Origin: Patescibacteria group bacterium
GTDB lineage: Bacteria; Patescibacteriota; Minisyncoccia; Phycocordibacterales; JACZSL01
Length of the DNA stretch: 64,000 bases
Assembly (NCBI GenBank): GCA_022574205.1
Contig: JACZSL010000001.1
Coordinates: 5,447-69,446, forward strand
Direction of reading: 5' to 3'
Shown: positions 1-64,000 of the stretch, piece by piece
How the letters are laid out: each line of letters begins with the position of its first letter
Position numbering within the stretch: position 1 is the stretch's first letter
Made by a program: the position numbers and the translations under genes
Notes under the pieces: model-generated
Seen by the model: the letters and a program-made list of their open reading frames with translations, nothing else
Database searches by the model: none
Told to the model about the DNA's origin: nothing

Positions 1-289
1 TCTGATGCCACTTCTTCGCTTTCGAACTTAGCAATTGTCGCTTTGCGAGTAAGCGTTGTCATGACGTTAGCTCTCCTTTTGCTTATTATCCGAACCACTC
101 GGACTAGCGACTTGCCCCTATTGTTGAGACCAGTGTTTTAGGAGTTTTAAAAACGCCCAAAACACTGATCTCGTTGCCTTCCGTGCCAAAGAACTAATTA
201 CGCAACGAGCATAGCAAATCGTCAAAGAAAGTCAAGAATGTCTGAATAGAGAAAATTTTTTGTTAGTTTTGTTTTGATATACTTATGTT

Positions 290-769
290 GTGAATGATTT
301 ACAAGGTATTGTTATGGTTTTAGCAAAGATACTCATAGTCGCCGCAGTTGTCTTTGGCGGTTATTTTCTAGTGACACAGGACACTGTTGAAGAAATTAAG
401 GACTCGGATGACTTGGTGGTCATTGCTTCTTTTGAGGAATGCGCTGCGGCAGGAAACCCCGTTCTGGAAAGCTACCCAAGGCAATGCCGCACAGTAGACG
501 GACAACATTTTGTTGAAGATATTCAAGACGATGACTCTACGCCGGGAAGTGGGAATGCACAGGCCGGAACAGTGGCGTGTGCAGCGAAACAGCGTGGTAC
601 ATTTTGTACACAGCAGTACGAACCAGTTTGTGGTTTGGTTCGAGTTCGAGTGCAATGTATTACCACGCCGTGTCCTCTGATTTCTAAAACTTTTGGTAAT
701 GCATGCACCGCATGCAGTAACGAGTTTGTCGAAAGCTATACGGAGGGGGAGTGTCGTGCAGGAGAATGA
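290..769 (+). CDS. membrane-anchored protein with C-terminal Kazal-like cysteine-rich domain
   Basis: N-terminal hydrophobic helix. The C-terminal pattern C..YEPVCG...C...C....TFGNAC.AC resembles the Kazal consensus (Y.PVCG..TY.N.C). Confidence 0.45.
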   Translation: MNDLQGIVMVLAKILIVAAVVFGGYFLVTQDTVEEIKDSDDLVVIASFEECAAAGNPVLESYPRQCRTVDGQHFVEDIQDDDSTPGSGNAQAGTVACAAKQRGTFCTQQYEPVCGLVRVRVQCITTPCPLISKTFGNACTACSNEFVESYTEGECRAGE

Positions 770-1036
770 GCAGTCAGAATAAATAATAAATACGGGAAGA
801 ACATTACCGGAATGATGAAATTATTATTAAAGTGAAAGGTGTGGGGGCAAGCTTAAAGTACAAGGTAATCTTATGTAGTCAATGTCTGTCAGACATACAG
901 GCTTGGTTTGGTAAGTCTAAGACAGGTGGAAATTCAAAAATAAAACCGGCTACTGCGTGAGCCGGTCTATGATTTTGTAAAACTCCTATGAGTTCGTTTT
1001 TATTTGTAGTTTTTTATTGAGTTTCCACGCCTCGTA

Positions 1037-1654
1037 TCAAGCAGCCTGTTCAGTCAGGTATTGGAGTTCGAGAATCTCGAACAATCCAACTTCTGAACAC
1101 CCTTTTCGTATTGGGTATTCAAATTCCCTTCCCGGTACAGCTCCGCATAAACATCTGGCAATCATCATCTTATGGGAAATATGACCTTTACCATTCAGAT
1201 CGTTTTCCCCGTTTACGACAGTGAAAGTCTCCACTCTCGGTTCCCCGTTTGGTGGTGTAAGACGAACTTTTACCTGCATTTCAAGCGCAAAACAATCGCA
1301 CGGCAAGTCCGCGACTGCGCCGCTTTGTATAAGCTGCGCACGCACCTTATTGATGCGCTGATGTGCCGTGTTGATGCGATCTCGAATCCGCCTAATTTCC
1401 AGGTCACAGCATTCACCGGAAACCTCCCTTTCCAGAAGAAGTAATCGGTGCTGTATTCCAGCGACAATGAGCTTCCTTTGGTATTTACGTATACACTTAT
1501 GCTTTCTTTCGATGTCTGCTGTTTTTGGTGCATTTATTACGCTATGATGCTCTACCATGTCCTTTCCCCCGTACGGTTTTGATGTAGTTAAAGAACAATA
1601 TGTGCTCAAAACAGCACATATCTTCAATTTACTGGCTTTTGTGTAGTCCGTCAA
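1037..1654 (-). CDS. hypothetical Cys-rich protein; visibly GC-richer than surroundings; true start may be internal
   Basis: Longest ORF in a GC-rich patch. It contains CDC...CLCG...GC cysteine pairs. No family recognised. Confidence 0.3.
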   Translation of the reverse strand: MTDYTKASKLKICAVLSTYCSLTTSKPYGGKDMVEHHSVINAPKTADIERKHKCIRKYQRKLIVAGIQHRLLLLEREVSGECCDLEIRRIRDRINTAHQRINKVRAQLIQSGAVADLPCDCFALEMQVKVRLTPPNGEPRVETFTVVNGENDLNGKGHISHKMMIARCLCGAVPGREFEYPIRKGCSEVGLFEILELQYLTEQAA

Positions 1655-1769
1655 GAGATTTTACTTATATCCAGGCATAATAAAACTAAATACTGTTTTG
1701 GAGGGTATTAAAAGAATAGACAAATGTGTGGTAGAATCGCTGTGGTAACAGTCGATAAGGAGGCATATT

Positions 1770-1982
1770 GTGTACACTGAAAGTGAACGAGATCTTTTTA
1801 TTTGCTATGGAAGATTCGTGTGCGAGTCTAAATGCAACCAAAGTGAAGGCCTGTACAAATTCAAATCAAGCCGAGGAGATATTTATCTCACTAGGAAAGG
1901 ATTGCAGGCGCGTCTAGAGCATCTGATAAACAAGAGAGAACTTCATGATCAGACTGAAAGAGCACTTGAATTACATCCATAG
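1770..1982 (+). CDS. small hypothetical protein (70 aa)
   Basis: GTG start lies 7 nt after AAGGAGG. A hairpin terminator follows directly downstream. Confidence 0.5.
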   Translation: MYTESERDLFICYGRFVCESKCNQSEGLYKFKSSRGDIYLTRKGLQARLEHLINKRELHDQTERALELHP

Positions 1983-1995
1983 CATCCACAACCAA

Positions 1996-2030
1996 TAGCC
2001 GCCCTGTAAAAAGGGCGGCATTACTGTATT
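1996..2030 (+). terminator. hairpin gccgccc-tgtaaaaa-gggcggc
   Basis: GC stem-loop directly after the 1982 stop. Confidence 0.4.
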
Positions 2031-2086
2031 TATCTATTTGTTATTATACGCTAGAACAAAAACTAATGTATTTCGCACAAAATTCA

Positions 2087-2112
2087 GACGTAAGGACGCA
2101 CGTCCTTACGTC
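2087..2112. repeat. perfect 26-bp palindrome gacgtaaggacgcacgtccttacgtc
   Basis: Read directly from the sequence. The two 12-bp arms are exact reverse complements. Confidence 0.7.
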
Positions 2113-2286
2113 GCGGTAATGCTTGCCAGCCTTTGGATGGGAACTCTATAAAAAAAGCTGTTTGGTGAACCATACTGTCTTCAGTGTTTAGTGGACGTAG
2201 AGTCCGCTTTGCTCCTGAACAAATTCAGGAGCAAGTTCAGGAGCAAAATTCTGAAGCGATTTTGGGGCTTAAAATAGCAAGAGAAA

Positions 2287-2347
2287 GAATCCTTGAATTT
2301 CATCCGAAGGCAGATCCGCCTCTGGCGGAAATTCAAGGATTTTTTTG
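2287..2347 (+). terminator. long hairpin (aatccttgaatttc ... gaaattcaaggatt) followed by T7
   Basis: 14-bp inverted repeat with a GC-rich inner stem, then tttttttgg. It belongs to the GAATCCTTG/CAAGGATTC palindrome family seen at 13022 and 19411. Confidence 0.5.
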
Positions 2348-2399
2348 GTGGACATAACGCACGAAACTTGCTTATGTCCTGAGTGGAGCGAAGGAGAAC
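2348..2399. repeat. 52-bp direct repeat, copy 1 (gtggacataacgcacgaaacttgcttatgtcctgagtggagcgaaggagaac)
   Basis: Near-identical to 3012-3063 (3 mismatches). It contains the internal hairpin ggacataa..ttatgtcc. Confidence 0.85.
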
Positions 2400-2433
2400 A
2401 AACTACATTCAAGGATCAAACTCTCTTATTTTC

Positions 2434-2934
2434 TTAAAGTTTATATTCTTCAAAAAACTCTTTGAGTTCTTCTTTTGTCCACCATCCAAAATCATCTGGA
2501 ATTGAGTTTTTATCAAATAAGATTACTTCTGTTACTTCTTGATTGGTCCGTGGGATATCTGCTAATTCAGCAATAACATATGGTGTAAAAGACCATTGGT
2601 TGTCTTTATTTTGAACATCAGACTCAATATCAATTATCTTATAGTCCTTCACTCTAACACCAGCTTGATCTTTAACAATCCTATTGACGCACTTCTCGAT
2701 TGATTCCCCGTACCGGATTAAATTGTGGCAAAAATAAAGTAAACCATTAGGATAATCTTTCGCCTTAGGTGGCAACTCGTGTTCGGGTATCGCGTTTGGA
2801 CGGCGTAAGGCAATATATTTACCATCCTTTTTTAGAAGAATCTCAAAAGTGATATGCAAGCCGCCACTTGCTTGTTTAGCAATTGGAGGAGCAAAATTTG
2901 CCTCTTTATTTTTCCAATCATATTCAAAAGTCAT
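2434..2934 (-). CDS. Nudix-like hydrolase (degenerate Nudix box); start taken at internal ATG (MTFEYDW..)
   Basis: The segment GESIEKCVNRIVKDQAGV approximates the GX5EX7REUXEEXGU Nudix box. The longer ORF version would read through the upstream repeat. Confidence 0.4.
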   Translation of the reverse strand: MTFEYDWKNKEANFAPPIAKQASGGLHITFEILLKKDGKYIALRRPNAIPEHELPPKAKDYPNGLLYFCHNLIRYGESIEKCVNRIVKDQAGVRVKDYKIIDIESDVQNKDNQWSFTPYVIAELADIPRTNQEVTEVILFDKNSIPDDFGWWTKEELKEFFEEYKL

Positions 2935-3011
2935 AGATAAATTATACCAAAAGTTCCAACATAAAGTTGGGTAGGTTAAAAATATGTTGAGAAATAAAGA
3001 TAAATTTGATT

Positions 3012-3063
3012 GTGGACATAGCGGACGAAACTTGCTTATGTCCTGAGTGGAGCGAAGGAGAAC
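3012..3063. repeat. 52-bp direct repeat, copy 2
   Basis: Matches 2348-2399. Both copies are in the same orientation and flank the Nudix-like gene. Confidence 0.85.
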
Positions 3064-3238
3064 CGCATGCATGAATGGATATTCGAAGCGCCCACTTTGG
3101 CTCGCGCCAAGCGAGACAGGTCAGAGGCGATTTCTGTGCTAAATAGCGAAAAAACAGCTTTGGTTTAGGTACAGTTGACATACTTAATCTCAATGATATT
3201 ATTGTCTGGGTCTTGGACCTTAACAATATAGTTATTCT

Positions 3239-3820
3239 ATGGAAATAAGGAGTTTTATTGTGAATAATTGGAAAAAACTTTCCAGCGGCGTTCTCGGCGT
3301 CTTTGTTGTAATTGGACTTTTGTGTGCAATTACGGGCTGTGGAGGCGGAGGTGTTGATACACCACCACCACTTTCATCGCCACCTCCAGTTGACTCCGGT
3401 TTGCCTCCGGATCCCGGAGAAGCAGGTCTCGTAGGTCTTCTCGGTGTTGACTCAGATAACGATGGTGTGCGTGATGACATTCAACGATACATTGCTCTCA
3501 CTTATCCTGATTCTGAAAAGACGCAAGCTGCGTTGACGGAGTTTACCAAAGGTATGCAAGAAGAGTTGGTTAATGCTGAGGACAAGGAATTGTCGATCGA
3601 GATTGCCATCAAAGGCAATATGATGATTTCCTGTATTAAGTACATTAATCCTGAGAATGGTTCGAGGATTTGGAGGGAACTTCGTGCAGAGATCTTAAAT
3701 ACTGAAGAGAGGTCTCGTGCATACATACAATACAACGATCAACTTGGAGGGGAGGTCTTTAGTCTCTTCCCCAGAGCTGCCAGTTCTTGTGGTTTTGACG
3801 TAGATTCACTTCCAAACTAA
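3239..3820 (+). CDS. lipoprotein (signal peptide + lipobox ..LCAITGC, then GGGGVDTPPP linker)
   Basis: Hydrophobic N-terminus ending in Cys, then a Gly/Pro-rich linker. It lies 18 nt upstream of the hydrolase gene. Confidence 0.6.
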   Translation: MEIRSFIVNNWKKLSSGVLGVFVVIGLLCAITGCGGGGVDTPPPLSSPPPVDSGLPPDPGEAGLVGLLGVDSDNDGVRDDIQRYIALTYPDSEKTQAALTEFTKGMQEELVNAEDKELSIEIAIKGNMMISCIKYINPENGSRIWRELRAEILNTEERSRAYIQYNDQLGGEVFSLFPRAASSCGFDVDSLPN

Positions 3821-3837
3821 TCTGAAGGAGACGAAAA

Positions 3838-5115
3838 GTGAACAGAATATATCTTGTACTGCTTGCAGTGCTTTTCGCGGTTGTTCCATTTACTGTTGCC
3901 GCTCAGGGCGTTTGTGAAGTCAGAGAGGTGAGTACTGTTGTGGTGTTTGGCAATGGAATTAACACTCCCGAAAAAGATGCTTACGACTTACTTGAGGTAT
4001 TAGAAAAACGTTTAGAGGCAAAACTGCCAGCTGATAAGTTTGAGGGGCTGGAGTTTAACATCGCCTACAATCGCACTGCGGGAATCCTGCTTGACCTCTT
4101 GGAAGCTGCAAAAGACAAGTATCTAATCGATGCAACCAGAGAAATCAGAGATTTCTCAATTGCTTTCTGGAGAGCTCTTGGATACTTGGATATTCTTCCG
4201 GATTGGTTTCAGGAGGCCGCATTGGAATCTGCTGAAAGTCTTACCAGTGCTTCGCTTGTAAACGACAGGGATTTGAGCAACCATTTGGCTCTCTATCGTT
4301 CGAGCATACTTGAAGGCAAAACCGTGCTTTTGGTCGCTCATTCTCAAGGCAATTTCTTTGCCAACAGAGCGTATGAAATTCTCTATGAGGGCTCAAATCC
4401 GATAACAACACAAAGCTTCGGCATAGTGTCAGTCGCAAATCCGTCAAGTTTTGTCGGAGGAAACGGCCCTTATTGGACACTTCATGAAGATGAGGTGATT
4501 AAGAGCGTTGCAAGATGGTCCGCAAGGTTTCTACAACCACCTCCTCTTGTTTCTAACATCGGTAACGACCCAAATGCAGAGCATGATTCATTGACCCACG
4601 GTTTTGTGACATCATATCTTGTAAGAGGAACTAATAGTGAAGAGAAGATTCTCGCTGGCATCGAGACGAGTATTGGGATGCTTGAAATTCCGTTTCCTGT
4701 TGCAGAAGACGGCATTATCACTGTAACGCTTACATGGGGAGTAGAGCCTGACGTTGACCTGCACGTGTTTGAACCAAACGGAACACATGTCTACTATGCC
4801 AATCGATTCGGAATTTCCGGATTTCTGGACGTGGACGATGTTACGTCGTTTGGCCCGGAGCATTACTTTGTCGGGTGCGACACTCTGGAAGAAGGTATGT
4901 ACCGGATTGGTGTCAACTACTTCAGAGGCTTCAATCCTGAAGTTGCACTCGTGCAAATACAGGCAGGCTTTATCATACGAAGCTTTGAGACTCCGCTTGA
5001 AACAGCTGTCGGCTCTTCGGGCAATAACTCACCGATTCTTGTCGCTGATGTTATTGTCGGCATAAACGCCGACGGCGTCTACGAGTTTAGTATAATGTCC
5101 CTTGGTGTTCAGTAG
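3838..5115 (+). CDS. secreted alpha/beta-hydrolase (lipase/esterase/cutinase-like nucleophile elbow AHSQG) with C-terminal beta-sandwich (pre-peptidase C-terminal-like) domain
   Basis: Signal peptide MNRIYLVLLAVLFAVVPFTVAAQG. The nucleophile elbow is LVAHSQGNF. The C-terminal segment TLTWG.EPDVDLHVFEPNG is PPC-like. Confidence 0.6.
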   Translation: MNRIYLVLLAVLFAVVPFTVAAQGVCEVREVSTVVVFGNGINTPEKDAYDLLEVLEKRLEAKLPADKFEGLEFNIAYNRTAGILLDLLEAAKDKYLIDATREIRDFSIAFWRALGYLDILPDWFQEAALESAESLTSASLVNDRDLSNHLALYRSSILEGKTVLLVAHSQGNFFANRAYEILYEGSNPITTQSFGIVSVANPSSFVGGNGPYWTLHEDEVIKSVARWSARFLQPPPLVSNIGNDPNAEHDSLTHGFVTSYLVRGTNSEEKILAGIETSIGMLEIPFPVAEDGIITVTLTWGVEPDVDLHVFEPNGTHVYYANRFGISGFLDVDDVTSFGPEHYFVGCDTLEEGMYRIGVNYFRGFNPEVALVQIQAGFIIRSFETPLETAVGSSGNNSPILVADVIVGINADGVYEFSIMSLGVQ

Positions 5116-5170
5116 CAAATAACCTTAAGTAAAACTTTCCGTAAGAGGATAACTTATATAATTATATAAA

Positions 5171-5205
5171 CCCCACCTGCGCAAGCGCGGGTGGGGGTTT
5201 TTGTT
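5171..5205. terminator. bidirectional hairpin ccccacctgcgc-aa-gcgcgggtgggg + T-run
   Basis: Perfect GC stem followed by tttttg. It sits between the hydrolase gene (+) and a small minus-strand ORF. Confidence 0.6.
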
Positions 5206-5218
5206 TCGCACCGAGAAC

Positions 5219-5368
5219 TTAATTCTCTTTGTTGTGCTTCACAGGAGAAAAAGTGGCCGAGTTGCGGTGAGACCAGGTTTGCGTCTGCGGGTCGTATTGA
5301 CCCCGAACAGCACCTGAGATCTTCGATAGCAACTGTAGCGCCACGGGTTTTGTGGGCTTGTTCAACAT
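5219..5368 (-). CDS. possible small ORF (49 aa, MLNKPTKPVALQLLSKISGAVRGQYDPQTQTWSHRNSATFSPVKHNKEN)
   Basis: GAGGA lies 8 nt upstream of the ATG, and the ORF ends at the shared terminator. It is divergent from the ATP-grasp gene and has no recognisable family. Confidence 0.2.
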   Translation of the reverse strand: MLNKPTKPVALQLLSKISGAVRGQYDPQTQTWSHRNSATFSPVKHNKEN

Positions 5369-5547
5369 GAGAATATCCTCAAAGTCAGTTTAGAAAGAAC
5401 AAACCAAACGTTGTTGTACACAACAAAAACATCTGGACCCATGAAGTGTGACATAATTTATAGTTTCTATCAATATGTTGACATATTGATATTTTATAGT
5501 ATTTTGTAACTAGATCATTATGTTTACAGCTTAGAGGAGTAGCAGCA

Positions 5548-6489
5548 ATGACTATCTTCATAATCACCCATCAGGCAGGATTTGAGGTTGATCCAGTTAT
5601 TGACAGATTAAAAAGTCTCAAACTTCCTTTTGTTCGCTTTAATCAGGACGATGGCGACAATATTTCTAAAGTCGGATTTCTTCGGTCAGATAGCAAGGAA
5701 AATATCTTTTGGACTAGCGACAATAAATCAGTTTCTTTAACCAATGTTGGTTGCGCGTGGTTTCAACAACCCCCGCCATTCACTGGGCAACCGGATAATT
5801 TTGAACAGGCTGTACAAAGAAACAATTTAATAGCATTTCTTGAAGCCACGTTTGACTTTTTGCCAGTAAAATGGCTTAACAGGGTAGCAAACGCGCGTCG
5901 AGCGGCAAATAAAGTTTTGCAGCTACACCTTGCTCCCTCAGTAGGATTAGCAGTTCCGAATACATGTATTTCAAATGACCCACTTACAGTACGCTCGTTT
6001 TGTTCCAAGGGACCGAGTATTGTTAAAAATCTCAATTCCTCATGGATAGCACAGGAGAATGATGCCGTCGTGTCCTCCACAAAGTTCGTGCAAGATGACT
6101 ACATAAAAGATGACCAAGCAATTATATTCTGCCCTCTCATATATCAACAATTCATTGAGAGAAGATATGATTACCGTGTAGTTATACTGGGAGACGCAAC
6201 GTTTGTATCTCGGTGTGATTCAACACTTGGTGATCCCGCAGATGTACGCGTTGACAACAAAACGGGAGCTAACTTCTACCGGGATAAAATACCTCCTGAA
6301 TATATTGAAAAGCTCAAAAATCTAATGGAGATCTTGGGTGTCGACTACTGTTCTGCAGACTTCATTGAGGACCGCGGAGGCAAAATCTTCTTTTTGGAAA
6401 TGAATATCTGCGGTGCCTGGTGGTGGATGGATGAACTCCATGGGGGTGAAATACTTGATTCTTTCGTGAAATACCTGACAACTCGATGA
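5548..6489 (+). CDS. ATP-grasp ligase, RimK/MdnC-like (RiPP/graspetide-maturase type)
   Basis: The N-terminus TIFIITHQAGFEVDPVIDRL and C-terminal FFLEMNICGAWWW resemble the ATP-grasp peptide maturase fold (E-x-N...W). Confidence 0.55.
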   Translation: MTIFIITHQAGFEVDPVIDRLKSLKLPFVRFNQDDGDNISKVGFLRSDSKENIFWTSDNKSVSLTNVGCAWFQQPPPFTGQPDNFEQAVQRNNLIAFLEATFDFLPVKWLNRVANARRAANKVLQLHLAPSVGLAVPNTCISNDPLTVRSFCSKGPSIVKNLNSSWIAQENDAVVSSTKFVQDDYIKDDQAIIFCPLIYQQFIERRYDYRVVILGDATFVSRCDSTLGDPADVRVDNKTGANFYRDKIPPEYIEKLKNLMEILGVDYCSADFIEDRGGKIFFLEMNICGAWWWMDELHGGEILDSFVKYLTTR

Positions 6490-6571
6490 GCCATCAAGAT
6501 GTGTTATCAGCGGTGGTGTGTACACTTCACATCACCGCTATTTTTTAACATATTAAATATTAAAGCAACCT

Positions 6572-7090
6572 ATGAAACTGCGAGAACAACTGGATAAAAT
6601 AATACATATTAACAAAGGTGAAAATTGGTGGAAGCCAAGGTTATTTAAAGATATAACACTCCCACAGCTTCCGAAAGAATTAAAGATTCTTGAATTTCCA
6701 CCTCTCAAAAACAATAATTACAACTGTTTTATTCATACACTCGGTCTCTCCAAGGATGTTGGAATTATAAAAAATAGTGGCGGTTTTATTTATGACACTT
6801 TTTTCCAAAAATTGATTGATAAAAAGGCGCTTATCCCTACAGACCATCCCAAAAACGGAGACTATATTTTATACAGAGACTCCCAAAATTATCCCGACAA
6901 AATCACCCATTCAGGTGTTCTTGACAATGGGAAAGTGGTGTCAAAGTGGGCGTGGGGACCACTTTTGTGCCATGACGTTTTTGATGTTCCCGCGTCTTAT
7001 GGAGACGAGATTTCTTACATAAAGGCAGTCGATCATAAAAAAGCACGGGATCTCTACTGGAAGTATAAAAAGTTTAATAAACTTCCATAG
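6572..7090 (+). CDS. papain-fold (NlpC/P60- or CHAP-like) Cys/His hydrolase candidate
   Basis: Candidate Cys sits in NCFIHTLG. Downstream, GDYILYR....ITHSGVLDNG resembles the GD..ff....HvgIy His motif. Confidence 0.35.
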   Translation: MKLREQLDKIIHINKGENWWKPRLFKDITLPQLPKELKILEFPPLKNNNYNCFIHTLGLSKDVGIIKNSGGFIYDTFFQKLIDKKALIPTDHPKNGDYILYRDSQNYPDKITHSGVLDNGKVVSKWAWGPLLCHDVFDVPASYGDEISYIKAVDHKKARDLYWKYKKFNKLP

Positions 7091-7433
7091 AAGAGTATTA
7101 CGACACACGAGGCTCAACATTGGGTGTATCGGGTGTGGCTTTTCGTTACTCTTTTTCCGTGTTTAGATGCTGTGTATTAACAATGGGGAAATATGCTAGT
7201 ATGGTATAAGGAAAAGTGTAATTATAATTAACACTTGTATGGCGAAAGGTAGAAATCATCAAAAAAGAGAGAAAAAGAAGCCGAAGAAGAGTAAGAAGCC
7301 TCATATTTTCTAACGCTTGTTTTATATTTGCTCGTGGCGTAACCACCACTGTGTGAGAATACCCCCGATCTCTATCGGGGGCACCTTTTATAAAAATTTG
7401 CATTGTTGAATACTGATAGTTAAACTGAACAAA

Positions 7434-8351
7434 GTGACTACCATAGAACAATTAAAAAAGAGTAAAAATATATATGACATTAAGGCGGTTAAACTGACCA
7501 GCTGTATTGGTTTGCTAAAGAAAAGATGTACATCTGAAGTTTTGCGTGAAATAACTAAAAATTCACGATTAATTAATGTTTATGACATTACGTATCGCTC
7601 ACAAGGACATAAAGTTAAAGGTTTTATTGTCGAGCTAAAAAAACTAAAAGGGAAGTTACCATGCATTATTTATAATCGTGGCGGGTCGGGAGAATTTTGC
7701 GCAATTAAAATCGGGGAAACATTTCTGCGGTTGGGTAGGTTTGCCAAATGGGGATACATAGTTATAGCTTCACAATATTCTGGAAACGCGGGAAGTGAAG
7801 GTAAGGATGAAGTTGGCGGAAGTGATATTGAAGACGTTTTAAATCTTAAAAAGATATTAAAAAACCATCTGCACGCTGATGAAAAAAGAATCGGTATGTT
7901 TGGTATTAGTCGTGGAGGGATGATGACATATTTATCTCTTGCGAGAGTAAAGTGGCTAAAAGCAGCTGTATCGATTGCAGGACCAACAAATTTTAAGCGT
8001 GAAGAAAAGTTGAGGCCAGATATGAAGCGGAGGAACAAAATGTTCTTTGGGGGAAGTAAAAAGGCGCTTAGAGATCGTTCTGCCGTTTATTGGACTGATA
8101 AATTTACCAAGAAAACACCACTTCTCATGCTTCATGGCACTGCGGACTGGCGCGTAAGTCCGTTGGATTCGTTGGATTTGGCAGAAAAGCTTTATGAAAA
8201 TAAGGTCCCGTATCGCTTAATTATGTACGAAGGTGCAGATCATGGATTAAGTGAAGTTCGTGAAGAGGCAATGCTAGAGGTCAGAAAATGGTTTGATAAA
8301 TATCTAAAAAATAACGGAAAATTACCTGATTTAAAACCACACGGCAAATAG
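7434..8351 (+). CDS. S9-family (prolyl oligopeptidase/acylaminoacyl peptidase-like) alpha/beta serine hydrolase
   Basis: The nucleophile motif is GMFGISRGG. LMLHGTADWRV and EGADHGL form the Asp/His part of the triad region. Confidence 0.65.
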   Translation: MTTIEQLKKSKNIYDIKAVKLTSCIGLLKKRCTSEVLREITKNSRLINVYDITYRSQGHKVKGFIVELKKLKGKLPCIIYNRGGSGEFCAIKIGETFLRLGRFAKWGYIVIASQYSGNAGSEGKDEVGGSDIEDVLNLKKILKNHLHADEKRIGMFGISRGGMMTYLSLARVKWLKAAVSIAGPTNFKREEKLRPDMKRRNKMFFGGSKKALRDRSAVYWTDKFTKKTPLLMLHGTADWRVSPLDSLDLAEKLYENKVPYRLIMYEGADHGLSEVREEAMLEVRKWFDKYLKNNGKLPDLKPHGK

Positions 8352-8437
8352 AAACAAAAGTAAACAAAGAAGGGAAAAGAAGAAGCCGAAGAAGGCTAAA
8401 AAGTAGCTTAAACGGCTTATTTTCTGGGTAATTAGAC

Positions 8438-8507
8438 GTTCTATGCGCGAGGACCGACCTCGTGTGTGGACCGTTCTGTGCGCGAGGACCGACCTCGTGT
8501 GTGGGCC
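8438..8507 (+). repeat. 35-bp tandem direct repeat x2 (gttctRtgcgcgaggaccgacctcgtgtgtggRcc), each with internal cgagg/cctcg hairpin
   Basis: Two adjacent units differ at two positions. They lie 160 nt upstream of the 8670 gene. Confidence 0.85.
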
Positions 8508-8669
8508 TCGTTGTGTAGTGGAAAAGGCGCAATACCTTGCAGGAGGTTGTGCTTTTTTGAGAAGGTTGTACAATTTGGGGTAGACAGTGTTCTAAAATCA
8601 TGTTGTTTTTAGGACATTTTTTGACATTTATACATATTCTGTAAACAAACTTACACCAGGAGGTGTACC

Positions 8670-10337
8670 ATGAAAACACAATTTGGTTTTCTAAAGCTCT
8701 CGCGAGTGGTTACGCCACTCTTCCTCTTCTTTTTTCTGACAAGCTGCGGAGGTGGAGGCGGAGATACGCCCCCACCGCCACCACCTGTGGCCGATAACCC
8801 ACCCACCGTATCGATAGATTTGCCAACAAATGGCGCGACTGTGTCCGATATGGTTTCAGTCGAAGTAACGGCATCCGACGACAGGGGGGTTTCAAAAGTT
8901 GAACTCTTTGTCGACAATGTGTTGTCGTCGTTTATGACATCGGCGCCGTATGACTTTAGTTGGGATTCAACGGCGGTTGCAGACGGAGCGCATATCCTTA
9001 AGGTGGTTGCAACTGACACCAATAATCAGACCGCCACCAGTCAAATCACGATAACAAGTGATAATGGTCCTGTTACATTTCGCATAGACAAGCATCTATT
9101 GACGCCAGTGGCGGTTTACAAAGATGAACTTCCCACTGCTCTTATCACGTATCAAATAGAGATGCAACTTCCGGAGGGTTGGACAGCTTTTGTTCGATTT
9201 AACCGCAATACATTTGTGGTTGGAAACCATGACCTTGTCAATATTCCAATCGAGGATGACGATGGCGACGGTGTTTGGGAAGTAACTTTTGCTACCGGCA
9301 TTCCAGAACCTACTATTGAGTCGCGCGATGGAAAAACGGGTTATGTCAATATTCACATTTTCCTTCTTGATGAAAATGGTATGGAGGTTTTCATTAATTC
9401 TCCAAACGGAGCAAGCTCTAGAACATATCTGGGTGTAGTAGACCGTTCGATTAACTCCACCTTGAGCGCCACGTCCTCTCCTTCAATCATGAGGACTCGC
9501 TCCGCAATATTTTTGCGCGCGGATGACTTCCAGGGAACACTTCAGGATGTCCCAAGAGTCACGCGAACTGTGTACAGCGTCTACGACGATCGTTTTGACT
9601 ATCTGATTGTGTCAAACATTGGGTGGTCATACGGAACTGGTCCAAGAGGCGGGGGTATAAATCCTGCTTCTTTCGGTAGTGCGGGACGTCTCAAAGCAAG
9701 AGCATGGATGAATGACAGCCACAGCCATATAGGTGCAATACACGAAATACTGCATCATCGTCTGTTTTTCTTCAACGATCCCGCTCTTAATATGACCGTA
9801 GGAGATCTTAGGGGAGTTCATATGGGCGCCTGTAGTGACATTGGCCCCGTGTCCATAGGAAGATTTCTGACTGACAATGGAGACGGAACATCCACTTCGG
9901 GAGAACTAAGAACAGCCGATGGCGGTCCGTTAAGTCAACTCGCACTTCGGATGGCGGAGATATCGGCCTGGTGGAATGGTTTCCTTCCGTCGTTCACGCC
10001 TTTCAGGTGTGTGACGGATGAAAGCGTAGATGTGTGGTCCTCTGAACCAATATCAAATTCGTTGATTTCAACAATTGACGAAAATGCGGTCATATCTGTC
10101 TACGGCAATCCACCCTTGTCATACGCAACAGGTCAAAAGGATTATAACGGCATTCTGCTCGTCATATCCCAAGACGGATTTCCTGACGCGGCAACAGCTG
10201 ATTATTTCACGGCGCTCGGAGATCATCTGGCCGGAACAAGCGCCGGATACATGACGAGCAAATTCTTTGCAAGTCCCGGAAGTTTTAACTGGACTACCCG
10301 TGGCGAAGCAATACTGTCGTTTCCGACAGTTCCGTAG
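8670..10337 (+). CDS. lipoprotein zinc metallopeptidase (HEILHH) with N-terminal Ig-like domain
   Basis: Signal peptide plus lipobox (LTSCGGGGGDTPPPPPP). An Ig-like segment VSVEVTASDDRGVSKVELFVDN follows, then the HExxH motif HEILHH. Confidence 0.6.
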   Translation: MKTQFGFLKLSRVVTPLFLFFFLTSCGGGGGDTPPPPPPVADNPPTVSIDLPTNGATVSDMVSVEVTASDDRGVSKVELFVDNVLSSFMTSAPYDFSWDSTAVADGAHILKVVATDTNNQTATSQITITSDNGPVTFRIDKHLLTPVAVYKDELPTALITYQIEMQLPEGWTAFVRFNRNTFVVGNHDLVNIPIEDDDGDGVWEVTFATGIPEPTIESRDGKTGYVNIHIFLLDENGMEVFINSPNGASSRTYLGVVDRSINSTLSATSSPSIMRTRSAIFLRADDFQGTLQDVPRVTRTVYSVYDDRFDYLIVSNIGWSYGTGPRGGGINPASFGSAGRLKARAWMNDSHSHIGAIHEILHHRLFFFNDPALNMTVGDLRGVHMGACSDIGPVSIGRFLTDNGDGTSTSGELRTADGGPLSQLALRMAEISAWWNGFLPSFTPFRCVTDESVDVWSSEPISNSLISTIDENAVISVYGNPPLSYATGQKDYNGILLVISQDGFPDAATADYFTALGDHLAGTSAGYMTSKFFASPGSFNWTTRGEAILSFPTVP

Positions 10338-10369
10338 CTTCACGCAGTTTACAGACCAATGTAGATTTA

Positions 10370-10399
10370 CCCGCTCTTGCAATGAGAGCGGGTTTTTTT
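10370..10399 (+). terminator. hairpin cccgctct-tgcaatg-agagcggg + T7
   Basis: Canonical intrinsic terminator directly after the 10337 stop. Confidence 0.6.
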
Positions 10400-10529
10400 A
10401 TTCATCACAGTAGGGTGTGGGGGTGTGTATAACACCACTATACTTCAGTTCATTTTCGCAATACAATACAGACCAAGAAAGCCGTGGAATGCGGCAGAGC
10501 TTGTTTTTATAACATTTTATATTTCTATG

Positions 10530-10991
10530 GGAAACAAACACACGCTATTCACTATTATTGTCATAGTTATCGTGGCCGTTGGTGTATATCAGATTTTTGA
10601 TTCTGGAGGTAATTCCGGCGGGTCTGCAGTAGTTGACAAAGAAAAGGCAGTCGAAGCTGCTTTTGAGGAACTTCTGGATACTCTGAACGTGAACGTGGTC
10701 AGACTTGCAGACAATGACGCCAATGGGCTATATCTGGTTCATCCAGACACCGGCATGACGTTCTACACAACTCCCGGAGAATGTGTCGGGGAGTGTTTGG
10801 TCAGGTGGCCGCCTCATACGGCCAAACAGGCGTTTGAGGATGGAAGTATAGGAACCACGCTTCGATCTGACACGGGAGAATACCAGTACACATGGAAAGG
10901 AGAAGCGCTTTATACATTTACTGACGATGAGTTTCCAAACAGTGTTTTAGGCGATGGATTTAAGGATGTTTGGAGGATTGCAAGGCCATAA
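10530..10991 (+). CDS. secreted/membrane-anchored protein with COG4315-like (Y.Y..D...GDG..W) motif; start at MGNKHTL
   Basis: TM/signal segment followed by a short Gly/Ser-rich linker (DSGGNSGGS). The C-terminal region YQYTWKGEALYTFTDDE...GDGFKDVW is COG4315-like. Confidence 0.45.
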   Translation, partial: GNKHTLFTIIVIVIVAVGVYQIFDSGGNSGGSAVVDKEKAVEAAFEELLDTLNVNVVRLADNDANGLYLVHPDTGMTFYTTPGECVGECLVRWPPHTAKQAFEDGSIGTTLRSDTGEYQYTWKGEALYTFTDDEFPNSVLGDGFKDVWRIARP

Positions 10992-11007
10992 TGTTTAGTT
11001 CGCGTAT

Positions 11008-13002
11008 ATGTCAGCGCAAAATATTTTCAGCATAAACAGAAAAAAACTCTTTCTAGTTCTCATAGTGCTTTTTGCCGTGCTGGTTTTTGCATTTCCACAA
11101 ACCACGTCGGCGGCATCTATAGCAACCACCGGACAATCCGCGGATGGATTTCTATGTAGTGATTCTTGGACTACGCCTTTTATGAGTACTGCCATCACCT
11201 GGGCTACAAACCAAGGTGTGCCAGGGCCGGATGTTCTAAACATGAGAAATGATATTTTTAGTTTTTTTGGGGCTCCAGGCGGACCAGAAGGAAATATAAA
11301 AACATTGTCAGATAGCAGTGGAGTTTTAAGTTGGAATCTTCGTCAAGTTCAGGGAATTCCTGGGGATGGTCAACGTTGCCAGGCGAGAATCACCGCGGCC
11401 ACTAGTTTTCCACCTCCTCTACCACCAGAAATAACAATAGACGCAAATGGAAATGATCCAGAAACAATAACAGAAGGAGAGAGTGTAATAATAAACTGGT
11501 CTGTTGCAAATAATAATTCTGGCAGTTGCTCTGCAAGCGGAGACTGGTTTGGGTCGAAAAATCCAACAGTAGGCAGTGAGTCCCAAGGTTCACCGAGCGC
11601 AGGACCATATACCTACACATTAGAGTGTACTAACTCCGACGGCTCTGATACCAAGTCTGTAAACGTTACCGTCAATTCTGCACCTCCAGAACTCACTGTC
11701 ACTCCTCCGTCCCTTGCTTTTGGGGATGTGACTGTGCTCTCCCCATCATTACTTGACTTTACTGTAACGAACACGGGAGGTGGAACGCTTTCAGGAGATG
11801 TTCTGTCCGCCGGTCTCACTACCCCGGAATTTGAGTGTTTAAGTAACTGTTTCTACGGTCCAATTTCTGTCGGTGCCCCATGGGATGTCACAATACGTTT
11901 CATTCCAACTGACACGATAAGCTACAGTGATACAGCAATATTTTCTTGCACATCAGGGTGCAGTAATGCTGATCAAAGCAGAGATGTGACAGGAAACGGG
12001 GTTGCGGGGCCGCCGCCAACAGCTGACTCGTTTGATCCTCCAACCGCTACAATTGCACAAGGCAGCACTGTCACACTTACATGGACGAGTACAGGCGCAG
12101 ATCCGGACGGGTGCACAATTGATGACTCAACCACAGGAATTCCGTACACCCCTCTTGCCGAAGATGGAACTTTGGATGTACAGCCTGACTCTGACACAAC
12201 ATATACTCTCACCTGTTCAAATGCATCCGGCGCATCGAACGCGCTCACATCAGTTATTACCGTAAATCCTCCTCCACAGATCACAGATTTTAGAGCCACA
12301 CCAGACACATTTACTGCTCCGGGATCCTCCATACTTGATTGGGATTCTACTGGAGCGACAAGTTGCTTAGGATCTGGATTTAATACAGGTGGAGCAACAA
12401 ACGGTTTTGTTACTGTCTCACCAAGCGTCACAACAACATACATGCTAACGTGCTCAGGTCCTGGCGGACCAGATCATGTTCTGACTGTTGACGTGACTGT
12501 GAACGAGCCGCTGAATGTAACTTTGGACCCGGGAGATAGTAGTGTGGTCGAAGGACAATCAACAATTCTCAGTTGGGATGGTGGAGGAGCGACGAGCTGC
12601 ACAGGATTTGGATTTAATACAGGCGGAGCAACAAGCGGTAACGTGCAAGTGACACCAGTGGCACCTGCGTCAACATACAGAGTGACATGTACTGTTCCCG
12701 GAGACTCAGACACCGCTGAAGTAATAATAACGGTAAAAAGCCCTGCAATTAGCATTAGTGTTAATCCTCGGATAGTAATTCCCGACAGGACAATAGTGAT
12801 ATCGTGGACGACAGTAGACATGGACTCCTGTGAATTGCTTGACCCCGGGGGCATTGGTGTTGCAAGCGGTATCAATAGTTCCTACACCACGCCAGCAATC
12901 ACAGCTGACGGCACGTATACGCTAAACTGTACCGCATTGGGCGAGCTCTTTTCAGCCACAGTCATGGTAAAAATATTCAGCCCACGGTTTGAAGAAATTT
13001 AG
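11008..13002 (+). CDS. large secreted surface protein with repeated Ig-like beta-sandwich domains
   Basis: Signal peptide present. Three ~90-aa internal repeats follow (e.g. TGGATNGFVTVSPSVTTTYMLTCSGPGGPD and TGGATSGNVQVTPVAPASTYRVTCTVPGD). Confidence 0.6.
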   Translation: MSAQNIFSINRKKLFLVLIVLFAVLVFAFPQTTSAASIATTGQSADGFLCSDSWTTPFMSTAITWATNQGVPGPDVLNMRNDIFSFFGAPGGPEGNIKTLSDSSGVLSWNLRQVQGIPGDGQRCQARITAATSFPPPLPPEITIDANGNDPETITEGESVIINWSVANNNSGSCSASGDWFGSKNPTVGSESQGSPSAGPYTYTLECTNSDGSDTKSVNVTVNSAPPELTVTPPSLAFGDVTVLSPSLLDFTVTNTGGGTLSGDVLSAGLTTPEFECLSNCFYGPISVGAPWDVTIRFIPTDTISYSDTAIFSCTSGCSNADQSRDVTGNGVAGPPPTADSFDPPTATIAQGSTVTLTWTSTGADPDGCTIDDSTTGIPYTPLAEDGTLDVQPDSDTTYTLTCSNASGASNALTSVITVNPPPQITDFRATPDTFTAPGSSILDWDSTGATSCLGSGFNTGGATNGFVTVSPSVTTTYMLTCSGPGGPDHVLTVDVTVNEPLNVTLDPGDSSVVEGQSTILSWDGGGATSCTGFGFNTGGATSGNVQVTPVAPASTYRVTCTVPGDSDTAEVIITVKSPAISISVNPRIVIPDRTIVISWTTVDMDSCELLDPGGIGVASGINSSYTTPAITADGTYTLNCTALGELFSATVMVKIFSPRFEEI

Positions 13003-13021
13003 GAGGTAGATATTGAAGAAA

Positions 13022-13056
13022 AAGAATCCTTGCTTTAAAGCAAGGATTCTTTTTTG
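13022..13056 (+). terminator. hairpin aagaatccttgc-tttaaa-gcaaggattctt + T6
   Basis: Perfect 12-bp stem, again built on GAATCCTTG/CAAGGATTC. Confidence 0.6.
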
Positions 13057-13214
13057 TATCACCTTATACGGTGGGAGTCCTAGTCATTACCCGTGACACT
13101 TGACTTCCGTTTATTTTTCAGTCACGATATATGAAGATGTTCAGGGCTTTTTTATGCTTGGCTAGCTAAACGCGTAAATGCCGTCATAATCAACCCTAAA
13201 CAGCAGTATGTGGC

Positions 13215-13228
13215 GGTATTTGTATTCC
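13215..13228. repeat. 14-bp direct repeat ggtatttgtattcc, copy 1
   Basis: Exact copy at 14221-14234. The two copies bracket the two-gene module 13252-14060. Confidence 0.7.
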
Positions 13229-13251
13229 AACTAACTAAAAAGAGTTAGAAA

Positions 13252-13710
13252 ATGAACGTACAACCAAGAACTGTCAAACAGGCATACGATGCTATGAAGA
13301 AATGGGATTTCAGCGTCGTTGAGAATTACCTGGAACGGAAAAAGGGTTATGCTGTCGAGAAGATCGCTGGTATGAAGGAAGAGTATATGCGCTTCCTCTC
13401 GCTGGTGATCGGCGAGCAAACCCCTGCTCCGATCTCGTATGAGGTCGATCCTTTCTGGCATGTGCATGTTCTGCATACGATGAACTACATCCCCTTCTCG
13501 CAAGAAGTGGCTGGTGGCTTCCTTCATCACAATCCTGTTGCGACTGAAGAAGAGCGTCTGGCACTACAAGATGAATACGATGGATTCATCGCGCTGTACA
13601 AGAAGCATTACGGCGAACCTGACCCTGCATTCTGGGGTGGTAGCGACATGGTGTGCATATGCTGCTGTCCTGGTAGTATTTCGCCCCTGCCACAAGGCAT
13701 GGCGGCTTGA
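13252..13710 (+). CDS. hypothetical protein with DPFWHVHVLHT motif and Cys-rich C-terminus (CICCCPG); possibly DUF1399/glycine-rich-domain-like (uncertain)
   Basis: Visibly GC-richer than neighbouring genes. The family name is recalled from the motif only. Confidence 0.4.
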   Translation: MNVQPRTVKQAYDAMKKWDFSVVENYLERKKGYAVEKIAGMKEEYMRFLSLVIGEQTPAPISYEVDPFWHVHVLHTMNYIPFSQEVAGGFLHHNPVATEEERLALQDEYDGFIALYKKHYGEPDPAFWGGSDMVCICCCPGSISPLPQGMAA

Positions 13711-14060
13711 TGAGTAAAGGACGTGGTGTAAAAACCGCGTCCAATTTTATTACTATGATTATAGAAAAAATAAAAAAAGAAAAAGTAGAAGAACTCAAAG
13801 CATGGGGCAAACGTCTCATGGGTGATTTGCATGAAGAAGCAATAGCCTCAATGCGAGAGGAAAATATAACACACGAGTACATGGGCATCTTTGAGATTGA
13901 TGGAGAATGGTATGGAGTTGGTTTTATGCAAGGAGAAAATATACAGCCAGCAACTGATAAAGAAATTAATAATGCACATAAAAAGATTATGAAAGAAGCA
14001 TGCGGTAAGAGAATATCTATTGAGACTATCTATCGTTTAAAAGATAAGGATGATTCCTAG
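13710..14060 (+). CDS. small Lys/Glu-rich hypothetical protein, translationally coupled to upstream gene
   Basis: Its start overlaps the upstream stop (cTTGATGAgt). It is much more AT-rich than the partner gene. Confidence 0.4.
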   Translation: MSKGRGVKTASNFITMIIEKIKKEKVEELKAWGKRLMGDLHEEAIASMREENITHEYMGIFEIDGEWYGVGFMQGENIQPATDKEINNAHKKIMKEACGKRISIETIYRLKDKDDS

Positions 14061-14185
14061 TTTCTATTAAGAGTTTGTATTTGAAATATACACGACGGAA
14101 ACATATCAATAATTTCACTCTGCTCTAATTCTTCCTGTATCTTCCTCCAATTAAGAGTTCTGAACCTACCCTGTCGCTGGAGCAA

Positions 14186-14223
14186 AAAATAATTTACCAA
14201 GGTCCGACCTCCGCACGGAGGTC
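14186..14223. terminator. perfect 18-bp-stem hairpin accaaggtccgacctccg-ca-cggaggtcggaccttggt
   Basis: A/T runs flank it on both sides, consistent with a bidirectional terminator. Confidence 0.6.
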
Positions 14224-14234
14224 GGACCTTGGTA
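14221..14234. repeat. 14-bp direct repeat ggtatttgtattcc, copy 2
   Basis: Exact match to 13215-13228. It overlaps the right arm of the hairpin. Confidence 0.7.
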
Positions 14235-14364
14235 TTTGTATTCCTCGTCCACATAAAAAAGATTGACACTTTGTCACTTCTAGTGTACACATACGCACAG
14301 ACTGGAAACTAAGTCTAGATCTTTTCAAAATTCAACTTCATAAATTACAGAAAGGAGAGCTATT

Positions 14365-15450
14365 ATGCTCAAGAAACTACTGCTTACGCTTGTACTCATG
14401 CTCGTCTCGAGTATGACATTTGCAGGTCAGTTTGCTATACCGCAGCACTCTGTTATTGCACAACGTGGAGACACAGTTCTCGGGACGTGGTGGAGTTTAC
14501 ACCACATCGGATTTGAGGCAATTGGTATCAATCAAAATGCCTATTGCGACATTTTCCGAGCTCGGAATGCACAGTTTTTCTCAATCAACACTCGTGGCTG
14601 CACAAACTCCGGATTCAATAAGTTAGGGACAGGAGTTGTTTGGAACATTCCGATTCCCCCCGTAAAACTTGTCGCCGCTTCCGGTGAGGTAATCATTCTT
14701 GCCGAAAGGCCCGATGGTTCATTAGTCCCCGAAATTATGTCGCAAGAGGAGGTGGCAATAGCAGGGGCAATGGCCACGGAGCGTGAAATGTCTGCTTTGC
14801 AAGTCAGCGAGCTTAAAAGTGAGCTTCTAAATGCATCCGACACAATTGTGGAGAATGAGTCAGAAATTCGAGCGCTAGAAATTGTTGTAGGTCAATACCG
14901 ACAGGCCGAGGAGAGCACGTCTCTTCTGGCAAAGTCTCTTGGCATTGTTGGCCTGCTGTCAGCCACTCTTATAGCAGTGGGTGCGGCATTGCTCATATCT
15001 CTATACCCACTGATGAAGCGAAAAAACAGGAAGCTTGCGGCAGAACTGGAGGAGGTTAAGAAATCACGCGATGCTTTACGCTCCACTCTGGAGGGAGAGA
15101 ATAAGGCGCTTATGGCAAAGATAAAGGAGATTCGTAACCGAGAGAAAAGACTGCGTAGGGCGATATTAAGAACGAACGTTTTGCTGGAGTTGCCAAGCGA
15201 TTTAAGGCAGGTTGACGGCCTTGATGTGTACTTACCGATACTTCGTTTTGTAGACAAGGATGTCAATAACATTCCTGTAGTATATCTTCTGGGGGCGCCG
15301 AACGGGATTGTCTTTGATAACCCAAAGAAAGTGTGGAAGCATCTTTCAGAATACGGAGAGGCTGCAGAAAAGTCCCGGAGGCAATTGGGCATCGAAAGGT
15401 GTGTTGTCACACTAAGGAGCGGTCAAGACGTCGCTCAACTCCAAAAATAA
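14365..15450 (+). CDS. secreted/membrane protein (signal peptide, one TM, C-terminal coiled coil)
   Basis: The start is MLKKLLLTLVLMLVSSMTFAG. A hydrophobic segment LGIVGLLSATLIAVGAALLISLY lies mid-protein. Confidence 0.5.
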   Translation: MLKKLLLTLVLMLVSSMTFAGQFAIPQHSVIAQRGDTVLGTWWSLHHIGFEAIGINQNAYCDIFRARNAQFFSINTRGCTNSGFNKLGTGVVWNIPIPPVKLVAASGEVIILAERPDGSLVPEIMSQEEVAIAGAMATEREMSALQVSELKSELLNASDTIVENESEIRALEIVVGQYRQAEESTSLLAKSLGIVGLLSATLIAVGAALLISLYPLMKRKNRKLAAELEEVKKSRDALRSTLEGENKALMAKIKEIRNREKRLRRAILRTNVLLELPSDLRQVDGLDVYLPILRFVDKDVNNIPVVYLLGAPNGIVFDNPKKVWKHLSEYGEAAEKSRRQLGIERCVVTLRSGQDVAQLQK

Positions 15451-15733
15451 CTACTTATGAAACTGGAAGGCGAGGGAAACCGAGTGCGGAAGGTATTCAT
15501 CATAGGTTTGACTCTGAAGGTCTTAAACAGATGCGGAAGAGTAGATAGAGTAGATATGGTAGATTGGGGCGCTGTTGTGGTAAAACACACAGCGCCTTTT
15601 CATTTTACCCCCACACCTTTCATGGCGTTGTGGTTTTTGCTAAGTAAGTCAATATGGTGGTGTACACAGAATTTAATGATGAATTTAGTTATTATTGCAG
15701 TATGTTAAACAAACCACGTTTCGCCACGCCATT

Positions 15734-15777
15734 AAAGGTGTGGGGGTTTACATATAAAGGTGTGGGGGTTTACATAA
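15734..15777 (+). repeat. 22-bp tandem repeat x2 (aaaggtgtgggggtttacata)
   Basis: Adjacent near-identical units. An inverted partial copy, acccccacaccttt, lies at 15607-15620. Confidence 0.8.
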
Positions 15778-15803
15778 AAAAAACCCGCCTTTTTAAGGGC
15801 GGG
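15773..15803 (-). terminator. hairpin cccgcc-tttttaag-ggcggg with A8 on plus side (T8 on minus)
   Basis: Lies between convergent genes and would serve the minus-strand gene 15826-17118. Confidence 0.55.
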
Positions 15804-15825
15804 CCTCCATAATGAAGTTTGGGAA

Positions 15826-17118
15826 CTAGGGTGTAACGTATTCTATTTGCCTAAGCCCAAAATCGTTCGGACCACGGTCGAGGATTATCGTATCAGCGAC
15901 TGGCGGGGAAGTAGGGTCTGGCGCTTTGGCAACCTCTTCTGTCGGAGGCGCTTCCGGCATTTCTTCTTCGGTTTCCGATACCTTTTTCGGCTTGAACTTA
16001 ATAGGAATACCGCCAGGATCAGGCGTCGCCACAATCCAAGTATTGCCTAAGAGCGCTCGAGTGAAGGATTTTCCGTCGGTAATTGCACCACCTCCACCAA
16101 ACCCTGCAACAGAACGTTCAGATGAAAATGCCTTTGAAATGCTCGTAAGAAGATTGAGTCCACGGCCGCCTGTCGTGACACTGCGGTTGGCAGTCACTGA
16201 CTCCGGCATCGCCACAAGGTTAATTTCCCCAACGCCTTTTACATACCTCAAGACATACTTTGCAACGTCTGCTTGTATTGCCCCCAAGGGATTTATTTTC
16301 TTTGACTCTGACTCTGCGGTCACAATCCCAAGGCACTTCTGCGATCCTTCCGGCAATAAAAACCTCACCGTGTCAGCACGGCTTTTTCTTGCTTTAGCCA
16401 CGAGGTTCTGGTGTGGGACAAAAACAATGCGCGTGCCGCCAACCTTTCCTTCCTCCGGTATAAGAGGCTTACCGCGAGTATACTGCTGTTCGCACTCAGA
16501 GTTAAACCACTCTGCCAACCTTATTCCTCCTTCGGCTGCGTCCACTGACTCATTGAAGAGCTGTGGTTCCGGCAAAAATGGAGTACTGACATGCAGTATA
16601 CCCGGCAGTGGTTCGGGCGAGACAAACGTAACGGTCTGCGTTGGAGCAACATTTACGTCTCCGGTGGAGACGTTTACGTCACCTGTGGTGAGACTCACGT
16701 CGCCGTCGTTAACCGTCACACTTTGGTCACCGGTTCTTATCGCGCCATCAGCAATATTTACGCTGCCGCCAGTTGCCGTGGCACTACTACCTTCTACGTT
16801 AACCGTGTTGCTATTATCGTTCTTGTTAACGTTTTTGTTTTTGATGTCGATATCGTTCTTGTTAACGTTTTTGTTGTGAATGTCGATATCGTTCTTGTTA
16901 ACGTTTTTGTTGTGAATGTCGACTGTGGCACTACCCCCATACGCGGTCGATTTAGCAACCGCTTTCGCGCTTTGGCTTTGCTTCTGACCCTGCTTTTGCT
17001 TCTGTTTCTGACTCTGCTCCTGATTTGGAGCCGACGGTTTGTATCGATCATCTGCGAACGTGGTTGTCGACGCGAAAAGCGCAATAACAAACAGTACAAA
17101 CAACATTTTTGTATTCAT
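15826..17118 (-). CDS. secreted protein with KQ-rich region and 12-aa tandem repeats (DIHNKNVNKNDI x3)
   Basis: The signal peptide is MNTKMLFVLFVIALFASTTTFA. The repeats and low-complexity region are read from the translation. Confidence 0.55.
   Translation of the reverse strand: MNTKMLFVLFVIALFASTTTFADDRYKPSAPNQEQSQKQKQKQGQKQSQSAKAVAKSTAYGGSATVDIHNKNVNKNDIDIHNKNVNKNDIDIKNKNVNKNDNSNTVNVEGSSATATGGSVNIADGAIRTGDQSVTVNDGDVSLTTGDVNVSTGDVNVAPTQTVTFVSPEPLPGILHVSTPFLPEPQLFNESVDAAEGGIRLAEWFNSECEQQYTRGKPLIPEEGKVGGTRIVFVPHQNLVAKARKSRADTVRFLLPEGSQKCLGIVTAESESKKINPLGAIQADVAKYVLRYVKGVGEINLVAMPESVTANRSVTTGGRGLNLLTSISKAFSSERSVAGFGGGGAITDGKSFTRALLGNTWIVATPDPGGIPIKFKPKKVSETEEEMPEAPPTEEVAKAPDPTSPPVADTIILDRGPNDFGLRQIEYVTP
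16815..16922 (-). repeat. 36-bp tandem repeat x3 inside the 15826-17118 CDS
   Basis: The units are tatcgttcttgttaacgtttttgttKtKaatgtcga. Confidence 0.85.
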
Positions 17119-17234
17119 TTTCGCCTACCTCTCTGTGTATCAAGTTACAAGTTGTCCTATATTCCGTAGCCATTTTACGTAGCTTTTTCAAATTGTCAAG
17201 GTTTTAAAACCATAAGACTACCGGTGGTTTTTGC

Positions 17235-17283
17235 CTACCTTTAAAACAGCGTTATTTTCTGGTACTATTTTGCCGATGGCAGA
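17235..17283. repeat. 49-bp direct repeat, copy A (ctacctttaaaacagcgttattttctggtactattttgccgatggcaga)
   Basis: About 85% identical to 19518-19568. It covers the last 11 codons of the 17252-17764 gene and includes a degenerate trpS-like start ATGGCAGA. Confidence 0.8.
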
Positions 17284-17764
17284 GAAGGGATTGCTTTATT
17301 CCTCTTTTATATTTTTCAAGTGAGGGAAGACCGAGTGACTCTCGTCGCTTATCTACATTTTTTTCGTCTCTTATGGGTAGAAAAGCAACGCTACCATTTT
17401 TTACTTTGTATTGTGTGCCGTACATTTGCTCACCACCTGAAATTACTTTAATTTTATCTACCAACATCGCCTCATCTTTTCTTTCTACATTTGAATCATT
17501 CTGTCGGTGCATTTCTAAGTATTGCTTCATAAGGGGAATATCACCAGAGTGTAGAACCAATACTAACATTGCTTTATATGTGTTTTCTCCGTATTGCTTT
17601 GTGACAATACCATGTTGTTTAAGAATTTGTTTAACCCTTGTTGTATTCTTTTTCACTCGCTCCAGCCAGATTCGTCTGTCAATTTTGCGTTGAGAAAATG
17701 CAGCGATTATTTCTTGATCGTTTTTGAGAAGCCCTCTTAGCTCTTTGATTATATCTTTCGTCAC
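17252..17764 (-). CDS. hypothetical protein (170 aa), last gene of graspetide cassette
   Basis: GTG start. Its C-terminus is encoded by repeat copy A. No family recognised. Confidence 0.45.
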   Translation of the reverse strand: MTKDIIKELRGLLKNDQEIIAAFSQRKIDRRIWLERVKKNTTRVKQILKQHGIVTKQYGENTYKAMLVLVLHSGDIPLMKQYLEMHRQNDSNVERKDEAMLVDKIKVISGGEQMYGTQYKVKNGSVAFLPIRDEKNVDKRRESLGLPSLEKYKRGIKQSLLCHRQNSTRK

Positions 17765-17783
17765 ATTCTCATTCTACAAAAAG

Positions 17784-17813
17784 GGCCGCGAACACACAAA
17801 CGTGTTCGTGGCC
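17784..17813 (-). terminator. hairpin ggccgcgaacac-acaaac-gtgttcgtggcc followed (minus strand) by cttttt
   Basis: Sits directly after the precursor ORF and 6 nt before the next gene start. It looks like an attenuator. Confidence 0.5.
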
Positions 17814-17853
17814 TTGCTGGTTACCCTAATCACCGACTGATTTGTCGTGTCGG

Positions 17854-18009
17854 TTAGATGGTGTCACTACAATCGGAATAAGGATCCTTCGTGTCGGTTT
17901 CCATCGCAATGCCAGGTTCACTGGCATCTGCCACATCCACCTCAACTTGTTCCGCAAATTGAAACATGAAGGGGTCCAGCGGTGTTGAAGGATCGTCGCT
18001 CTTTTTCAT
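17854..18009 (-). CDS. candidate graspetide (microviridin-like) precursor peptide, 51 aa: MKKSDDPSTPLDPFMFQFAEQVEVDVADASEPGIAMETDTKDPYSDCSDTI
   Basis: GGAGA lies 5 nt upstream of the ATG. The leader has PFxFxF like the PFFARFL motif. The C-terminal core TDTKDPYSDCSD is T/K/S/D-rich. The ORF is 75 nt downstream of the ATP-grasp gene. Confidence 0.5.
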   Translation of the reverse strand: MKKSDDPSTPLDPFMFQFAEQVEVDVADASEPGIAMETDTKDPYSDCSDTI

Positions 18010-18084
18010 ACATTTCTCCAATCGGCCGTGTTGATTCAGAGTCGTTGTAGCTTCAGATTTACTCTAACAAAAACTTGTTACTTG

Positions 18085-19095
18085 TCAACCGTGTAATAAG
18101 TCTATCAGAGCTTGCGAAATCGGTAGCCCCACCTCAAGTTCGGATGGTAGCCATTGTCCTTGAGGGTTAATTTCAAAGAATGTATAACCATCTCTTTCTG
18201 AATAACCTAAATCTATACAACCAAAGACTAGCCCTAGCGAAAAAGTTATATCACGGCAGAGTGCCGCAATCTTAGTGGGGAGAATATGCTCGGAGTAAAT
18301 TCTGCGATAGTTATGATGTCTCCAATCAACGCCATGGTTGTATCCATAAAGAGATTCGCCCACAATTTTTACTGCAAAGACCTTTTTACCCACCACCGTA
18401 ACGCGTACATCAAATTCCTTTTTTACCTCCTCCTGTAGAATAAATGGGCAGAGAGGAATACTGTCCAGATGTGCCTTAATCACTTTTTGCGACACCCGTC
18501 TAGTATATATGACTCTATTAAGCCTCTCCTTATCCTCTTTTGCGGGATTCAGTCGCACAAAACTACTGCAAACAGGTTTCACTATCATGGGCTTACCACT
18601 AAGATGTTCCAAAAAAGCAAGTGCCGCCTTCCGAGAATTACCAACACACGTTTCAGGGATACGCCATCCGATGCGTTGTGCAACGTGTAGCTGGTATGGC
18701 TTACGACCAGATATTCTTGTTGCCTCAGGCTCGGAAACCCACCTCACACCGTTGAGTAAGTGTGGAAAAGACCTTACGTATGCTTCCGTCTCCTCCAATA
18801 TATATCTCTCTTTCATGTCATAAGGCTCAGCTCGGTACTTGCCGCGAGGACGTCGCCACCAAACGCTCTTAACATTCTCCACAGAGAAGTTAGCGGCACT
18901 AGTGAGGAACCTTCTGTCTGGGCCATTTTGTCCGACTAGATACGATGATTCGAAACCATTGGGGTATCCACCTATGTCAAGTGTGACGTGGTCAACTCCA
19001 CGCTGATTCATTCTCTCTTGCACATATTTTGCGTGTGCGTCAAGAGAATGAGAAACAATTAAAACAGTGTTCTTCTGCATTTCAACTCTCCTCAA
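18085..19095 (-). CDS. ATP-grasp ribosomal-peptide maturase (MdnC/MvdD-like)
   Basis: N-terminus TVLIVSHSLDAHAKYVQERMNQRGVDHVTLD. ATP-grasp C-terminal motif TFFEINPQGQW. Confidence 0.65.
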   Translation of the reverse strand: MRRVEMQKNTVLIVSHSLDAHAKYVQERMNQRGVDHVTLDIGGYPNGFESSYLVGQNGPDRRFLTSAANFSVENVKSVWWRRPRGKYRAEPYDMKERYILEETEAYVRSFPHLLNGVRWVSEPEATRISGRKPYQLHVAQRIGWRIPETCVGNSRKAALAFLEHLSGKPMIVKPVCSSFVRLNPAKEDKERLNRVIYTRRVSQKVIKAHLDSIPLCPFILQEEVKKEFDVRVTVVGKKVFAVKIVGESLYGYNHGVDWRHHNYRRIYSEHILPTKIAALCRDITFSLGLVFGCIDLGYSERDGYTFFEINPQGQWLPSELEVGLPISQALIDLLHG

Positions 19096-19410
19096 GGTAC
19101 AGTAAATAAACTGAGCAGATTATACTCTGTTTATGTATTTTAGTCAAGGTTTCCGCAATGGTTCAATGGCATGTAATCGAACCTTGAGTATGTTGGGATT
19201 TGTTGTGTGTGCCGTATACCTTATTTTAGCCTCTAAGGTGATGCAAAGGTATTGAAACATTACGGCTTCTTAACAATGACTGATAATGTTTCAGTAATTT
19301 AACGCAGAGGAAAGCAAAAGCTCCGTGCCGTAAGGCGCGGGGTTTTTTGTAAAGAGTGTAGCTTTTGGAGATTATATGTCACAGAAAACATTCCAAACTC
19401 TCTTGAGAGT

Positions 19411-19473
19411 TGGAATGAGAATCCTTGATTTAATCCTTGATTTAATCCTTGAATTAAATCAAGGATTCTTTTG
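19411..19473. repeat. composite palindrome agaatccttga-(tttaatccttga)x2..-attaaa-tcaaggattct + T-run
   Basis: 11-bp inverted arms with internal direct repeats. It sits near the right end of the cassette, between the divergent ATP-grasp and trpS genes. Confidence 0.7.
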
Positions 19474-19517
19474 ATCTCCACCCTTGTGCGAGGGGAGCCA
19501 TCGTGTACATATAAAAA

Positions 19518-19568
19518 CTACCTTTAAAACAGCGTTATTTTCTGATACTATTTGACCATTATGGCAGA
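19518..19568. repeat. 49-51-bp direct repeat, copy B (contains the real trpS ATG)
   Basis: Matches 17235-17283. Its reverse strand would read VCHNGQIVSEN*, a degenerate copy of the 170-aa protein's C-terminus LCHRQNSTRK*. Confidence 0.8.
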
Positions 19569-20514
19569 CAAGCAAAGACTACTCTCTGGCATCAAGCCGA
19601 CAGGGAGACTCCATATAGGTAACTATTTCGGCGCTATGCGGCAGTTCGTTGAACTGCAGGATAAGTATACAAGCTATATTTTCATCGCTGATTACCACGC
19701 ACTAACTTCGGTACAAAACGCGGAGAGTCTTCAAGAGCTCATATTAAACACCGCTATTGATTATCTTGCAGTCGGCTTAAATCCCAAAAAAGTAGTACTT
19801 TTCAAGCAGTCCGATGTACCGCAACATACAGAGTTAGCATGGATTTTTAACTGTATTACTACAATGCCATATTTACAGCGCTCCCACGTATTTAAAGATG
19901 CGCAGGCAAAAAATAAAGAGATTGATGTTGGAACATTTGTTTATCCGATGCTTATGGCGGCAGATATTTTGCTCTATAGTCCGGACGTGGTGCCGGTGGG
20001 TGCTGACCAGAAGCAGCATATTGAATATGCGCGGGACACAGCGCAAAAGTTTAATAATATTTTTGGAGAAACATTTAAACTTCCTAAAGAGTATACGCCA
20101 AAAGACAGCGCAACAATTCCTGGAGTTGATGGGCAAAAGATGAGTAAGAGCTACAATAACACAATTCCGTTGTTTGGCTCGAGGGATGATGTAGAAAAAG
20201 CAGTAATGGGTATTGTTACAGATTCAGGGGGTGATTTTCCACAGCACGTGTACGCAATACACAAGCTCTACAAAAGTGAGGACGAGCTAAAAAATGTCTA
20301 TGATGATAATAAGGGTAACTATAAAGCTTTAAAAGAAGCCTTAATAGCAGATGTTGAAGAGGTCGCTCGACCACTACGAGAAAAGCGTGAAGAGCTCACA
20401 AAAGATAAGGCATATGTCCTCTCTGTGTTGAAAGAGGGTGGCAAGATAGCGCGTGAAATAGCCGAAGAAAAAATGAAAGAGATTCGTGAAAAAATTGGTG
20501 TAACGTTGCAATAA
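19561..20514 (+). CDS. trpS: tryptophanyl-tRNA synthetase
   Basis: Class I motifs TGRLHIGNYFG and KMSKS; size about 318 aa. Confidence 0.9.
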   Translation: MADKQRLLSGIKPTGRLHIGNYFGAMRQFVELQDKYTSYIFIADYHALTSVQNAESLQELILNTAIDYLAVGLNPKKVVLFKQSDVPQHTELAWIFNCITTMPYLQRSHVFKDAQAKNKEIDVGTFVYPMLMAADILLYSPDVVPVGADQKQHIEYARDTAQKFNNIFGETFKLPKEYTPKDSATIPGVDGQKMSKSYNNTIPLFGSRDDVEKAVMGIVTDSGGDFPQHVYAIHKLYKSEDELKNVYDDNKGNYKALKEALIADVEEVARPLREKREELTKDKAYVLSVLKEGGKIAREIAEEKMKEIREKIGVTLQ

Positions 20515-20519
20515 AATAG

Positions 20520-21920
20520 ATGAAAAGAACATTAGTTAAAGATTTGCGCGAGAATATAGGAAATGTGGTTATGCTTTCCGGTTGGGTTCATGTTAGGCGT
20601 GACCATGGTAAGATTATTTTTATTGATTTACGAGAAGCAAGTGGAAAAGTACAGATGGTTGCTCTTCCGGCTCATGAAGATGCACACGCTGTTGCAATGA
20701 GCTTGCGACCCGAGTGGGTAATTGAAGTGTCCGGAGAAGTTAAAAAACGTCCGGAAAAAATGGTAAACGCCGATGAACCAAATGGTGATATAGAAATTGA
20801 AATAAGTGAGATCAATGTTCTAAACGAGAGCGAAACAACGCCGTTTGAGATAAGTGAAGATTCTATAAGTGTTGATGAGATCACACGCCTTAAATATCGC
20901 TACCTCGATCTTCGAACAGAGAGAATGCAAAAGAACATGAGGGTAAGAAGTGAATTTGTACGTAATTGTCGAGATTTTCTAAACCAGCGTGACTTTACAG
21001 AGATTGAAACACCTATTTTGACTGCAGCAACACTAGAGGGGTCTCGAGACTTTATTGTTCCTTCAAGGCTAAATCCTGGGAAGTTTTACGCGCTTCCACA
21101 ATCCCCACAGCAGTACAAGCAATTACTGATGACCGCCGGCTTTGAAAGGTATTTTCAAATTGCAAAAGCTATTCGTGATGAAGACTTACGCGCCGATAGG
21201 GGGTTTGAACATTCACAAATTGACATTGAAATGTCATTTGTTAGCGAGGGGGATGTATTGGAGATAGTTGAGAAAATGATCACTGTGGTTGTAGAATCGA
21301 TGGGCTACACAATTAAAGAAACGCCGTTTCCCAAAATCACATATAAAGAGGCCATGGAAAAACACGGTTCTGATAAGTTTGATTTGCGAAGCGAGGCTGA
21401 GAAAAAAGCTGGTGTCCTTGCATACGCGTGGGTTACAGACTTTCCACTATTTGGAAAAACCGATGAGGGAGAGTGGACATTTAGTCATAATCCATTTTCA
21501 ATGCCGAAGAATGAGTACATTGAAGATCTCCTTTCTGGTAAGAACATAGACAATATTCTTTCAACGCAGTACGACCTTGTCTGTAATGGCTATGAGGTTG
21601 GCGGTGGGAGTATGCGTTCTCACAGGGCTGACATTCTAAAAGCTGTATATAAAGTTATGGGTTACAGTGAAGAAGAAACTGAAGCCAGTGTGGGTCATAT
21701 GCTTCGCGCATTCAAATACGGAACGCCACCACACGGGGGGATTGCGCTTGGAATTGAAAGGAATATCATGATTCTTACCGGTGAAAAGGCGCTTCGGGAG
21801 GTTCAAGCATTTCCAATGACGCGTGGAGGGGTGACGGCTGTAATGGATGGACCGGGGGATGTGTCAAAAGAACAATTAGATGAGCTTGGTATTTCTATTA
21901 AAAAGAAAAAACATGATTAA
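20520..21920 (+). CDS. aspS: aspartyl-tRNA synthetase (short bacterial/archaeal-type)
   Basis: N-terminal OB fold. Class II motifs FRxE (FRDE), QSPQQYKQLLM and GGGSMRSHR. Confidence 0.85.
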   Translation: MKRTLVKDLRENIGNVVMLSGWVHVRRDHGKIIFIDLREASGKVQMVALPAHEDAHAVAMSLRPEWVIEVSGEVKKRPEKMVNADEPNGDIEIEISEINVLNESETTPFEISEDSISVDEITRLKYRYLDLRTERMQKNMRVRSEFVRNCRDFLNQRDFTEIETPILTAATLEGSRDFIVPSRLNPGKFYALPQSPQQYKQLLMTAGFERYFQIAKAIRDEDLRADRGFEHSQIDIEMSFVSEGDVLEIVEKMITVVVESMGYTIKETPFPKITYKEAMEKHGSDKFDLRSEAEKKAGVLAYAWVTDFPLFGKTDEGEWTFSHNPFSMPKNEYIEDLLSGKNIDNILSTQYDLVCNGYEVGGGSMRSHRADILKAVYKVMGYSEEETEASVGHMLRAFKYGTPPHGGIALGIERNIMILTGEKALREVQAFPMTRGGVTAVMDGPGDVSKEQLDELGISIKKKKHD

Positions 21921-23292
21921 AATAATTTACGCTAAAGTCCCGCCAAAAAATATTACAATAATACAATTTCATAAAGATAAGGAAATAAAATTTGTAGAGA
22001 AGGGGAAGAGTAGTGAGCTTTATATTAAAGCACCAAAAAATATTGATCGGCGCAAGCTTATTGTCTTGATTCGTAAGGCTATACGGGTCGCAAAAGAGCA
22101 AAAGCTTAAAAAAATAGCTTTCAATTTTTCCGCACTAAAGGCTTTGATCCCAAAAAAAATTACTAACGAAGAGTTTGCTTCAATCTTTGGTCAAAATATT
22201 GAGATGGCAAACTTTGAATTTACAGAGTTTCGTACCAGACCTAAAGAGGGATGGCCGAGTATTACTGAAATTACCATTATTGGATCTGTTTCTGCAAAAA
22301 CTAAAACTTTACTCAAGCGGGGTCAAACCATTGGCATATATGTAAATCATTGTCGACGTATTTCTAACACTCCCGGTGGTGATATGACACCTAAGATGAT
22401 GGTTTCCGAGGCCAAAAAACTGACAAAGGATGCAAAGATTAAAATGACCATATTGGGTCGAAAAGAGCTTAAAAAATTGAAGGCAGGCGCAATTTTAGGT
22501 GTTGCACAGGGTTCCAGGGAAGAACCACAGTTTATTGTGATGGAATATAAGGGAGGTTCCGTCAAGGAAAAACCTATTGTACTTGTAGGTAAGGGAGTAA
22601 CCTTTGACACTGGTGGTATTAATATAAAGACGGGAGACTCGGCGCTCGGCATGCATATGGATATGAGTGGGGGAGCCGCTGTGATATGTGCGATAGCATT
22701 GGCCTCTAAACTCAAAATAAAGAAAAATATTGTGGCACTTGTTCCAGCAGTTGAAAATATGCCTGGCGGAGCCGCGTATCGACCTGGAGACGTGTTGCGT
22801 TCCATGAGTGGAAAAACTATTGAGGTCAGAAATACTGACGCAGAGGGTCGCGTTATACTAGCTGATGCATTAACGTACGCAAGAAAGTATAAACCAAGAC
22901 TTGTTGTAGATGTAGCTACGCTTACAGGCAGTGCACTAGCTGCTCTTGGTGAACGCGCAAACGCAATCATGACTAAGAGTAAAAAACTACAGGATTTATT
23001 TGTTCACCTTGGTGAAGAAAGTGGAGATTATATGTGGCCATTACCTTTGTGGGAGGAATATGAGGAAGAGGTCAAGGGAATTCGTGGGGATGTAACCAAT
23101 ACTAATAATAAGAATAGCCGCTATGGAGGCGCAATAAACGGCGGTATTTTTCTACATGAGTTTGCAAAAGGGATGCCGTGGGTTCATATTGATATGGCGC
23201 CGCGTATGGAAAGTATTCCGAGCGACAACCTTGCACCTGGCGCAGCAGGTGAGCCAGTAAGATTCCTTCTTAAGCTTGTCGAGGCGTTTTAG
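21913..23292 (+). CDS. pepA: leucyl aminopeptidase (M17)
   Basis: Motifs NTDAEGRVILADAL and VGKGVTFDTGG. Start moved to the internal ATG to avoid overlap with aspS. Confidence 0.8.
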   Translation: MIKIIYAKVPPKNITIIQFHKDKEIKFVEKGKSSELYIKAPKNIDRRKLIVLIRKAIRVAKEQKLKKIAFNFSALKALIPKKITNEEFASIFGQNIEMANFEFTEFRTRPKEGWPSITEITIIGSVSAKTKTLLKRGQTIGIYVNHCRRISNTPGGDMTPKMMVSEAKKLTKDAKIKMTILGRKELKKLKAGAILGVAQGSREEPQFIVMEYKGGSVKEKPIVLVGKGVTFDTGGINIKTGDSALGMHMDMSGGAAVICAIALASKLKIKKNIVALVPAVENMPGGAAYRPGDVLRSMSGKTIEVRNTDAEGRVILADALTYARKYKPRLVVDVATLTGSALAALGERANAIMTKSKKLQDLFVHLGEESGDYMWPLPLWEEYEEEVKGIRGDVTNTNNKNSRYGGAINGGIFLHEFAKGMPWVHIDMAPRMESIPSDNLAPGAAGEPVRFLLKLVEAF

Positions 23293-23418
23293 GGCTAATT
23301 TCTTCATATATTATTGGGTATATTAGCTCCCTGGCTCGATCCACTTGAGACGGACTTTCCATCTACGTCGCTAATAAAAAGATGAAAGTGTGCTTGTAAT
23401 GGGCTATAATTAGAGTAC

Positions 23419-24156
23419 ATGGACAGCAATGTTTTCAATATACGCACAGAGGTGTTTACGGGCCCTCTGGAGCTTCTGCTTGTATTAATTGAGAAGCGAA
23501 AACTTCTCATCAATGATGTGTCGCTTGCAAAAGTTACAGATGACTTTATTCAACATGTAAAGGCGTCCGGTAAGTTACTTGTTCCACAGACGGCTCATTT
23601 TGTATACATTGCTTCTACGCTTCTTTTAATAAAATCGAAGTCGCTCTTACCAATTTTTTCGTTAACTGAAGACGAAGAGGGAAGTATTGAGGATCTTGAG
23701 CTGCAGTTGAAATTATACAAGTATTTTAAGAAACTTGCACAAAACATTGATCAAATGTTTGGCAAAAGAATTATATTTTTCAAGTCACCAGAGAAAATCT
23801 CAGATCCAATTTTCTCTCCGCAGACAAATTTGACGCCTGATCTTTTGCTGCAATCCATTTTAGACATTGTTCAAAATCTCCCAAGAAAAAAAATTGTAAA
23901 AGAAGTAACTATTCAAAAAATGATGACCATTGAAGAAGTGGTGCAGAATTTGACTGCGCGTATTCAAAACAGTATATCACTTAGTTTTAGGGAATTTTCC
24001 GGCGCTGATAAAAGCGCAAAAATTGATATTATTGTGAGTTTTCTTGCAATGCTTGAGTTGGTAAAGCAGGAAATCATTTCAGTTAGGCAGGAAGTTCATT
24101 TTGATGACATACAAATGGAAAACAGAAACATTGGTGTGCCACATTATGGTGAATAA
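23419..24156 (+). CDS. scpA: segregation and condensation protein A
   Basis: Size and position upstream of scpB; typical N-terminus FxGPLELLL. Confidence 0.65.
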   Translation: MDSNVFNIRTEVFTGPLELLLVLIEKRKLLINDVSLAKVTDDFIQHVKASGKLLVPQTAHFVYIASTLLLIKSKSLLPIFSLTEDEEGSIEDLELQLKLYKYFKKLAQNIDQMFGKRIIFFKSPEKISDPIFSPQTNLTPDLLLQSILDIVQNLPRKKIVKEVTIQKMMTIEEVVQNLTARIQNSISLSFREFSGADKSAKIDIIVSFLAMLELVKQEIISVRQEVHFDDIQMENRNIGVPHYGE

Positions 24157-24161
24157 AAATT

Positions 24162-24710
24162 ATGCGACTAGAACAATTAATTGAGGCGCTTCTGTTCTTC
24201 AAAGGTGAGCCAATGAAGATTAACGAGCTAGTTAAACTTACAAAAAATAATGAGAGTGATGTTAAATGGGCCGTTGTAAATCTCGGAAAAAATCTTGACG
24301 GCAGAGGTGTTGTACTTATGGAGAAAGATGGAGAAGTTGCACTTGGTACGAGTCCTGAAGCTTCCGAGACAATTGAGGAGATGCGTCAGATAGAACTTTC
24401 ACGCGACATTGGCAAGGCTGGACTGGAGACATTAGCGATTGTAATCTATAAAGGGCCAGTGGCTCGAAGTGAGATTGACTATATTAGGGGTGTTAATTCA
24501 ACCTTTACCTTACGAAACTTGATGATCCGTGGCCTTGTGGAGCGCAAAGCGAACCCGACCGACGCACGTGGATTCCTCTACAAACCAACATTAGAGCTTC
24601 TAGCCTTTCTTGGTGTTGGCTCTATGGAGGACTTACCCAGATATCTAGAAGTCGAGCAGGAATTAGAGACTTTTGTTAGTGAATTTCAAAATAATAATGG
24701 ATCCCGATAG
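24162..24710 (+). CDS. scpB: segregation and condensation protein B
   Basis: Winged-helix region GPVARSEIDYIRGVNSTFTLRNLMIRGLV. Confidence 0.75.
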   Translation: MRLEQLIEALLFFKGEPMKINELVKLTKNNESDVKWAVVNLGKNLDGRGVVLMEKDGEVALGTSPEASETIEEMRQIELSRDIGKAGLETLAIVIYKGPVARSEIDYIRGVNSTFTLRNLMIRGLVERKANPTDARGFLYKPTLELLAFLGVGSMEDLPRYLEVEQELETFVSEFQNNNGSR

Positions 24711-24839
24711 TTATCGCGGACGCAAAAGCTATAGCTATTATCATTGAAATCATGAACGTAAAGGTTGAGTCATTATTTATAAGCAATAATACAAACCCGC
24801 TGTGCTTTGTAGCGATGGCAGGCTGGTAACTATCGCGGG

Positions 24840-25823
24840 ATGGAGGAGAATAATCAACAGAATAATCATAGTGAGCGTGGACAATTGAGCTATTTTAAAG
24901 GTGTCGTTTTTATACTTGTTTTATTTATAATAGGTATTTTAGTGTGGCTACCATACCGAAGTGGTGATGCCGTACAAACTATTATAGAGAGAGAAGGCGA
25001 CAGTGCGGAGGTGATTGTCATGGAAAACCCGTTTGACACAATATCGCTTGAAGCTCAGGCCGCACATGTGTGGGACATAAACTCGAAGGAAACACTGTAT
25101 GATCTAAATGCTGAAAGTCAATTGCCGTTAGCTTCTCTAACAAAGCTTATGACAGTTCTTGTTGCTGCAGAAATTCTTGAACCGTCTCAGACTATCGTTG
25201 TAGAACTTGACTCACTTAAAGAAGAGGGAGACAACGGACTATTTTCGAATGAAAGTTGGAAGCTAAAAGATCTTCTTGATTTCACACTTATTGTTTCCAG
25301 CAACGATGGGGCAAATGTTCTGGCAAGTGCTGCTGGGAGCAAACTAATCGGTGGAGGAGCATATGACAAAACTGAAGAGGCTTTTATTCAAAAAATGAAT
25401 GAAATTGCGCTTGAAATCAATCTTACTCAAACATACTTTGTTAATGAAACAGGTCTTGACCCAACAATTGAGACAAGTGGTAGTTATGGGTCTGCTCGCG
25501 ACGTAAATCGTCTCTTGAAACATATATTAGAGATAAACCCTGTTATTTTAAGTGCCACAATATATGAAACTCTCAATTTTCAATCACAAAGTGGATATTA
25601 TCATCTGGCCACAAATACTAATAATATAATTGGGGACATACCTGGCCTTATAGCCTCAAAAACAGGGTTTACCGATCTTGCCGGAGGAAATATTTCTATT
25701 GCATTCGATGCTGGTTTAAATCGACCAATTATTATTACCGTTCTTGGTTCAAGTGTGGAGGGGAGGTTTGTTGATATCCAAAAGTTAGTAGCGGCGACTT
25801 TGAGTTATCTTAAAATGAAATAA
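24840..25823 (+). CDS. D-alanyl-D-alanine carboxypeptidase (S11, PBP5-like)
   Basis: Motifs SLTKLMT (SxxK), SSND (SxN) and KTGFT (KTG); N-terminal TM. Confidence 0.75.
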   Translation: MEENNQQNNHSERGQLSYFKGVVFILVLFIIGILVWLPYRSGDAVQTIIEREGDSAEVIVMENPFDTISLEAQAAHVWDINSKETLYDLNAESQLPLASLTKLMTVLVAAEILEPSQTIVVELDSLKEEGDNGLFSNESWKLKDLLDFTLIVSSNDGANVLASAAGSKLIGGGAYDKTEEAFIQKMNEIALEINLTQTYFVNETGLDPTIETSGSYGSARDVNRLLKHILEINPVILSATIYETLNFQSQSGYYHLATNTNNIIGDIPGLIASKTGFTDLAGGNISIAFDAGLNRPIIITVLGSSVEGRFVDIQKLVAATLSYLKMK

Positions 25824-25825
25824 TT

Positions 25826-26899
25826 ATGATTATTGATGTTGTAAAAGTCTTTCTTCCTGCTACTGTCGCCTTTTTTATTGGGATGCTAATTACGCCAATA
25901 TTGACGCATTATTTATATAAGTTTAAGGCTTGGAAGAAAAGGGGTGTGCAAGAAACAGTTGATGGTCTCGATAGCCCCATCACTCGCGCGCTTCACCAAG
26001 ATGAAACAAAGAAAACTCCTCGCATGGGGGGTATTGTCATTTGGGGTAGCGCCCTTATAACGACGCTTCTCATCTTCTTTATCTCCAAGCTCTTCCCTGT
26101 AGAGGTGACTCAAAAGTTAGATTTTTTCAGTAGAAATCAAACATGGATTCCTTTTTTTGCACTGCTTGTAGGGGCCGGTGTGGGGCTAATTGATGACATA
26201 TATGAGGTGTCGCAGCGCGGTAGTAGAAGAGCCGGTGGGCTGTCTTTAACTTTTCGCCTTTCTATTGTTGGCGCAGTTGCACTCTTTATTGGCGGATGGT
26301 TTTACTTCAAGCTTGATGTCGTTTCACTGGGTATTCCTTTCTATGGCGACTTCTTTATTGGACCGCTAATTATTCCAGCCTTTATTTTAGTCGCACTGGC
26401 TCTATACGCAAGCGGTATTATTGATGGCATAGACGGACTCTCTGGGGGAGTTTTTGCGGCAATTTTTACAGCATACGCTGCAATTGCTTTTTATCAGCAA
26501 CAAATTGACCTTGCCGCCTTTTCTGCGATGCTCGTTGGGTCAATTCTTGCATTTTTATGGTTTAACATTCCGCCAGCGCGTTTCTATATGTCGGAGACTG
26601 GTACAATGGGGCTGACTCTGACTGTCGCTGTTCTTGCTTTCATGACAGATTCACTTGGAGGAGGTGTTGGTGTATTTGTGCTCCCAATAATTGCTTTGCC
26701 GCTTGTTGTGACAGTGTTGTCGGTTATTATTCAGGTGTTATCGAAAAGATTTCGTGGTGGAAAAACAGTATTTCTAGTCTCACCACTTCATAACCATTTT
26801 CAAGCACTCGGTTGGCCAGGATATAAAGTAACGATGCGATATTGGATCATTAGTATGATTTTTGCAATTTTGGGCGTAATTGTAGCGCTTATTGGCTAA
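25826..26899 (+). CDS. mraY: phospho-N-acetylmuramoyl-pentapeptide transferase
   Basis: Polytopic membrane protein with the TPRMGG motif and a D..DGIDGL aspartate motif. Confidence 0.85.
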   Translation: MIIDVVKVFLPATVAFFIGMLITPILTHYLYKFKAWKKRGVQETVDGLDSPITRALHQDETKKTPRMGGIVIWGSALITTLLIFFISKLFPVEVTQKLDFFSRNQTWIPFFALLVGAGVGLIDDIYEVSQRGSRRAGGLSLTFRLSIVGAVALFIGGWFYFKLDVVSLGIPFYGDFFIGPLIIPAFILVALALYASGIIDGIDGLSGGVFAAIFTAYAAIAFYQQQIDLAAFSAMLVGSILAFLWFNIPPARFYMSETGTMGLTLTVAVLAFMTDSLGGGVGVFVLPIIALPLVVTVLSVIIQVLSKRFRGGKTVFLVSPLHNHFQALGWPGYKVTMRYWIISMIFAILGVIVALIG

Positions 26900-26929
26900 T
26901 ATGAGTCCCGTTAGAGATAACTAATAGTT

Positions 26930-27190
26930 ATGTACTACGTCTATTTGTTAAAAAACAAGAAAGATAAGAAGATGTACACTGGAAGTACCAATAATCTACG
27001 GAAACGCTTGAAGGAGCACAACGATAAGAAGTCTACATGGACTAAGGCGAGTACTCCGTGGCAATTAATATATTACGAAGCGTGTCTAAATGGAGACGAT
27101 GCTAGGTCGAGAGAGAAATATTTAAAATCAGGAACTGGGAAACGTTATCTCAATAATAGAATCAAGCGTTTCCTATCTCTAACGGGATGA
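26930..27190 (+). CDS. small GIY-YIG nuclease-superfamily protein
   Basis: The start YYVYLLKN...YTGSTNNLRKRLKEHN carries the GIY-YIG core. Confidence 0.7.
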   Translation: MYYVYLLKNKKDKKMYTGSTNNLRKRLKEHNDKKSTWTKASTPWQLIYYEACLNGDDARSREKYLKSGTGKRYLNNRIKRFLSLTG

Positions 27191-28284
27191 GGCGCACAAC
27201 TATTGACAGGCCATTTCTTGTCATGGTGGTCACTCTTGTGGTACTTGGTTTTTTTATATTTACAAGCGCGTCGCTAGGGCTACTCGCGCGTGATGGAGCA
27301 AGTTTTTCGTCTGTTGCGTTTAGTCAAATTTTTCTCGGCATAGTTCTTGGTACAATAGCGCTCCTAATAAATACGAGAATACATTACTCTTTTTTTAGGA
27401 GGTACTCACTTTTTATCTTTCTACTATCCATTGCTACAACACTCCTTGTCTTTGTCCCTGATCTAGGAGTAGAGATTAATGGTGCGCGCAGATGGGTTGA
27501 TATAGGGCTTGTTTCATTTCAACCAGCTGAATTTTTGAAAATTGGTTTTGTAATATATTTTGCCGCATGGCTTTCGCGTGTCCGCGATAAGATGCACTCT
27601 TTCTCGTATAGTGTTGTTCCTTTTGTTATTCTATTGGGATTTGTTGGGGCAATTCTATTAGCACAGCCGGATACTGGTACTTTTATTGTTATTGTATCAA
27701 CTGGATTTGTTATGTTTTTGGTTGGTGGAGCTAAATGGCGGCACGTGGCAGCTGTTGTCGGCCTTTCAGTTATTAGTGCTGCCACACTCGCACTTACCCG
27801 ACCGTATGTAATGGAGAGGGTGCTGGCCTTTCTTGACCCTTCGAAAGATCCATTGGGCTCAAGCTATCAGATACAACAATCACTCATCGCTATAGGCTCG
27901 GGAGGCCTGTTCGGTAGAGGTTTTGGACAAAGTATCCAAAAGTTTAACTTCCTTCCTGAGCCCGCGAGTGACTCTATTTTTGCCGTTATTGGTGAAGAAT
28001 TTGGCTTTGTTGGGGCTGTTATATTAATCAGTCTTTTTCTTGCGCTGGCGTTGCGTGGCCTTAAAATTGCTTCACGTGCGCCGGATTATTTTAGTGGACT
28101 GCTAGTTGTCGGTATTGTTATACTTATTACGTCGCAATCGTTTATAAACATTGCATCAATGCTCGGTATTTTCCCACTCATTGGACTACCGCTCTTGTTC
28201 GTGAGCCATGGTGGAACTGCTTTTCTGTTTGTACTGTTTGAGGTAGGAATCGTTCTTGGTATTTCGCGGTATATGAAGCGCTAG
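27187..28284 (+). CDS. ftsW: SEDS family lipid II flippase/peptidoglycan polymerase FtsW/RodA
   Basis: About 10 TM segments. SEDS family assigned from size, about 10 TM segments, and position between mraY and murG. Confidence 0.75.
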   Translation: MRRTTIDRPFLVMVVTLVVLGFFIFTSASLGLLARDGASFSSVAFSQIFLGIVLGTIALLINTRIHYSFFRRYSLFIFLLSIATTLLVFVPDLGVEINGARRWVDIGLVSFQPAEFLKIGFVIYFAAWLSRVRDKMHSFSYSVVPFVILLGFVGAILLAQPDTGTFIVIVSTGFVMFLVGGAKWRHVAAVVGLSVISAATLALTRPYVMERVLAFLDPSKDPLGSSYQIQQSLIAIGSGGLFGRGFGQSIQKFNFLPEPASDSIFAVIGEEFGFVGAVILISLFLALALRGLKIASRAPDYFSGLLVVGIVILITSQSFINIASMLGIFPLIGLPLLFVSHGGTAFLFVLFEVGIVLGISRYMKR

Positions 28285-28438
28285 CGCGCAAGTCGAAAGT
28301 ATAAAGTACTGGGTATTATGTTGTGGTATGAGACCTGTCTAGGCAGAAATTATGAATAGGCTAAATTATGCATAAACGTAAAGATGACAAGATGAACGTA
28401 TTATTATGTTCATATTATAAGAATAGTTTTCCAATGGG

Positions 28439-29569
28439 ATGAAAATTCTATTTACTGGAGGTGGCACTGGCGGACATTTTTATCCAATTATCGCAGTTGC
28501 TGAGGAGGTGAACGCTATTGCAAGTGAAAAAAAACTTTTAGTTCCCAAGCTTTATTTCATTTCACCAAACCCATTTGACTCAGATTTGCTGTTTAAAAAT
28601 AATATAATTTTTAAGAAAAGTCCTGCCGGAAAAATACGTACATACTTTTCAATTTTAAATTTCTTTGACCTCTTCAAAACAGCATTTGGTTCTATAAAAA
28701 CTGCATTTCAGATATTTTTTATTTACCCGGATGTTATTTTCTGTAAAGGTGGTTACGGATCATTTCCAACAGTACTCGCTTCAAGGCTTTTCAAAATCCC
28801 ACTCGTTGTTCATGAGTCCGATACTGTGCCGGGACGTGTTAATGTGTGGGCTGGAAAATATGCCCGAAAAGTCGCTGTGTCTTTCCCTGAAGCGGCAAAG
28901 TATTTTCCGGAAGACAAAGTTGCCTTAACGGGAGTTCCAATTCGGCGTGAACTTCATACTGTTGCTACTGAGGGTGCTGTTGAGTTTCTTGGACTTGAGG
29001 ACAATGTTCCAGTTGTCCTTATTCTCGGTGGCTCTCAGGGCTCTAAAGTGATTAATGAAATTATCTTAGACGCACTTCCTCAACTTGTAGGAGATTTTCA
29101 GATCATACATCAGGTTGGAAAAGGGAATATTGAAGACGTAAAAAATACAGCTCTCATTGTGCTTGAAGGTAATGAAAATTCCTCTAGGTATCGACCATTC
29201 GATTATTTAAATGCACTTGCGCTCCGCATGGCTGCAGGTGCGGCGGATATTATTGTTTCGCGTGCTGGTGCAAGCGCAATCTTTGAAATAGCCCTGTGGG
29301 GTATTCCAAGTATAATAATTCCTATAAAAGAAGAAGTTTCAAGGGATCAAAGATCAAATGCATTTTCATATGCCAGGAGCGGGGCGGCGGTCGTAGTTGA
29401 AGAAGAAAATCTATCTGTAAGTATTATTGTGTCAGAGATTAGAAGAATTGTTAACAATGCTGAGGTCAGGGAGAGAATGGGGAAATGTGCAAAGCAGTTT
29501 GCCAAAGCTGATGCTGCAAAAAAGATTGCCACAGTACTTATTGATATAGCCTTGGAACATGAGCGATAG
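28439..29569 (+). CDS. murG: UDP-GlcNAc:undecaprenyl-PP-MurNAc-pentapeptide GlcNAc transferase
   Basis: N-terminus GGGTGGHFYPIIAVAEE; GT28 C-terminal domain. Confidence 0.8.
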   Translation: MKILFTGGGTGGHFYPIIAVAEEVNAIASEKKLLVPKLYFISPNPFDSDLLFKNNIIFKKSPAGKIRTYFSILNFFDLFKTAFGSIKTAFQIFFIYPDVIFCKGGYGSFPTVLASRLFKIPLVVHESDTVPGRVNVWAGKYARKVAVSFPEAAKYFPEDKVALTGVPIRRELHTVATEGAVEFLGLEDNVPVVLILGGSQGSKVINEIILDALPQLVGDFQIIHQVGKGNIEDVKNTALIVLEGNENSSRYRPFDYLNALALRMAAGAADIIVSRAGASAIFEIALWGIPSIIIPIKEEVSRDQRSNAFSYARSGAAVVVEEENLSVSIIVSEIRRIVNNAEVRERMGKCAKQFAKADAAKKIATVLIDIALEHER

Positions 29570-30932
29570 CAGGATGAATGAGCACATTCCAAAAAAAGGA
29601 CCTGTGGTCACACGTATTGCACCTAGCCCTACGGGGGTACTCCACGTTGGTACGCTTCGAACTGCTTTATTTAATTATTTATACGCTAAAAAATATGGCG
29701 GGAAATTTTTACTACGTATCGAAGATACTGATAAAGGGCGCTCTACAAAAGCGTTTGAACAGGATATTCTGGAGGGTTTAGAGTGGGCCGGATTAAAATT
29801 TGACGGCAAAATAATTCGGCAATCGCAAAGGAATGATATTTATGCTAAATACATAAAAAAACTTATTGATGATGGTAATGCTTATATATCAAAAGAATCA
29901 AAGAAAAATCACCCCAAAGAGAGGATTGAAGTTGTTAGACTTAAGAATCCAAATAAGAAAATAACATTCATTGATTTAGTTCGTGGAGATATAACATTTG
30001 ACACTACAGAACTAAAGGACTTTGTGATTGCTAGAAGTGTAACCGAACCACTGTATCATCTTGCAGTTGTTATTGATGATCATGACATGAATGTAACACA
30101 TGTAATACGTGGGGAAGATCACATTTCTAACACTCCGAGACAAATTTTAATACACGAAGCACTCGGGTTTAAAATACCGAAATACGGACATCTTCCGTTA
30201 ATACTAAATGAAAATAGATCGAAACTTTCCAAGCGGGATGATGCAGCGTCCGTAACTTCATATAAAGATAAGTATCTGCCAGAGGCACTTATTAATTATT
30301 TAGCTCTTCTAGGTTGGAATCCAGGAACAGACCAAGAGATATTTTCACTTTTAGAGCTTATTGAGGCTTTTGAGATTTCAGATGTACAGAGGGGTGGGGC
30401 AATCTTTAATGAAGAAAAACTAAAATCAATAAACCATGAGTATATAAAGAAATTATCCGAAAAGATTTGGAATAAGATCGTTCTGGAAAATCTGCCAAAG
30501 ATAATTACTTCACACAAGTCTTTCGACAATACATTACTTCAAAATATTGCAGGCCAACTTAAGGAACGAGTAAAAACGTTTGAAGAAATACGTAAGTTAA
30601 GCAAGAGTGGGGAACTTAATTTTTATGTGAGGGCGCCCGAATACAATTCTTCTGACCTTGTACCAAAACGTGATTCGGATAGTTCAATAAAACAACACCT
30701 TGAAACACTTATTTTGCTTTTAGGGAAGATTTCTGAAGATAAATTTACAGAAATTAATATCAAAGAAGCTGTTTGGGATTACGCAGAGAAAGAAGGGAAA
30801 GGTTCGATACTTTGGCCAATGCGATTTGCTCTGACAGGGCTGGAAAAATCTCCTGATCCGTTTACTGTTTCCGGAATATTAGGTAAAAGCACGACCCTGG
30901 AAAGGCTGAAAAGCGCCTATCAATCACTTTGA
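29559..30932 (+). CDS. gltX: glutamyl-tRNA synthetase
   Basis: Motifs TRIAPSPTGVLHVGT (HIGH-like) and KLSKR (KMSKS). Confidence 0.85.
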   Translation: MSDSRMNEHIPKKGPVVTRIAPSPTGVLHVGTLRTALFNYLYAKKYGGKFLLRIEDTDKGRSTKAFEQDILEGLEWAGLKFDGKIIRQSQRNDIYAKYIKKLIDDGNAYISKESKKNHPKERIEVVRLKNPNKKITFIDLVRGDITFDTTELKDFVIARSVTEPLYHLAVVIDDHDMNVTHVIRGEDHISNTPRQILIHEALGFKIPKYGHLPLILNENRSKLSKRDDAASVTSYKDKYLPEALINYLALLGWNPGTDQEIFSLLELIEAFEISDVQRGGAIFNEEKLKSINHEYIKKLSEKIWNKIVLENLPKIITSHKSFDNTLLQNIAGQLKERVKTFEEIRKLSKSGELNFYVRAPEYNSSDLVPKRDSDSSIKQHLETLILLLGKISEDKFTEINIKEAVWDYAEKEGKGSILWPMRFALTGLEKSPDPFTVSGILGKSTTLERLKSAYQSL

Positions 30933-30936
30933 AATT

Positions 30937-32232
30937 ATGAAATTAGTTAGAAAAATATGCGTTCATGCACTAGTTATATTATTTGTGGTATTTATAACAT
31001 TTGTTGATGAGGTTGAATCGGCTTTAATTGATGATTTACGATCTCAAATAAGTGACCGGGCAACTAGAATAGAGCTGATTGAGCAGGAAATCACCCAATA
31101 CCAAAATGAGCTTACACGAGTGGGGAAAGACAAAAGAACGCTACAAAACGCTGTACGAACTCTTAATCTTTCTAAGAAAAAACTTGAGGCGGATATAAGA
31201 GTTACACAAAACCGGATTAGTGCCACCACTTACCAAGTAGAGGAGCTTGCTATACAGATATTTGATCACGAGCGTCAGATAAGTACCCATTCCAAAGCCC
31301 TTGCTGAAAGTATACGACGTATAGACGCGGCTGAGTCGAACACTTTTATTGAGTCGCTTTTGGCAAAGTCTGATTTCTCGGAGATATGGGAAGATGTTGA
31401 AGATACTGAACGTTTTCAGGCTCAATTGCGGCAAAATCTTGAAGAGTTAAAGGCGATAAAGAGCAACCTCGAGATCTCCAGAGATAGTAGAAAAAAGAAA
31501 CGGAGGGAGCTCGTTAATTACGAATACGAGCTTGATAATCAAAAAACTGTGGTTTTGATAAATAAAAGAGAGAAAGATACATTGCTGACACAAACAAAAA
31601 ATCAGGAGTCGAATTATCAAAAACTACTTAATGAAAAAGTTGCTGCAAGAAAAGAATTTGAGCGTGAACTTTTGGATTTTGAAGCACGACTTCAAATCAT
31701 CATTGATCCAAACAGTATACCTAGTCCCAAAAACGGTATACTCTCATGGCCGCTTGATAAAATCACCGTGACACAATATTTCGGGGACACAGCGTTTGCC
31801 AAGAGCGGTGCGTACAACGGTAGGGGACACAATGGAGTTGATTTTCGAGCGTCGCCCGGAACCACGGTGCGATCACCGCTTTCCGGAACAGTAACTGCAA
31901 CCGGAGATACTGATATATATGCCGGCTGTTACTCCTATGGAAAATGGGTGCTTATAAAACATAACAACGGTTTATCAAGTTTGTATGCGCACCTATCATT
32001 AGTTAGCGTTAATACTGGAAGTCAAGTATTGTCTGGTCAGGCGATAGGCTATAGTGGCAATACTGGTTATTCTACCGGACCACACCTTCATATGGGACTT
32101 TTCGCTTCTCAAGGTGTTAGACTTGTAAAATTTAAAGATATTAAAAGCAACACGAATTGTGCTGAAGCAACGGTTCCGGTAGCGCCACATGCGGCTTACT
32201 TGAATCCGCTGTCGTATCTTCCAAAAATTTAA
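30937..32232 (+). CDS. M23 family peptidase with N-terminal coiled coil (EnvC-like)
   Basis: Motifs HNGVDF and GPHLHM; long coiled-coil region. Confidence 0.75.
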   Translation: MKLVRKICVHALVILFVVFITFVDEVESALIDDLRSQISDRATRIELIEQEITQYQNELTRVGKDKRTLQNAVRTLNLSKKKLEADIRVTQNRISATTYQVEELAIQIFDHERQISTHSKALAESIRRIDAAESNTFIESLLAKSDFSEIWEDVEDTERFQAQLRQNLEELKAIKSNLEISRDSRKKKRRELVNYEYELDNQKTVVLINKREKDTLLTQTKNQESNYQKLLNEKVAARKEFERELLDFEARLQIIIDPNSIPSPKNGILSWPLDKITVTQYFGDTAFAKSGAYNGRGHNGVDFRASPGTTVRSPLSGTVTATGDTDIYAGCYSYGKWVLIKHNNGLSSLYAHLSLVSVNTGSQVLSGQAIGYSGNTGYSTGPHLHMGLFASQGVRLVKFKDIKSNTNCAEATVPVAPHAAYLNPLSYLPKI

Positions 32233-32255
32233 TAGCTATAATAAGTAGAAACAAT

Positions 32256-32507
32256 ATGGAAAATAAACTGACTCCGCAAAGAGAGCTAAAAATTAATGTT
32301 CCGACAGGGCATGTTCCTGTGTACGCAAACTCTGTACAAATCAGTGTGTCAAATGAAGAGGTAACGTTACAATTTCTGTTCGTGCGTCCAAACACAGACC
32401 ATGGACTGCTTGTCTCAGAGGTTGTCATAACACCTAATCATGCGATGAAGCTCCAAAAAGCACTTGACGAAACAGTCAAGAAACACTTTACAAAGCACAT
32501 AAAATAG
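32256..32507 (+). CDS. DUF3467-like small protein
   Basis: The N-terminal segment LKINVPTGHVPVYANSVQISVSNEEVTLQF resembles DUF3467. Confidence 0.45.
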   Translation: MENKLTPQRELKINVPTGHVPVYANSVQISVSNEEVTLQFLFVRPNTDHGLLVSEVVITPNHAMKLQKALDETVKKHFTKHIK

Positions 32508-32641
32508 CTTACCTAAGCCATATATAAGCCATTTTTCATAAACACTTTTGCACGTACTTACTTACGTCTGTTAAATGTTATGTGGTAAAATGTAAGTGAG
32601 TCGATCATCTCATTATTATTGGCGCTTTTTAACACATATGT

Positions 32642-32899
32642 ATGAGCAATAAAAAAATACACATGCTTACATTCCTTCTCCTTGTAGTTGGGGGTCTTAA
32701 TTGGCTTCTTTTCGGGCTTTTTGAGTGGGAGATTGGAGAGATTTTTGGTGGCTCTGACAGCGTCATTTCTAGGATAATTTATATCCTTATTGGACTTGCC
32801 GCTGTGTACGAACTGCTTACACACAAGAACAACTGTAAGACATGCGCAACTCCAAACGGCCCTGGGACAGCTAGTTCGCCAACGAGCGATTTTAGGTAG
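32642..32899 (+). CDS. DUF378-like small membrane protein
   Basis: Segments LLVVGGLNWLLFGLF and YILIGLAAVYEL fit the DUF378 pattern. Confidence 0.5.
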   Translation: MSNKKIHMLTFLLLVVGGLNWLLFGLFEWEIGEIFGGSDSVISRIIYILIGLAAVYELLTHKNNCKTCATPNGPGTASSPTSDFR

Positions 32900-32961
32900 T
32901 ATACCCAAATACAAAAAACCACCTAGAAGTAGGAGGTTTTTGTATTTGAGGGTTGGAAAAT

Positions 32962-34761
32962 TTATATTTCCAATGTAACAAATGTTTGCTCAGTGGATGA
33001 AGCTGTGTTTGAGAGTAGATCGCTTGAGATAACGATATAATAATATGTCGTACTTGCGGTCAGACCAAAGATGGAGAGTGAGTGATTAACTGTAAGTGTT
33101 GCATCTGAATTAAATAATGCTTCCTCGAGTACAATTGGTGTAGTAGTTCCATACCACAGAGTGCTGTCTGCATCTTCGTCAGTGTCCCATGTAATTGTAG
33201 CTTCAGTCGTTGTTGCGTTCGCCACAATGTTTGAAAGCACTGGTGCAGTTTCATCTACTGGTTCAGGTTCTGCCAATGTTGTTTCAAATGAGTTCTCTGT
33301 GCTCGTTGCGGTATTTCCAGATTCATCAGCAGATACAACAAGGTAATAATAGGTTGTACTTGCAGTCAGGCTAAAGATTGAGAGCGAATGACTCTGTGTA
33401 AGTGTCACGTCTTCAACTGTATTTGCCGAATTGGGGTCAACAGGGGCTGTCGTGCTATAAAATACTGTGCTGTCTGCATCTTCGTCAGTGTCCCATGTAA
33501 TTGTAGCTTCAGTCGTTGTTGCGTTCGCCACAATGTTTGAAAGCACTGGTGCAGTTTCGTCATCAACCTCTCCAGCATCGTCGTTTTCATCATCCTCATC
33601 ACACTTTCCTAACTTGTCCCCGTGGAAAATATGTGCCCATCGTGCATTTTTAGAGATTTGTATCGTATTCTCGCCTTTGTGGCACATGTAAACTTTTTTA
33701 CTTTTCTTTCCATTGTTATCTTTGTCGTCGTTGTCGTCTCCATTATCGTCATTATTATTATCATCATCATCATCAACATCATTCTTTTTTCCACCAAAGC
33801 TAAACTTGAACTTGAATCCTCCATCATCGTCTATTTTCAAGGTTGATTTCGAGTCGGCATTACTTAGTGTCACGCGTTGTTTTGTGCTCCCATTGCCGTC
33901 GGTTTCTTTGGTAAAGTTAAACTTTATTTTAAGTTCTTTTGAAGACGCGTGTATTTTTATTTTTACGGCATCATTTCCGTCGTCGTTAATGGTTACTGAA
34001 ACACGATCAAGTTTTGCGATGTGATTCTCTGCAAGATCAACGAGCTCGTCAATAAATGAATTAACTGCAGCCACACCAGACGCATTACCTTGGGAGGCGA
34101 ATACTGCTTTGGCTTCTTCAAGTTGTGCAAGAGCAAAAAGAAGAGCGTCCTGTACAGTATTCACATCAAAATCAAAGTTGCTTAGAAATTCTTCCTCAAG
34201 CAAATCAACACCATTGTCATTAGTACTTGTTGTAGTGCTTGCATTATTGTCCGAGCTATTCGATGTTGAGATTGTTGTGGTTTCGTTGGACTCGTTTTGA
34301 GTTGACGTACCATGGATGGTGCTAAAATTTATTTCAACGCTTTCGGCCAGCGCAAGTATTGCTTTTACCTCATCGATACGTTCTTCCGCAAACCGGAGGC
34401 GAAAAGAGTCTTCAGTGTCACCAAAAGTAATTGTGAGAAGGATTTTTTCTGCCGCTATGTCAAAAGGGAAGAAAAAATCACCAGGTTGTGAGTGATCAGC
34501 AAAAACCGCTGTGGTGGAAACTGATCCAACAAGAAACGCTAAAATGAGGGCGGGTATAAAAACATACCTGGAATAATTAAAAGTAGAGAACATATACCAA
34601 AATGATCCCTGAAGACGTGCTTTGTCTTTTGCTGTTACCGTTTCCGCACTTACATCAGGCTGTATATTCCTTTCAACACGTGACCAGAGAATTTTTTTCT
34701 CATTTTCTGTAAGACGTTTTGGTTCCATATGTTCTAAAATATCTTCAAACTTTGGCTTCAT
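32962..34761 (-). CDS. anti-sigma factor-like membrane protein with DN-rich linker and two fibronectin type III repeats
   Basis: Lies directly downstream of the ECF sigma gene. It has one TM and two near-identical FN3 units (ETAPVLSNIVANATTTEATITWDTDEDADST). Confidence 0.55.
   Translation of the reverse strand: MKPKFEDILEHMEPKRLTENEKKILWSRVERNIQPDVSAETVTAKDKARLQGSFWYMFSTFNYSRYVFIPALILAFLVGSVSTTAVFADHSQPGDFFFPFDIAAEKILLTITFGDTEDSFRLRFAEERIDEVKAILALAESVEINFSTIHGTSTQNESNETTTISTSNSSDNNASTTTSTNDNGVDLLEEEFLSNFDFDVNTVQDALLFALAQLEEAKAVFASQGNASGVAAVNSFIDELVDLAENHIAKLDRVSVTINDDGNDAVKIKIHASSKELKIKFNFTKETDGNGSTKQRVTLSNADSKSTLKIDDDGGFKFKFSFGGKKNDVDDDDDNNNDDNGDDNDDKDNNGKKSKKVYMCHKGENTIQISKNARWAHIFHGDKLGKCDEDDENDDAGEVDDETAPVLSNIVANATTTEATITWDTDEDADSTVFYSTTAPVDPNSANTVEDVTLTQSHSLSIFSLTASTTYYYLVVSADESGNTATSTENSFETTLAEPEPVDETAPVLSNIVANATTTEATITWDTDEDADSTLWYGTTTPIVLEEALFNSDATLTVNHSLSIFGLTASTTYYYIVISSDLLSNTASSTEQTFVTLEI
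33060..33600 (-). repeat. approx. 306-bp tandem duplication (FN3 units) with a 95-bp perfectly identical core
   Basis: Segment 33161-33255 is identical to 33467-33561. Confidence 0.8.
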
Positions 34762-34769
34762 AAAATAAT

Positions 34770-35303
34770 CTATAATAAAGCGGATAAATTACCTCGTAAT
34801 AATCTTATTGCCCTGTGGTGCCACACTTTGGCCGTCCCTTCTCTTATGTTCATAAAATCTGCAATTTCGCTATATGTAAGCGCTGACCAATAACGAAGTC
34901 GTAGGAGTTCTTGATAGTTCTTCGGAAGTTTTTTCATATTTTTTTCTAAATATCGATAATCCTCGACTTCAACTTCAAAGCTTTCAGTTATGTGGTGTTC
35001 TTCAAGCTCCACAGATAAAGTTGTTTTTTTGTAATAACTGTAAATGCGGCGCTTTAAAATAATGAACACAAAACCGTAAAACTCTCCTTCACTGCTATAG
35101 GTAAATCCATCCAGTGCTTTCCAAAGTTCTATAAAAGTTTCTTGTACAATGTCGAGCGCATCATCCCGTGATTTTGAACGTGATAATGCGTACCTAAAAA
35201 GCCTGTCACTCAACAGTTCAAATATCGCTTGAAAAGCCCGCGCGTCTCTATTTTTGGTCTTTTCAATCAGTTTTTGGAGTTCCGTAGGGTATATTTCATC
35301 CAC
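34770..35303 (-). CDS. ECF (sigma-70 family) RNA polymerase sigma factor
   Basis: Region 2 FIELWKAL and region 4 YSEIADFMNIREGTAKVWHHRA. Confidence 0.8.
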   Translation of the reverse strand: MDEIYPTELQKLIEKTKNRDARAFQAIFELLSDRLFRYALSRSKSRDDALDIVQETFIELWKALDGFTYSSEGEFYGFVFIILKRRIYSYYKKTTLSVELEEHHITESFEVEVEDYRYLEKNMKKLPKNYQELLRLRYWSALTYSEIADFMNIREGTAKVWHHRAIRLLRGNLSALL

Positions 35304-35421
35304 GTTACGTAATCACATCCCTCACTAACACTATGCAACCTTACGCTAAAAAAGTTACAATGCAAGTCCAGTTCCAGGAAAGTGAGTTATAATACAGCTA
35401 TAATTGCTATACTAATGGAAA

Positions 35422-36024
35422 ATGGGGAATTTGAGTAAACAACAGAAAATAGTGGATTTTTGGTTTGGAGAGCTTTTTGCCGACGGCTTAGCGGAGAAGA
35501 AAATAAGTAAACGTTGGTATAAAAATGATCCGAATTTTGATAAGTTAATGCGCGAAAATTTTGAAAATGATATTGAGATGGCCAAGAAAGGGAAGTACGG
35601 AAAATGGAAAGAAACTACTTTGGGTTCACTTACTTTAATTTTACTGTGTGACCAGTTTACACGAAATATTTATCGTGATACTGAAAAAATGTTTTCTTGC
35701 GACGAAATCGCGCGGGTGGTTGCACAAGAAGCAATTGAAAAGGGGTTTGACAGGGAACTTCCGATGGCACAAAGACAGTTTATCTATATGCCATTTATGC
35801 ACGCAGAGAGCAACGAGCTCCAGGAAAAATCTGTTGAATTATTTCAAAGATTACGGGTGGAAGTTGTTGAACATGTTAAGGAATATGTCCCTGTAAAATA
35901 TGCTAAAGCACATCAGGAGATTATTCGTAAATTCGGTCGCTTTCCACAGAGAAATAAAATTCTTGGACGTACCTCAACAAGTGACGAGATAGAATTTCTG
36001 AAAGGTCCAAATTCTAACTTCTAA
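35422..36024 (+). CDS. DUF924 family protein
   Basis: Signature DQFTRNIYR. Confidence 0.6.
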   Translation: MGNLSKQQKIVDFWFGELFADGLAEKKISKRWYKNDPNFDKLMRENFENDIEMAKKGKYGKWKETTLGSLTLILLCDQFTRNIYRDTEKMFSCDEIARVVAQEAIEKGFDRELPMAQRQFIYMPFMHAESNELQEKSVELFQRLRVEVVEHVKEYVPVKYAKAHQEIIRKFGRFPQRNKILGRTSTSDEIEFLKGPNSNF

Positions 36025-36154
36025 CCGAAGAATCTTATCCTTTTAAACATATAAGGTAATATTGGGTGCCTAGGCATAAATAAGCCCATACAGGGCAATT
36101 TTGGGCTCTATATATAAGCTGGGTGCCAGTGTATGCACCATGTAAAATGAATAA

Positions 36155-37204
36155 ATGTGTGGAAAAGTTCTCCTCATGTTGTTCGTTTTACATATATTGT
36201 GCGAACCAGTTCTATGTTATTATGTATGTATGAAAAGCGACAAACCCATGCGTAAATACATACTCCCCTTTCTTGAATACTGCGAAGTTGAGAAAGGGCT
36301 TTCAAATAATACGCAACGCAATTACCAACAATATCTTAAGCTGTTTACTGTATGGTTAAAGCATATTCGGGAAGAAAATTTACTTCCCCATAAACTAACG
36401 CCTGATCATATATGGAATTATCGCCTTTATTTGGCACGTACTCATAAGAGCCCTACTGGAAAACTTTTAGCTAAAAAGTCCCAAAATTATTACTTAATAG
36501 CGTTACGTGTTTTTTTAGATTTTTTGGCGGACAGAGACATTGAATCCCTACCCTCCTCGAAAGTAAAGCTTGCGAAACAGAAAACTACCGAGAGTATTTC
36601 TTTCTTGGAAGTTCGTGATGTTGAAAAAATGTTAGCAGTTCCTGATATTGATACTTCAGGCGGCCTGCGGGATAGAACAATTATTGAGCTTTTCTTTTCA
36701 TCCGGTATGCGTATTTCTGAATTGATTGCCCTTAACGTAGATCAAATGTCATTTCTCGACGACAAAAAAACAGATAGGACATATGAGCTGTCTATCGTTG
36801 GAAAGGGCTCATATGTTCGAACTATTTTCATTTCTCCAAGAGCAGCTAAATTCCTTAGGAAATATATCCTCTTGCGGCACAATGACATGTATAAACCTCT
36901 GTTTATAAATTTTCGTTCAAAAAGCGCTGACTCAAAACGACTTTCATCTAGATATATACAAAAAATGATCTCGAAGTCTGCCCTCTTAGCGGGTCTTTCA
37001 AAAAGAGTAACTCCTCACACCCTACGACACACATACGCAACCGATTTACTTTCCCACGGAGCTGATCTTAGGAGCGTACAAGAGCTTCTGGGACATAAAA
37101 ATGTTTCTACTACGCAGGTTTACACACACGTTACAAACAAGCAGCTTCGAGATATCCATGAAAAATTTCACGGTGGAGGTGATATTAAGGACAAGAGCCT
37201 TTAA
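36155..37204 (+). CDS. xerC: tyrosine site-specific recombinase XerC/XerD-like (alternative start about 36230)
   Basis: C-terminal HTLRHTYATDLL..GADLRSVQELLGHKNVSTTQVYTHV with catalytic R, H, R and Y. Confidence 0.8.
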   Translation: MCGKVLLMLFVLHILCEPVLCYYVCMKSDKPMRKYILPFLEYCEVEKGLSNNTQRNYQQYLKLFTVWLKHIREENLLPHKLTPDHIWNYRLYLARTHKSPTGKLLAKKSQNYYLIALRVFLDFLADRDIESLPSSKVKLAKQKTTESISFLEVRDVEKMLAVPDIDTSGGLRDRTIIELFFSSGMRISELIALNVDQMSFLDDKKTDRTYELSIVGKGSYVRTIFISPRAAKFLRKYILLRHNDMYKPLFINFRSKSADSKRLSSRYIQKMISKSALLAGLSKRVTPHTLRHTYATDLLSHGADLRSVQELLGHKNVSTTQVYTHVTNKQLRDIHEKFHGGGDIKDKSL

Positions 37205-37307
37205 GGTATATAAATCCGCTACTTACAAATCTTCTTTCTCTCCCCTTCCGTATTTGCTACAATCTAGTTGTATTTATTAATAACTATTAGTATTTGAGTA
37301 TAGAAAC

Positions 37308-37730
37308 ATGATGAAATCTTGCATGTGGGTGCAGCCATTGGGGCGCATCTTTCTTTCGACAATATTTATTGTTTCGGGACTTGGTAAAGCCTTCAATTTT
37401 GGAGGAACAGTCACTTTCATGGATTCCGTTGGTGTACCGTTTGCGGGCATTGCGCTTATATTGGCTCTGATTCTAGAAATAGGTGGAGGATTAGCTTTGC
37501 TTTTAGGATGGAGGGTACGATATGCCGCATATGCACTTATAGGTTTTAGTGTGCTTGCAACATTATTTTTTCACCTCGACTTTAGCCAGCAAGCAAATCA
37601 AGTTGCGTTCTTCAAGAACATTGGCCTTGCTGGTGGTCTTATGTACGTCATAATGTTTGGCGCCGGAAAATGGAGTATTGATAATAAAAATGACAACTCT
37701 TCCGAGTCGCCTCAGAATTCTGTGGCGTAG
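37308..37730 (+). CDS. DoxX family membrane protein
   Basis: Four TM helices; IFLSTIFIVSGLGK is DoxX-like. Confidence 0.65.
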   Translation: MMKSCMWVQPLGRIFLSTIFIVSGLGKAFNFGGTVTFMDSVGVPFAGIALILALILEIGGGLALLLGWRVRYAAYALIGFSVLATLFFHLDFSQQANQVAFFKNIGLAGGLMYVIMFGAGKWSIDNKNDNSSESPQNSVA

Positions 37731-37784
37731 CGGTCAAGAAAAATTATTCTAAATCAAAAACCCGTCACAATACGGGTTTTTGAT

Positions 37785-38225
37785 TTAACGCATAGCTATG
37801 AGGTTTTTGCTGCTCCAACAATCCGAAGACGAAAGCCACGGGGCTGTTCCCTCTTTCTCATAGAGGTGGCGAGCATATTCTAGATTTCCAGTTAGCGTAT
37901 AAATATCGTGGCTTAGTCGGCGAGATATCTCTAGATGATAATATTCATTGATTTGCATCACGCCTATGTCGAGATAGTTTTCTTTTCCCCTCAGTGTGTC
38001 ACCGCTTTCGTTGAACTGTCGAAATGTGGATTCACAAAAAGCAATATCTGCCATAATAGGAATGTCGTTAAAATATTCAGTCACATACTCTTCTACTGTG
38101 GGTGGTGCTCCGAACAAGCTATACGTCTCCCCCACCCCAATCGACATTGATGGTGAGATAGAAGCGAATACAAATGATAGAGCAACTGCAATTTGATATA
38201 TAATAAGTTTTTTATTATCCAACAA
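37785..38225 (-). CDS. secreted transglycosylase SLT-domain-like protein
   Basis: Signal peptide. Motifs CESTFRQFN (catalytic E) and DIGVMQIN. Confidence 0.5.
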   Translation of the reverse strand: MLDNKKLIIYQIAVALSFVFASISPSMSIGVGETYSLFGAPPTVEEYVTEYFNDIPIMADIAFCESTFRQFNESGDTLRGKENYLDIGVMQINEYYHLEISRRLSHDIYTLTGNLEYARHLYEKEGTAPWLSSSDCWSSKNLIAMR

Positions 38226-38355
38226 AAAATCCGGTAGTCGTCTACGTCTAACCGGAATGTCGCTATCATAGCCCTGACAAACTCTTTGTCAAGCACGAGA
38301 AATCAGGGAAAGAGCCTAAGCTCTAAAATATGGCTCAAAATAAGAGTTATGTAGA

Positions 38356-38865
38356 TTATCTACGCCTTTTTGTGACTTTTTTTCTAACTACTGACTTTTT
38401 TCTCGAAACTGTCTTTCTTTTAGTCGTTTTTTTAGGAGCTGTTGCCCTATGGATCTTTCTCTTCCCTTTTGCAATTATTTTCCTGCCTTTTACCACCGCT
38501 CTTTTACCTGAAGTTTTTCCATTTTCAAACTCTCGCTCAACATGCTTCCACTGCGCCTTCAAGTCTCGCTTTAGTTTTGCAATGTCCTTATTGTCGATTG
38601 AACGCACTTTTCTATACTTTGCCTCCATTTGTTTCAAAAGAGCTTCATATGTTTTTCTATCAATCTCTTTTAGTCTCTCTGCTTTTTCCATAACTTCACC
38701 ACTAGCCTTAAGCATCCACCCTCGAAGTTGTTTTCGATGTCGTACTCCCTTTGGACCGTAGAGATAGTAAGCCCCGGCACTTGCCGCAGCCGCTGCCCCA
38801 GCAAACACAGCATCTAGTCCGAGACCACCTTTTGAATTCTTTCCCTTTTTTCTTTTAGCTACCAT
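38356..38865 (-). CDS. highly basic Lys/Arg-rich protein (YtxH-like N-terminus)
   Basis: N-terminus GLGLDAVFAGAAAAASAGAYY, then a long K/R-rich tail. Confidence 0.4.
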   Translation of the reverse strand: MVAKRKKGKNSKGGLGLDAVFAGAAAAASAGAYYLYGPKGVRHRKQLRGWMLKASGEVMEKAERLKEIDRKTYEALLKQMEAKYRKVRSIDNKDIAKLKRDLKAQWKHVEREFENGKTSGKRAVVKGRKIIAKGKRKIHRATAPKKTTKRKTVSRKKSVVRKKVTKRRR

Positions 38866-38866
38866 A

Positions 38867-39172
38867 TTATTTTGTTTTACGTTTTTTCACCTTGTGTTTT
38901 TTCCCTGTCTGCGTGCGATCACGCACAGGCAGGGGTGAAGCCTTTTTTATAATCTTTCTAATTTTTCTACCTCCTTTTTCCAAACCACGTCGTAATTTGC
39001 TTATATCTTTCACAATTTCCTCACCCTCCTCTTCTATTGCTTCTGAGAGCGAGAAGATGTTTCTTAGAATTCGAACTATATAGTAAAGGGCAGCAAGAAC
39101 GACAATGGTTAAAAGTACTACGGCCGCCCCAGTTATGAAAAAGAATATGTCAGACTTTACTAACTCCTCCAT
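38867..39172 (-). CDS. small membrane protein with basic tail
   Basis: One TM followed by a Lys-rich C-terminus. Tightly spaced with the downstream gene. Confidence 0.35.
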   Translation of the reverse strand: MEELVKSDIFFFITGAAVVLLTIVVLAALYYIVRILRNIFSLSEAIEEEGEEIVKDISKLRRGLEKGGRKIRKIIKKASPLPVRDRTQTGKKHKVKKRKTK

Positions 39173-39362
39173 CCCATTAGAACATTATTATTTTAATATT
39201 TGTGCGTAGTAATATGTTCACTTTCCTATCGTTACATATGTACATAATCTCGAATATCCATAATGTCTAACGGGACAAGCCCTATCAGAGAATTATCATC
39301 ACTTTCAACTTTATAACTTTCTACTTCCCACTCGCTCTAGTATACAACACCTTTGTGTTGCG

Positions 39363-40340
39363 CTACAAGGTTTTTAGGAAGTTTTCTGTGACTTTCTCAA
39401 CCTCATCTGCCGTATTTTTCTGCATAAGCTCTCCTCTCAATTCACGTGCGCCTGGAAAATCATTTACATACGCCTTATAGTGCTTCTTCATAATTGCAAA
39501 GTTTTTTTGAGGCAATAATTCTACAAAAAGTCTTGTGTGCTTTAGCATTGTCTCCAGTTTTTCCCTGACATCTGCGGTATGCACAGGATCGCAAAATAGC
39601 CATGGATTTCCGAAAATTGCCTTCCCGAGCATTATGCCGTCTGCGCCAGTTTCATATATCTTTTGTTTTGCCTCTCCAATACTCATTACATCACCGTTTC
39701 CTACAATTAAGGTTTTGCTGTTCATTTTGTCTCGTATCTTAACTGCACGAGATATTGCGTCCCAATGTACGGGTACTTTTGACATTTCGCGCCGCGTGCG
39801 GGCGTGAATGGATATTGCTGAAGGTTTAGCAGACAGCAAGACCGGAAGCCATGTATCTAGTTCGTCTTCGTTATATCCAATGCGTGTCTTAATTGAGACA
39901 GGAATTTGTCTATCAGCGGATTCAGCTCCGGTTTTTGCTGCGGCTATAATTTCTTTTGCTAAAGTAGGATTTTTTATTAAAGCCGCACATGCGCCTTGTT
40001 TTTCTATATTCCGATCAGGGCATCCCATATTTATATCAACTCCATCAAAGCCCATATCTAGCGCTAAACGTGCTGCTTTTTCCATTAGCCCTGGCTTTGA
40101 TGTAAAAAATTGAGCAACAATCGGCTTTTCTTCTCTACTATAGATTAAATCCTGCATTAGAAGATTTCGTGCGTGTTCCCCACCAAGAAATAGCCCGTCT
40201 GCTGATACAAACTCTGTAAACATAACGTTGGGTTTTCCAAGGCTAGATATTAACTTTCGAAAAGCAGCATCTGTGACATTAGCCAATGGTGCTAGCACAA
40301 AAAACGGCTCTGCAAGTTGTTCCCAAAATCCTTTGTTCAT
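39363..40340 (-). CDS. dus: tRNA-dihydrouridine synthase
   Basis: N-terminus PFFVLAPLANVTDAAFRKL; TIM-barrel FMN motifs. Confidence 0.8.
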   Translation of the reverse strand: MNKGFWEQLAEPFFVLAPLANVTDAAFRKLISSLGKPNVMFTEFVSADGLFLGGEHARNLLMQDLIYSREEKPIVAQFFTSKPGLMEKAARLALDMGFDGVDINMGCPDRNIEKQGACAALIKNPTLAKEIIAAAKTGAESADRQIPVSIKTRIGYNEDELDTWLPVLLSAKPSAISIHARTRREMSKVPVHWDAISRAVKIRDKMNSKTLIVGNGDVMSIGEAKQKIYETGADGIMLGKAIFGNPWLFCDPVHTADVREKLETMLKHTRLFVELLPQKNFAIMKKHYKAYVNDFPGARELRGELMQKNTADEVEKVTENFLKTL

Positions 40341-40401
40341 TAAAAATTAGCAGTCAATTACTCTTACCTGCCTACTGGCAGTCTGATACTTTCTCTTTTA
40401 T

Positions 40402-41244
40402 TTACTTGGTCTTGTAGAATACCTTATTTCCGTAGCGTAAATCAATATATTCGACATTCTTTATACCCTGCTCTAGAAAAATGCTGGATAGAAGTATTGA
40501 TCTGAAATTCTCGAGAATCGTGTTTAGATTTTGGTCCGTTCTAAAGAGTAGTACGGCTCCACTTTCAAATTTAAGATGGAGGTCCGAATCTTCATCTCTA
40601 ACGAGAGCAACTGGGTTTACCTTAAGGTCACGGAGCGCCTCCAAGAAAAGATTATAACCGAGAAATTGGGCGGCGGGAAGATACTGCATTCCAAGCGGGT
40701 CTGTTACGATAAAAGTGTCATGAAGTGGTCCGTAATAGCGAAAGAATATGTCGCCAGAAAAATTTGGTGATTGTGCAAAAATATATCCTCTGTTGTCAAG
40801 ATAAAAACACTTGGAACCTTCTTTTGCCGCCAGCTTATCGGTTGCACCGCACCAAAGACCAAACGGAACCCTCTCCTTTACTTCAACTGTGATGGTGTGA
40901 AAGTCGACAAATGAGACTGAGACTCCTTTAATTCTCGGAAACTGCTCCGTCAGGAGTAAACTCATGCTACGTCTGGGATAGAGAAAGATATTTGAGCGCG
41001 GAACGAGGAACATATATGTACCGTCGAGCTCTGTATCAATAATATCTCGCAATGACTTGCTCGTTGTAATGGCGTTTCCAGAAATTTCCACCGCATCGAT
41101 ATTGATTTGTGGCAGTCGAACTAACCACGTGGAAACTGCAATAAATGAAATTGAAATAACTAACGTTAGTAAAGCTTTGACTGTTAAAATTTTTTTCTTA
41201 CGTTTTCCCAGACGCGCGCGGCCTCTTCGGCTTCTCAGGATCAT
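40402..41244 (-). CDS. cell division protein FtsQ-like (POTRA)
   Basis: Single N-terminal TM, POTRA-like region, and dcw context. Confidence 0.55.
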   Translation of the reverse strand: MILRSRRGRARLGKRKKKILTVKALLTLVISISFIAVSTWLVRLPQINIDAVEISGNAITTSKSLRDIIDTELDGTYMFLVPRSNIFLYPRRSMSLLLTEQFPRIKGVSVSFVDFHTITVEVKERVPFGLWCGATDKLAAKEGSKCFYLDNRGYIFAQSPNFSGDIFFRYYGPLHDTFIVTDPLGMQYLPAAQFLGYNLFLEALRDLKVNPVALVRDEDSDLHLKFESGAVLLFRTDQNLNTILENFRSILLSSIFLEQGIKNVEYIDLRYGNKVFYKTK

Positions 41245-41248
41245 AGTT

Positions 41249-42508
41249 TTATTCTATTGTTTTTTTTCCAAAGTAGGGTTGGAGAACTTTTGGTATCACT
41301 ATTGAACCGTTAGCCTTCTGGTTGTTCTCAATTAGCGCCACTAGAACACGTGGTGTAGCTATTGCTGTCGCGTTTAAGGAGTGTACATATTTATTTACGC
41401 CCTCTTCAGCATAGCGAATATTGAAACGGCGTGCTTGGAAATCATGATAGTAAGAAGCGCTGCCAATTTCCCTATACTTCCCCTCCGATGGTACCCAGAG
41501 TTCGGTGTCGTATGACCGAACGTGAGCACTTTTCAAGTCACCGGTGCAAATCTCTAGCTGTCTATATGGAAGTTCTAAGGATTCAATAAATTCCTCTGTA
41601 TTTCTATTTATCTCTTCGTGTAGGCGCTCGCTCTCCTCATGACTAGCCTCACACAGTATGAGTTGCTCCAGTTTGTAAAATTCATGAACTCGAACGAGAC
41701 CTTTTGTATCCTTTCCGTGGCTTCCTGCTTCGCGTCGGAAGCAAGGAGAAAACGCCAGGTATCGTAACGGTAGAGTTTCTTTTTTTAGAATTTCGTCGGC
41801 GTGATATGCCATCATTGGCACTTCTGCTGTACCAGAGAGATAATCTTCGTTTTGTGTTTTAAAGAGGTCGTTGGCGTCTCCGGGAAGGTGTCCTGTTCCG
41901 TAGAAGTATTCTTTCTTAACAATAGCTGGGGCAATAAATGGCATGAAATTTCTTTTATGAAAGAAATCGCGCGCATAATTTAACACTGCCCACGATAATA
42001 ATGCCCCATCATTTTTGAGAAAGTAACCACGAAAACCATGTACTTTTATTCCACGCTTAAAGTCCACCATGTCGTGCATTTCCATAAGTTCAATATGATT
42101 TTTTGGTTCGAAGTCAAATCTTGGCGATGTGCCCCACGTTTTAAGCTCAACGTTGTCGTCCTCACCGTCTCCTTCCGGAACTGACATGCTTGGCATGTTT
42201 GGCACTTTGAGCATTATAGATTGCCACTCATCCATCACTTTCTTCAACTTTTTTTCGCTTTTTTGTAAATTATCTTTAATCTCCTTCATGCGAGCGATGA
42301 GTTCGGTCTTCTCATTGTCACTTATGCCCTCCGACACACGGGCTGTAGCGTTATTCTGCTCCGCGCGTTTCTCCTCCACACTCGCTAGTAACTTCCTACG
42401 TTCTACATCGACAAAAAGCAAACGATCGATGTCGATTTCAATATGTTTTTTCCTCGCTCCTTCTTTTACAAGTTTGCTATTATCCCGAATAAATGTGATG
42501 TCAAGCAT
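41249..42508 (-). CDS. serS: seryl-tRNA synthetase
   Basis: N-terminal coiled coil. Class II motifs FRRE, GTAEVP and SASYYHDFQARR. Confidence 0.9.
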   Translation of the reverse strand: MLDITFIRDNSKLVKEGARKKHIEIDIDRLLFVDVERRKLLASVEEKRAEQNNATARVSEGISDNEKTELIARMKEIKDNLQKSEKKLKKVMDEWQSIMLKVPNMPSMSVPEGDGEDDNVELKTWGTSPRFDFEPKNHIELMEMHDMVDFKRGIKVHGFRGYFLKNDGALLSWAVLNYARDFFHKRNFMPFIAPAIVKKEYFYGTGHLPGDANDLFKTQNEDYLSGTAEVPMMAYHADEILKKETLPLRYLAFSPCFRREAGSHGKDTKGLVRVHEFYKLEQLILCEASHEESERLHEEINRNTEEFIESLELPYRQLEICTGDLKSAHVRSYDTELWVPSEGKYREIGSASYYHDFQARRFNIRYAEEGVNKYVHSLNATAIATPRVLVALIENNQKANGSIVIPKVLQPYFGKKTIE

Positions 42509-42532
42509 AATTTCTTTTGATGGCCTGTCTTA

Positions 42533-43414
42533 GTGTTACAATACTACAATACCATAATGAAAGGCGGCATACGACAACTTAAGGAAAGTGATTTTCCTGA
42601 GCTTTTGAGGCAAATCCCCGACCCACCCGAGAGGCTTTTCATAGAGGGGCCTGTTCCCTCAAGCAAATCGAAGCTTCTTTGTGTAGTCGGGTCGAGGCAC
42701 TATTCCCCATATGGTAAGGATGTGTGTGAGAGATTGATCTCTGGTTTATCTGGTTATAACGTGACGATTGTTTCCGGACTTGCAATCGGTATGGATAGCA
42801 TCGCGCATCGCGCTGCCATTTCGGCGAGGCTAGATACGCTTGCAATACCTGGCTCCGGGCTTGATCCGAGTGTACTCTACCCTGCTTCTCATAGAGCATT
42901 AGCAAGGCAAATTGTTGAAAGAGGCGGAACGCTTCTCTCTGAATTTGAACCAAACACACCGGCCGCGCCATTCACATTTCCACAAAGAAACAGGATAATG
43001 GCAGGGATATCGCACGCAACTCTTGTCATTGAAGCGACTCTAAAGTCAGGGACTCTCATTACGGCAAGGCTTGCTACGGACTATAATAGAGACGTGCTTA
43101 CAGTTCCGCATCCAATTTATTCTAAGACTTCCCGTGGTCCACACATGTTGCTTCGTCTTGGGGCAACATTGATAGAAAAAAGCGAGGATATACTGGAGGC
43201 ACTCCATATTGATCTTAAAAAGAGTAGTAGTTTGAAGCGCTCTCTCCTTTCCGAAGATGAGAGGAAGGTGATAGATGCATTGTATCACCCCTTGGAGAGA
43301 GACGTGCTTGTTAAAATACTCGGCATGCCAGCACGTGAAGTCAATGTCCTCTTAACAGCAATGGAAATTAAAGGTTTAATTGCTGAACGACTTGGAGAAA
43401 TACATATACTTTAA
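42533..43414 (+). CDS. dprA: DNA processing protein DprA/Smf
   Basis: Rossmann motif VVGSRHYSPYG...IVSGLAIGMDSIAHRAA. Confidence 0.8.
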   Translation: MLQYYNTIMKGGIRQLKESDFPELLRQIPDPPERLFIEGPVPSSKSKLLCVVGSRHYSPYGKDVCERLISGLSGYNVTIVSGLAIGMDSIAHRAAISARLDTLAIPGSGLDPSVLYPASHRALARQIVERGGTLLSEFEPNTPAAPFTFPQRNRIMAGISHATLVIEATLKSGTLITARLATDYNRDVLTVPHPIYSKTSRGPHMLLRLGATLIEKSEDILEALHIDLKKSSSLKRSLLSEDERKVIDALYHPLERDVLVKILGMPAREVNVLLTAMEIKGLIAERLGEIHIL

Positions 43415-43599
43415 GATTAAAATTTGACAAAATAATGTTTTTGAGTTACTAGTATATATCAATACTTGTCGCGCCTGCCCTGTTGTGAGCTTGCTCTACT
43501 ATGGGGTTAGAAAGTACGGATATATTAATTTGTTATAAATGCAAAAAAACGGGACACACTGTGTTGTGGTATATTTTAAAAGGATAATTTTCTAATTGG

Positions 43600-45825
43600 A
43601 TGAAGTTGTTAATCGTTGAGTCGCCAGCGAAGGCGAAGACAATTGAAAAATATTTGGGTAGCGAATATCGCGTTGAGGCAAGCATTGGCCATATTCGTGA
43701 TCTCCCAAAAAGTAATAAAAAAGCCATCGACATAGATGGTGGTTTTATTCCGCATTATGAAATATCTAAAGGAAAGGAAAAAATAATAAAAACACTAAAA
43801 AGCCTATCGAGGGAGGCCGAGGAAGTTGTGCTTGCTACTGACCATGACCGCGAAGGTGAGGCGATTGCGTGGCACCTTAAAGAGGTACTTGGTTTAAAGA
43901 ATCCAAAACGCATTGTCTTCAACGAAATCACAAAAGATGCAGTAAGAAATGCTATGGAGAATCCTAGAGAAATTGACGACTCCCTACGAGAAGCGCAAGA
44001 AGCAAGACGTGTACTCGATCGAATTGTCGGATATGAGCTGTCAGGATTGATTTGGAAAAAACTTCGATATGGGTTAAGCGCCGGTCGTGTGCAGAGTCCC
44101 GCACTTCGAATCATTATGGAGCGTGAACGTGAAATACGTAAATTTATTCCAGAAGACTTTTGGGTTGTCACAGCGCTTGTAGAAAATAGGAGAGGGGTGT
44201 CGTTTGAACTTGTTTGTAAAGAAGAGCCGCGCGATGAAAAAAGGATGGAATATATTCTTAAAATTGGTAAACAAGCAGATTGGCTAATAAAAAACACGAA
44301 AGAAAGTGAGGTGAAACGTGCACCGAGAGCTCCATTTATTACTTCGACACTTCAGCAGGTCGCAAGTTCCAGACTGGGCTACTCTCCCTCGAACACCATG
44401 CGTATTGCCCAGAGGCTGTATGAGGCTGGGCATATTACATATATGCGTACTGACAGTACTATTTTAAGTGCCACTGCAAAGACTCAAATCTCTGAGGTTA
44501 TTTTAAAAAAGTACGGCAAGGAGTACTTGGAGTCTCGTGTATATTCCGGAAAGAGCAAGTCAGCACAGGAAGCACACGAGGCTATCAGGCCTACAAATGC
44601 CGCTATAGTTTCAGCCGGTACCTCTCCTGATCAGAAAAAATTATACGACTTAATCTGGGCACGAACAACGGCTAGCCAAATGTCTTCTGCAACTATTGTA
44701 AAAACAAAAATTGTTGTGGAGGTGAAGAGTACCGACATTCCTGATTTTTCTATTAGTGGTTCTCGAGTTAAGTTTTCCGGTTGGCTAAAGGCTGATGTGT
44801 TAGCGCGCAGTGAAGATGTTGAACTTCCTAAAGTAAAAGCAGGTGAAATTCTTGAGTTAAAGAACCTCGACTCTCTCGCGAAGCAAACTCAACCGCTTCC
44901 TCGCTATAGCGAGGCCGGACTTGTTAAAGAATTGGAAAAGCGTGGTATAGGACGCCCAAGTACGTACGCTAGCACAATGAAGACACTTGTTGATCGAGGG
45001 TATGTCGAGAAACGTGGAAAGACGCTCTTTCCAACTGACACAGGGGATGCTGTTAGTAGTTTTCTCGAAAAATATTTTGAAAACTATATAAGTGATTCGT
45101 TTACTTCAAAGATGGAAAGTGAGCTGGACGAGATTGCTGCGGGAAAACGAAAGTATGTTGATACACTAGCTGATTTTTATAAGCCATTCCTAGCAGAGGT
45201 GAAGAATAAAGAGAACGTTGAGAAAATCACTAATCTTGGTGATGCGCCAAAAGAATTTGTTTGTCCAACTTGTAAAAGTTCTATGATTTACAAATTGAGT
45301 AGATCCGGGAAGTTTATGAGCTGTTCAAAATTCCCCGACTGTACTGGCGCACGAACGGTTGAGGGTGTTGCGCTCGAGGGCCCCAAAGAGACTGGGGAAA
45401 GTTGCCCTGACTGCACAAAGGGTAAGCTTATGGAACGTGACGGTAGATTTGGACGTTTTGTTGCATGTGATAAGTACCCGAAATGCCGGTACGTAAAACA
45501 AAGCGAGGAGGCAGTCAAACGCGCCTCAACCGGAATTAAGTGTCCAGTGTGTAAAGTCGGCCTGCCTGCGCCAAGTGAAGCGCGGCAGGCAGGTGAGATG
45601 ATTGAGCGACGAGGTCGCTTTGGTGTTTTCTATAGTTGTTCGAGTTATCCTAAATGTAAGTATGCTATAAAAGCAAAGCCAACTGGTGCTGTGTGCGAAT
45701 ATGATCGTGAAGATAAGGGGGTGTGTAATGCTCTCATGATGGAAGGCACAAAAACAATACCGGAGCGCTGTAGCGATAAAACATGCCCTAATCATAATCC
45801 TCATAAACTCACAAAGGTAGAATAA
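43600..45825 (+). CDS. topA: DNA topoisomerase I with C-terminal zinc ribbons
   Basis: TOPRIM domain MKLLIVESPAKAKTIEKYLG. The active-site Tyr region and four C4 Zn fingers are present. Confidence 0.9.
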   Translation: MKLLIVESPAKAKTIEKYLGSEYRVEASIGHIRDLPKSNKKAIDIDGGFIPHYEISKGKEKIIKTLKSLSREAEEVVLATDHDREGEAIAWHLKEVLGLKNPKRIVFNEITKDAVRNAMENPREIDDSLREAQEARRVLDRIVGYELSGLIWKKLRYGLSAGRVQSPALRIIMEREREIRKFIPEDFWVVTALVENRRGVSFELVCKEEPRDEKRMEYILKIGKQADWLIKNTKESEVKRAPRAPFITSTLQQVASSRLGYSPSNTMRIAQRLYEAGHITYMRTDSTILSATAKTQISEVILKKYGKEYLESRVYSGKSKSAQEAHEAIRPTNAAIVSAGTSPDQKKLYDLIWARTTASQMSSATIVKTKIVVEVKSTDIPDFSISGSRVKFSGWLKADVLARSEDVELPKVKAGEILELKNLDSLAKQTQPLPRYSEAGLVKELEKRGIGRPSTYASTMKTLVDRGYVEKRGKTLFPTDTGDAVSSFLEKYFENYISDSFTSKMESELDEIAAGKRKYVDTLADFYKPFLAEVKNKENVEKITNLGDAPKEFVCPTCKSSMIYKLSRSGKFMSCSKFPDCTGARTVEGVALEGPKETGESCPDCTKGKLMERDGRFGRFVACDKYPKCRYVKQSEEAVKRASTGIKCPVCKVGLPAPSEARQAGEMIERRGRFGVFYSCSSYPKCKYAIKAKPTGAVCEYDREDKGVCNALMMEGTKTIPERCSDKTCPNHNPHKLTKVE
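45766..45816 (+). repeat. topA 3'-end segment (copy 1, native, encodes ..CSDKTCPNHNPHKLTK)
   Basis: Reference copy for the two downstream diverged copies. Confidence 0.75.
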
Positions 45826-45983
45826 ATGCATGCAACCTACGTTGCATGCATTATTGTTTTTGTGGGGCGGAGCGATGTTTCGCGACTAGCGAAACCGCGA
45901 GCCGGGGTCGACGAGCACTTAGTAGATTGCGAGCACTTGGAGCAATATACTTGAGTTGCTTGTGACCAAAAACTATTCCTGAA

Positions 45984-46035
45984 CGTTGTAGTGACAAAAC
46001 GTGTCCGAACCATAACCCGCATAAGTTAGATAAAG
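45984..46035 (+). repeat. diverged copy 2 of topA 3' end (would encode ..CSDKTCPNHNPHKLDK)
   Basis: About 75% identical to copy 1 at DNA level, with same-frame conservation of the peptide. Confidence 0.75.
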
Positions 46036-46185
46036 TAGTAAAGAAAAAAGTGCAAAATAATGTTGTAGTCTTCGTTTGTTATTATCTCTTATAATATTTT
46101 TCTCAAATTCATAAGTTTAGATTATTTTCTAAACTAGATTTTAAGTTCTTTGTAATCATCAGTTGTAAATTCAGGAAAGGTACTT

Positions 46186-47085
46186 GTGGTAAAAGCATAT
46201 ACATATACAATTAGGCAAATTATGAAAATTGTATACACTATAGCAATTATTGGCAGTGGCGTGATTGGTGGTGCAACAGGAACTGGATTTGCATCACTTG
46301 GAAATATCGTAATATTCATAGATAATAATCCAGACACGCTTGCTAGACTTACCCGCAATGGACACACTACTAGTAGCATTAATGAATTGCCTCAACACAA
46401 TCCAAATATCATATTCATGTGCTTGCCAATACCAACCACCTATAAAGGTGTTGACTTGTCGGCACTCGAGAACACCCTTTGCAGTGTAGCTGAATACCTT
46501 GCGACTACTGAAACTGATTATCCAATAATCGTTTTACGAAGCACTGCTCCAATTGGCACAACACACTCTGCAATAAGATTACTTGAAAAGTACAGTGGTA
46601 AAAAATGTGGACAAAACTTTGGTGTATGTGTAAATCCTGAATACCTACGTGAGCGATATGCGGAGGACGATTTTCTTAATCCACACGTTGTAATTATTGG
46701 CTCAGAAGACACAAAGGCAACTAAGCGCCTCACTGAACTCTATATAACAATTACCGACAACATAGCAGTTATTGGTATTAGAGAAGCCGAACAACATAAG
46801 TACATCCATAATCTTTATAATGCGTGTAAAATTTCATTCTTTAATGAACATAGATATGTGTGTAACGTACTCGGTATTGATGCCGATACCGTATTTCCCC
46901 TAGTCGTAGAAAGCTCCGAGGCGTCATGGAACCCTATATATGGAACTAAAGATATGGGTGCGTTTTGTGGCAGTTGTTTACCAAAAGATACAAAAGGTTT
47001 CTTGAAGTTTGCGAAGCAACATGCATTATCTATGCCTCTGCTTGAAGCAATTATTGTTGTCAATGAACGAACTAAATCTGTTTAA
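46186..47085 (+). CDS. UDP-glucose/GDP-mannose dehydrogenase-family protein, short (lacks C-terminal domain); start may be 46222
   Basis: NAD-binding motif IGSGVIGG and catalytic-Cys motif GAFCGSCLPKD. The protein ends after the central domain. Confidence 0.55.
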   Translation: MVKAYTYTIRQIMKIVYTIAIIGSGVIGGATGTGFASLGNIVIFIDNNPDTLARLTRNGHTTSSINELPQHNPNIIFMCLPIPTTYKGVDLSALENTLCSVAEYLATTETDYPIIVLRSTAPIGTTHSAIRLLEKYSGKKCGQNFGVCVNPEYLRERYAEDDFLNPHVVIIGSEDTKATKRLTELYITITDNIAVIGIREAEQHKYIHNLYNACKISFFNEHRYVCNVLGIDADTVFPLVVESSEASWNPIYGTKDMGAFCGSCLPKDTKGFLKFAKQHALSMPLLEAIIVVNERTKSV

Positions 47086-47256
47086 ACCTCTTTCTTCCAT
47101 TATTTTCTCCTAAACGTGCGAATAGTCAAATTTTGTCTACAACTTTTTGAAAATCTAAAAATAACGCGTCAAATCTTATAATTTTAAACAAGGTGAAAAG
47201 TAAATATTTATATCTTTACAATAATTTGAGTAAATAAATTATATGTTTTACATATT

Positions 47257-47817
47257 CTATAAGAAGTCTTTAGTAAAAAGCACATTCTTATATTGTAAAA
47301 CATCAATCCAGTTGTTATGAAAACACAAATGTATGACACCTGTGTTTTGCAGACCATAAATTGTGTTAAAGTGTTTAAATACCTCCTCGTTTGGACTAGT
47401 ACCATGTAGGGCAATCCAAAGCATTTGTTTAATAAATGCGGCATGACTACACACAAGTATGCACTGGGAATTGATCACTGCTATAAAACGAAGTGCGTCG
47501 TGTGCGCGCCGCTTAAATACACTATAGGACTCTAATGGACTAAGTTCACGCTCATTAAACATGGTATTTGGAACATTTTTTACTCCACATATTTCCCCTA
47601 TAATTGTAGCGGTTTCTATTGATCGTACCAGCGCGCTAGACATAATACAATCTATTTTTTCTATACCAACAAAAGCCCGTGCTGCCTGCTGAACCTGCCG
47701 CACACCATTTATACTTAATGATTCACTTGTACTTGGTTCTGCATTACGAATGTTACTGAATGTCTCGCCATGCCTCATAAGATACACGTGTTTATACTTA
47801 TGCTTTGACGTATACAT
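47257..47817 (-). CDS. histidine phosphatase (phosphoglycerate mutase family)
   Basis: Motif LMRHGETFSN (RHG). Confidence 0.7.
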   Translation of the reverse strand: MYTSKHKYKHVYLMRHGETFSNIRNAEPSTSESLSINGVRQVQQAARAFVGIEKIDCIMSSALVRSIETATIIGEICGVKNVPNTMFNERELSPLESYSVFKRRAHDALRFIAVINSQCILVCSHAAFIKQMLWIALHGTSPNEEVFKHFNTIYGLQNTGVIHLCFHNNWIDVLQYKNVLFTKDFL

Positions 47818-47866
47818 ACATGTATATTAACATGCTGATCATCTTATACTCATATGTGATATAAAT

Positions 47867-49111
47867 GTGTCTTGGATACACAGTATGATTTGGGAAAAAC
47901 ATAACATAATTAACGTAATACTCTTTATTGATAACTACCCCATACCTAGTGGTGGTATGGAAATGCACGCACACGCATTTATGCAGCACTTCAAAAACCA
48001 CTCTCGTATTCGTATACAACACGTTATTGCATTCTCCAACAGTCCGCATGATGTACAGAATAATAAGGACGGAATTCTGGTATTACCAAAAAGTATCATA
48101 CACAACCCAAATGGTTTAATAACCGCTCTCAGGAAAGTAGGTATTAGTGATCATGGTGTATTCTTTTTTAATAGTCTCTACTGGATAGAAACACTTGCAG
48201 TACTAAAAAAAACATTTCCTGACACAGTGTACATACAACGATCTGGTGGTAACGATATCATGCAATCGCGTGTTCCCGCAGGCGGAAACACTCTCGCTGA
48301 AAGACAGAAGTTTGTCGTCTCAACACTTAATGCACATTTAGACACACTTATTATTAACAGCGAATATACACGCAGTCGTTTTAAGATACTGGGTATATGC
48401 GACGCATTGATGTATACAATTGTTGGCGGTGTTGATACAAAAATATTTCATCCTATAACAAAAGACCAACAAAGAATATTGCGGTTAAATATGCAATTAC
48501 CACTCGACAAAACGATAATACTAAGTGTGTGCAGAATGGTGTCCTTCAAGGGGTTGCCGTATCTAATATGTGCGATCGCAAAACTTGCCGCACGCAATAT
48601 ACACTATATTATTGTGGGTGATGGGCCAGAAAAACAACGAATACAAACACTAATTGACCAAAATGGGCTACAAGACTCAGTAACACTAGTCGGTGAAATA
48701 CCTATGCAAGACATTCATAAGTATTACAAAGCATCTGATATATATGCCCTAACACCAATCGAAGAATTAGTAATCATTAAAGAGGAATCATATATCCGCA
48801 CTGAGACTATGGGGAGAAGTTTCTGTGAAGCAATTGCCACCAACCTGCCAATAGTGGCGTCATTAGTGGGTGGAATACCCGAAGTTTTAAAAAAATATCC
48901 ACATGCCGTGCTTGTATCACAACAAAACACCGTTGCAACTACACATGCGATTATGACTAAACTTGAGCCGTGTTATCAATATATTAAATCTAATATTACA
49001 TTACCGAACACACACTCTTGGTATGCTATATTTAACACATATGAACAACTATTTACTACAACATCAGCGCATCGCCATACTTGCAGGACGAGACCCAGCA
49101 ATGAAACATGA
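47867..49111 (+). CDS. glycosyltransferase family 4
   Basis: E-x7-E region ETMGRSFCEAIATNLPIVASLVGGIPEV. Confidence 0.7.
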   Translation: MSWIHSMIWEKHNIINVILFIDNYPIPSGGMEMHAHAFMQHFKNHSRIRIQHVIAFSNSPHDVQNNKDGILVLPKSIIHNPNGLITALRKVGISDHGVFFFNSLYWIETLAVLKKTFPDTVYIQRSGGNDIMQSRVPAGGNTLAERQKFVVSTLNAHLDTLIINSEYTRSRFKILGICDALMYTIVGGVDTKIFHPITKDQQRILRLNMQLPLDKTIILSVCRMVSFKGLPYLICAIAKLAARNIHYIIVGDGPEKQRIQTLIDQNGLQDSVTLVGEIPMQDIHKYYKASDIYALTPIEELVIIKEESYIRTETMGRSFCEAIATNLPIVASLVGGIPEVLKKYPHAVLVSQQNTVATTHAIMTKLEPCYQYIKSNITLPNTHSWYAIFNTYEQLFTTTSAHRHTCRTRPSNET

Positions 49112-50303
49112 TACAGACGGCGGATCGGTATATTTAGAGTACCTAGTAGAAACACTCACCAAGTGCGGCGCATATATAGATGTATATATACCGTCTGGTG
49201 TAAAAGGCGCTATTTATAACAAAGAAAGAGATTCTCAGCAAAAAAGTAGTACTGGTAGCAATATATGGGACAATGAAATCGTACGGGTAATCTATTTTCC
49301 AGTGGATCAATGTACGCGCAATGATGTAGATATAACAGAGGACTACTTCTGTGCGCGAATAGAGAAATCGAGTTACATAGCAAAATTTTTTGCAGACAGA
49401 AAACTATATTCGTACAATGCTGTATATATACTGCATATGGCAAATGCATTTGCTGTTATACAAGAACGATTAACTGATGTGGATAATACTGTGGTCTTCC
49501 CTATGATGACCAGTGTTCATTATGAAAAATTTTCGGAAGTACCAAAAGAATACATTGAGGCAGAACAATCTGTATTTGATTGTATTAAACACATATGCAG
49601 CCCTTCAGAAGATGAAATTTGTAACATACAAAAAAGGTTTAGTGTACCTAAGCACAAACTCTTCAAGGTACACAGAGGATTTTCGGACAATGATTTCCCA
49701 CCTCAAAAGCACTGTGTCACAAATACAAACATTATTACACTTTTTTCAGCAAATGGTATCCGCCCACAAAAAGATCATCTTTTCCTCATACCACTCGTTG
49801 TAGAGCTACTACGTCACAACCTACATGTACATGTACACCTAACCGGCAACAACGGACATAGCCACAACCCGGTTTATAATGCATACACAAAAAAGTTTTG
49901 GGGTGCTGTAAAAGATAGTGGTCTTACTAATCACTTTACTGCACATGGTGTTGTTAATCGCACAGAGCTAGTGCGTATCATGTCATCGTGTGACTATGCA
50001 ATCTATCCTTCTATATCAGAAACATTTGGAAAATCAGCGCTAGAAAGTGTAGTAAGTGGATTACCGACAGTTGTATTTGATGACGTACCTGCATTCGGTG
50101 AATTCATCATACATAATGATACTGGTATCATAACCCCTAGAGAACCAATTGCCTGCGTAAAGACAATTTTAGATATTCATAAAAATCCAAACTTGTATAA
50201 AAATATAAGAACACAAGGATTGAAGCTACGAGACACCTTTACATGGAATTCTATAATGCGCGATTTTATACAAAAACAACACTCTCGTTATATTCTTTAC
50301 TAA
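49041..50303 (+). CDS. glycosyltransferase family 4-like (start moved to MNNYLL to limit overlap)
   Basis: Motif SETFGKSALESVVSGLPTVVFDDVPAFGE. Confidence 0.6.
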   Translation: MNNYLLQHQRIAILAGRDPAMKHDTDGGSVYLEYLVETLTKCGAYIDVYIPSGVKGAIYNKERDSQQKSSTGSNIWDNEIVRVIYFPVDQCTRNDVDITEDYFCARIEKSSYIAKFFADRKLYSYNAVYILHMANAFAVIQERLTDVDNTVVFPMMTSVHYEKFSEVPKEYIEAEQSVFDCIKHICSPSEDEICNIQKRFSVPKHKLFKVHRGFSDNDFPPQKHCVTNTNIITLFSANGIRPQKDHLFLIPLVVELLRHNLHVHVHLTGNNGHSHNPVYNAYTKKFWGAVKDSGLTNHFTAHGVVNRTELVRIMSSCDYAIYPSISETFGKSALESVVSGLPTVVFDDVPAFGEFIIHNDTGIITPREPIACVKTILDIHKNPNLYKNIRTQGLKLRDTFTWNSIMRDFIQKQHSRYILY

Positions 50304-50310
50304 TATAACA

Positions 50311-50362
50311 GCGATACAATGACAAGATGTGTCCCAACCATAACTCGCATAAATTAAACAAG
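50311..50362 (+). repeat. diverged copy 3 of topA 3' end (would encode ..MCPNHNSHKLNKNK)
   Basis: About 70% identical to copy 1. A hairpin at about 50365-50390 follows. Confidence 0.65.
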
Positions 50363-50424
50363 AACAAATAAAAAGGCGCCACTAAGTGGCGTCTCTATTG
50401 TGTTGTGCCGTGAAGAGCCGTTGG

Positions 50425-50655
50425 CTATGACCCAAAGCCTACTTCTTTCTGCAGATCATGCGAGCGCTGTCTCATTGCGTCAACTCCACGGCCACCTCCG
50501 TACTTCTGGACATGTCGGACAGCTACATCATACACACATGTGAACATGTTGTGTCCGGGTTCTAACTCTGAAAAACGCTCTGTACATCCAGGACAGCGAT
50601 TGACGTCGCAGTCATCCAAAAAAGCAGGCGTGTGGTCCGTTACCATAATTAGCAC
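50425..50655 (-). CDS. small Cys-containing hypothetical protein
   Basis: ORF with a downstream hairpin plus T-run on the minus strand. Contains C..C pairs. Confidence 0.3.
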   Translation of the reverse strand: MLIMVTDHTPAFLDDCDVNRCPGCTERFSELEPGHNMFTCVYDVAVRHVQKYGGGRGVDAMRQRSHDLQKEVGFGS

Positions 50656-50673
50656 CTCGTTGCATATTTACCA

Positions 50674-52233
50674 GTGAAAAGTATAATGATCATTATGCTC
50701 AATGTCAAGGACATTATTTCACTTATGCCCAGCGTCCCGTCACAAGAAGGTGTCGAGCTTATTAAAAAGGCATATGCGTTTGCAGAAAATGCTCACCAAG
50801 AAGACGACAGGCTTTCCGGCGAAACTTACATGATACATCTTCAGTCCACAGCCGGAACACTTGCCGAACTTGGTCTCGGCCCGCGAGCTATTTCCGCAGG
50901 GCTCCTTCATGATGTGATTGAGGACGGAAGAGCTGATGAAAATACATTAAAAAAAGAGTTCGGAGAAGAAGTACTTTTTCTTGTTCAAGGTGTCACCAAG
51001 CTTGGTCATTTGAAGTACCGGGGTGTAGAGCGACATGTTGGAAGCCTGCAAAAATTATTTGTTGCGACTTCTCAAGATGTCAGAGTGCTTCTCATAAAAC
51101 TTGCAGATAGACTGCACAACATGAGAACTCTTGATGCGCAGCCAAAAGTAAAGCAGAAACGTATTGCTCTTGAGACACTCGAAATATATGTTCCTCTTGC
51201 CTATCGTCTTGGCGTACGCCGTATTAATCGTGAATTAGAAGATCTTTCTTTTATGTATATTTATCCTAAAGAGTATGCTGAAGTAAAGGAGATTCTCAAG
51301 CAGCGGGCGGCGGAAACAAACAAGCGTCTTGATAAACTTCGCAAATCGATTCGGAAAGCATTTGCAAAGGAAAATCTGGAAATTATTGAAACTTACTGCA
51401 GAATTAAGGGGCTGTTTAGCCTTTACAAAAAATTGCAGCGAAAGGATAAAGACATTGAAAAAGTTTATGACGTTGCTGCGCTTCGCATTATCGTTTCAAC
51501 GGTTAGTGACTGTTATAGTGCGCTCGGTATCATACACGGTATCTACAGGCCACTCACAGGCCGCATAAAAGACTATATTGCACTCCCCAAACCAAACGGT
51601 TACCAAAGTTTACATACAACTGTTTTTGCAGGAGATGGAAGTATTGCTGAAATACAAATCAGAACAGCGGAAATGCATAAACAAGCCGAGTTTGGTATCG
51701 CATCACATTTCACTTATAAACCTGGAGATACGAAAGGAATCTTTAACCAAAATTTTGATTGGCTTCGCCAACTACTCCCAAATGTAATGATGCCGACTAA
51801 TGTAAATGTCGATGGTTTTTTTAAGACAACGCCTAAGCAAGAAGACGTGAAATCCCCACGTTGGATTAAAGAACTTGCTCGTGAACAACAGGGTGCGTCT
51901 TTAGAGCCACAAGAATTTATTAAAATTTTAAAAGCCGATTTTTTCGACTATCGAATATTTGTCTTCACGCCAAAGGGTGACACAGTTGACCTACCCACTG
52001 GTTCGAGCCCTATTGATTTTGCATACGCTATTCACTCTTATATAGGAAATCATATTTCGGGTGCAAAAGTGAATGGTAAGCTTACCGCGCTCGATGCAGA
52101 ATTGGAAAATGGTGACATAGTTGAAATTCTTACAAAGGATAGTAGCCATCCGACTCAAAAGTGGATGGGCTTTGCAAAAACAACGCTTGCACGTCGTCAT
52201 ATTCGTACTGTTTTGCAGAAAAAGAAATCCTAA
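50674..52233 (+). CDS. relA: short bifunctional (p)ppGpp synthetase/hydrolase (HD + synthetase + TGS, no ACT)
   Basis: HD motif HLQSTAG...LHDVIED. RelA/SpoT synthetase region YKPGDTKG...; TGS motif GDIVEILT. Confidence 0.8.
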   Translation: MKSIMIIMLNVKDIISLMPSVPSQEGVELIKKAYAFAENAHQEDDRLSGETYMIHLQSTAGTLAELGLGPRAISAGLLHDVIEDGRADENTLKKEFGEEVLFLVQGVTKLGHLKYRGVERHVGSLQKLFVATSQDVRVLLIKLADRLHNMRTLDAQPKVKQKRIALETLEIYVPLAYRLGVRRINRELEDLSFMYIYPKEYAEVKEILKQRAAETNKRLDKLRKSIRKAFAKENLEIIETYCRIKGLFSLYKKLQRKDKDIEKVYDVAALRIIVSTVSDCYSALGIIHGIYRPLTGRIKDYIALPKPNGYQSLHTTVFAGDGSIAEIQIRTAEMHKQAEFGIASHFTYKPGDTKGIFNQNFDWLRQLLPNVMMPTNVNVDGFFKTTPKQEDVKSPRWIKELAREQQGASLEPQEFIKILKADFFDYRIFVFTPKGDTVDLPTGSSPIDFAYAIHSYIGNHISGAKVNGKLTALDAELENGDIVEILTKDSSHPTQKWMGFAKTTLARRHIRTVLQKKKS

Positions 52234-53234
52234 ACGGAGAAGTTGCGTATGGAATACAAATCATCCGGGGTCTCCGTGCTCTTAGTGTCATCTTCTTGTT
52301 TATCTTCTGTGTGGGCATCTCTTTCTTCTGTTGAAGAGCTTTCGTTAAGTGTATCTTCGCCATCATTTATCTTCTCGGGTTCAGGCGCTCTTGATAGAAC
52401 CTGGGTGTCCCCAGAACGCAATATAGTTAACAGGTTTCTCAGATCGTCCTCCGAGAAATAGTCAATAACGATTTTTCCTCCAACTTCCCTGCTCTCTATC
52501 TGTACACGCGTACCAAGACTTTCCGTAAGTTTCTGCTCAAGTTCAATAATTTCTGGAGAGAATAACCGGCTTTTCTTTCGTACACGATCTCTGGCAATTC
52601 GTCTGGCAATAGCTTCAGCTTCGCGTACCGTTAGTTTTTTATACTGAATTTCCTTAAAGAGCGTCTCCTGTTCCTCCGGCCTATCTGAAAGCATCATGAT
52701 TGGACGCGAGTGGCCTTCTGTAATCTCACCGTTTGCAAGCGCTTGTTGCATGTGCTCCGGAAGAGTCAGTAGCCGCAGGCTATTTGTGACATACTCACGA
52801 CTTTTTCCTATTTTCTTTGCAATTTGAGTGTGTTTAAATTTAAATTTTATAACAAGTTGCGCAAACGCGTGTGCGCGATCAATTGGGTTTAAATCCTCAC
52901 GTTGAATGTTCTCGATAATCGCAAGTTCGAGCTTCATCTGATCGCTGTCGTCTCCTGTACGAATAATCAGAGGAACACGCTCGAGTCCGGCTATTTTTGA
53001 CGCTCTAAGACGCCGCTCACCAGCAATAAGTTCGTATTCAACAAACAACCCACCGTCTTCTTTAATAGTCTCTTTGCGAGTGGCAACTAGCGGTTGTAAA
53101 ATACCGTACTCTCGTATAGAATCGGCAAGATCAGCAAGTTTGTGCTCGCTGAACTGACGCCGTGGTTGAAATGGATTGGGTTTGATGCGGTCAACTTCCA
53201 CCCAAAAAACTGAATCTCCTTTTATAGATGACAT
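52230..53234 (-). CDS. parB: chromosome partitioning protein ParB with acidic C-terminal extension
   Basis: ParB box GERRLRASKIAGLERVPLIIR and the HTH region. Confidence 0.8.
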   Translation of the reverse strand: MSSIKGDSVFWVEVDRIKPNPFQPRRQFSEHKLADLADSIREYGILQPLVATRKETIKEDGGLFVEYELIAGERRLRASKIAGLERVPLIIRTGDDSDQMKLELAIIENIQREDLNPIDRAHAFAQLVIKFKFKHTQIAKKIGKSREYVTNSLRLLTLPEHMQQALANGEITEGHSRPIMMLSDRPEEQETLFKEIQYKKLTVREAEAIARRIARDRVRKKSRLFSPEIIELEQKLTESLGTRVQIESREVGGKIVIDYFSEDDLRNLLTILRSGDTQVLSRAPEPEKINDGEDTLNESSSTEERDAHTEDKQEDDTKSTETPDDLYSIRNFSV

Positions 53235-53424
53235 TTTTACTTTAATGTAGTAATTATATCACGAAAAAAAGTCGACTCAAATTGAAAAAAGGGTGGCTTT
53301 GTCGTAGAGTTATAGGATCCGGTTCACATATTGGGCGAGTGGCCAGGAGAATCTGATGGTATACGCGCAAAGCGGCATTGCTAAATTAAATACTTAGTTT
53401 AGAGTGGAATAGAATCGAATGTAT

Positions 53425-53505
53425 GCCGCGGTGGCGGAATTGGTATACGCGCACGACTCAAAATCGTGTGGAGCAATCCATGAGGGTTCGACCCCCTCCC
53501 GCGGC
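53425..53505 (+). tRNA. tRNA-Leu (anticodon CAA), type II with long variable arm
   Basis: Acceptor GCCGCGG/CCGCGGC, anticodon loop CTCAAAA, T-arm GAGGGTTCGACCCCCTC. No encoded CCA. Ends may be off by a few nt. Confidence 0.75.
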
Positions 53506-53751
53506 ACATAAAACACTAGGCCCTGGTGCAAGAGCACTGGGGTCTTCGTGTTTTACCGTTGGGGATGGAGTTGAAAGGCGGAGACGGTACACAAGACGAG
53601 CGAAGCGAGGACTTGTCGCCGAGTCGTGGTTAAGAACGCTTAGTATTTTGCGAATGTTTGGAGCAAAATACTTAGTGATTTGTGACCAACTCCCTCCTCG
53701 CAAACAAAAATAACAGCTGAGTACAAAATGTACTTGGCTGTGTTTTTTATA

Positions 53752-54294
53752 TTACTTATTTCTTAAGTAATCCAGCATTGTATCAACATCGCTTATCTCA
53801 AACGGATCGGTTGGGCAATCATTTTGGAAACCTGGTTCGATAAATATTTTTTCTATTTTTCCATCGTCTACAAACATGCTGTAACGCCAACTTCTCTCAC
53901 CAAATCCAAGATCATCCTTTTTAACAGCCATGTCCATTGCCCGAGCGAAATTTCCTGAGCCGTCTGGAAGCAACTTAACATTTTTAATGTTCTGGTCTTT
54001 ACCCCACTGGTACATTACAAAAGCATCGTTTACAGAAATACAATATACTTCGTCAACTCCAAGAGCTATTAGCTCATCATATTTTTTTTCATACCCAGGT
54101 AAATGTGTTGAACTACACGTTGGCGTAAACGCACCGGGTAAAGAAAATACAACAATCTTTTTTCCTCTAAATAAATCCTCTGTCATAACATCCTCCCAAC
54201 GAAATGGGTTATCGCCTGGCACCGATTCGTCGCGGACACGAGTTTTCAATGTTACATTAGGTACTCGGGTGGGGGTTTTTGGTTCTTGTGTCAT
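53752..54294 (-). CDS. peroxiredoxin (Prx5-like, thioredoxin fold)
   Basis: Motif PGAFTPTCS with the peroxidatic Cys. Confidence 0.8.
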   Translation of the reverse strand: MTQEPKTPTRVPNVTLKTRVRDESVPGDNPFRWEDVMTEDLFRGKKIVVFSLPGAFTPTCSSTHLPGYEKKYDELIALGVDEVYCISVNDAFVMYQWGKDQNIKNVKLLPDGSGNFARAMDMAVKKDDLGFGERSWRYSMFVDDGKIEKIFIEPGFQNDCPTDPFEISDVDTMLDYLRNK

Positions 54295-54344
54295 ATTTAC
54301 TTTTGAGTTTATAGTTATATGGTGGCATTGTATCACATATTATT

Positions 54345-55244
54345 ATGAGTAATAAAAAACAAAAGATTTTGGTAGTCGTAGGTCCAACAGCTTCTGGAAA
54401 AACAAGACTTTCTATAAGTTTGGCGAAAAAATTTAATGGGGAGATCATTTCCGCTGATTCAAGGCAGGTGTATAAAGGTCTCAACATTGGAACAGAAAAA
54501 GCATCAAATAAAGAAATGCAGGGTATCCCCCATCACTTAATAGATGTGTGTGATCCATCTGATACTTTTACGGTTCGTGATTTTAAGAAACATGCTAAAG
54601 ATGCTATTCGTGAAATTGCTTCGCACAGCAAACTTCCAATAGTGACCGGTGGCTCAGGATTTTATATAGATGCTCTTTTGTACAAAATAGATTTTCCGGA
54701 AGTGCTACCAAACAAGAGTTTGCGTAAAGAGCTAGAACATAAGTCAAAGGATGAGCTGTTCACCGTATTAGAGGAAAAGGATCCAGAGAGGGCGAAGACT
54801 ATAGATCCACACAATAAAAGACGTCTTATTCGTGCGCTTGAAATAATAGAAAAGCTAGGGAGCGTCCCGGAGATTGGTGTAAGAGAGGGTGTATACGACA
54901 CGCTTATAATAGGCATCAAAACCAGTGATCATAAACTAAAAGAAAAAATTGAGGAGAGGTTTGGAGAAACTATGGAAAAAGGTCTGATAAATGAAATAAT
55001 GTTACTACGAAACAACGGAATTTCAGATGAGCGGATCAATGAATTTGGACTTGAGTATAGAGTTGGTTTGGAGTTTTTAAATGATGATATATCTGAAGTT
55101 GATATGAGAGAGAGGATTATTGGCGAGTTGTGGAAGTACGTGAAGCGACAAAAAACGTGGTTTAAGAGAAACAAAGATATACTGTGGTTTGAGATTGATA
55201 ATATCGAGGAAATTGAAAAAGAAATCAACAATTTTTTAAACTAA
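54345..55244 (+). CDS. miaA: tRNA dimethylallyltransferase
   Basis: P-loop GPTASGKT plus DSRQVYKGL. Confidence 0.85.
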   Translation: MSNKKQKILVVVGPTASGKTRLSISLAKKFNGEIISADSRQVYKGLNIGTEKASNKEMQGIPHHLIDVCDPSDTFTVRDFKKHAKDAIREIASHSKLPIVTGGSGFYIDALLYKIDFPEVLPNKSLRKELEHKSKDELFTVLEEKDPERAKTIDPHNKRRLIRALEIIEKLGSVPEIGVREGVYDTLIIGIKTSDHKLKEKIEERFGETMEKGLINEIMLLRNNGISDERINEFGLEYRVGLEFLNDDISEVDMRERIIGELWKYVKRQKTWFKRNKDILWFEIDNIEEIEKEINNFLN

Positions 55245-55321
55245 ACTCAACACGCCAGCTGCGATCGAGCGTAGTGGGTACTTCTTTCGAACCCTCGTGG
55301 GCTAACGCGTGGTTACAAAAA

Positions 55322-55347
55322 AGGCCATGAAAAACATGGCTTTTTTG
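55322..55347. terminator. hairpin gccatg-aaaaa-catggc + T6 (bidirectional)
   Basis: Directly after miaA and also 3' of the minus-strand tRNA-Trp. Confidence 0.6.
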
Positions 55348-55351
55348 TTAC

Positions 55352-55425
55352 TGCGGGTCCACCAGGACTTGAACCTGGGACGGTGGTTTTGGAGACCACT
55401 GTTTTACCAACTAAACTATGGACCC
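55352..55425 (-). tRNA. tRNA-Trp (anticodon CCA)
   Basis: Reverse complement: GGGTCCA...anticodon loop CTCCAAA...T-arm GGTTCAAGTCC...TGGACCC-G. Confidence 0.75.
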
Positions 55426-55719
55426 AAAAATCTCTGAGAGAGATTTTTTGACCATTGTGGGAGACTTTTACAAATCATACCACAAACTCTAAGTGGCTTA
55501 TTTTTTGACTTCCGTATGAAGTAAGTGCTTTCTGTCCCACTTACAATACTTCTTGAGCTCGATTTTACGCGTAACCTGTTTACGATTTTTTCTGGTCCAG
55601 TAGTTAATCCGATTACATTTACTACAAGCTAGTTTTATTAATTTATCTTGTGACATAATTTCCGTGTCTATGTTTAGTAGACGCCATTATAGAGTATGTT
55701 TGGAGAGTAGTCAAATTAT

Positions 55720-56823
55720 CTACCCTCCAATAATTCTTAAAATATCGTTGTAGGAAATGAGTAAAATGAGAAGTATTAAGAGTATGAAAAAGATGTTGTG
55801 AAGTGAATTTATTACATTTGGTTGAAGTGGTGAACCTTTTACAACTTCTATAAGTAGAAACAATAAACGTCCCCCATCAAGTGCTGGAATTGGAAGAATA
55901 TTTATAACTGCTAGATTTATTGAAATGATTGCTGTAAAGAATAGGAGGGAGACTATACCAAGTTCTGCTGCATCCCCCACGACGCTTACAATGCCAATTG
56001 GCCCAGCAATATCCGAAAGATCTGCAGACAATGTAAATGCGCCTACTATGAGAGCACCGATGGCTACAGCTACGGTTTTAGTAATTTGATACGTTATTTT
56101 TCCTCCTTCCCACAGTGCAATGTGTACAGGGTATTTAAGATCTCCAATGAGGGCCATTGATATGCCAATGGCTCTACGATCCGGGTCACCGCTAATCAGG
56201 CCTAATTCAGGCATAATTCGCAAGGTTACCTCCTCGTCTGCGCGCATAAGAACAAGCTCTATGTCACCGCTACCCCCTACAATGTACGTAACAATTTTAT
56301 CTATGCCATTCAGAGGATCGATTTTATTTCCATCAAGTGAAATTATGCGGTCGTCCGATAAAATTCCTGCTATAGCTCCCGGAGAGCCTTCTAATGTCTC
56401 CATAATTACTACCTCAACGTTTTTGCTGTACTTGAGATCAGTATCGGAAACTACGGTTGTTACTCCAATCAAAAATATAACGGCAAATATAAACCAAGCA
56501 AAAATCAGATTAAAGACTACACCAGCAACCAACACTAAGGCCTGAATAATCTTTGGTTTGTTTACAAAACTCCTCTCGCTATCAGGTCCCGATATTGATT
56601 CTTCATTTGGATTCTCACCAAAAATTTTTACAAATCCACCGAGCGGAATCCAGTTTAGCGTATATTCTGTCCCATTTTTCCTTCCTAACGTTAAAATTTT
56701 TGGTGGAAAACCAATGCCAAACTCATCTACCCGAATACCGTTTTTTTTGGCAACAATAAAATGCCCAAATTCATGAACAAGTATTAAAATCACGAGTATG
56801 ACAAGGAAAATAATGACTGACAT
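55720..56823 (-). CDS. rseP: RseP-like site-2 zinc metalloprotease with PDZ domain
   Basis: HEFGHF motif near the N-terminus; PDZ region; C-terminal LDGGRL. Confidence 0.8.
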   Translation of the reverse strand: MSVIIFLVILVILILVHEFGHFIVAKKNGIRVDEFGIGFPPKILTLGRKNGTEYTLNWIPLGGFVKIFGENPNEESISGPDSERSFVNKPKIIQALVLVAGVVFNLIFAWFIFAVIFLIGVTTVVSDTDLKYSKNVEVVIMETLEGSPGAIAGILSDDRIISLDGNKIDPLNGIDKIVTYIVGGSGDIELVLMRADEEVTLRIMPELGLISGDPDRRAIGISMALIGDLKYPVHIALWEGGKITYQITKTVAVAIGALIVGAFTLSADLSDIAGPIGIVSVVGDAAELGIVSLLFFTAIISINLAVINILPIPALDGGRLLFLLIEVVKGSPLQPNVINSLHNIFFILLILLILLISYNDILRIIGG

Positions 56824-56825
56824 AT

Positions 56826-57380
56826 TTACGTGTTTAGGATCTCCTGTTCTTTCTTTGCAAGATGCGAGTCAAGAAGATTGTTGCCTGTTGTCACAATCTT
56901 CTCCATTTCCTCCTTATATCGAAACTTGTCGTCTTCGCTTATTTCACCATCTTTCTCTTGGCTTTGAATATCATTCCAAACAGCATCACGCTCTGCGCGG
57001 AGTGACACGTGAGCCTGCTCGCATTTGTTTTTTATTACTTTTGCGAGTGCTGTTCTGTTTTCACTTGTAAGCTCAGGAAAAAAGACCCTAACACCTTTAT
57101 CGTCTAAAGAGACTGACAGACCAAGGTTTGAGGAGACAATTGCTTTCTCAAGTGCTTTAGATTGTGTTGGGTCGTACGGAACGACTCGTAAGGTTCTGGC
57201 GTCTTCGGTTGATACACTGGCAACTTGGCTTATTGGAACAGATATTCCATATGAATCGACACGTAGTGAGTCTAAAACTTGTGGTGTTGCTCTTCCGATA
57301 CGAATATTAAAATATTCTTTTTTAAGCCACTCCTTTATATCATCCACTTTTTTATTCAGATGTGAAAAATCGTATGTCAT
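56826..57380 (-). CDS. frr: ribosome recycling factor
   Basis: Size 184 aa and the typical RRF N-terminus. Confidence 0.85.
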   Translation of the reverse strand: MTYDFSHLNKKVDDIKEWLKKEYFNIRIGRATPQVLDSLRVDSYGISVPISQVASVSTEDARTLRVVPYDPTQSKALEKAIVSSNLGLSVSLDDKGVRVFFPELTSENRTALAKVIKNKCEQAHVSLRAERDAVWNDIQSQEKDGEISEDDKFRYKEEMEKIVTTGNNLLDSHLAKKEQEILNT

Positions 57381-57506
57381 CCCATTATAGAGTTGTTCCT
57401 TTAAAATATTTCATTAGATTATGTTTGTTCCGTTTGGTCACACATACCTGTTTTGCGGACTAATCGTAACTCCTAATGGGACAGGTATTGCTATCTTAAC
57501 AGAAAA

Positions 57507-58172
57507 TTAAGCCGTAAGCGCGATATGTTCCAAAATCATCTTCATAAGAGACCCTCGATCAAATAAGTACCCCTTACAAACAGCGAGCTCTCTTAATAAA
57601 TGTAATCTTTCCTTTGATGGCTTTTTAAGAAGCTCATGACGTAAAGATAGTTCGAATTCATCCAAAAATGTGAGGGCTTCGTCTTTATTTTTTGCTTCAA
57701 TAATAGGTTGTAAGTAACGTAGGCGTTCTGGCCCTTTCATTCTCAAAAATTTATCTCCTTGGATGCAGAGTGTTTTCTTTGTCTTTTGGCTTATTACAAA
57801 GAGCCTGGAAAAAAGTGTTGGGAGTATTGTTTCTGGTGTTTTTGTGACGAGAAAAAAATGTGTGTTTAGTGTCGGTTCTTCAAAGAGTTTTAGGAGCGCG
57901 TTCTGCGCCTCGTGTGTCATTGATCGAAAAGTGATTACGGTAATCTGTTTTTCGCCAATTGCTTTTCTAGAACTGTTTTCTTTAAGTATCCTGCTGTCGT
58001 TTATGCCAAAAGTTTCAGTGATAATGTGCGAGAAATCAGGATTTCCTTTTAGTGAGACGAGAAGATCTCTCTCAATAAAAGAAAGCAGGTCACTCGTTAG
58101 TGTCTCGTCAATGAGATAGGCGTGATGAAGAAATCCTGTCCTTTTGTACGTATCACTAATTCTTTTCAGCAT
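57507..58172 (-). CDS. DNA polymerase III delta'-like AAA+ protein (short)
   Basis: HAYLI motif near the N-terminus and clamp-loader-like size. The assignment is weak. Confidence 0.45.
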   Translation of the reverse strand: MLKRISDTYKRTGFLHHAYLIDETLTSDLLSFIERDLLVSLKGNPDFSHIITETFGINDSRILKENSSRKAIGEKQITVITFRSMTHEAQNALLKLFEEPTLNTHFFLVTKTPETILPTLFSRLFVISQKTKKTLCIQGDKFLRMKGPERLRYLQPIIEAKNKDEALTFLDEFELSLRHELLKKPSKERLHLLRELAVCKGYLFDRGSLMKMILEHIALTA

Positions 58173-58352
58173 GTAGTAGTTATTTGTGCCTTAAAATATA
58201 GCCTTTTTAAGCTATAACAGATATGGGTGTAGAAAGACATTGACAATTATTTTCCTTATAATAACATTTTCCTGCTGTTTGGCGTACCGTGTCGTGGTTC
58301 TCGCCGGCAGCGGTCTGTGGCTCGCTTAAACAGGGGCTGCAGACCTTATTTT

Positions 58353-59366
58353 TTATCTTTTCGCAATAATACTCTTTTTGTATAGATCCAAATGATTGAG
58401 TGCTACACCAGTTCCTTTTGCAACACAGCTCTGCGCGTCTTTTGAAAGAATGGCTTTCACTCCGGTTCGTCTAAATACAAGCTCTGGTAGGTGGCGAAGC
58501 TGTGACAAACCACCCGTCATGATAATACCGCGGTCAATAATGTCTGCAGAAAGTTCTGGAGGTGTTTCCTGTAGTACGCTACGGATTGCTTTAATCATTT
58601 CTCGAAGTTCTCTATTGATAGCCCGAACAATCTCGTTTGTTTTAATCTCTGTTGTGCGTGGTAATCCTGTTATATAATCACGCCCCTTAATAAGCATTGA
58701 GAGCTCCTCTTCAATAGGCACCGCGGCACCGATTTGTATTTTTACTTCTTCTGCCGTTTTATCGCCAATCGCAAGATTGTGCGTTTTTTTCACATAATCG
58801 ATAATTGCCTGATCAATTCTGTTGCCTGCACATTTCACACTTGTTGACACAACAATGCCTCCAAGTGATATGACCGCAACATCAATAGTTCCACCCCCAA
58901 TGTCAACTATCATGTGTCCGTGTGCTTCCTGAATGGGGATGCCTGCTCCAATAGCCGCGAGAATCGGTTCTTTGATGACGTATGCATTCTTGGCTCCTGC
59001 TTTTATGGTAGCTTCAATAACCGCACGCTTTTCTGTTGAGGTAACACCAGCGGGGACAGACACCATCACATCTGGTTTAAAAATATTCCATTTTCCCAGA
59101 ACCTTCTTTATGTAATGACGAAGCATTATCTCCGTCATACGATAATCAGCAATCACACCGTCACGCATTGGTCGATAAGCCACAATTGTTTCAGGAGTGC
59201 GTCCGATCATCTCTTTTGCTTCGGTACCAATTGCAAGTATTGTATTTTCCTCTTCAGAGACTGCCACAACAGAAGGTTCATTCAAGACAACCCCTCGACC
59301 TGGAAGATATACGAGTATGTATGTAGTACCAAGATCAATTCCGAGTTTTTTACTAAATAATGCCAT
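58353..59366 (-). CDS. mreB: rod shape-determining protein MreB
   Basis: Actin-fold motifs IDLGTT and DIGGGT. Confidence 0.85.
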   Translation of the reverse strand: MALFSKKLGIDLGTTYILVYLPGRGVVLNEPSVVAVSEEENTILAIGTEAKEMIGRTPETIVAYRPMRDGVIADYRMTEIMLRHYIKKVLGKWNIFKPDVMVSVPAGVTSTEKRAVIEATIKAGAKNAYVIKEPILAAIGAGIPIQEAHGHMIVDIGGGTIDVAVISLGGIVVSTSVKCAGNRIDQAIIDYVKKTHNLAIGDKTAEEVKIQIGAAVPIEEELSMLIKGRDYITGLPRTTEIKTNEIVRAINRELREMIKAIRSVLQETPPELSADIIDRGIIMTGGLSQLRHLPELVFRRTGVKAILSKDAQSCVAKGTGVALNHLDLYKKSIIAKR

Positions 59367-59527
59367 GTTTGAGACTATGCTTTGAGCAAAGAAAATCGTG
59401 TATATATGTAACCATAATTATCAGCGTGAATGGTTCATATTTTCAATCCCTATATAGTATCGTATAAACCGCATGTTGCAATGATGCGAATCCGTCCACT
59501 ATATAGCATATATGCTATACTTCATTA

Positions 59528-61048
59528 ATGAAAAATCGATTGGAACACATAGGCCCTATTATTGCAAAGATTCGCGAGGATAAAGAGATGACTCAAAAAG
59601 TACTAGCGAAAAAAATCATGACAACTCAATCCGCCGTAGCACGCATGGAAAAAGGTGAACAGAATTTGACTACAGAAATGCTCGCCCGTATTGGTCGTGC
59701 TTTAAAAGCGGAGATTTTGAGTGTTTCTTCAGGAAAAATGAACCTGAAAATCAAAGGTGGGGAAAAACTTCATGGTAAAATACGGGTAAATACATCAAAA
59801 AACGGAGCAATGGGTCTTCTTTCGGCTTCTCTTTTAAATAGAGGAACAACGGTTCTAAAAAATGTGCCAAATATTGAGGAAGTGAACCGAATCGTCGAAG
59901 TATTAAAGAGTATTGGAGTACGTGTAAAACGCTCGCGTGGAAATATTGAAATAATTCCGCCAAAGAAATTTACATTTTCTAAGTTGGACAAAAAAGCTGC
60001 TGGGCAGACACGTAGCATAATTATGTTCATTGGACCTCTAGTACATAGCCTTAAAACGTTCACTCTACCAAACACCGGTGGGTGCGAATTGGGGGTTCGA
60101 AGTATTCGACCTCACCACTATGCTCTAGAAAAACTTGGAGTAGTTATAGAAACGAGGCAGAATGATTTTGTGGTGCGCCATAAGGGACTTAAAAAGAACC
60201 AGGAAATTATTCTATACGAAGCCGGTGATACAGTAACTCAAAACGTGCTGATGGCCGCAAGTCTTATACCAACAACAACAACTATCAAATACGCCTCAGC
60301 AAACTATCAGGTTCAGGAATTATGTTTTTTCCTCGAAAAACTTGGAGTAAAAATAGGTGGTGTTGGCACTTCTACGCTTGTTGTTTCGGGGGTCTCAACC
60401 ATAAACAAACATATGGAGTACGAGATAAGCGAGGATCCAACAGACGCAATGTTTTTTTTGGCAGCAGCAATCATGACAAAAAGTTCTATAATAATTGAAA
60501 GATGTCCTATAGAGTTTCTTGAGATAGAGCTTTTAACTTTGGAAAAAATGGGCTTTAAATATAGTAAGAGTAAACCCTACCTCTCACGTAATGGTAGAAC
60601 TAAATTAGTTGATATTAAAACACAAAGCTCAAATCTTTTCGCACCTCCAGAAAAAATTCATCCTCTTCCCTACCCTGGATTAAATATAGACAATCTTCCA
60701 TTTTTTGCTGCAATAGCAACGATCGCAAAAGGTCAAACATTGATTCACGATTGGGTCTACGATAAGCGTGCGCTTTATTATACAGAGCTAGATAAGCTTG
60801 GGGCGAGTACTGTTCTTGCTGACCCGCATCGCCTATACATTACAGGACCAACCAAATTAAGAGCCACGGAGCTTGTGTGTCCGCCCGCGCTTCGCCCCGC
60901 TACCATACTGCTCATATGCATGCTTGCGGCTGAAGGAACCTCGGTTTTGCGCGACGTTTACAGCATTAATCGTGGATACGAGAATTTGACAAAGAGGCTT
61001 AATTCTATTGGGGCTGAAATAAGTATCATACGTGATTTTACATACTAG
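59528..61048 (+). CDS. murA: UDP-N-acetylglucosamine 1-carboxyvinyltransferase with N-terminal XRE-type HTH extension (about 65 aa)
   Basis: The MurA core starts at MNLKIKGGEKLHGKIRV and the active-site Cys sits in NTGGCELG. It is preceded in-frame by the HTH QKVLAKKIMTTQSAVARMEKGEQNLTTEMLARIGRAL. Confidence 0.8.
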   Translation: MKNRLEHIGPIIAKIREDKEMTQKVLAKKIMTTQSAVARMEKGEQNLTTEMLARIGRALKAEILSVSSGKMNLKIKGGEKLHGKIRVNTSKNGAMGLLSASLLNRGTTVLKNVPNIEEVNRIVEVLKSIGVRVKRSRGNIEIIPPKKFTFSKLDKKAAGQTRSIIMFIGPLVHSLKTFTLPNTGGCELGVRSIRPHHYALEKLGVVIETRQNDFVVRHKGLKKNQEIILYEAGDTVTQNVLMAASLIPTTTTIKYASANYQVQELCFFLEKLGVKIGGVGTSTLVVSGVSTINKHMEYEISEDPTDAMFFLAAAIMTKSSIIIERCPIEFLEIELLTLEKMGFKYSKSKPYLSRNGRTKLVDIKTQSSNLFAPPEKIHPLPYPGLNIDNLPFFAAIATIAKGQTLIHDWVYDKRALYYTELDKLGASTVLADPHRLYITGPTKLRATELVCPPALRPATILLICMLAAEGTSVLRDVYSINRGYENLTKRLNSIGAEISIIRDFTY

Positions 61049-61066
61049 TGTTTTTTTGACACTATA

Positions 61067-61870
61067 ATGGCAATGGAAACATTCGGAAATAAATGGGGGC
61101 TTGCGGTCGTGATCCTCCTTATAGCAACCGGTACAGTTTGGCTTTTTGGAGCGAGCGGTTTTCGAATCGGAGAAGGTTTCCTCCTTGTGCGCACTGGCTC
61201 AGTGGAGCTACAATATGTTTTGCCAGAAGCCGTCGTATTCTTAAACGATGAAGAAAGGAGGGGTAAGAAAAACCTAGATGGTAGTTTTTCTATTAAAAAC
61301 ATAGAACCGGGAACATATACAATAATGGTTGCCAAAGAAGATCATTGGCCTTGGATCAAAAAAATTAATTTGAGCGAGCAGCAAGTACTTGTACTGCATC
61401 CATTTACCATTTCAAAAAGTCCAAAGGTGACGAAAGTTTCCGAGGATGACGAACTATACCTTACTTCCATATCTAGTATTAAGCTAGAATTACTACCGAC
61501 AATGCAGTCGAAAAAAACCTCAATAGATGGCTTAACCGCGATATGGCTAGAAGACAATGCAGTAATGATTGAGTGGCTTGGAGACCTTGAAGATCTTCCG
61601 TCTATTTTCTGCAGTACGAGCAACACTTGTGATCAACAGATTATTGTATATTCTGGTACTGACACTGTAAGTAGTATAGATTTCTATCTAAATCAGACTG
61701 ATGTTTTGCTCATAGCTTCAGGTAATAAACTTATCGTTGTTGATGTTGACTCAAAAAATGTTCAAAATATTCAACCACTATACGAAGGCACTGAACCTGT
61801 TTTTAAAGTTATGGAAGGAGAGACTCTATATATTCTTGACGCAGGAGAACTCTACGTTATGACACTTTAA
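61067..61870 (+). CDS. membrane-anchored PEGA-domain protein
   Basis: N-terminal TM. GSFSIKNIEPGTYTIMVAKEDHWPW is PEGA-like. Confidence 0.45.
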   Translation: MAMETFGNKWGLAVVILLIATGTVWLFGASGFRIGEGFLLVRTGSVELQYVLPEAVVFLNDEERRGKKNLDGSFSIKNIEPGTYTIMVAKEDHWPWIKKINLSEQQVLVLHPFTISKSPKVTKVSEDDELYLTSISSIKLELLPTMQSKKTSIDGLTAIWLEDNAVMIEWLGDLEDLPSIFCSTSNTCDQQIIVYSGTDTVSSIDFYLNQTDVLLIASGNKLIVVDVDSKNVQNIQPLYEGTEPVFKVMEGETLYILDAGELYVMTL

Positions 61871-61882
61871 ACGCTTTTCTTT

Positions 61883-63739
61883 ATGAACCTCGTGCACGTC
61901 ATCCCGATAGCAAGAGGTATTGCTCGTAATCGACTTTCCTACTTTACATCAAAGAATGTTGTGAAAGGTAGCCTTGTATCCGTTCCTTTGAGAAACAAGG
62001 TGGTGCCTGCTCTTGTCATTCAAGTTGAGGATCTTAGATTTGCACGTAGCCAACTTCGTAAAGCTAAATACGCAGTCAAAAAGATAGTGGTGCTAAAAAA
62101 TAGAAGCGTATTGTCTGATGCATATCTAAAAGCCGCAGAAAGCACGGCTATTTATACAGCTTCTTCGGTCGGAGCGGTGTTTTATGCTTTAATTCCAAAG
62201 GTGTTCCTAGACAATATAGACGCTATGCCAGCACTGAAAAACCCGAGGTTAAAAAAGGGCACACGCACAACATATATCATTGAAGCTCCGCGATTAGAGC
62301 GTGTAGCACAATACGCTAAGCAAATAAAGTTAGAGCTTAAGTTAAATAAATCAGTTTATATATGTGTTTCAACAAGAGAAGAAGCCCAGCGTATTGGGTG
62401 CGAGTTAGCTTTTCTAAATGAGCGAATTTTTGTTTTTCATGGTTTTATACCAAGAAAGGAGTTGGTGTCGCGCATGGAAGCCATGTTACAAGAAAAGAGG
62501 GCGGTTGTTATTGTTGGCACAGGAAACTTTTTAGCTTTGCCAAGGACTGACATTGGTACAATCATAATTGAAAGAGAGTCATCCGGAGCCTACAAAAAGC
62601 GCTCTAGACCATTTGTTGATATTAGAGTATTTGCTACATACCTATCTAAATACTCAGGCGCGCGCTTAATCATTGGTGATGATGCGTTGCGTATTGAAAC
62701 AATGTACGGATTGACTTACGATCAAAAAGTTAAACGGAGATCAAATATGCCCAGTCAGTTTCCAAAGAAAAAAGTCGTAGACATGCGGAAATATAAAGGT
62801 AAGACGTTTAAGGTGTTGAGCCTTGAGCTTGAAAAACTTTTGATGGAAGCTTCTGGCCACGTCTTTCTATTTACTGCTACTCGCGGTGTATCATCGAATA
62901 CGATATGCGAAGATTGCGGTGAGGTTGTCTTGTGTCAAAATTGTGAGGCTCCAGCCGTATTGCACAAAGGAACACCTGAAAATATATTTGTCTGCCATAA
63001 CTGTGGGGAGTCCAGGAGTGCTAAAGAACGTTGCAGAACGTGTAATAGTTGGAAGCTAAAGCCAATAGGTGTTGGAATTGAGCGTGTAGTTGATGAAGTT
63101 AAAAAAAATGTTGGAGACGTTAGTGTGTTTGTTATAAGTAGCGACCACACAAAAACCCATAGCCGAATCAAAAAGGAAATGAAATCTTTTATGGAATCTG
63201 AGGGTGGTATTCTCATTGGTACTGAAATGGCCCTAAACTATTTAGAGGAAAGAGTGGACTTCGTGGCTGTCGTTTCTATTGACGCTCTTTTGTCTGTGCC
63301 GGATCCAAAAATCTTTGAGCGTGTATATACACTTTTACTTGCACTTATCTCTAATGCAAAAAAAACATTTCTATTGCAGACAAGACAACCGGAGTTGAGC
63401 CTTATACAGCAGGCTTTAGATGGTTATACAAAACAATTTTATAAAGATGAACTGGAGGAGAGAAAGCGTTTTGGTTACCCTCCATTTACTGTACTAATTA
63501 AAGTCAGTGTTTCCGGCACACGCTTGTGGGTTGCTGCAAAAATGGAGGAAATAAAAAAACAACTTGAAGACTATGACTTTCGGATTTATCCTGCATTTGG
63601 GCGCACAAAGCGTGACTATGTACTAAATGCGCTGATTCGTGTCTCAAAAAAATCATGGCCAAATACCAAGTTAATTGAGCTTTTAAGGAGCCTGCCTCCA
63701 AACGTTATGATAGATGTTGAACCAGAAAGCGTGCTTTAA
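61883..63739 (+). CDS. priA: primosomal protein N' (PriA)-like with degenerate helicase motifs
   Basis: 3' DNA-binding N-terminus and the Cys4-Cys4 zinc region (CEDCGEVVLCQNCE...CHNCGESR). Walker A and DExH appear to be replaced (IIEAPRLER / IIIERESS). Confidence 0.6.
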   Translation: MNLVHVIPIARGIARNRLSYFTSKNVVKGSLVSVPLRNKVVPALVIQVEDLRFARSQLRKAKYAVKKIVVLKNRSVLSDAYLKAAESTAIYTASSVGAVFYALIPKVFLDNIDAMPALKNPRLKKGTRTTYIIEAPRLERVAQYAKQIKLELKLNKSVYICVSTREEAQRIGCELAFLNERIFVFHGFIPRKELVSRMEAMLQEKRAVVIVGTGNFLALPRTDIGTIIIERESSGAYKKRSRPFVDIRVFATYLSKYSGARLIIGDDALRIETMYGLTYDQKVKRRSNMPSQFPKKKVVDMRKYKGKTFKVLSLELEKLLMEASGHVFLFTATRGVSSNTICEDCGEVVLCQNCEAPAVLHKGTPENIFVCHNCGESRSAKERCRTCNSWKLKPIGVGIERVVDEVKKNVGDVSVFVISSDHTKTHSRIKKEMKSFMESEGGILIGTEMALNYLEERVDFVAVVSIDALLSVPDPKIFERVYTLLLALISNAKKTFLLQTRQPELSLIQQALDGYTKQFYKDELEERKRFGYPPFTVLIKVSVSGTRLWVAAKMEEIKKQLEDYDFRIYPAFGRTKRDYVLNALIRVSKKSWPNTKLIELLRSLPPNVMIDVEPESVL

Positions 63740-63870
63740 CAAGAAAGTTGTGCAATCACTCATACCCAAGGAAGCCCTCGGACATTTGCTGGTGCCAAGC
63801 TGTTTGGTCATTACAGAAGATTGGCTGTTTATTTTATAAAATAATGGCTCCTGACCCTATTTTCCTCAAG

Positions 63871-63899
63871 TTTTGATCGAGATCCGATCTCGATCAAAT
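63871..63899. repeat. 29-bp palindrome tttgatcgagatc-cga-tctcgatcaaa
   Basis: 13-bp perfect arms about 130 nt after priA. It contains GATC sites. Confidence 0.6.
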
Positions 63900-64000
63900 T
63901 GGGGTTGTTTGTTATTTACGATGTCTTGATAAGACTTCGTATACGTGTCATTATGAAATCGCTTTATATGCAAAATATTATTAAAATTGTTCAGGCAAAT

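Follow-up and report, generated by a model that had tools for sequence, protein, structure and literature searches.

The window is the whole 64,000-nucleotide stretch of Patescibacteria DNA analysed here. Three adjacent genes on its minus strand encode an ATP-grasp ligase, a small peptide and a DUF6624 protein. The features of the locus, in 5′ to 3′ order, are as follows.

19119..19147, minus strand: promoter-like site 5′ of the ligase gene (TTGACT, 17 nt, TATAAT; 11/12 consensus matches)
18085..19080, minus strand: graspetide-type ATP-grasp ligase (macrocyclase), 331 aa (ATG start, MQKNTV...; IID26_00120, NCBI 'hypothetical protein')
18061..18088, minus strand: internal promoter-like site (TTGACA, 16 nt, TAGAGT, with TG before the -10; the -35 overlaps the ligase stop codon)
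18015..18019, minus strand: Shine-Dalgarno sequence GGAGA, 5 nt (AATGT) before the precursor ATG, read from the sequence
17854..18009, minus strand: graspetide precursor gene, 51 aa plus stop (IID26_00115, NCBI 'hypothetical protein')
17950..17973, minus strand: putative leader recognition motif P13-F-M-F-Q-F-A-E20, from alignment with relatives
17857..17901, minus strand: core peptide E37-T-D-T-K-D-P-Y-S-D-C-S-D-T-I51, from residue counts in 46 distinct precursors
17777..17813, minus strand: intrinsic-terminator-like element (12-bp stem with one mismatch, 6-nt loop, then a T-run)
17771..17776, minus strand: -10-like hexamer TAGAAT, a candidate leaderless promoter, 6 nt before the DUF6624 GTG; no Shine-Dalgarno sequence
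17252..17764, minus strand: DUF6624 protein, 170 aa (Pfam PF20329, E 1.6e-16; IID26_00110)

All of these features were found at the positions listed, and the small ORF and the hairpin exceed chance. The central claim of an earlier sequence-only reading was a graspetide precursor just 3′ of a RiPP-type ATP-grasp ligase, with a terminator-like hairpin behind it. All tests that could be run agree with it. The region delimited at that stage ended at 19095, which is an in-frame TTG upstream of the ligase ATG. The order of ligase before precursor, then called unusual, is in fact the norm in the clade; three relatives have the order precursor-DUF6624-ligase.

Genes flanking the cassette are not conserved (21 loci). 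In one relative, L038, a recombinase flanks the cassette. The GC profile gave no clear sign of horizontal transfer. Rfam identified no known RNA in the region upstream of trpS. A second ATP-grasp gene of the window is 12 kb distant, on the opposite strand and in a different gene context; a metagenome scan found no relatives of it.

Precursor gene and transcription signals

The precursor has the sequence MKKSDDPSTPLDPFMFQFAEQVEVDVADASEPGIAMETDTKDPYSDCSDTI. The GGAGA ahead of its ATG is present as originally described, and precursor genes of nearly all orthologous loci carry an AAGGAG-type Shine-Dalgarno sequence. A homologous small ORF adjoins the ligase gene in about 50 related Patescibacteria loci. 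Hainich and other aquifers are the origin of the samples with these relatives. It was found in every locus of the Patescibacteria clade with sequence at that position, except L061; the copy in L015 is frameshifted. Variable sites in the precursor number 18, 15 and 44 by codon position. The dN/dS ratio is 0.11 in its own frame and above 1.7 in the other two. Lack of conservation, or of purifying selection, had been named as grounds against the reading, and neither was found. By these comparisons, the 51-aa ORF is a genuine gene, conserved and under selection, that accompanies the ligase. Searching 1.84 billion proteins with phmmer gave four further small homologues; a 1635-aa match was disregarded, having no aligned stretch. 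A word-index search returned the query itself only.

A stem-loop 5′ of the precursor Shine-Dalgarno sequence is absent in the window (z = +0.63), though present in several relatives. Downstream, a GC hairpin with a U-run had been reported between the peptide stop and the next gene. This is indeed present as GGCCACGAACAC-GUUUGU-GUGUUCGCGGCC (30 nt, 17784-17813), followed by CUUUUUG (17777-17783). The hairpin alone folds at -18.7 kcal/mol. The surrounding 97-nt region folds at -30.3 kcal/mol (z = -2.2), a value equalled by 7 of 200 shuffles. A simple terminator scan missed the hairpin because of the 1x1 mismatch in the stem. Of 20 orthologous loci, 17 have a hairpin with a T-run at this place between precursor and DUF6624, compared with 1.1 expected from site density. 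The stem varies in sequence from lineage to lineage; one close group keeps it, with a single compensatory pair. By this count, a terminator-like hairpin follows the precursor gene across the family.

Promoter and leaderless calls used sigma-70 consensus rules, which may not hold in Patescibacteria, and by these rules promoter-like sites show no enrichment across the region (6 found, 5.4 expected). The -10 box of the site 5′ of the ligase gene ends 38 nt before the ligase ATG. The internal site recurs in the same register, at 10/12, in the two closest relatives, L036 and L037; in L040 it scores 8/12. An internal promoter-like score of at least 10 was reached in 1.2% of shuffles. We infer that this promoter would transcribe the precursor alone, giving a 5′ UTR of roughly 40-45 nt. 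Ahead of DUF6624, a TAnnnT hexamer (at least a 5/6 match) occurs 5-9 nt before the start codon in 13 of 19 loci; the figures are 5% for shuffles and 0 of 19 for precursor genes. DUF6624 genes have no Shine-Dalgarno sequence in 17 of 20 loci.

The hairpin was originally taken for an attenuator. It would then be a leaky terminator in one operon of all three genes, with partial read-through setting a high precursor:DUF6624 ratio. Hairpins of this kind follow precursor genes in lantibiotic operons. Furthermore, only 50-94 nt separate precursor and DUF6624, which invariably share a strand, and the hairpin with its T-run is conserved. We regard this as a real possibility, short of probable. The -10-like hexamer at leaderless distance and the missing Shine-Dalgarno sequence count against it, since a read-through transcript would lack a ribosome-binding site for DUF6624. 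Instead, these signals suggest that the hairpin is a true terminator and that DUF6624 has a leaderless promoter of its own behind it. Both models could hold at once.

With a terminator and a separate promoter, expression might proceed as follows. One promoter would lie 5′ of the ligase gene and a second would overlap the ligase stop codon. The second promoter, the strong Shine-Dalgarno sequence and the terminator would together produce abundant short precursor transcripts. For DUF6624, the gene's own -10 box would probably drive a leaderless mRNA, with read-through as the alternative. On this model, transcripts would begin about 7 nt past the first two -10 boxes, near 19112 and 18054, and at about 17764 for DUF6624; the 3′ end would fall at 17777-17783.

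The DUF6624 gene

The 'next gene' after the hairpin is not a bystander; it encodes DUF6624, a conserved third component. A DUF6624 homologue lies directly 3′ of the precursor gene in 19 of 21 loci, and an HMM sweep found that this placement holds in further metagenome loci. More distant ligase clades also have DUF6624, in other gene orders. Judged by these loci, DUF6624 travels with both the ligase and the precursor. Two published surveys bear on this association. According to Carter et al., DUF6624 co-occurs with graspetide synthetases and is highly frequent in RODEO groups 18, 20, 23 and 42 (PMC13097080). Makarova et al. report that every CPR graspetide locus includes an uncharacterised protein, 'cluster 23', in which His and Arg are conserved (PMC8939145). 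We infer that cluster 23 is DUF6624.

The structure model of DUF6624 is poor (pLDDT 55.7) and gave no usable fold match. A DUF6624 profile had no match among PDB sequences (best E 0.12). There was no match in NCBIfam and only noise in PADLOC (E about 1e-3), while a word-index search returned 3 sequences only. Invariant residues are D16, Q17, Y63, H72, D103, Q113, Y115, G116, T117, Q118 and R141. The polar ones among them (D-Q, H, D, Q-x-Y-G-T-Q, R) suggest that DUF6624 acts on the peptide in the cytoplasm, either as an enzyme or as an obligate partner. The protein is predicted to be cytoplasmic because no signal peptide is visible by eye. Candidate roles would be leader removal or a further tailoring step.

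Alternatively, DUF6624 might be non-biosynthetic: an immunity or sequestration protein, or a regulator, that shields the producer from its own peptide. Its strict co-occurrence, with no catalytic family assignable, would fit such a role, as would its apparently separate transcription from the precursor. Some lantibiotic immunity proteins have lipoprotein signals. Likewise, many cluster 23 homologues in other phyla have lipoprotein signals (PMC8939145). However, the alignment of the Patescibacteria versions reveals no signal peptide by eye. The eleven polar or aromatic residues are invariant among proteins of only 28-44% identity, which looks more like an active or binding site. Carter et al. 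also propose that DUF6624 is possibly a biosynthetic enzyme (PMC13097080). We consider a shielding role unlikely and favour an enzyme or obligate partner.

Ligase, leader and core

Frameshifts or split ligase genes occur in relatives L010, L015 and L018. No leader protease or exporter was found in the cassette or nearby, and the conserved cassette contains no transporter or peptidase. The cassette might thus be a decaying or silent remnant, in a reduced genome, that gives no product. This is very unlikely. All three ORFs of the window are intact, with every family-invariant residue present. The Shine-Dalgarno sequence, promoter-like sites and terminator are also intact. Furthermore, the frameshifts in relatives may be assembly errors, the contigs being low-coverage metagenome sequence. 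We conclude that an intact cassette is the better reading.

The first gene of this intact cassette was said to encode an MdnC/MvdD-like N-terminus and an E-x-N..GQW motif. Both were recovered. The PF21068 MvdD pre-ATP-grasp domain matches at E 2.7e-10, above the Pfam gathering score, and the motif, as FFEINPQGQW, is invariant in 30 homologues. The full length of the ligase matches TIGR04187, TIGR04185 and TIGR04184. In the HMM search that the sequence-only reading had called for, E-values were 3.3e-58 (TIGR04187), 6.5e-49 (MvdC), 1.2e-40 (MvdD) and 5e-11 (RimK). Hence, RiPP maturase models outscore RimK by 30-47 orders of magnitude. The best score with an NCBIfam graspetide maturase model is 197 bits, against a cut-off of 350. 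The ligase falls under the curated cut-offs of all four such models and is therefore a member of none.

Comparison with the PDB gave the same grouping. A profile of 30 ligase homologues matched graspetide ligases exclusively. For the AlphaFold model (pLDDT 90.2), the top 31 fold matches are graspetide macrocyclases (TM 0.64-0.82); LysX, ArgX and RimK appear only from rank 32. The best matches by sequence and fold are MdnB, MdnC, AMdnB, CdnC, PruB and PsnB. The ligase scores 42 bits with TIGR00768 (cut-off 143) and 39.5 bits with LysX (cut-off 276), and no glutathione synthetase match was found. Grouping with RimK or glutathione synthetase had been named as a reason to abandon the reading; the ligase groups with RiPP macrocyclases. 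That it is a non-RiPP ligase (RimK, LysX or glutathione-synthetase-like), beside a chance or unrelated 51-aa ORF, is extremely improbable and effectively refuted: the weak RimK/LysX matches (Pfam RimK E 0.0034; TIGR00768 5e-11) and the automatic JGI name of some homologues, 'glutathione synthase/RimK-type ligase-like', stand against the far better maturase scores, the 31 graspetide chains ranked ahead of RimK and LysX, and a small ORF kept under purifying selection. We conclude, from sequence and predicted fold, that the ligase is a RiPP-type ATP-grasp macrocyclase.

The precursor leader was said to resemble PFFARFL. Its P, F and F are shared by PFMFQFAE in the window, and PFFARFL itself is absent. 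Relatives align at this position with PLLFLFAE, PLLFDLAE, PITFLNAE and PLTFLVAQ, so that the family leader is of the type P-h-h-F/L. PFMFQF(S/A)E also occurs in a distant clade (L043). The window motif agrees with Phhx(1,2)h, the leader signature given for graspetides in general (PMC8939145). The leader Pro and the core Thr keep a constant spacing of 25-30 residues (46 sequences).

In the core, E37, D39, T40, D49 and T50 are invariant among 46 distinct precursors. The family signature is E-x-D-T-x5-6-D-x1-2-D-T-x-stop, and every member has Asp at D46 or the next position. Variable sites within the core number 2, 2 and 13 by codon position. K41 is limited to the K-type half of the family, with Lys in 20 of the 46 distinct precursors. 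The pattern first assigned to the core, T-x-K-x-P-x-S-D, was a misreading; the residues are T-K-D-P-Y-S-D (or T-x-T-K-x-P-x-S-D). The Cys singled out in the core is present in the window peptide, whereas in the family it is not conserved (4 of 46 distinct precursors), and we expect this residue, C47, to be dispensable.

A route to the product can be proposed. Briefly, by analogy with MdnC binding PFFARFL, the ligase would bind the leader at PFMFQFAE (residues 13-20). It would then use ATP to phosphorylate the core side-chain carboxylates E37, D39, D46 and D49. The hydroxyls of the invariant Thr residues, T40 and T50, would attack the activated carboxylates to form two macrolactone rings. In the K-type subfamily, K41 may form a third ring, a macrolactam. 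How many rings form, and with what topology, is guessed from the conserved residues. Behind the final D-T, a tail of one residue is conserved, which suggests that the C-terminus belongs to the ring system.

Taken together, the locus is very probably a compact three-gene graspetide (omega-ester/amide RiPP) cassette of an uncultured, ultra-small member of the Patescibacteria (CPR), comprising ligase, precursor and DUF6624. We advance only tentatively, as a minority expectation, that the ring topology is new (two esters, at the Thr at -11 and at the penultimate Thr, plus a Lys amide in the subfamily of the window) and that DUF6624 is a new graspetide enzyme or obligate partner.

Relationship to described graspetides

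The peptide was initially classed as microviridin-like, which we do not uphold. The expected chemistry is alike: an ATP-grasp ligase would join Thr/Ser/Lys side chains to Asp/Glu. The microviridin ligases MdnC, MdnB and AMdnB resemble the modelled window ligase in fold (TM about 0.8), with an identity of only 22-25%. Both systems have a Pro-Phe-hydrophobic leader motif, and the K-type core T-K-x-P-x-S-D recalls microviridin T-x-K-x-P-S-D. However, the window core, T-K-D-P-Y-S-D-C-S-D-T-I, departs from the microviridin pattern T-x-K-[YF]-P-S-D-x-[DE]-[DE]. For acceptors, it has D-x-S-D-T where microviridins have D-x-(D/E)-(D/E). Microviridins have two ligases, an ester former and an amide former, and the conserved window cassette has one. 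Unlike microviridin clusters, it has neither acetyltransferase nor ABC transporter, and the precursor follows the ligase. MdnA is not recognised by the family precursor profile (-1.8 bits; 149 of 200 shuffles score as well). Membership of the microviridin class (group 1) was rejected, the ligase scoring 166.8 bits against a cut-off of 425 for MvdC and 139.7 against 475 for MvdD.

Grasp-with-spasm systems, defined by a TIGR04192 ligase and a SPASM radical SAM maturase, likewise place an ATP-grasp maturase beside a cluster 23/DUF6624-type protein. Membership was rejected here too, at 61 bits against the TIGR04192 cut-off of 230. The window contains no radical SAM gene, and none of its ORFs of at least 150 aa, across 64 kb, has a CxxxCxxC motif. 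The closest ligase relative (L036/L044, 61% identity) has a radical SAM/SPASM gene directly after DUF6624, and a distant relative, L042, has a radical SAM gene too. Cluster 23 proteins also occur in the 'Branch 5' systems of Bacteroidota (PMC8939145).

The CPR 'Branch 1' of Makarova et al. (2022, Biol Direct, PMC8939145) has Parcubacteria-group ligases of 327-330 aa, leaders of the form Phhx(1,2)h and the cluster 23 protein. The window agrees in host group and ligase length (331 aa), and its cassette also includes an accompanying uncharacterised protein with conserved His and Arg. The leader signature occurs within the first 30 residues, as P13-F-M-F-Q-F in the window and as P-I-T-F-L or P-L-L-F-L in relatives. 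Branch 1 leaders PLMFLFGE and PLTFEFGE (clusters 1029 and 2658) are of the same type as PFMFQFAE and PLLFLFAE. With the family profile, the precursors of these two clusters score 5.4 and 9.9 bits, respectively, above all 200 shuffles. P0025 was considered as the ligase of cluster 1029 and rejected, being simply an L004-type locus. The cores differ: Branch 1 has TxxxTx(6-10)Dx(1-4)D and the window family ExDTx(5-6)Dx(1-2)DTx-stop. According to the authors, some Branch 1 precursors also lack the core signature (PMC8939145). Motifs of our precursor family were not found among the 174 consensus sequences and the searched precursor set of that study.

RODEO group 42 comprises 22 predicted clusters, many from candidate phyla, with a synthetase and DUF6624 (82%) (Carter, Ramesh, Saad, Mubarik, Mitchell 2026, ACS Chem Biol, PMC13097080). 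Its representative is from Candidatus Komeilibacteria (PMC13097080). Group 42 resembles the window in its candidate-phyla hosts and minimal content of synthetase, short precursor and DUF6624. Both are predictions from sequence. The group 42 precursor has a Pro-hydrophobic leader and an Asp/Thr-rich C-terminal core ending in ...GGTD, compared with ...CSDTI in the window. Overall architecture is similar, while the representative precursor scores -0.6 bits with the family profile, like shuffles. Our precursor-family motifs were not found in the searched part of the supplement.

Hence, the cluster is less new than first claimed. Others had already predicted, on bioinformatic grounds, the class, its host group and its link with DUF6624, including CPR graspetide clusters (PMC8939145; PMC13097080). 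In the literature searched, we found no experimentally tested cluster of this type, no characterised CPR graspetide and no characterised DUF6624 protein.

Patescibacteria have tiny genomes with few biosynthetic genes, so a conserved peptide-modification cassette likely matters for their lifestyle. Makarova et al. speculate that such peptides function in host interaction, competition or offence (PMC8939145). The layout of internal promoter, conserved terminator and putative leaderless third gene may help to annotate RiPP loci in such genomes. DUF6624 also lies beside graspetide synthetases of several other groups. The family lends itself to testing what DUF6624 does: it has only three genes, some 46 natural variants of the precursor, an invariant core of unusual clarity and a DUF6624 protein predicted to be cytoplasmic. 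If the tentative reading of a new ring topology and a new DUF6624 function is true, the three-gene unit would be the smallest natural system for finding that function. It would also be the first source of a RiPP from a CPR episymbiont that is open to experiment, possibly one used in interactions with hosts or competitors.

Cassette ligase and precursor

The sequence-only reading described a microviridin-like precursor, an ATP-grasp ligase and an attenuator-like hairpin. The observation is confirmed: ligase, small ORF, Shine-Dalgarno site and hairpin are all present and, with the next ORF, occupy the minus strand of the window.

18085..19080, minus strand: ATP-grasp ligase ORF (ATG start, 331 aa)
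18015-18019, minus strand: Shine-Dalgarno site GGAGA, 5 nt from the precursor ATG
17854..18009, minus strand: precursor small ORF, encoding MKKSDDPSTPLDPFMFQFAEQVEVDVADASEPGIAMETDTKDPYSDCSDTI
17784-17813, minus strand: hairpin GGCCACGAACAC-GUUUGU-GUGUUCGCGGCC, then CUUUUUG (-18.7 kcal/mol)
17252..17764, minus strand: DUF6624 gene (GTG start at 17764)

The ligase stop is separated from the small ORF by a 75-nt spacer, and the precursor stop from the hairpin by 40 nt. The earlier boundary at 19095 is an in-frame TTG upstream of the ligase ATG. NCBI names all three products hypothetical proteins (IID26_00120, IID26_00115 and IID26_00110; "Patescibacteria group bacterium" MAG).

Sequence and predicted fold both identify the ligase as a RiPP macrocyclase. 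An MvdD pre-ATP-grasp domain scored above the Pfam cut-off (E 2.7e-10). In NCBIfam, three graspetide maturase models matched the full-length protein (TIGR04187, 3.3e-58; MvdC, 6.5e-49; MvdD, 1.2e-40), compared with just 5e-11 for RimK and 3e-10 for LysX. Every NCBIfam score was below the curated cut-off. Hence, the ligase lies outside each of these families. In the PDB, a profile built from 30 homologues matched graspetide ligases only (MdnC, 7e-48; MdnB, AMdnB, CdnC, PruB and PsnB). For the AlphaFold model (pLDDT 90.2), the 31 best fold matches were graspetide macrocyclases (TM 0.64-0.82); LysX, ArgX and RimK appeared only from rank 32. These comparisons favour the graspetide-type ligase originally proposed. 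They speak against placing it with RimK or glutathione synthetase.

Genome and metagenome collections were scanned, yielding 35 and 57 loci. Clustered at 90%, approximately 86 distinct ligases group tightly at 36-61% identity, nearly all from Patescibacteria; in this clade, the motif FFEINPQGQW is invariant. More distant relatives are set off by a score gap. Wherever sequence beside a clade ligase was available, we found a 40-70 aa ORF homologous to the precursor, with two exceptions: none was detected at locus L061, and the copy at L015 is frameshifted, with leader and core in different frames. Some relatives (L010, L015, L018) have split ligase ORFs or a frameshifted precursor, reflecting either gene decay or misassembly of low-coverage MAG contigs. 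Exhaustive phmmer searching of 1.84 billion proteins added four small precursor homologues. Among ten close orthologues, precursor dN/dS was 0.11 in the coding frame and >1.7 in the other two. Variable sites at codon positions 1, 2 and 3 numbered 18, 15 and 44 overall, and 2, 2 and 13 in the core. Hence, the small ORF is conserved and under purifying selection. We conclude that this 51-aa ORF, rightly picked out as a precursor, is a real, selected gene travelling with the ligase.

The 46 distinct precursors aligned without difficulty. The leader consensus is P-[ILF]-[TLM]-[FL]-x-x-[AS]-[EQ], represented by PFMFQFAE in the window and by PLLFLFAE and PLLFDLAE in the closest relatives. The distance from leader Pro to core Thr is a constant 25-30 residues. 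The core occupies the very C-terminus, E-x-D-T-x(5-6)-D-x(1-2)-D-T-x-stop, with E(-14), D(-12), T(-11), D(-2) and T(-1) invariant and Asp at -5 or -4 in every precursor. The window precursor has a K-type core (DTKxPxxDxSDT[IV]); the second subtype is F-type (DTFIQxSGDSDTN). In the window precursor, the donors proposed earlier are present, but their spacing is T-K-D-P-Y-S-D and not T-x-K-x-P-x-S-D. Lys occurs in 20 of the 46 precursors. Cys, previously considered a notable core feature, is carried by just 4/46 and appears irrelevant at the family level. Given that two hydroxyl donors and four acidic residues are invariant, we infer that all members would form two macrolactones. In K-type peptides, a Lys macrolactam might form in addition.

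DUF6624 as a third component

All-against-all ORF clustering of 21 loci identified, besides the precursor, only the ligase and a 157-175 aa protein as conserved; flanking genes differ. The 157-175 aa protein is encoded directly 3' of the precursor in 19/21 loci. In the window, the product of 17252..17764 matches Pfam DUF6624 (E 1.6e-16). What had been taken for merely the next gene is, judged by gene content, a conserved third component of the cassette. An HMM sweep detected DUF6624 in further metagenome loci. The order precursor-DUF6624-ligase occurs in three relatives (L050, L054, L066), and more distant ligase clades (33-36% identity) have DUF6624-like genes in other orders (L041, L043). 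Eleven residues (D-Q, Y, H, D, Q-x-Y-G-T-Q, R) are invariant among proteins of 28-44% identity. Signal peptides were not seen in the Patescibacteria versions. Searches for remote homologues returned none, and structure prediction gave no usable model.

In L038/L039, a serine recombinase/resolvase gene is directly downstream of the cassette (5204-6760, minus strand). Given this gene, and flanking genes that are different at every locus, the three genes may move together as one module. In the window, the gene after DUF6624 (15826-17118, minus strand) encodes a 430-aa protein with an N-terminus that is signal-peptide-like by eye, a Q/K-rich stretch and tandem DIHNKNVNKND repeats. Pfam gave no match for it, and it has no conserved counterpart in the related loci. 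In L036/L044, whose ligase is 61% identical to that of the window and whose precursor also carries the DCSDT Cys, a radical SAM/SPASM maturase directly follows DUF6624 (1965-2909). The distant relative L042 also has a radical SAM gene (3880-4836); the window has none. Hence, the peptides of some family members may undergo an additional (thioether?) modification missing from the window's peptide.

Expression signals

A hairpin with a T-run is present in the precursor-DUF6624 gap at 17/20 loci, compared with 1.1 expected from overall site density, and is thus a conserved feature. Stem sequences vary between lineages; within one close group the stem is kept, with one compensatory pair. Precursor genes have strong Shine-Dalgarno sites, which are missing from DUF6624 genes in 17/20 loci. 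A -10-like TAnnnT hexamer is located 5-9 nt before the DUF6624 start in 13/19 loci, against 5% of shuffles; at precursor gene starts, the same criterion gave 0/19. Loci with the equivalent hexamer include L001-L007, L012, L018, L019, L037 and L040. The following sites of the window are predicted; promoter and leaderless calls follow sigma-70-like rules, assumed for the host, which may not be its own.

17771-17776, minus strand: TAGAAT, -10-like hexamer of the DUF6624 gene
19119-19147, minus strand: promoter-like site before the ligase gene (11/12 matches)
18061-18088, minus strand: promoter-like site overlapping the ligase stop codon (10/12 matches)
19300-19345 and 19432-19467, plus strand: two terminator-like hairpins with T-runs, in a 456-nt gap

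Both of the closest relatives have the 18061-18088 site, at the same register. The hexamer and lack of a Shine-Dalgarno site suggest that DUF6624 has a promoter of its own, immediately beyond a genuine terminator, and is transcribed as a leaderless mRNA; more generally, they suggest leaderless mRNAs in Patescibacteria. Shine-Dalgarno sites are also missing from the ligase genes of the L002-L006 group. Leaky read-through past the hairpin into the DUF6624 gene may occur. An attenuator is less likely than a terminator with an independently transcribed, leaderless gene behind it. The terminator-like hairpin stands, while the DUF6624 hexamer and missing Shine-Dalgarno site speak against attenuation.

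In many relatives (L002-L007, L012, L018 (ligase-precursor spacer), L036 and L021) a short hairpin without a T-run, for example GGCTAGGGTTCTAGCC, lies immediately 5' of the Shine-Dalgarno site of the precursor gene. This may be an mRNA-stabilising or processing structure, and is absent from the window. The hairpins at 19300-19345 and 19432-19467 precede the tryptophanyl-tRNA synthetase gene (19552-20514). Possible roles are as a leader or attenuator and as a small RNA; in Rfam, neither a T-box nor any other significant match came up for this region.

Related graspetide systems

The window encodes a second graspetide-type ligase 12 kb from the cassette.

5548-6489, plus strand: ATP-grasp ligase, 313 aa
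6572-7090 and 7434-8351, plus strand: weak DUF7689 protein, then S9-family peptidase, 3' of this ligase
5219-5368, minus strand: unannotated 49-aa ORF MLNKPTKPVALQLLSKISGAVRGQYDPQTQTWSHRNSATFSPVKHNKEN, divergent from this ligase

The second ligase matches TIGR04187 (2.1e-44), MvdC (2.4e-37) and MvdD (4e-36), with CdnC and MdnB as best PDB matches (~1e-26), and is just 23% identical to the first. It is not accompanied by DUF6624, and a metagenome scan found no relatives. The 49-aa ORF has a GAGGA Shine-Dalgarno-like site ~7 nt upstream and, 3' of its stop, a GC hairpin with flanking T/A runs (~5172-5203). It is absent from the protein collection searched, with no available homologues, and is a possible precursor for the second ligase.

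CPR bacteria are among the graspetide hosts reported by Makarova et al. (2022; PMC8939145), in Branches 1 and 2. In Branch 1, the ligases are 327-330 aa long and come from the Parcubacteria group, and the precursors have the leader Phhx(1,2)h; all such CPR loci encode a 'cluster 23' protein, uncharacterised and with His and Arg conserved, that probably corresponds to DUF6624. RODEO was extended to 43 groups by Carter et al. (2026; PMC13097080), whose group 42 contains 22 clusters, many from candidate phyla, with only the synthetase and DUF6624 (82%) as content. The cassette agrees with both descriptions in its host, its genes and its type of leader, and is a candidate member of Branch 1 or group 42. 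Our precursor profile matched Makarova clusters 2658 and 1029 weakly but specifically (9.9 and 5.4 bits; 0/200 shuffles as good), but did not recognise the group 42 representative precursor. The family core motifs were not found in the searched parts of either supplement. Microviridin MdnA was not recognised either, and membership tests also went against the microviridin class, which we reject for this cluster.

The sequence data support a graspetide cassette of precursor, ligase and terminator, as first described, with DUF6624 as the third gene. This cluster type is not new, having been predicted by two bioinformatic surveys. Our literature search found no paper in which a CPR graspetide or a DUF6624 protein had been characterised by experiment. 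The cassette is chiefly of value as a minimal system for studying the role of DUF6624 and the use of such peptides by CPR bacteria.

Follow-up and report, generated by a model that had tools for sequence, protein, structure and literature searches.

Genomic islands and prophages that tyrosine integrases insert into the 3' end of tRNA, tmRNA or protein genes have a known signature, in which copies of that gene end (attL/attR) stand at the borders of the inserted segment. A second group of systems, which includes CIMEs, IMEX and pdif modules, consists of small or cargo-only segments that lie between recombination sites and draw on an enzyme in trans. Bacterial class C group II introns follow another rule and choose sites directly behind intrinsic terminators. 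The genomes of Patescibacteria are tiny and contain few mobile elements that can be recognised, and for this reason gene exchange in the phylum is poorly understood.

We analysed a 64-kb stretch of a Patescibacteria genome (the window, 64,000 nucleotides) in which the 3' end of topA is present three times ahead of relA, with a structured element between the first two copies and a sugar-metabolism island between the last two. The locus and its relatives share with tyrosine-integrase islands the direct repetition of a gene 3' end behind an intact upstream gene, repeats that span the crossover to the gene end with crossovers at the T-loop or 3' end of tRNA genes, strongly conserved targets and tandem accretion at one site. 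They differ in that the unit measures only about 200-240 bp with no integrase nearby, and in that its conserved part is a covarying structure of RNA type, not a set of recombinase arm sites. We know of no description of the topA tail as an integration target. Small or cargo-only segments between recombination sites, with the enzyme presumably in trans, recall CIMEs, IMEX and pdif modules, and the sole recombinase gene in the window (36155-37201, 9 kb away) is Xer-like, a likeness to Xer-dependent modules; however, the repeats here are duplicated from the end of the gene upstream of the element and vary in length (6 to 81 nt), whereas those of IMEX and pdif modules are fixed 28-bp sites. In common with class C group II introns, the element starts directly after a terminator hairpin and T-run and has short complementarity to the adjoining target, but it is only ~125 nt long, lacks domain V/VI, a reverse transcriptase and an Rfam intron match, and has its complementary target downstream instead of upstream. 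The island resembles flexible genomic islands, which are exchanged between conserved flanks through homologous recombination, in its presence or absence in 98%-identical strains, its replacement and its junctions in homologous sequence, and differs from them in that its flanks are not core genes but ~60-nt pseudogene tail copies, probably left by earlier insertions.

Three copies of the topA tail

The topA gene (43600-45825, forward strand) encodes 741 amino acids with the Pfam domains Toprim, Topoisom_bac and Zn_ribbon_Top1, and its conserved C-terminal tail, GTKTIPERCSDKTCPNHNPHKL, which is almost unchanged among 120 homologues, is the repeated target. A peptide scan with the last 20 residues of topA against all six frames of the window, together with a repeat finder, recovered the three in-frame copies that a preliminary description of this DNA had reported. 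The copies, all on the forward strand, are c1 (45749-45815), the topA end now in use; c2 (45967-46033), displaced and intact and beginning directly after the motif GUGAC; and c3 (about 50309-50371), which is decayed, with one Cys codon lost and ~15 nt missing from the start of the tail. In the peptide scan c2 scored 105 and c3 71, against 31 for the top unrelated match. The repeat finder grouped 45774-45815, 45992-46033 and 50320-50361 into a three-member family, in which c2 and c3 are 83% identical over 42 nt, and returned a longer c1/c2 pair (45749-45806 and 45967-46024) with 78% identity over 58 nt.

Both c1 and c2 encode the peptide KTIPERCSDKTCPNHNPHKL, and over 20 codons they show ~15 synonymous differences and ~1 non-synonymous difference; c3 encodes QRYNDKMCPNHNSHKLNK and differs from c2 at 8 synonymous and 9 non-synonymous positions. 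Over 10 loci the c1/c2 comparison gives a saturated pS of ~0.93 and a pN of 0.135, and the two copies keep the peptide in 9 of 11 loci despite this synonymous saturation. The TGA within GUGAC stands in frame ahead of every c2, which makes c2 untranslatable, and its use as a translated alternative topA end is ruled out by this stop together with the lack of a start codon. Older displaced tails have decayed, both c3 in the window and the copies at loci L023, L031 and L121. The pattern suggests that the tail copies stem from different lineages. The longest exact runs common to c1 and c2 in the window are only ~8 nt, and the pair is therefore a poor substrate for RecA-type recombination. A diversity-generating retroelement was considered and rejected, as the 13 c1/c2 differences hit all four bases, where such an element would alter adenines alone, and fall at third codon positions; the 64-kb window contains no reverse transcriptase.

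To the right of c3 lie a terminator-like hairpin upstream of relA (50374-50394, forward strand) and the relA/spoT-type (p)ppGpp enzyme itself (50674-52233, forward strand; Pfam HD_4, RelA_SpoT and TGS), a conserved neighbour by synteny in 80 loci. A small open reading frame between them (50425-50655, minus strand) has a match in strain L201 only and was rejected as a conserved gene.

The structured element and its relatives

The c1-c2 spacer had been treated as filler in the preliminary description, and this part of the description has to be abandoned: the spacer is the key component, since it holds a structured element that is conserved and is met again at tRNA 3' ends and topA tails in many other genomes. 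A terminator-like hairpin (45825-45852) with its T-run (together 45825-45862, forward strand), apparently part of the inserted unit, is followed by the element proper (45848-45976, forward strand; ~125 nt), which is matched by our covariation-supported model R1 at 70.2 bits (E 5e-17). A hairpin occupies the same position upstream of almost all members of the element family. The fold is a three-way junction with a closing helix P0, an arm P1/P2 that carries a conserved GGAGCGAUG...CGAG, and a long arm P3 that ends in GUGAC. Across the alignment 92% of cells are paired, compared with 74.8% in shuffles, and the covariation score of 0.486 exceeds both that of shuffles (0.170) and the values obtained with slid partners (0.147 at most); 22 of 34 pairs are changed on both sides, and a single G-U pair stays the same in 62 of 62 sequences. 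The structure is thus real and conserved.

Searches against Rfam 15 gave no match at gathering score in the window and none at E<=10 on 45780-46100, nor did any match overlap the element at E<=5 in eight other loci. A tRNA, a tmRNA or another known RNA in the spacer is ruled out by blank ARAGORN and Rfam results, and a viral origin of the element by a pattern scan of IMG/VR without a match. Literature searches returned nothing relevant on a Patescibacteria RNA motif or element of this kind. The group I tRNA introns described at anticodon position 35/36 (PMC13011429) are unrelated to the element.

A second, divergent element is located at 53570-53691 (forward strand; R1 15 bits, E 0.03), 62 nt after a tRNA-Leu(CAA) gene (53425-53507); behind it lies a tRNA 3' end in a diverged copy (about 53686-53705). 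The window thus contains two copies of a widespread structured element that lies outside Rfam and behaves like an insertion that duplicates tRNA and topA ends. Helix P0 has changes on both sides in 6 of 6 pairs; the duplicated target begins with its 3' strand, and at tRNA-Leu(CAA) the sequence of P0 agrees with the copy downstream but disagrees with the tRNA upstream. These properties would suit an intron-like or RNA-guided mobile RNA, in which one strand of P0 base-pairs with the target over its first 6-8 nt and the RNA itself, either a ribozyme or the guide of a protein provided in trans, directs insertion or replacement of the 3' end, and so would the strongly conserved junction nucleotides and the insertion directly after a terminator, as in class C group II introns. 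We nevertheless consider this explanation improbable, because no catalytic motif was recognised, no Rfam ribozyme or intron matched, no associated protein was found, and ordinary selection on an RNA helix would account just as well for the covariation in P0.

Elements were found on at least 120 Patescibacteria metagenome contigs. A tRNA gene on the same strand precedes 76 of 104 elements at a median gap of 34 nt, and elements are also found repeatedly at topA tails in many genomes. A direct repeat starting exactly after GUGAC accompanies 22% of elements, compared with 0.25% in the null, and where such GUGAC-adjoining repeats lie at tRNA genes the upstream tRNA is intact. The order tail, terminator, element, tail recurs in other species, at L014, L020, L023 and L031 (among GTDB loci, about 37 of which have such a tail type) and also at L107, L121, L132, L152, L188, L191, L203 and L209. 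Locus L132 has three tails with two different element subtypes in tandem between them; L203 has three nearly identical units in tandem, and tandem, nearly identical units are likewise found in L155 and L148. L209 and L210, which have the same TopA and flanks that are 99.96% identical, differ by a single unit; L209 has an extra 237 bp made up of a terminator, an element and a 64-nt tail repeat. This is evidence that the presence of the unit varies now between near-identical strains, where L210 could represent a precise deletion between the repeats instead of a never-occupied site. The identical repeats at L209, L155 and L148 fit target-site duplication by a transposase or target-primed insertion, whereas the synonymously saturated but peptide-intact copies of the window and most topA loci do not.

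The search for a mobility enzyme covered 4 kb around 116 elements and turned up neither a recombinase nor a reverse transcriptase, and no further protein that is conserved there; clustering of the 1444 open reading frames near elements yielded only housekeeping genes and one spurious frame that overlaps the element. A long flanking repeat is absent from ~78% of elements, and for this reason the family may perhaps consist mostly of functional RNAs resident behind tRNA genes, with mobility as a secondary trait. The negative search for an enzyme would agree with duplication in place, in which no mobile unit takes part. The element would then be a resident functional RNA, such as a module for the 3' processing or the stability of tRNA and mRNA; the tails would arise by local tandem duplication and unequal crossing-over, and gene conversion would keep up or erode the similarity of the copies. 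The near-identical tandem units, the identical repeats (64 nt in L209, a 33-nt tract in L020) and the fixed distance of most elements from tRNA genes, as expected for a functional position, point the same way. We still regard duplication in place as unlikely, since c1 and c2 are synonymously saturated and the peptide is kept in an untranslatable copy, where a long-decaying copy should show non-synonymous changes and indels; in addition, L132 combines two subtypes in tandem, and there are related species with the same synteny that have no element.

The sugar-metabolism island and strain L201

The strain-specific island is a segment of 4301 bp (46025-50325, forward strand), delimited by blastn breakpoints against strain L201 and by composition. 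Its genes are those given in the preliminary description, and the Pfam assignments agree: a short UDPG/MGDP (nucleotide-sugar) dehydrogenase with N-terminal and central domains only (46222-47085, forward strand; PF03721 and PF00984), whose match to NCBIfam TIGR03026 falls under the cut-off of that family; a histidine phosphatase of branch 1 (His_Phos_1; 47257-47817, reverse strand; PF00300); a GT4 glycosyltransferase (Glycos_transf_1; 47867-49111, forward strand; PF00534), which starts at 47885 in the public annotation and is 100% identical to public protein P0121; and a second GT4 glycosyltransferase (Glycos_transf_1; 49107-50303, forward strand; PF00534) that overlaps the first by 5 nt. The AT-rich character of the island was also recognised correctly, with a GC content of 0.365 compared with 0.415 in the rest of the window and at least 0.383 in every other 4.3-kb stretch, and a tetranucleotide distance of 0.315 where other stretches average 0.159 (sd 0.031, maximum 0.280); taken singly, the island genes lie only 0.9 to 1.3 sd under the window mean in GC. 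These values support an island that is compositionally foreign.

An island-free topA-relA arrangement, for which a comparison with relatives had been suggested, is what the GTDB loci show: the four genes are absent from 80 of 80 GTDB topA-relA loci. They are not a random assortment. Four other loci (L204-L207) have the identical gene order adjoining relA, equally short dehydrogenase homologues and GC contents of 0.36-0.385, like that of the island, and judged by this gene order the four genes form a block that is conserved and linked to relA in lower-GC Patescibacteria. No topA-tail remnants surround the four-gene blocks of L204-L207.

A look-up of the window's TopA by exact sequence gave no match, and a homologue with 99% identity (P0001) led to L201, which matches the window at 98.2% and 97.7% identity on the two sides of the island. 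L201 has c1, c2 and c3 and lacks the island; its counterpart of window positions 46025-50325 is an unrelated 151 bp. The breakpoints lie at 46024/46025, inside c2, and at 50325/50326, inside c3, as the description of an island bounded by tail copies requires. Left of 50326, c3 arrived with the island, and from 50326 onwards it is common to both strains. At both junctions the island-side sequence is tail-like yet unlike that of L201. Since L201 holds an unrelated 151 bp, the difference between the strains is a replacement and not an insertion at one att site: the island is an allelic replacement of 4301 bp against 151 bp, and the preliminary reading of a simple insertion fails. Its wider proposal, an element that inserts at the 3' end of a gene and brings a replacement, holds as far as the duplicate ends are genuine and fails as to the source, because L201 has the three copies without the island and the island therefore did not supply them. 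The replacement probably reflects gain in the window, and the island could instead have been lost in L201.

These data also bear on an integrase island in the 3' end of topA that brought c2, displaced c3 and then lost its integrase, with c1 as a second event. Junctions within c2 and c3, the deviant composition and the 3'-end duplicates at the borders, which match the tyrosine-integrase signature, are what such an origin would leave. We consider it a remote prospect all the same, as L201 keeps c2 and c3 around its 151 bp in place of an empty site with a single repeat, and the right junction lies ~15 nt into the tail, off the canonical repeat start that all other units use. There is no recombinase among the four island genes and no integrase in or beside the island, in line with the earlier remark that none is retained, and the distant Xer-like gene is the only candidate in the window.

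A proposed history of the locus

We favour, with some confidence, serial insertions that replaced the topA 3' end, followed by an exchange of cassettes across the repeated tails. A small unit (about 200-240 bp) would have landed repeatedly in the last ~60 nt of topA, carrying its own tail copy with stop codon, a terminator hairpin and the ~125-nt structured element, and would have joined the chromosome through recombination within the tail. As the unit would recombine inside the tail with a tail of its own, topA would retain a working end and the old end would go downstream as a dead copy. On this scheme c3 would be the oldest displaced tail, c2 would have been displaced later, and c1 with the intact element would be the newest arrival; we infer both this order and the recombination mechanism, and what the data show directly is the anatomy, its recurrence, the covariation of the structure and the two polymorphisms in presence or absence. 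The successive events envisaged in the preliminary description are borne out. By analogy with c1/c2, an inserted unit may be the origin of the c2/c3 pair too. L201 has no remnant of an element between c2 and c3: R1 run without filters found none in L201 4800-5600 or in the window near 50.3-50.7 kb.

The repeated tails would then have provided portable homology for recombination, through which the c2-c3 stretch was swapped for the 4.3-kb four-gene sugar-metabolism block. This block is native beside relA in lower-GC Patescibacteria, and the immediate donor would have had it between two tail copies. For the insertions and the swap alike, candidate mechanisms are DNA uptake followed by homologous recombination, or the action of a recombinase in trans. 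There is evidence that dead gene ends left by the element serve as recombination sites for the swapping of a four-gene envelope or sugar cluster between strains. A more far-reaching proposal, which we put forward tentatively and regard as rather doubtful, is that the element represents a new miniature mobile class whose active RNA, as P0 guide or ribozyme, inserts at tRNA and topA 3' ends with a replacement end and terminator and whose left-over ends become landing pads for cassettes. If the element were RNA-driven, it would represent a new mobility mechanism; if it is an ordinary passenger of a host recombinase, it would still add a new family of RNA and a tangible path by which accessory genes flow in an uncultured phylum. 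For annotation, pseudocopies of gene tails behind tRNA genes and topA occur systematically in these genomes and should not be taken for assembly noise.

Three topA tails in a variable intergenic region

The preliminary description reported three copies of the topA tail in the window, and a repeat finder bore this out (c1, 45749-45815; c2, 45967-46033; c3, approximately 50309-50371). These copies stand clear of background: when the last 20 TopA residues were compared with six frames of the whole window, copy 2 scored 105 and copy 3 scored 71 against a background maximum of 31. The surrounding gene order is serS (-), dprA, topA, relA and parB (-), and a scan with one genome per species found this order at 80 related loci, all belonging to Paceibacteria or other Patescibacteria. 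Since topA and relA are 7-50 nt apart in many of these loci (e.g. L001, L003, L004, L010, L011, L015, L016, L019 and L021) and are separated by 1-5 kb with unrelated genes in others, the topA-relA junction is a variable spot in this clade. At two loci the gap holds a solitary histidine-phosphatase-like gene with an RHGE motif and without glycosyltransferases (L009, 12975-13568; L013, 12984-13499, minus strand). In the window, the space from the c3 terminator to relA contains a 76-aa ORF with Cys (50425-50655, minus strand), which is kept only in the close strain L201 (92%); unrelated small minus-strand ORFs occupy its position in other species.

A structured element between the tails

The key component of the locus is the spacer between c1 and c2. 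Three other species (L014, L020 and L031) carry a second tail copy 140-170 nt past the topA stop, with spacers that can be aligned to that of the window. Each spacer comprises, in order, a terminator hairpin with a T-run; the short 5' strand of P0, the closing helix of a three-way junction; G-X-C GGAGCGAUG, a hairpin and CGAG G-Y-C; and GGGGUCG, a long hairpin and GUGAC, followed by the tail copy. Compensatory changes were evident in 7 of 23 pairs from four sequences alone. In an alignment of 62 element sequences, 92% of cells paired (74.8% in shuffles) and the covariation score was 0.486; shuffling gave 0.170 and sliding the partners at most 0.147. One pair occurred as GC 25, CG 22, AU 10 and UA 3 times. 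A G-U pair is invariant in 62/62 sequences and a second position is GU in 33 or GC in 22; pairs of this kind indicate that folding takes place in the plus strand, be it RNA or single-stranded DNA. All six P0 pairs covary, and the P0 3' strand is the start of the downstream repeat.

A covariance model of the element matched the window at 45848-45976 (70 bits) and, divergently, at 53570-53691 (15 bits, E 0.03). This divergent copy lies 62 nt past tRNA-Leu(CAA) (53425-53507), and next to it downstream comes CAACTCCCTCCTCGCAAACA, which is a diverged tRNA-Leu 3' end. The P0 strand of this element copy (GGAGTTG) fits that diverged end and mismatches the real upstream tRNA. The element had no Rfam match, even at E<=10, and a literature search found no published description. 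The group I tRNA introns of this phylum are unrelated, as they sit in the anticodon loop (PMC13011429).

A pattern scan of metagenomes found the element on at least 120 contigs, and the scan of IMG/VR gave no match. A subtype with GGAGCCAUGUCGC...GCGACRGGCGAG instead of GGAGCGAUGUUU...AAACCGCGAG (L132 copy A, ~1000-880, minus strand; L203, 10218-10555) escaped the search pattern, so the family is larger than these matches. Among the matches listed, a same-strand tRNA gene lies upstream of 76 of the 104 elements with enough upstream sequence, at a median of 34 nt from the tRNA end and with 27 different anticodons, and topA is the commonest protein-gene neighbour (10 loci). In 22% of the matches listed, against a null of 0.25%, the sequence starting exactly past GUGAC directly repeats the 3' end of the gene upstream. 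Where that gene is a tRNA, the repeat begins at T-loop position 56 and reaches the end of the tRNA, and an intact tRNA stands upstream. For the 64 listed elements within 60 nt of a tRNA, just 5-8 nt are repeated in 16, the clearest cases consisting of the final 3 tRNA nucleotides and the first part of the trailer, and an exact repeat is absent in another 39. Tandem arrays and partial copies of the element occur in L155 (1-230), L148 (4100-4343), L198, L184 and L124. Within arrays, the terminator hairpin is bordered by the 3' P0 strand of the preceding copy and the 5' P0 strand of the following one; these strands could lengthen the hairpin into a fold alternative to the three-way junction.

No enrichment of integrases, transposases or reverse transcriptases was found within 4 kb of the listed elements. 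Within the 64 kb of the window a single recombinase was found, an Xer-like tyrosine recombinase (36155-37201, plus strand) with Phage_integrase and SAM_1 domains, matched below cut-offs by XerC/XerD models; it is a candidate trans-acting enzyme, and no link between the gene and the repeats was found. The element may act as a selfish integration module, as an RNA residing downstream of tRNA genes, or in both ways.

Turnover of the unit and origin of the displaced tails

Evidence that the unit of tail, terminator and element moves or turns over comes from the near-identical pair L209 and L210, which have identical TopA and flanks 99.96% identical on both sides, and differ by an extra 237 bp in L209 (5132-5432, against 2739-2802 in L210) consisting of terminator, element and a 64-nt tail repeat. 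L132 has three tails with two different element subtypes between them, L203 has three near-identical tandem units, L155 and L148 are tandem arrays, and 4 of the ~37 GTDB species that share this tail type have the unit at topA.

The tail peptide GTKTIPERCSDKTCPNHNPHKL is nearly invariant among 120 TopA homologues. Comparison of c1 with c2 inside one genome shows differences at almost all synonymous sites and at few non-synonymous ones (pS ~0.93 and pN 0.135 pooled over 10 loci; ~15 and ~1 differences in the window), and c2 is untranslatable, having the in-frame TGA of GUGAC and no start codon. In-place duplication followed by long untranslated decay would predict abundant non-synonymous changes and indels, but the copies are saturated at synonymous sites with the peptide intact. 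Judged by this pattern, c1 and c2 must in most loci stem from different lineages, the displaced copy being young. Older displaced tails are decayed: c3 of the window lacks a Cys codon, c3 of L201 has a frameshift, the copy of L023 is truncated and those of L031 and L121 are interrupted by insertions. In the window, c3 has the unusual DKM in common with the tail of L202, the nearest species, which weakly suggests that c3 is the original topA end of this lineage.

Identical tracts within the repeats of L020 (33 nt) and L209 (64 nt) fit joining by homologous recombination. In the window, exact runs common to c1 and c2 are only ~8 nt long, which fits a site-specific or RNA-assisted route better. 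The displaced tails of L031 and L121 carry insertions between ...RCS.K and CPNH (~50 nt within 11113-11225, and ~110 nt with hairpins within 360-516, respectively), and the same point in the window (50320-50326) is the right junction of the island; it may be a second preferred breakpoint.

The sugar-gene island as an alternative allele

The island, which lies between copies 2 and 3, contains the four genes described earlier and is, as proposed, AT-rich, being the most AT-rich and most tetranucleotide-deviant of all 4.3-kb stretches in the window. The further proposal that the island brought the tail copies did not hold, as L201 has c1, c2 and c3 yet unrelated sequence in the island's place. 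In this public assembly (GCA_022565145.1; TopA 99% identical), blastn aligned 1-5057 with window 40964-46024 (98.2% identity) and 5209-10877 with window 50326-55994 (97.7%), leaving 151 bp (5058-5208) opposite the unrelated 4301 bp of the island (46025-50325). L201 also carries the spacer element, and its c2 ends in HKLTKE and a stop codon. Both breakpoints fall within tail copies, and on the island side of each the sequence is tail-like and different from L201 (HKLDKVVKKK against HKLTKE at c2; QRYNDK against KRCGDR at c3). The two strains therefore carry alternative alleles, which would have been swapped by crossovers inside c2 and c3, and in the donor of the island allele the block would already have lain between two tail copies.

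The most likely history, as we infer it, begins with topA (c3), terminator and relA. A unit with c2 would then have entered and pushed c3 downstream; the element belonging to this unit can no longer be recognised between c2 and c3. A second unit (c1, terminator and intact element) would have displaced c2, and the four-gene block would have replaced, in the strain of the window, everything between the end of c2 and mid-c3.

No more than 43 homologues could be detected for the first GT4 protein, and all come from Patescibacteria. Four distant genomes (L204-L207) have this four-gene set, with order and orientation unchanged, immediately upstream of relA and bordered by trpS at the opposite end, at 36-59% protein identity; no topA-tail remnants were found at these loci. 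Their GC content is 0.364-0.385, compared with 0.365 for the island and 0.415 for the window, and none of the 80 syntenic topA-relA loci has the four genes. Given this relA-linked block in low-GC distant genomes and its absence from the syntenic loci, the island was more probably gained by the window's lineage than lost from L201. The five-gene block of short UDP-sugar dehydrogenase, histidine phosphatase (minus strand), two GT4 genes and relA (L204, 6546-12059, and L205-L207) suggests a functional link of the sugar pathway with the (p)ppGpp enzyme. The short dehydrogenase is not a truncated gene; its homologues are equally short (288-316 aa), a trait of the family.

Elsewhere, window 1-19100 is a long run of ORFs without Pfam match that also holds an MvdD-type ATP-grasp gene (18088-19095), a Big_7 protein (8670-10334) and several DUF proteins, and may be a peptide-modification or surface-protein region.

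Follow-up and report, generated by a model that had tools for sequence, protein, structure and literature searches.

A MurA enzyme carrying its own helix-turn-helix domain, and a putative operator at its promoter, in Patescibacteria

The 64-kb stretch of DNA analysed here (the window) encodes, on its forward strand at positions 59528–61048, one polypeptide in which an intact XRE/Cro-C1-type helix-turn-helix (HTH) DNA-binding domain precedes an intact MurA enzyme domain; DNA binding and enzyme activity themselves are inferred. The fusion is genuine and is maintained by selection, and a conserved palindrome that is specific to this gene lies directly upstream of it. The palindrome is a putative cognate operator for the fused HTH, which is the new result of this work, although no binding data exist. 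Because hundreds of genomes have such a palindrome at this gene's promoter, the enzyme most likely shuts off its own gene when it is plentiful. We therefore regard the protein as a likely bifunctional enzyme and autorepressor, or 'trigger enzyme', with DNA binding, the sign of regulation, the transcription start and catalysis all still inferred.

The gene is an uninterrupted, ATG-started open reading frame of 506 amino acids plus a stop codon, and its domains are recognized by both Pfam and NCBIfam. The HTH domain (residues 8–59, positions 59549–59704, forward strand), which includes the peptide QKVLAKK...IGRAL at residues 23–59, is matched by HTH_3 (PF01381) over residues 12–60 with E=6e-10 and 39.4 bits against a cut-off of 23. 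It also has weak NCBIfam matches to the HTH domains of HipB, RstR, PezA and HigA and to PRK08154 (E=2e-5). In the AF2 model, the HTH is predicted to be an independent helical domain with helices at residues 8–18, 23–29, 34–41 and 49–59 (pLDDT 77–91), and residues 34–41 (positions 59627–59650, forward strand) form the predicted recognition helix. A flexible linker of about 10 residues follows (residues 60–70, positions 59705–59737, forward strand). Its pLDDT is only ∼53, falling below 50 at residues 65–68, secondary structure is absent, and this low-confidence stretch is also the one that varies most across the homologue alignment.

The remainder of the protein (residues 71–506, positions 59738–61045, forward strand), beginning with MNLKIKGGEKLHG at residues 71–83, is a UDP-GlcNAc enolpyruvyl transferase (MurA) domain. 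Residues 76–490 match EPSP_synthase (PF00275) with E=3e-47, and residues 72–501 match the NCBIfam MurA model NF006873 with 317.4 bits, exceeding its cut-off of 297. The score against the TIGR01072 equivalog is 298.6, compared with a cut-off of 392.7. On the basis of these two scores, we place the window protein in a divergent MurA subfamily. Foldseek comparison of the AF2 model with MurA structures in the PDB gives target-normalized TM scores of 0.86–0.93, and this result together with PF00275 identifies the two-domain inside-out α/β fold of the EPSP-synthase/MurA family. Residues K91, N92, R162, C186, R191, D388, R414 and R482 are the equivalents of E. coli K22, N23, R91, C115, R120, D305, R371 and R397. 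The catalytic Cys186 codon is at positions 60083–60085 on the forward strand, within NTGGCELG (residues 182–189), and the Cys loop is flexible in the AF2 model. All eight catalytic and substrate-binding residues are unchanged across 116 homologues of the window's clade. In the same 116 sequences, HTH residues T33, Q34, S35, A38, R39, E41, G43, Q45 and N46 are invariant, so that the recognition helix is as well conserved as the catalytic residues.

An identical protein is present in GenBank as MCH8888863.1 (Patescibacteria group bacterium), and nine further cluster members with at least 90% identity come from other assemblies, giving the same reading frame in 10 independent assemblies. Every full-length protein in the 120 best database clusters (62–98% identity) is ∼500 residues long and combines HTH_3 with EPSP_synthase, an architecture that cannot have recurred by chance. 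Among the 80 best species-representative genome loci, 78 carry the fusion, in Patescibacteria and in 23 Actinomycetota loci, and it is also found in isolate genomes of Nocardioides, Aeromicrobium, Knoellia, Pimelobacter (P. simplex) and Nonomuraea. The shared architecture, its presence in 78 of 80 loci and the invariant recognition helix are the basis for concluding that the fusion is under selection.

An earlier note, made from the sequence alone, had described an HTH followed without a stop by MurA in one reading frame. This claim held: the peptides that it quoted are all present, both domains are confirmed, and the sequence contains no stop or frameshift between them. The checks that it proposed gave the same answer, in that relatives carry the fusion (78 of the 80 best loci and all full-length top homologues) and structure prediction with AF2 shows the HTH as a separate helical domain on a flexible linker. 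It had named homologues encoded as two genes as evidence that would refute the fusion. No homologue has separate HTH and MurA genes, and three unfused relatives have simply lost the HTH. Its alternative of a mis-joined small regulator gene fails because hundreds of independent assemblies, as well as genomes of isolates, carry the fusion, because no homologue splits into two genes, and because the codon at the domain junction can serve as a start in few of them. The note's view that the architecture is uncommon also failed, since an HTH fusion is how this MurA subfamily normally occurs in much of Patescibacteria. Public databases already hold the fusion, labelled either as MurA or as 'helix-turn-helix domain-containing protein', and a domain survey (PMC9394408) includes HTH_3 among the 'promiscuous' partners of PF00275 but does not analyse it. 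We found no description of an HTH–MurA fusion in the full-text literature searched and no solved structure of a fused MurA; all PDB matches begin near residue 70.

We also considered production of a separate MurA from an internal start at Met71. In the window, this residue is encoded by ATG with AGGAAAA before it. Because a start-capable codon is found at this position in only 19 of 81 homologues and no Shine-Dalgarno sequence is conserved there, internal initiation is not a conserved feature, but it remains possible in the window's organism.

The putative operator is a perfect 18-nt palindrome, TATAGCATATATGCTATA, at positions 59502–59519 (no strand assigned), 8 nt before the ATG. It is the sole zero-mismatch site in the 64-kb window, where no further copies were found beyond chance-level matches with three mismatches. 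Variants of the palindrome are found ahead of the fusion gene at 75 of 79 loci, from genomes whose GC content ranges from 32 to 73%, and three types can be distinguished: TATAGCATATATGCTATA, TATATCATATATGATATA and TATCTCATATATGAGATA. At least eight of the nine palindromic pairs are formed in 47 of 77 upstream regions, compared with 4% of control windows. When 671 kb of related loci were searched for sites with at most two mismatches, 57 of the 58 hits fell within 200 nt upstream of the fusion gene and the 58th lay 260 nt upstream of it; no copies away from this gene, and hence no regulon, were seen in this sequence. One locus (L049) has no recognizable site, and no clear palindrome is present upstream at the P0146 locus (L081). 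The palindrome is thus conserved, gene-specific and at a fixed distance from the start codon, except that 12 of 70 loci have no suitable start codon until more than 30 nt past the site. That the HTH binds it is an inference. Operator type varies with the recognition helix, xTQS occurring with TATAG and TSQS with TATAT or TATCT, but this correlation perhaps reflects a single event rather than repeated co-evolution, because it coincides with one deep split in the tree.

The right half of the operator has the form TGnTATAcT, followed in Actinomycetota by TAnnnT, and in the window it overlaps a predicted extended −10 element, TGcTATACT (positions 59513–59521, forward strand), whose hexamer TATACT occupies positions 59516–59521. 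The last T of this −10 is the only base conserved across loci outside the palindrome, and no −35 element is conserved among them. The ATG starts 7 nt after the hexamer, which suggests a leaderless mRNA with a predicted, unmapped transcription start at the A of the ATG (position 59528, forward strand). In 56 of 70 loci, a start codon is at most 14 nt past the operator, mostly 8–12 nt, and none has a Shine-Dalgarno-like sequence. Taking a −10 located 6–10 nt before the start codon and the absence of a Shine-Dalgarno sequence as the criterion for a leaderless gene, the sequence satisfies it; the start of transcription itself is inferred.

The gene's neighbors do not account for the site. In the window, mreB (positions 58353–59366, reverse strand) is divergent from the fusion gene and lies outside the unit described here. 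The order mreB(−)/HTH-murA(+)/priA(+) occurs at 29 loci, all in one clade, and synteny varies between clades while the operator stays at murA in every one, indicating that it goes with the gene and not with its neighbors. Regulation aimed at mreB was considered and appears unlikely on these grounds. At a high-GC Nocardioides locus (L053), hand-picked neighboring reading frames mostly have no Pfam match and there is no cell-wall context. Separately, the neighbors in a Nonomuraea-type context (L087) are not cell-wall specific. No second murA was found in the 64-kb window.

Two kinds of natural variant bear on the function of the operator. Three unfused relatives (L031, L079 and L088) lack the HTH; all keep the right, promoter half-site with 0–1 mismatch of 9 and have lost the left half-site, with 3–5 mismatches of 9. 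Where an unfused orthologue occupies the same mreB-murA-priA position, it is an ordinary MurA enzyme of the subfamily. A sister clade shows the converse, retaining the HTH helix and the operator but having lost C115, R91 and R120. Its gene is divergent from an intact canonical murA(-murB) and upstream of ddl or mur-ligase genes, so that the operator lies between the murA-murB and ddl/mur-ligase operons. The presence of a dead-enzyme HTH protein and its operator between mur genes indicates that the module acts there as a regulator of Mur genes. The actinomycete Nonomuraea gerenzanensis has both the fused gene and a canonical Asp-type MurA.

The earlier note had suggested that the HTH could couple MurA to DNA binding or autoregulation. 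The comparative evidence favors autoregulation, in the form of a conserved operator at the gene's own −10, without binding data. MurA catalyzes the first committed step of peptidoglycan precursor synthesis. In the model that we prefer, one polypeptide would work as a MurA and also repress transcription of its own gene, the XRE-type HTH being tethered to the enzyme through the ∼10-residue linker. Two fusion molecules would place one HTH on each half of the 18-bp palindrome, whose right half would hold the extended −10 of the promoter that drives the gene and is probably leaderless. High levels of the protein would fill the operator, RNA polymerase would be excluded and murA transcription would drop, and this one-protein negative feedback would keep the level of MurA steady. 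The fusion, its conservation, the intact catalytic residues and the gene-specific palindrome are shown; the activities that the model assigns to them have had no experimental test. That a gene of this pathway has a cognate operator at its promoter is supported by in silico evidence only, and modulation of DNA binding by the MurA ligands UDP-GlcNAc, PEP or UDP-MurNAc is possible but speculative. Several points count against the model. The palindrome requires two HTH domains and each chain has one; MurA is usually described as a monomer, and the route of dimerization is not known. An RNA hairpin would likewise be maintained by symmetric changes in the two halves. The lack of a conserved −35 element, the loci in which the start codon is distant or the site unrecognizable, the single deep split behind the helix–operator correlation and the canonical MurA encoded alongside the fusion in the Nonomuraea gerenzanensis genome also weigh against it.

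An assembly or sequencing artefact joining a small regulator gene to murA is all but excluded. We found no evidence to support it, and it is contradicted by the identical or near-identical 506-residue frame in the 10 assemblies, by the same architecture in all full-length top matches, in 78 of 80 loci and in isolates, and by the lack of a start codon at the domain junction in most homologues. It is also unlikely that the protein is essentially a transcription factor whose MurA fold serves only as a ligand sensor or oligomerization module, the true MurA being the product of another locus in the genome. The sister clade, with its HTH and catalytically dead MurA beside a canonical murA, fits this reading, as does the presence of both proteins in Nonomuraea, and because the window covers only 64 kb a second murA elsewhere is not excluded. 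However, the eight catalytic and substrate residues are invariant in the 116 sequences of the window's clade and have decayed in the sister clade, where a canonical MurA is demonstrably present; the unfused orthologues at the mreB-murA-priA position are plain enzymes; and the NF006873 score exceeds the curated cut-off.

The palindrome might instead form a hairpin in the 5′-terminal part of the mRNA, serve as the site of a different regulator or be no more than an unusual promoter, with the HTH serving in nucleoid tethering, at other targets or in contact with another protein. The absence of binding data leaves room for this view, an RNA stem would show the same symmetric substitutions, and in the 12 of 70 exceptional loci the site is more than 30 nt from the start codon. 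We consider it improbable, because it is the sequence, beyond mere pairing, that is conserved across genomes of 32–73% GC, the right half is a −10 at the spacing expected of a leaderless start, the leader has no Rfam match at E ≤ 1, and the site is unique to the fusion gene in the sequence searched. Moreover, the non-promoter half has been lost exactly where the HTH was lost, three times, and the site persists with the HTH in the pseudo-enzyme clade despite a different gene context. Least probable among the functional alternatives is that the HTH does bind the operator but with a result other than simple autorepression, either activation or a ligand-gated switch; binding of UDP-GlcNAc, PEP or UDP-MurNAc to MurA might, for instance, relieve or strengthen repression. 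BirA and PutA are enzyme-repressors gated by a ligand or state, and MurA makes large open/closed movements and binds UDP-MurNAc tightly (PDB 3swd, 3su9 and 3swg). Against this, repressors classically bind at sites overlapping the −10, the flexibility of the HTH linker means that transmission of a ligand state is not obvious, there is no structural hint of it, and there are no data on ligands.

A bolder reading than autorepression alone, less likely than not, is that of a ligand-responsive enzyme-repressor in which the occupancy or conformation of MurA (UDP-GlcNAc, PEP adduct or UDP-MurNAc states) would adjust how strongly the HTH binds the operator. One protein would then both read the flux of peptidoglycan precursors and control murA transcription, a minimal feedback circuit suited to tiny genomes. 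On this reading, the dedicated pseudo-enzyme regulator of canonical mur operons would have arisen from HTH–MurA, and the module would also have been exchanged between Saccharibacteria and Actinomycetota, the latter being the phylum to which the known hosts of Saccharibacteria belong.

MurA is the target of fosfomycin, and how its level is set is an active question. Known control of MurA is through feedback inhibition by UDP-MurNAc or through regulated proteolysis, the latter in Firmicutes, and to our knowledge no MurA is controlled through a built-in DNA-binding domain. If the autorepressor model is correct, a MurA with its own HTH and cognate operator would represent a third, transcriptional, way to control MurA level, in what is apparently the normal form of the subfamily in a large part of Patescibacteria. 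Patescibacteria have very few transcription factors, and hardly any of their regulation is known from experiments; this would be among the first sequence-defined transcription factor/operator pairs for the group and would bring with it evidence that leaderless promoters occur in these bacteria. The catalytically dead sister clade between mur operons would represent an enzyme turning into a regulator of its pathway. Because the module occurs in cultured Nocardioides, Pimelobacter simplex, Aeromicrobium, Knoellia and Nonomuraea, the hypothesis is directly testable.

Compared with canonical MurA from E. coli and E. cloacae (PDB 1uae and 3swd), the window protein has the same fold (target-normalized TM ∼0.9) and the same catalytic and substrate residues (K22 to R397 in the E. 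coli numbering given above), although its identity to solved MurAs is only ∼24–28% and, unlike it, none of their chains has an N-terminal DNA-binding domain. The closest parallels in organization are BirA (biotin ligase and bio repressor), PutA (proline dehydrogenase and put repressor) and NadR, which likewise combine an N-terminal DNA-binding domain with a metabolic enzyme and act at a palindromic operator overlapping the promoter of a gene in the same pathway. Like PutA, HTH–MurA would regulate its own gene. It differs from these proteins in enzyme and pathway (peptidoglycan), in that a ligand or state switch has not been shown, and in having apparently only its own promoter as target within the sequence searched. 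The DNA-binding folds also differ, with an XRE HTH here, a winged HTH in BirA and a ribbon-helix-helix in PutA. The HTH_3 domain is shared with the XRE/Cro-C1 autorepressors (phage 434 and P22 repressors, SinR and HipB-type antitoxins), which likewise act on their own promoters, at a 14–18-bp palindrome that overlaps the −10. Those proteins dimerize through small C-terminal domains or partner proteins, whereas the C-terminal part of HTH–MurA is a 436-residue housekeeping enzyme. The BzdR-type regulators, in which an XRE HTH is joined to a shikimate-kinase-like sensor (PRK08154), also unite this DNA-binding domain with an enzyme fold. The window protein differs from them in keeping every catalytic residue and in having an EPSP-synthase/MurA fold unrelated to shikimate kinase, and their closest analogy is instead the catalytically dead HTH–pseudoMurA of the sister clade.

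The fusion gene (59528-61048, + strand) encodes 506 amino acids in a single reading frame. An earlier note had described an XRE-type HTH joined in-frame to MurA, with a mis-joined small regulator gene as the alternative. The three peptides it quoted all lie inside the ORF, and the stop or frameshift between HTH and MurA that would have refuted the fusion is absent. Pfam places HTH_3 at residues 12-60 (E=6e-10, over the gathering score) and EPSP_synthase at residues 76-490 (E=3e-47). The NCBIfam MurA model NF006873 is matched at 317 bits across residues 72-501 (cut-off 297), whereas the stricter equivalog TIGR01072 reaches only 299 against a cut-off of 393, and the protein is therefore best regarded as a divergent MurA. 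On whether the HTH packs separately, which the same note had raised, an AlphaFold2 model built on a 116-sequence alignment (mean pLDDT 88, pTM 0.82) predicts a helical HTH (helices 8-18, 23-29, 34-41 and 49-59) separated from the MurA body by a low-confidence linker (residues 60-70). The body is modeled confidently except for the Cys loop (186-190), and the model matches solved MurA structures with a target-normalised TM of about 0.9. No PDB chain spans both HTH and MurA; all sequence matches begin near residue 70.

The fusion is real and widespread. The exact protein is deposited in GenBank as MCH8888863.1 (Patescibacteria group bacterium), with near-identical copies in nine other assemblies. 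Among 5.8 billion proteins searched, the top 120 clusters (62-98% identity) consist of ∼500-residue HTH_3 plus EPSP_synthase proteins, the single exception being a fragment. A species-level scan (one genome per species) returned at least 583 relatives with subfamily-specific peptides, and 78 of the 80 best loci are fused, from about residue 1-8; the fusion thus also holds in related genomes, where the earlier note had proposed looking for it. These 80 loci include Kaiser-, Nomura-, Taylor-, Doudna-, Uhr- and Kerfeldbacteria and Saccharibacteria, together with 23 loci from high-GC Actinomycetota such as Nocardioides, Aeromicrobium and Knoellia. RefSeq labels the actinobacterial proteins, among them those of Pimelobacter simplex and Nocardioides aromaticivorans, either MurA or 'helix-turn-helix domain-containing protein'. 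Across alignments of 27 and 116 sequences, HTH and enzyme are equally well conserved, with T33, Q34, S35, A38, R39, E41, G43, Q45 and N46 (the predicted recognition helix and next turn) invariant, as are the equivalents of K22, N23, R91, C115, R120, D305, R371 and R397 (E. coli MurA numbering).

A perfect 18-nt palindrome, TATAGCATATATGCTATA, lies at 59502-59519, just 5' of the ATG. When the sequences preceding the gene were compared across all 80 loci, nearly all had the same element, which takes three related forms. The window's own clade has TATAGCATATATGCTATA, Doudnabacteria, Saccharibacteria and others have TATATCATATATGATATA, and Actinomycetota have TATCTCATATATGAGATA (often ...GAGTTA). 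Of 79 loci, 75 have a site at ≤4 mismatches, and two of the four without one are contigs that break off shortly before the gene. Of 77 upstream regions, 47 hold an 18-mer in which at least 8 of the 9 pairs are palindromic, compared with 4% of 160-nt control windows drawn from the same loci. At ≤2 mismatches, the 671 kb of locus DNA contains 57 sites within 200 nt upstream of a fusion gene, and the one remaining site is 260 nt upstream of such a gene. The 64-kb window contains no further sites except chance-level 3-mismatch matches, and the upstream region matches no Rfam family.

The conserved upstream DNA was first spotted through spurious N-terminal extensions in our protein alignment: the gene models of six homologues (P0002, P0004, P0005, P0038, P0063 and P0098) are given a start upstream of the real one, so that operator DNA is translated into ...IAYMLY... 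or ...YSIYAIL... A lone copy of the left half-site, TATAGTAT, also occurs at 59453-59460 inside CTATATAGTAT, between mreB and murA and 49 nt before the putative operator; it may serve as an auxiliary half-site or be there by chance.

Information content across the loci is limited to the palindrome and one base outside it, the last T of a -10 hexamer. In the window's clade this hexamer is TATAcT, and Actinomycetota have TAccGT (TAnnnT). No conserved -35 element was found across the loci. In the window, an extended -10 (TGcTATACT) occupies 59513-59521, with the A of the ATG exactly 7 nt past it. A start codon lies ≤14 nt past the palindrome in 56 of 70 loci, most commonly 8-12 nt, and an SD-like sequence is absent in all 70 loci examined. 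From sequence alone, we infer a leaderless transcript whose -10 is embedded in the right operator half; the transcription start has not been mapped. Overlap with the -10 is a classic position for a repressor.

Genomic context and natural deletions both indicate that the palindrome belongs to the HTH, in the absence of binding data. In the window, the fusion gene is flanked by divergent mreB upstream (58353-59366, - strand) and by priA downstream (61883-63739, + strand), with a 267-residue ORF without Pfam assignment (61067-61870, + strand) before priA. The mreB/HTH-murA/priA order is kept only within one clade, in 29 loci, and the palindrome stands at murA in every clade, whatever the neighbours. 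Three unfused relatives lack the HTH (L031, about 1200-1250; L079, about 3950-4000; and L088, encoding P0122, about 255-295), no separate HTH gene is present at these loci, and L031 and L079 share the window's synteny. All three retain the right half with its -10 (0-1 mismatch of 9), and their left halves have decayed (3-5 mismatches of 9). TATAG-type operators pair with a helix start of xTQS, and TATAT and TATCT types with TSQS. Because this split coincides with a single deep tree branch, the match fits co-evolution but is not independent evidence.

We compared the high-GC loci (L045-L077, 23 loci) and L091 from Nonomuraea with the Saccharibacteria loci L037-L039, L048, L057 and L065. Actinobacterial copies are 68-69% identical to Saccharibacteria copies versus 50-58% to other Patescibacteria, share an operator with the former and form their sister group. 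These observations suggest horizontal transfer between an epibiont lineage, Saccharibacteria, and its hosts' phylum, in a direction that remains unresolved because the tree is only a midpoint-rooted neighbour-joining tree. The 11.85-Mb Nonomuraea gerenzanensis chromosome NZ_LT559118.1, filed in PLSDB as a 'plasmid', carries a Cys-type fused gene with operator CATCTCATATGTGAGATA (MurA loci on this chromosome: L091, 4001-5521, and L093, 1501-2781). It has two other matches to the MurA family as well, and one of these is a canonical, unfused MurA in which Asp replaces Cys115, so the fusion is an extra paralogue there. No cell-wall-specific neighbourhood was found in the actinobacterial loci examined. 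In one Nonomuraea-type genome (L087, 9595-10986), a phage-integrase-family gene and a small XRE gene come immediately after the fused gene, and this locus may be mobile.

Searching 1.84 billion cluster representatives brought up further fused proteins at identities as low as 32-41% (P0125, P0130, P0136, P0146, P0149 and P0182). These six keep the HTH helix (TSQSA..QN) and have lost C115, R91 and R120. The genes for P0125, P0130 and P0136 are divergent from an unfused canonical murA whose product retains K22, N23, R91, C115, R120, D305 and R397 and shares only 25-30% identity with the window protein. Operators sit in the short divergent intergenic regions of L082 (ATATATCATATATGATAT, preceded by a perfect TTGACA; about 4969-4986 of region 3624-8082), L089 (the same core; about 3483-3500 of 95-6201) and L090 (TATAACATATATGCTATAct; about 4974-4991 of 2504-7791). 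In L082 and L090 murB follows the canonical murA, in L089 a mur-ligase gene precedes the canonical murA within that divergent unit, and in all three ddl and/or a mur-ligase gene lies downstream of the fused gene. L086 has an operator too; no clear site was found upstream in L081, and L085 has only a weak operator-like site, ahead of an NTP_transferase-pseudoMurA pair. In that pair (4268-6554), the P0149 fusion begins 4 nt past the sugar-nucleotidyltransferase-like gene. In this sister clade the HTH-operator module would act as a regulator of Mur genes, and the clade resembles an enzyme that has become a dedicated regulator of peptidoglycan-precursor genes; both readings are inferred from sequence, without binding data.

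In contrast to this dead clade, the window's clade keeps the catalytic residues, which suggests that it is needed as an enzyme, an activity that is itself inferred. No second MurA homologue was found in the 64-kb window; one elsewhere in the genome is not excluded, leaving the organism's dependence on the fusion unsettled. An enzyme without the HTH could conceivably arise in this organism by internal initiation at Met71. The codon aligned with Met71 is start-capable in just 19 of 81 homologues, with no conserved SD ahead of it, so most members would make no HTH-less enzyme. In the window itself, AGGAAAA precedes the Met71 codon (59725-59740; ATG at 59738).

The best-supported and likely model is a bifunctional MurA-autorepressor: two fusion molecules would bind the palindrome, and the protein would repress its own, probably leaderless, promoter through the N-terminal XRE domain. 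DNA binding, transcription start and enzyme activity are all inferred here from sequence alone, and dimerisation mode and ligand dependence are open. The full-text literature searched yielded no account of an HTH-MurA protein; a Pfam-architecture survey counts HTH_3 as a partner of PF00275, without comment (PMC9394408). The closest known systems to HTH-MurA are the enzyme-repressors BirA, PutA and NadR, and the dead-enzyme sister clade most resembles HTH-sensor regulators of the BzdR type.
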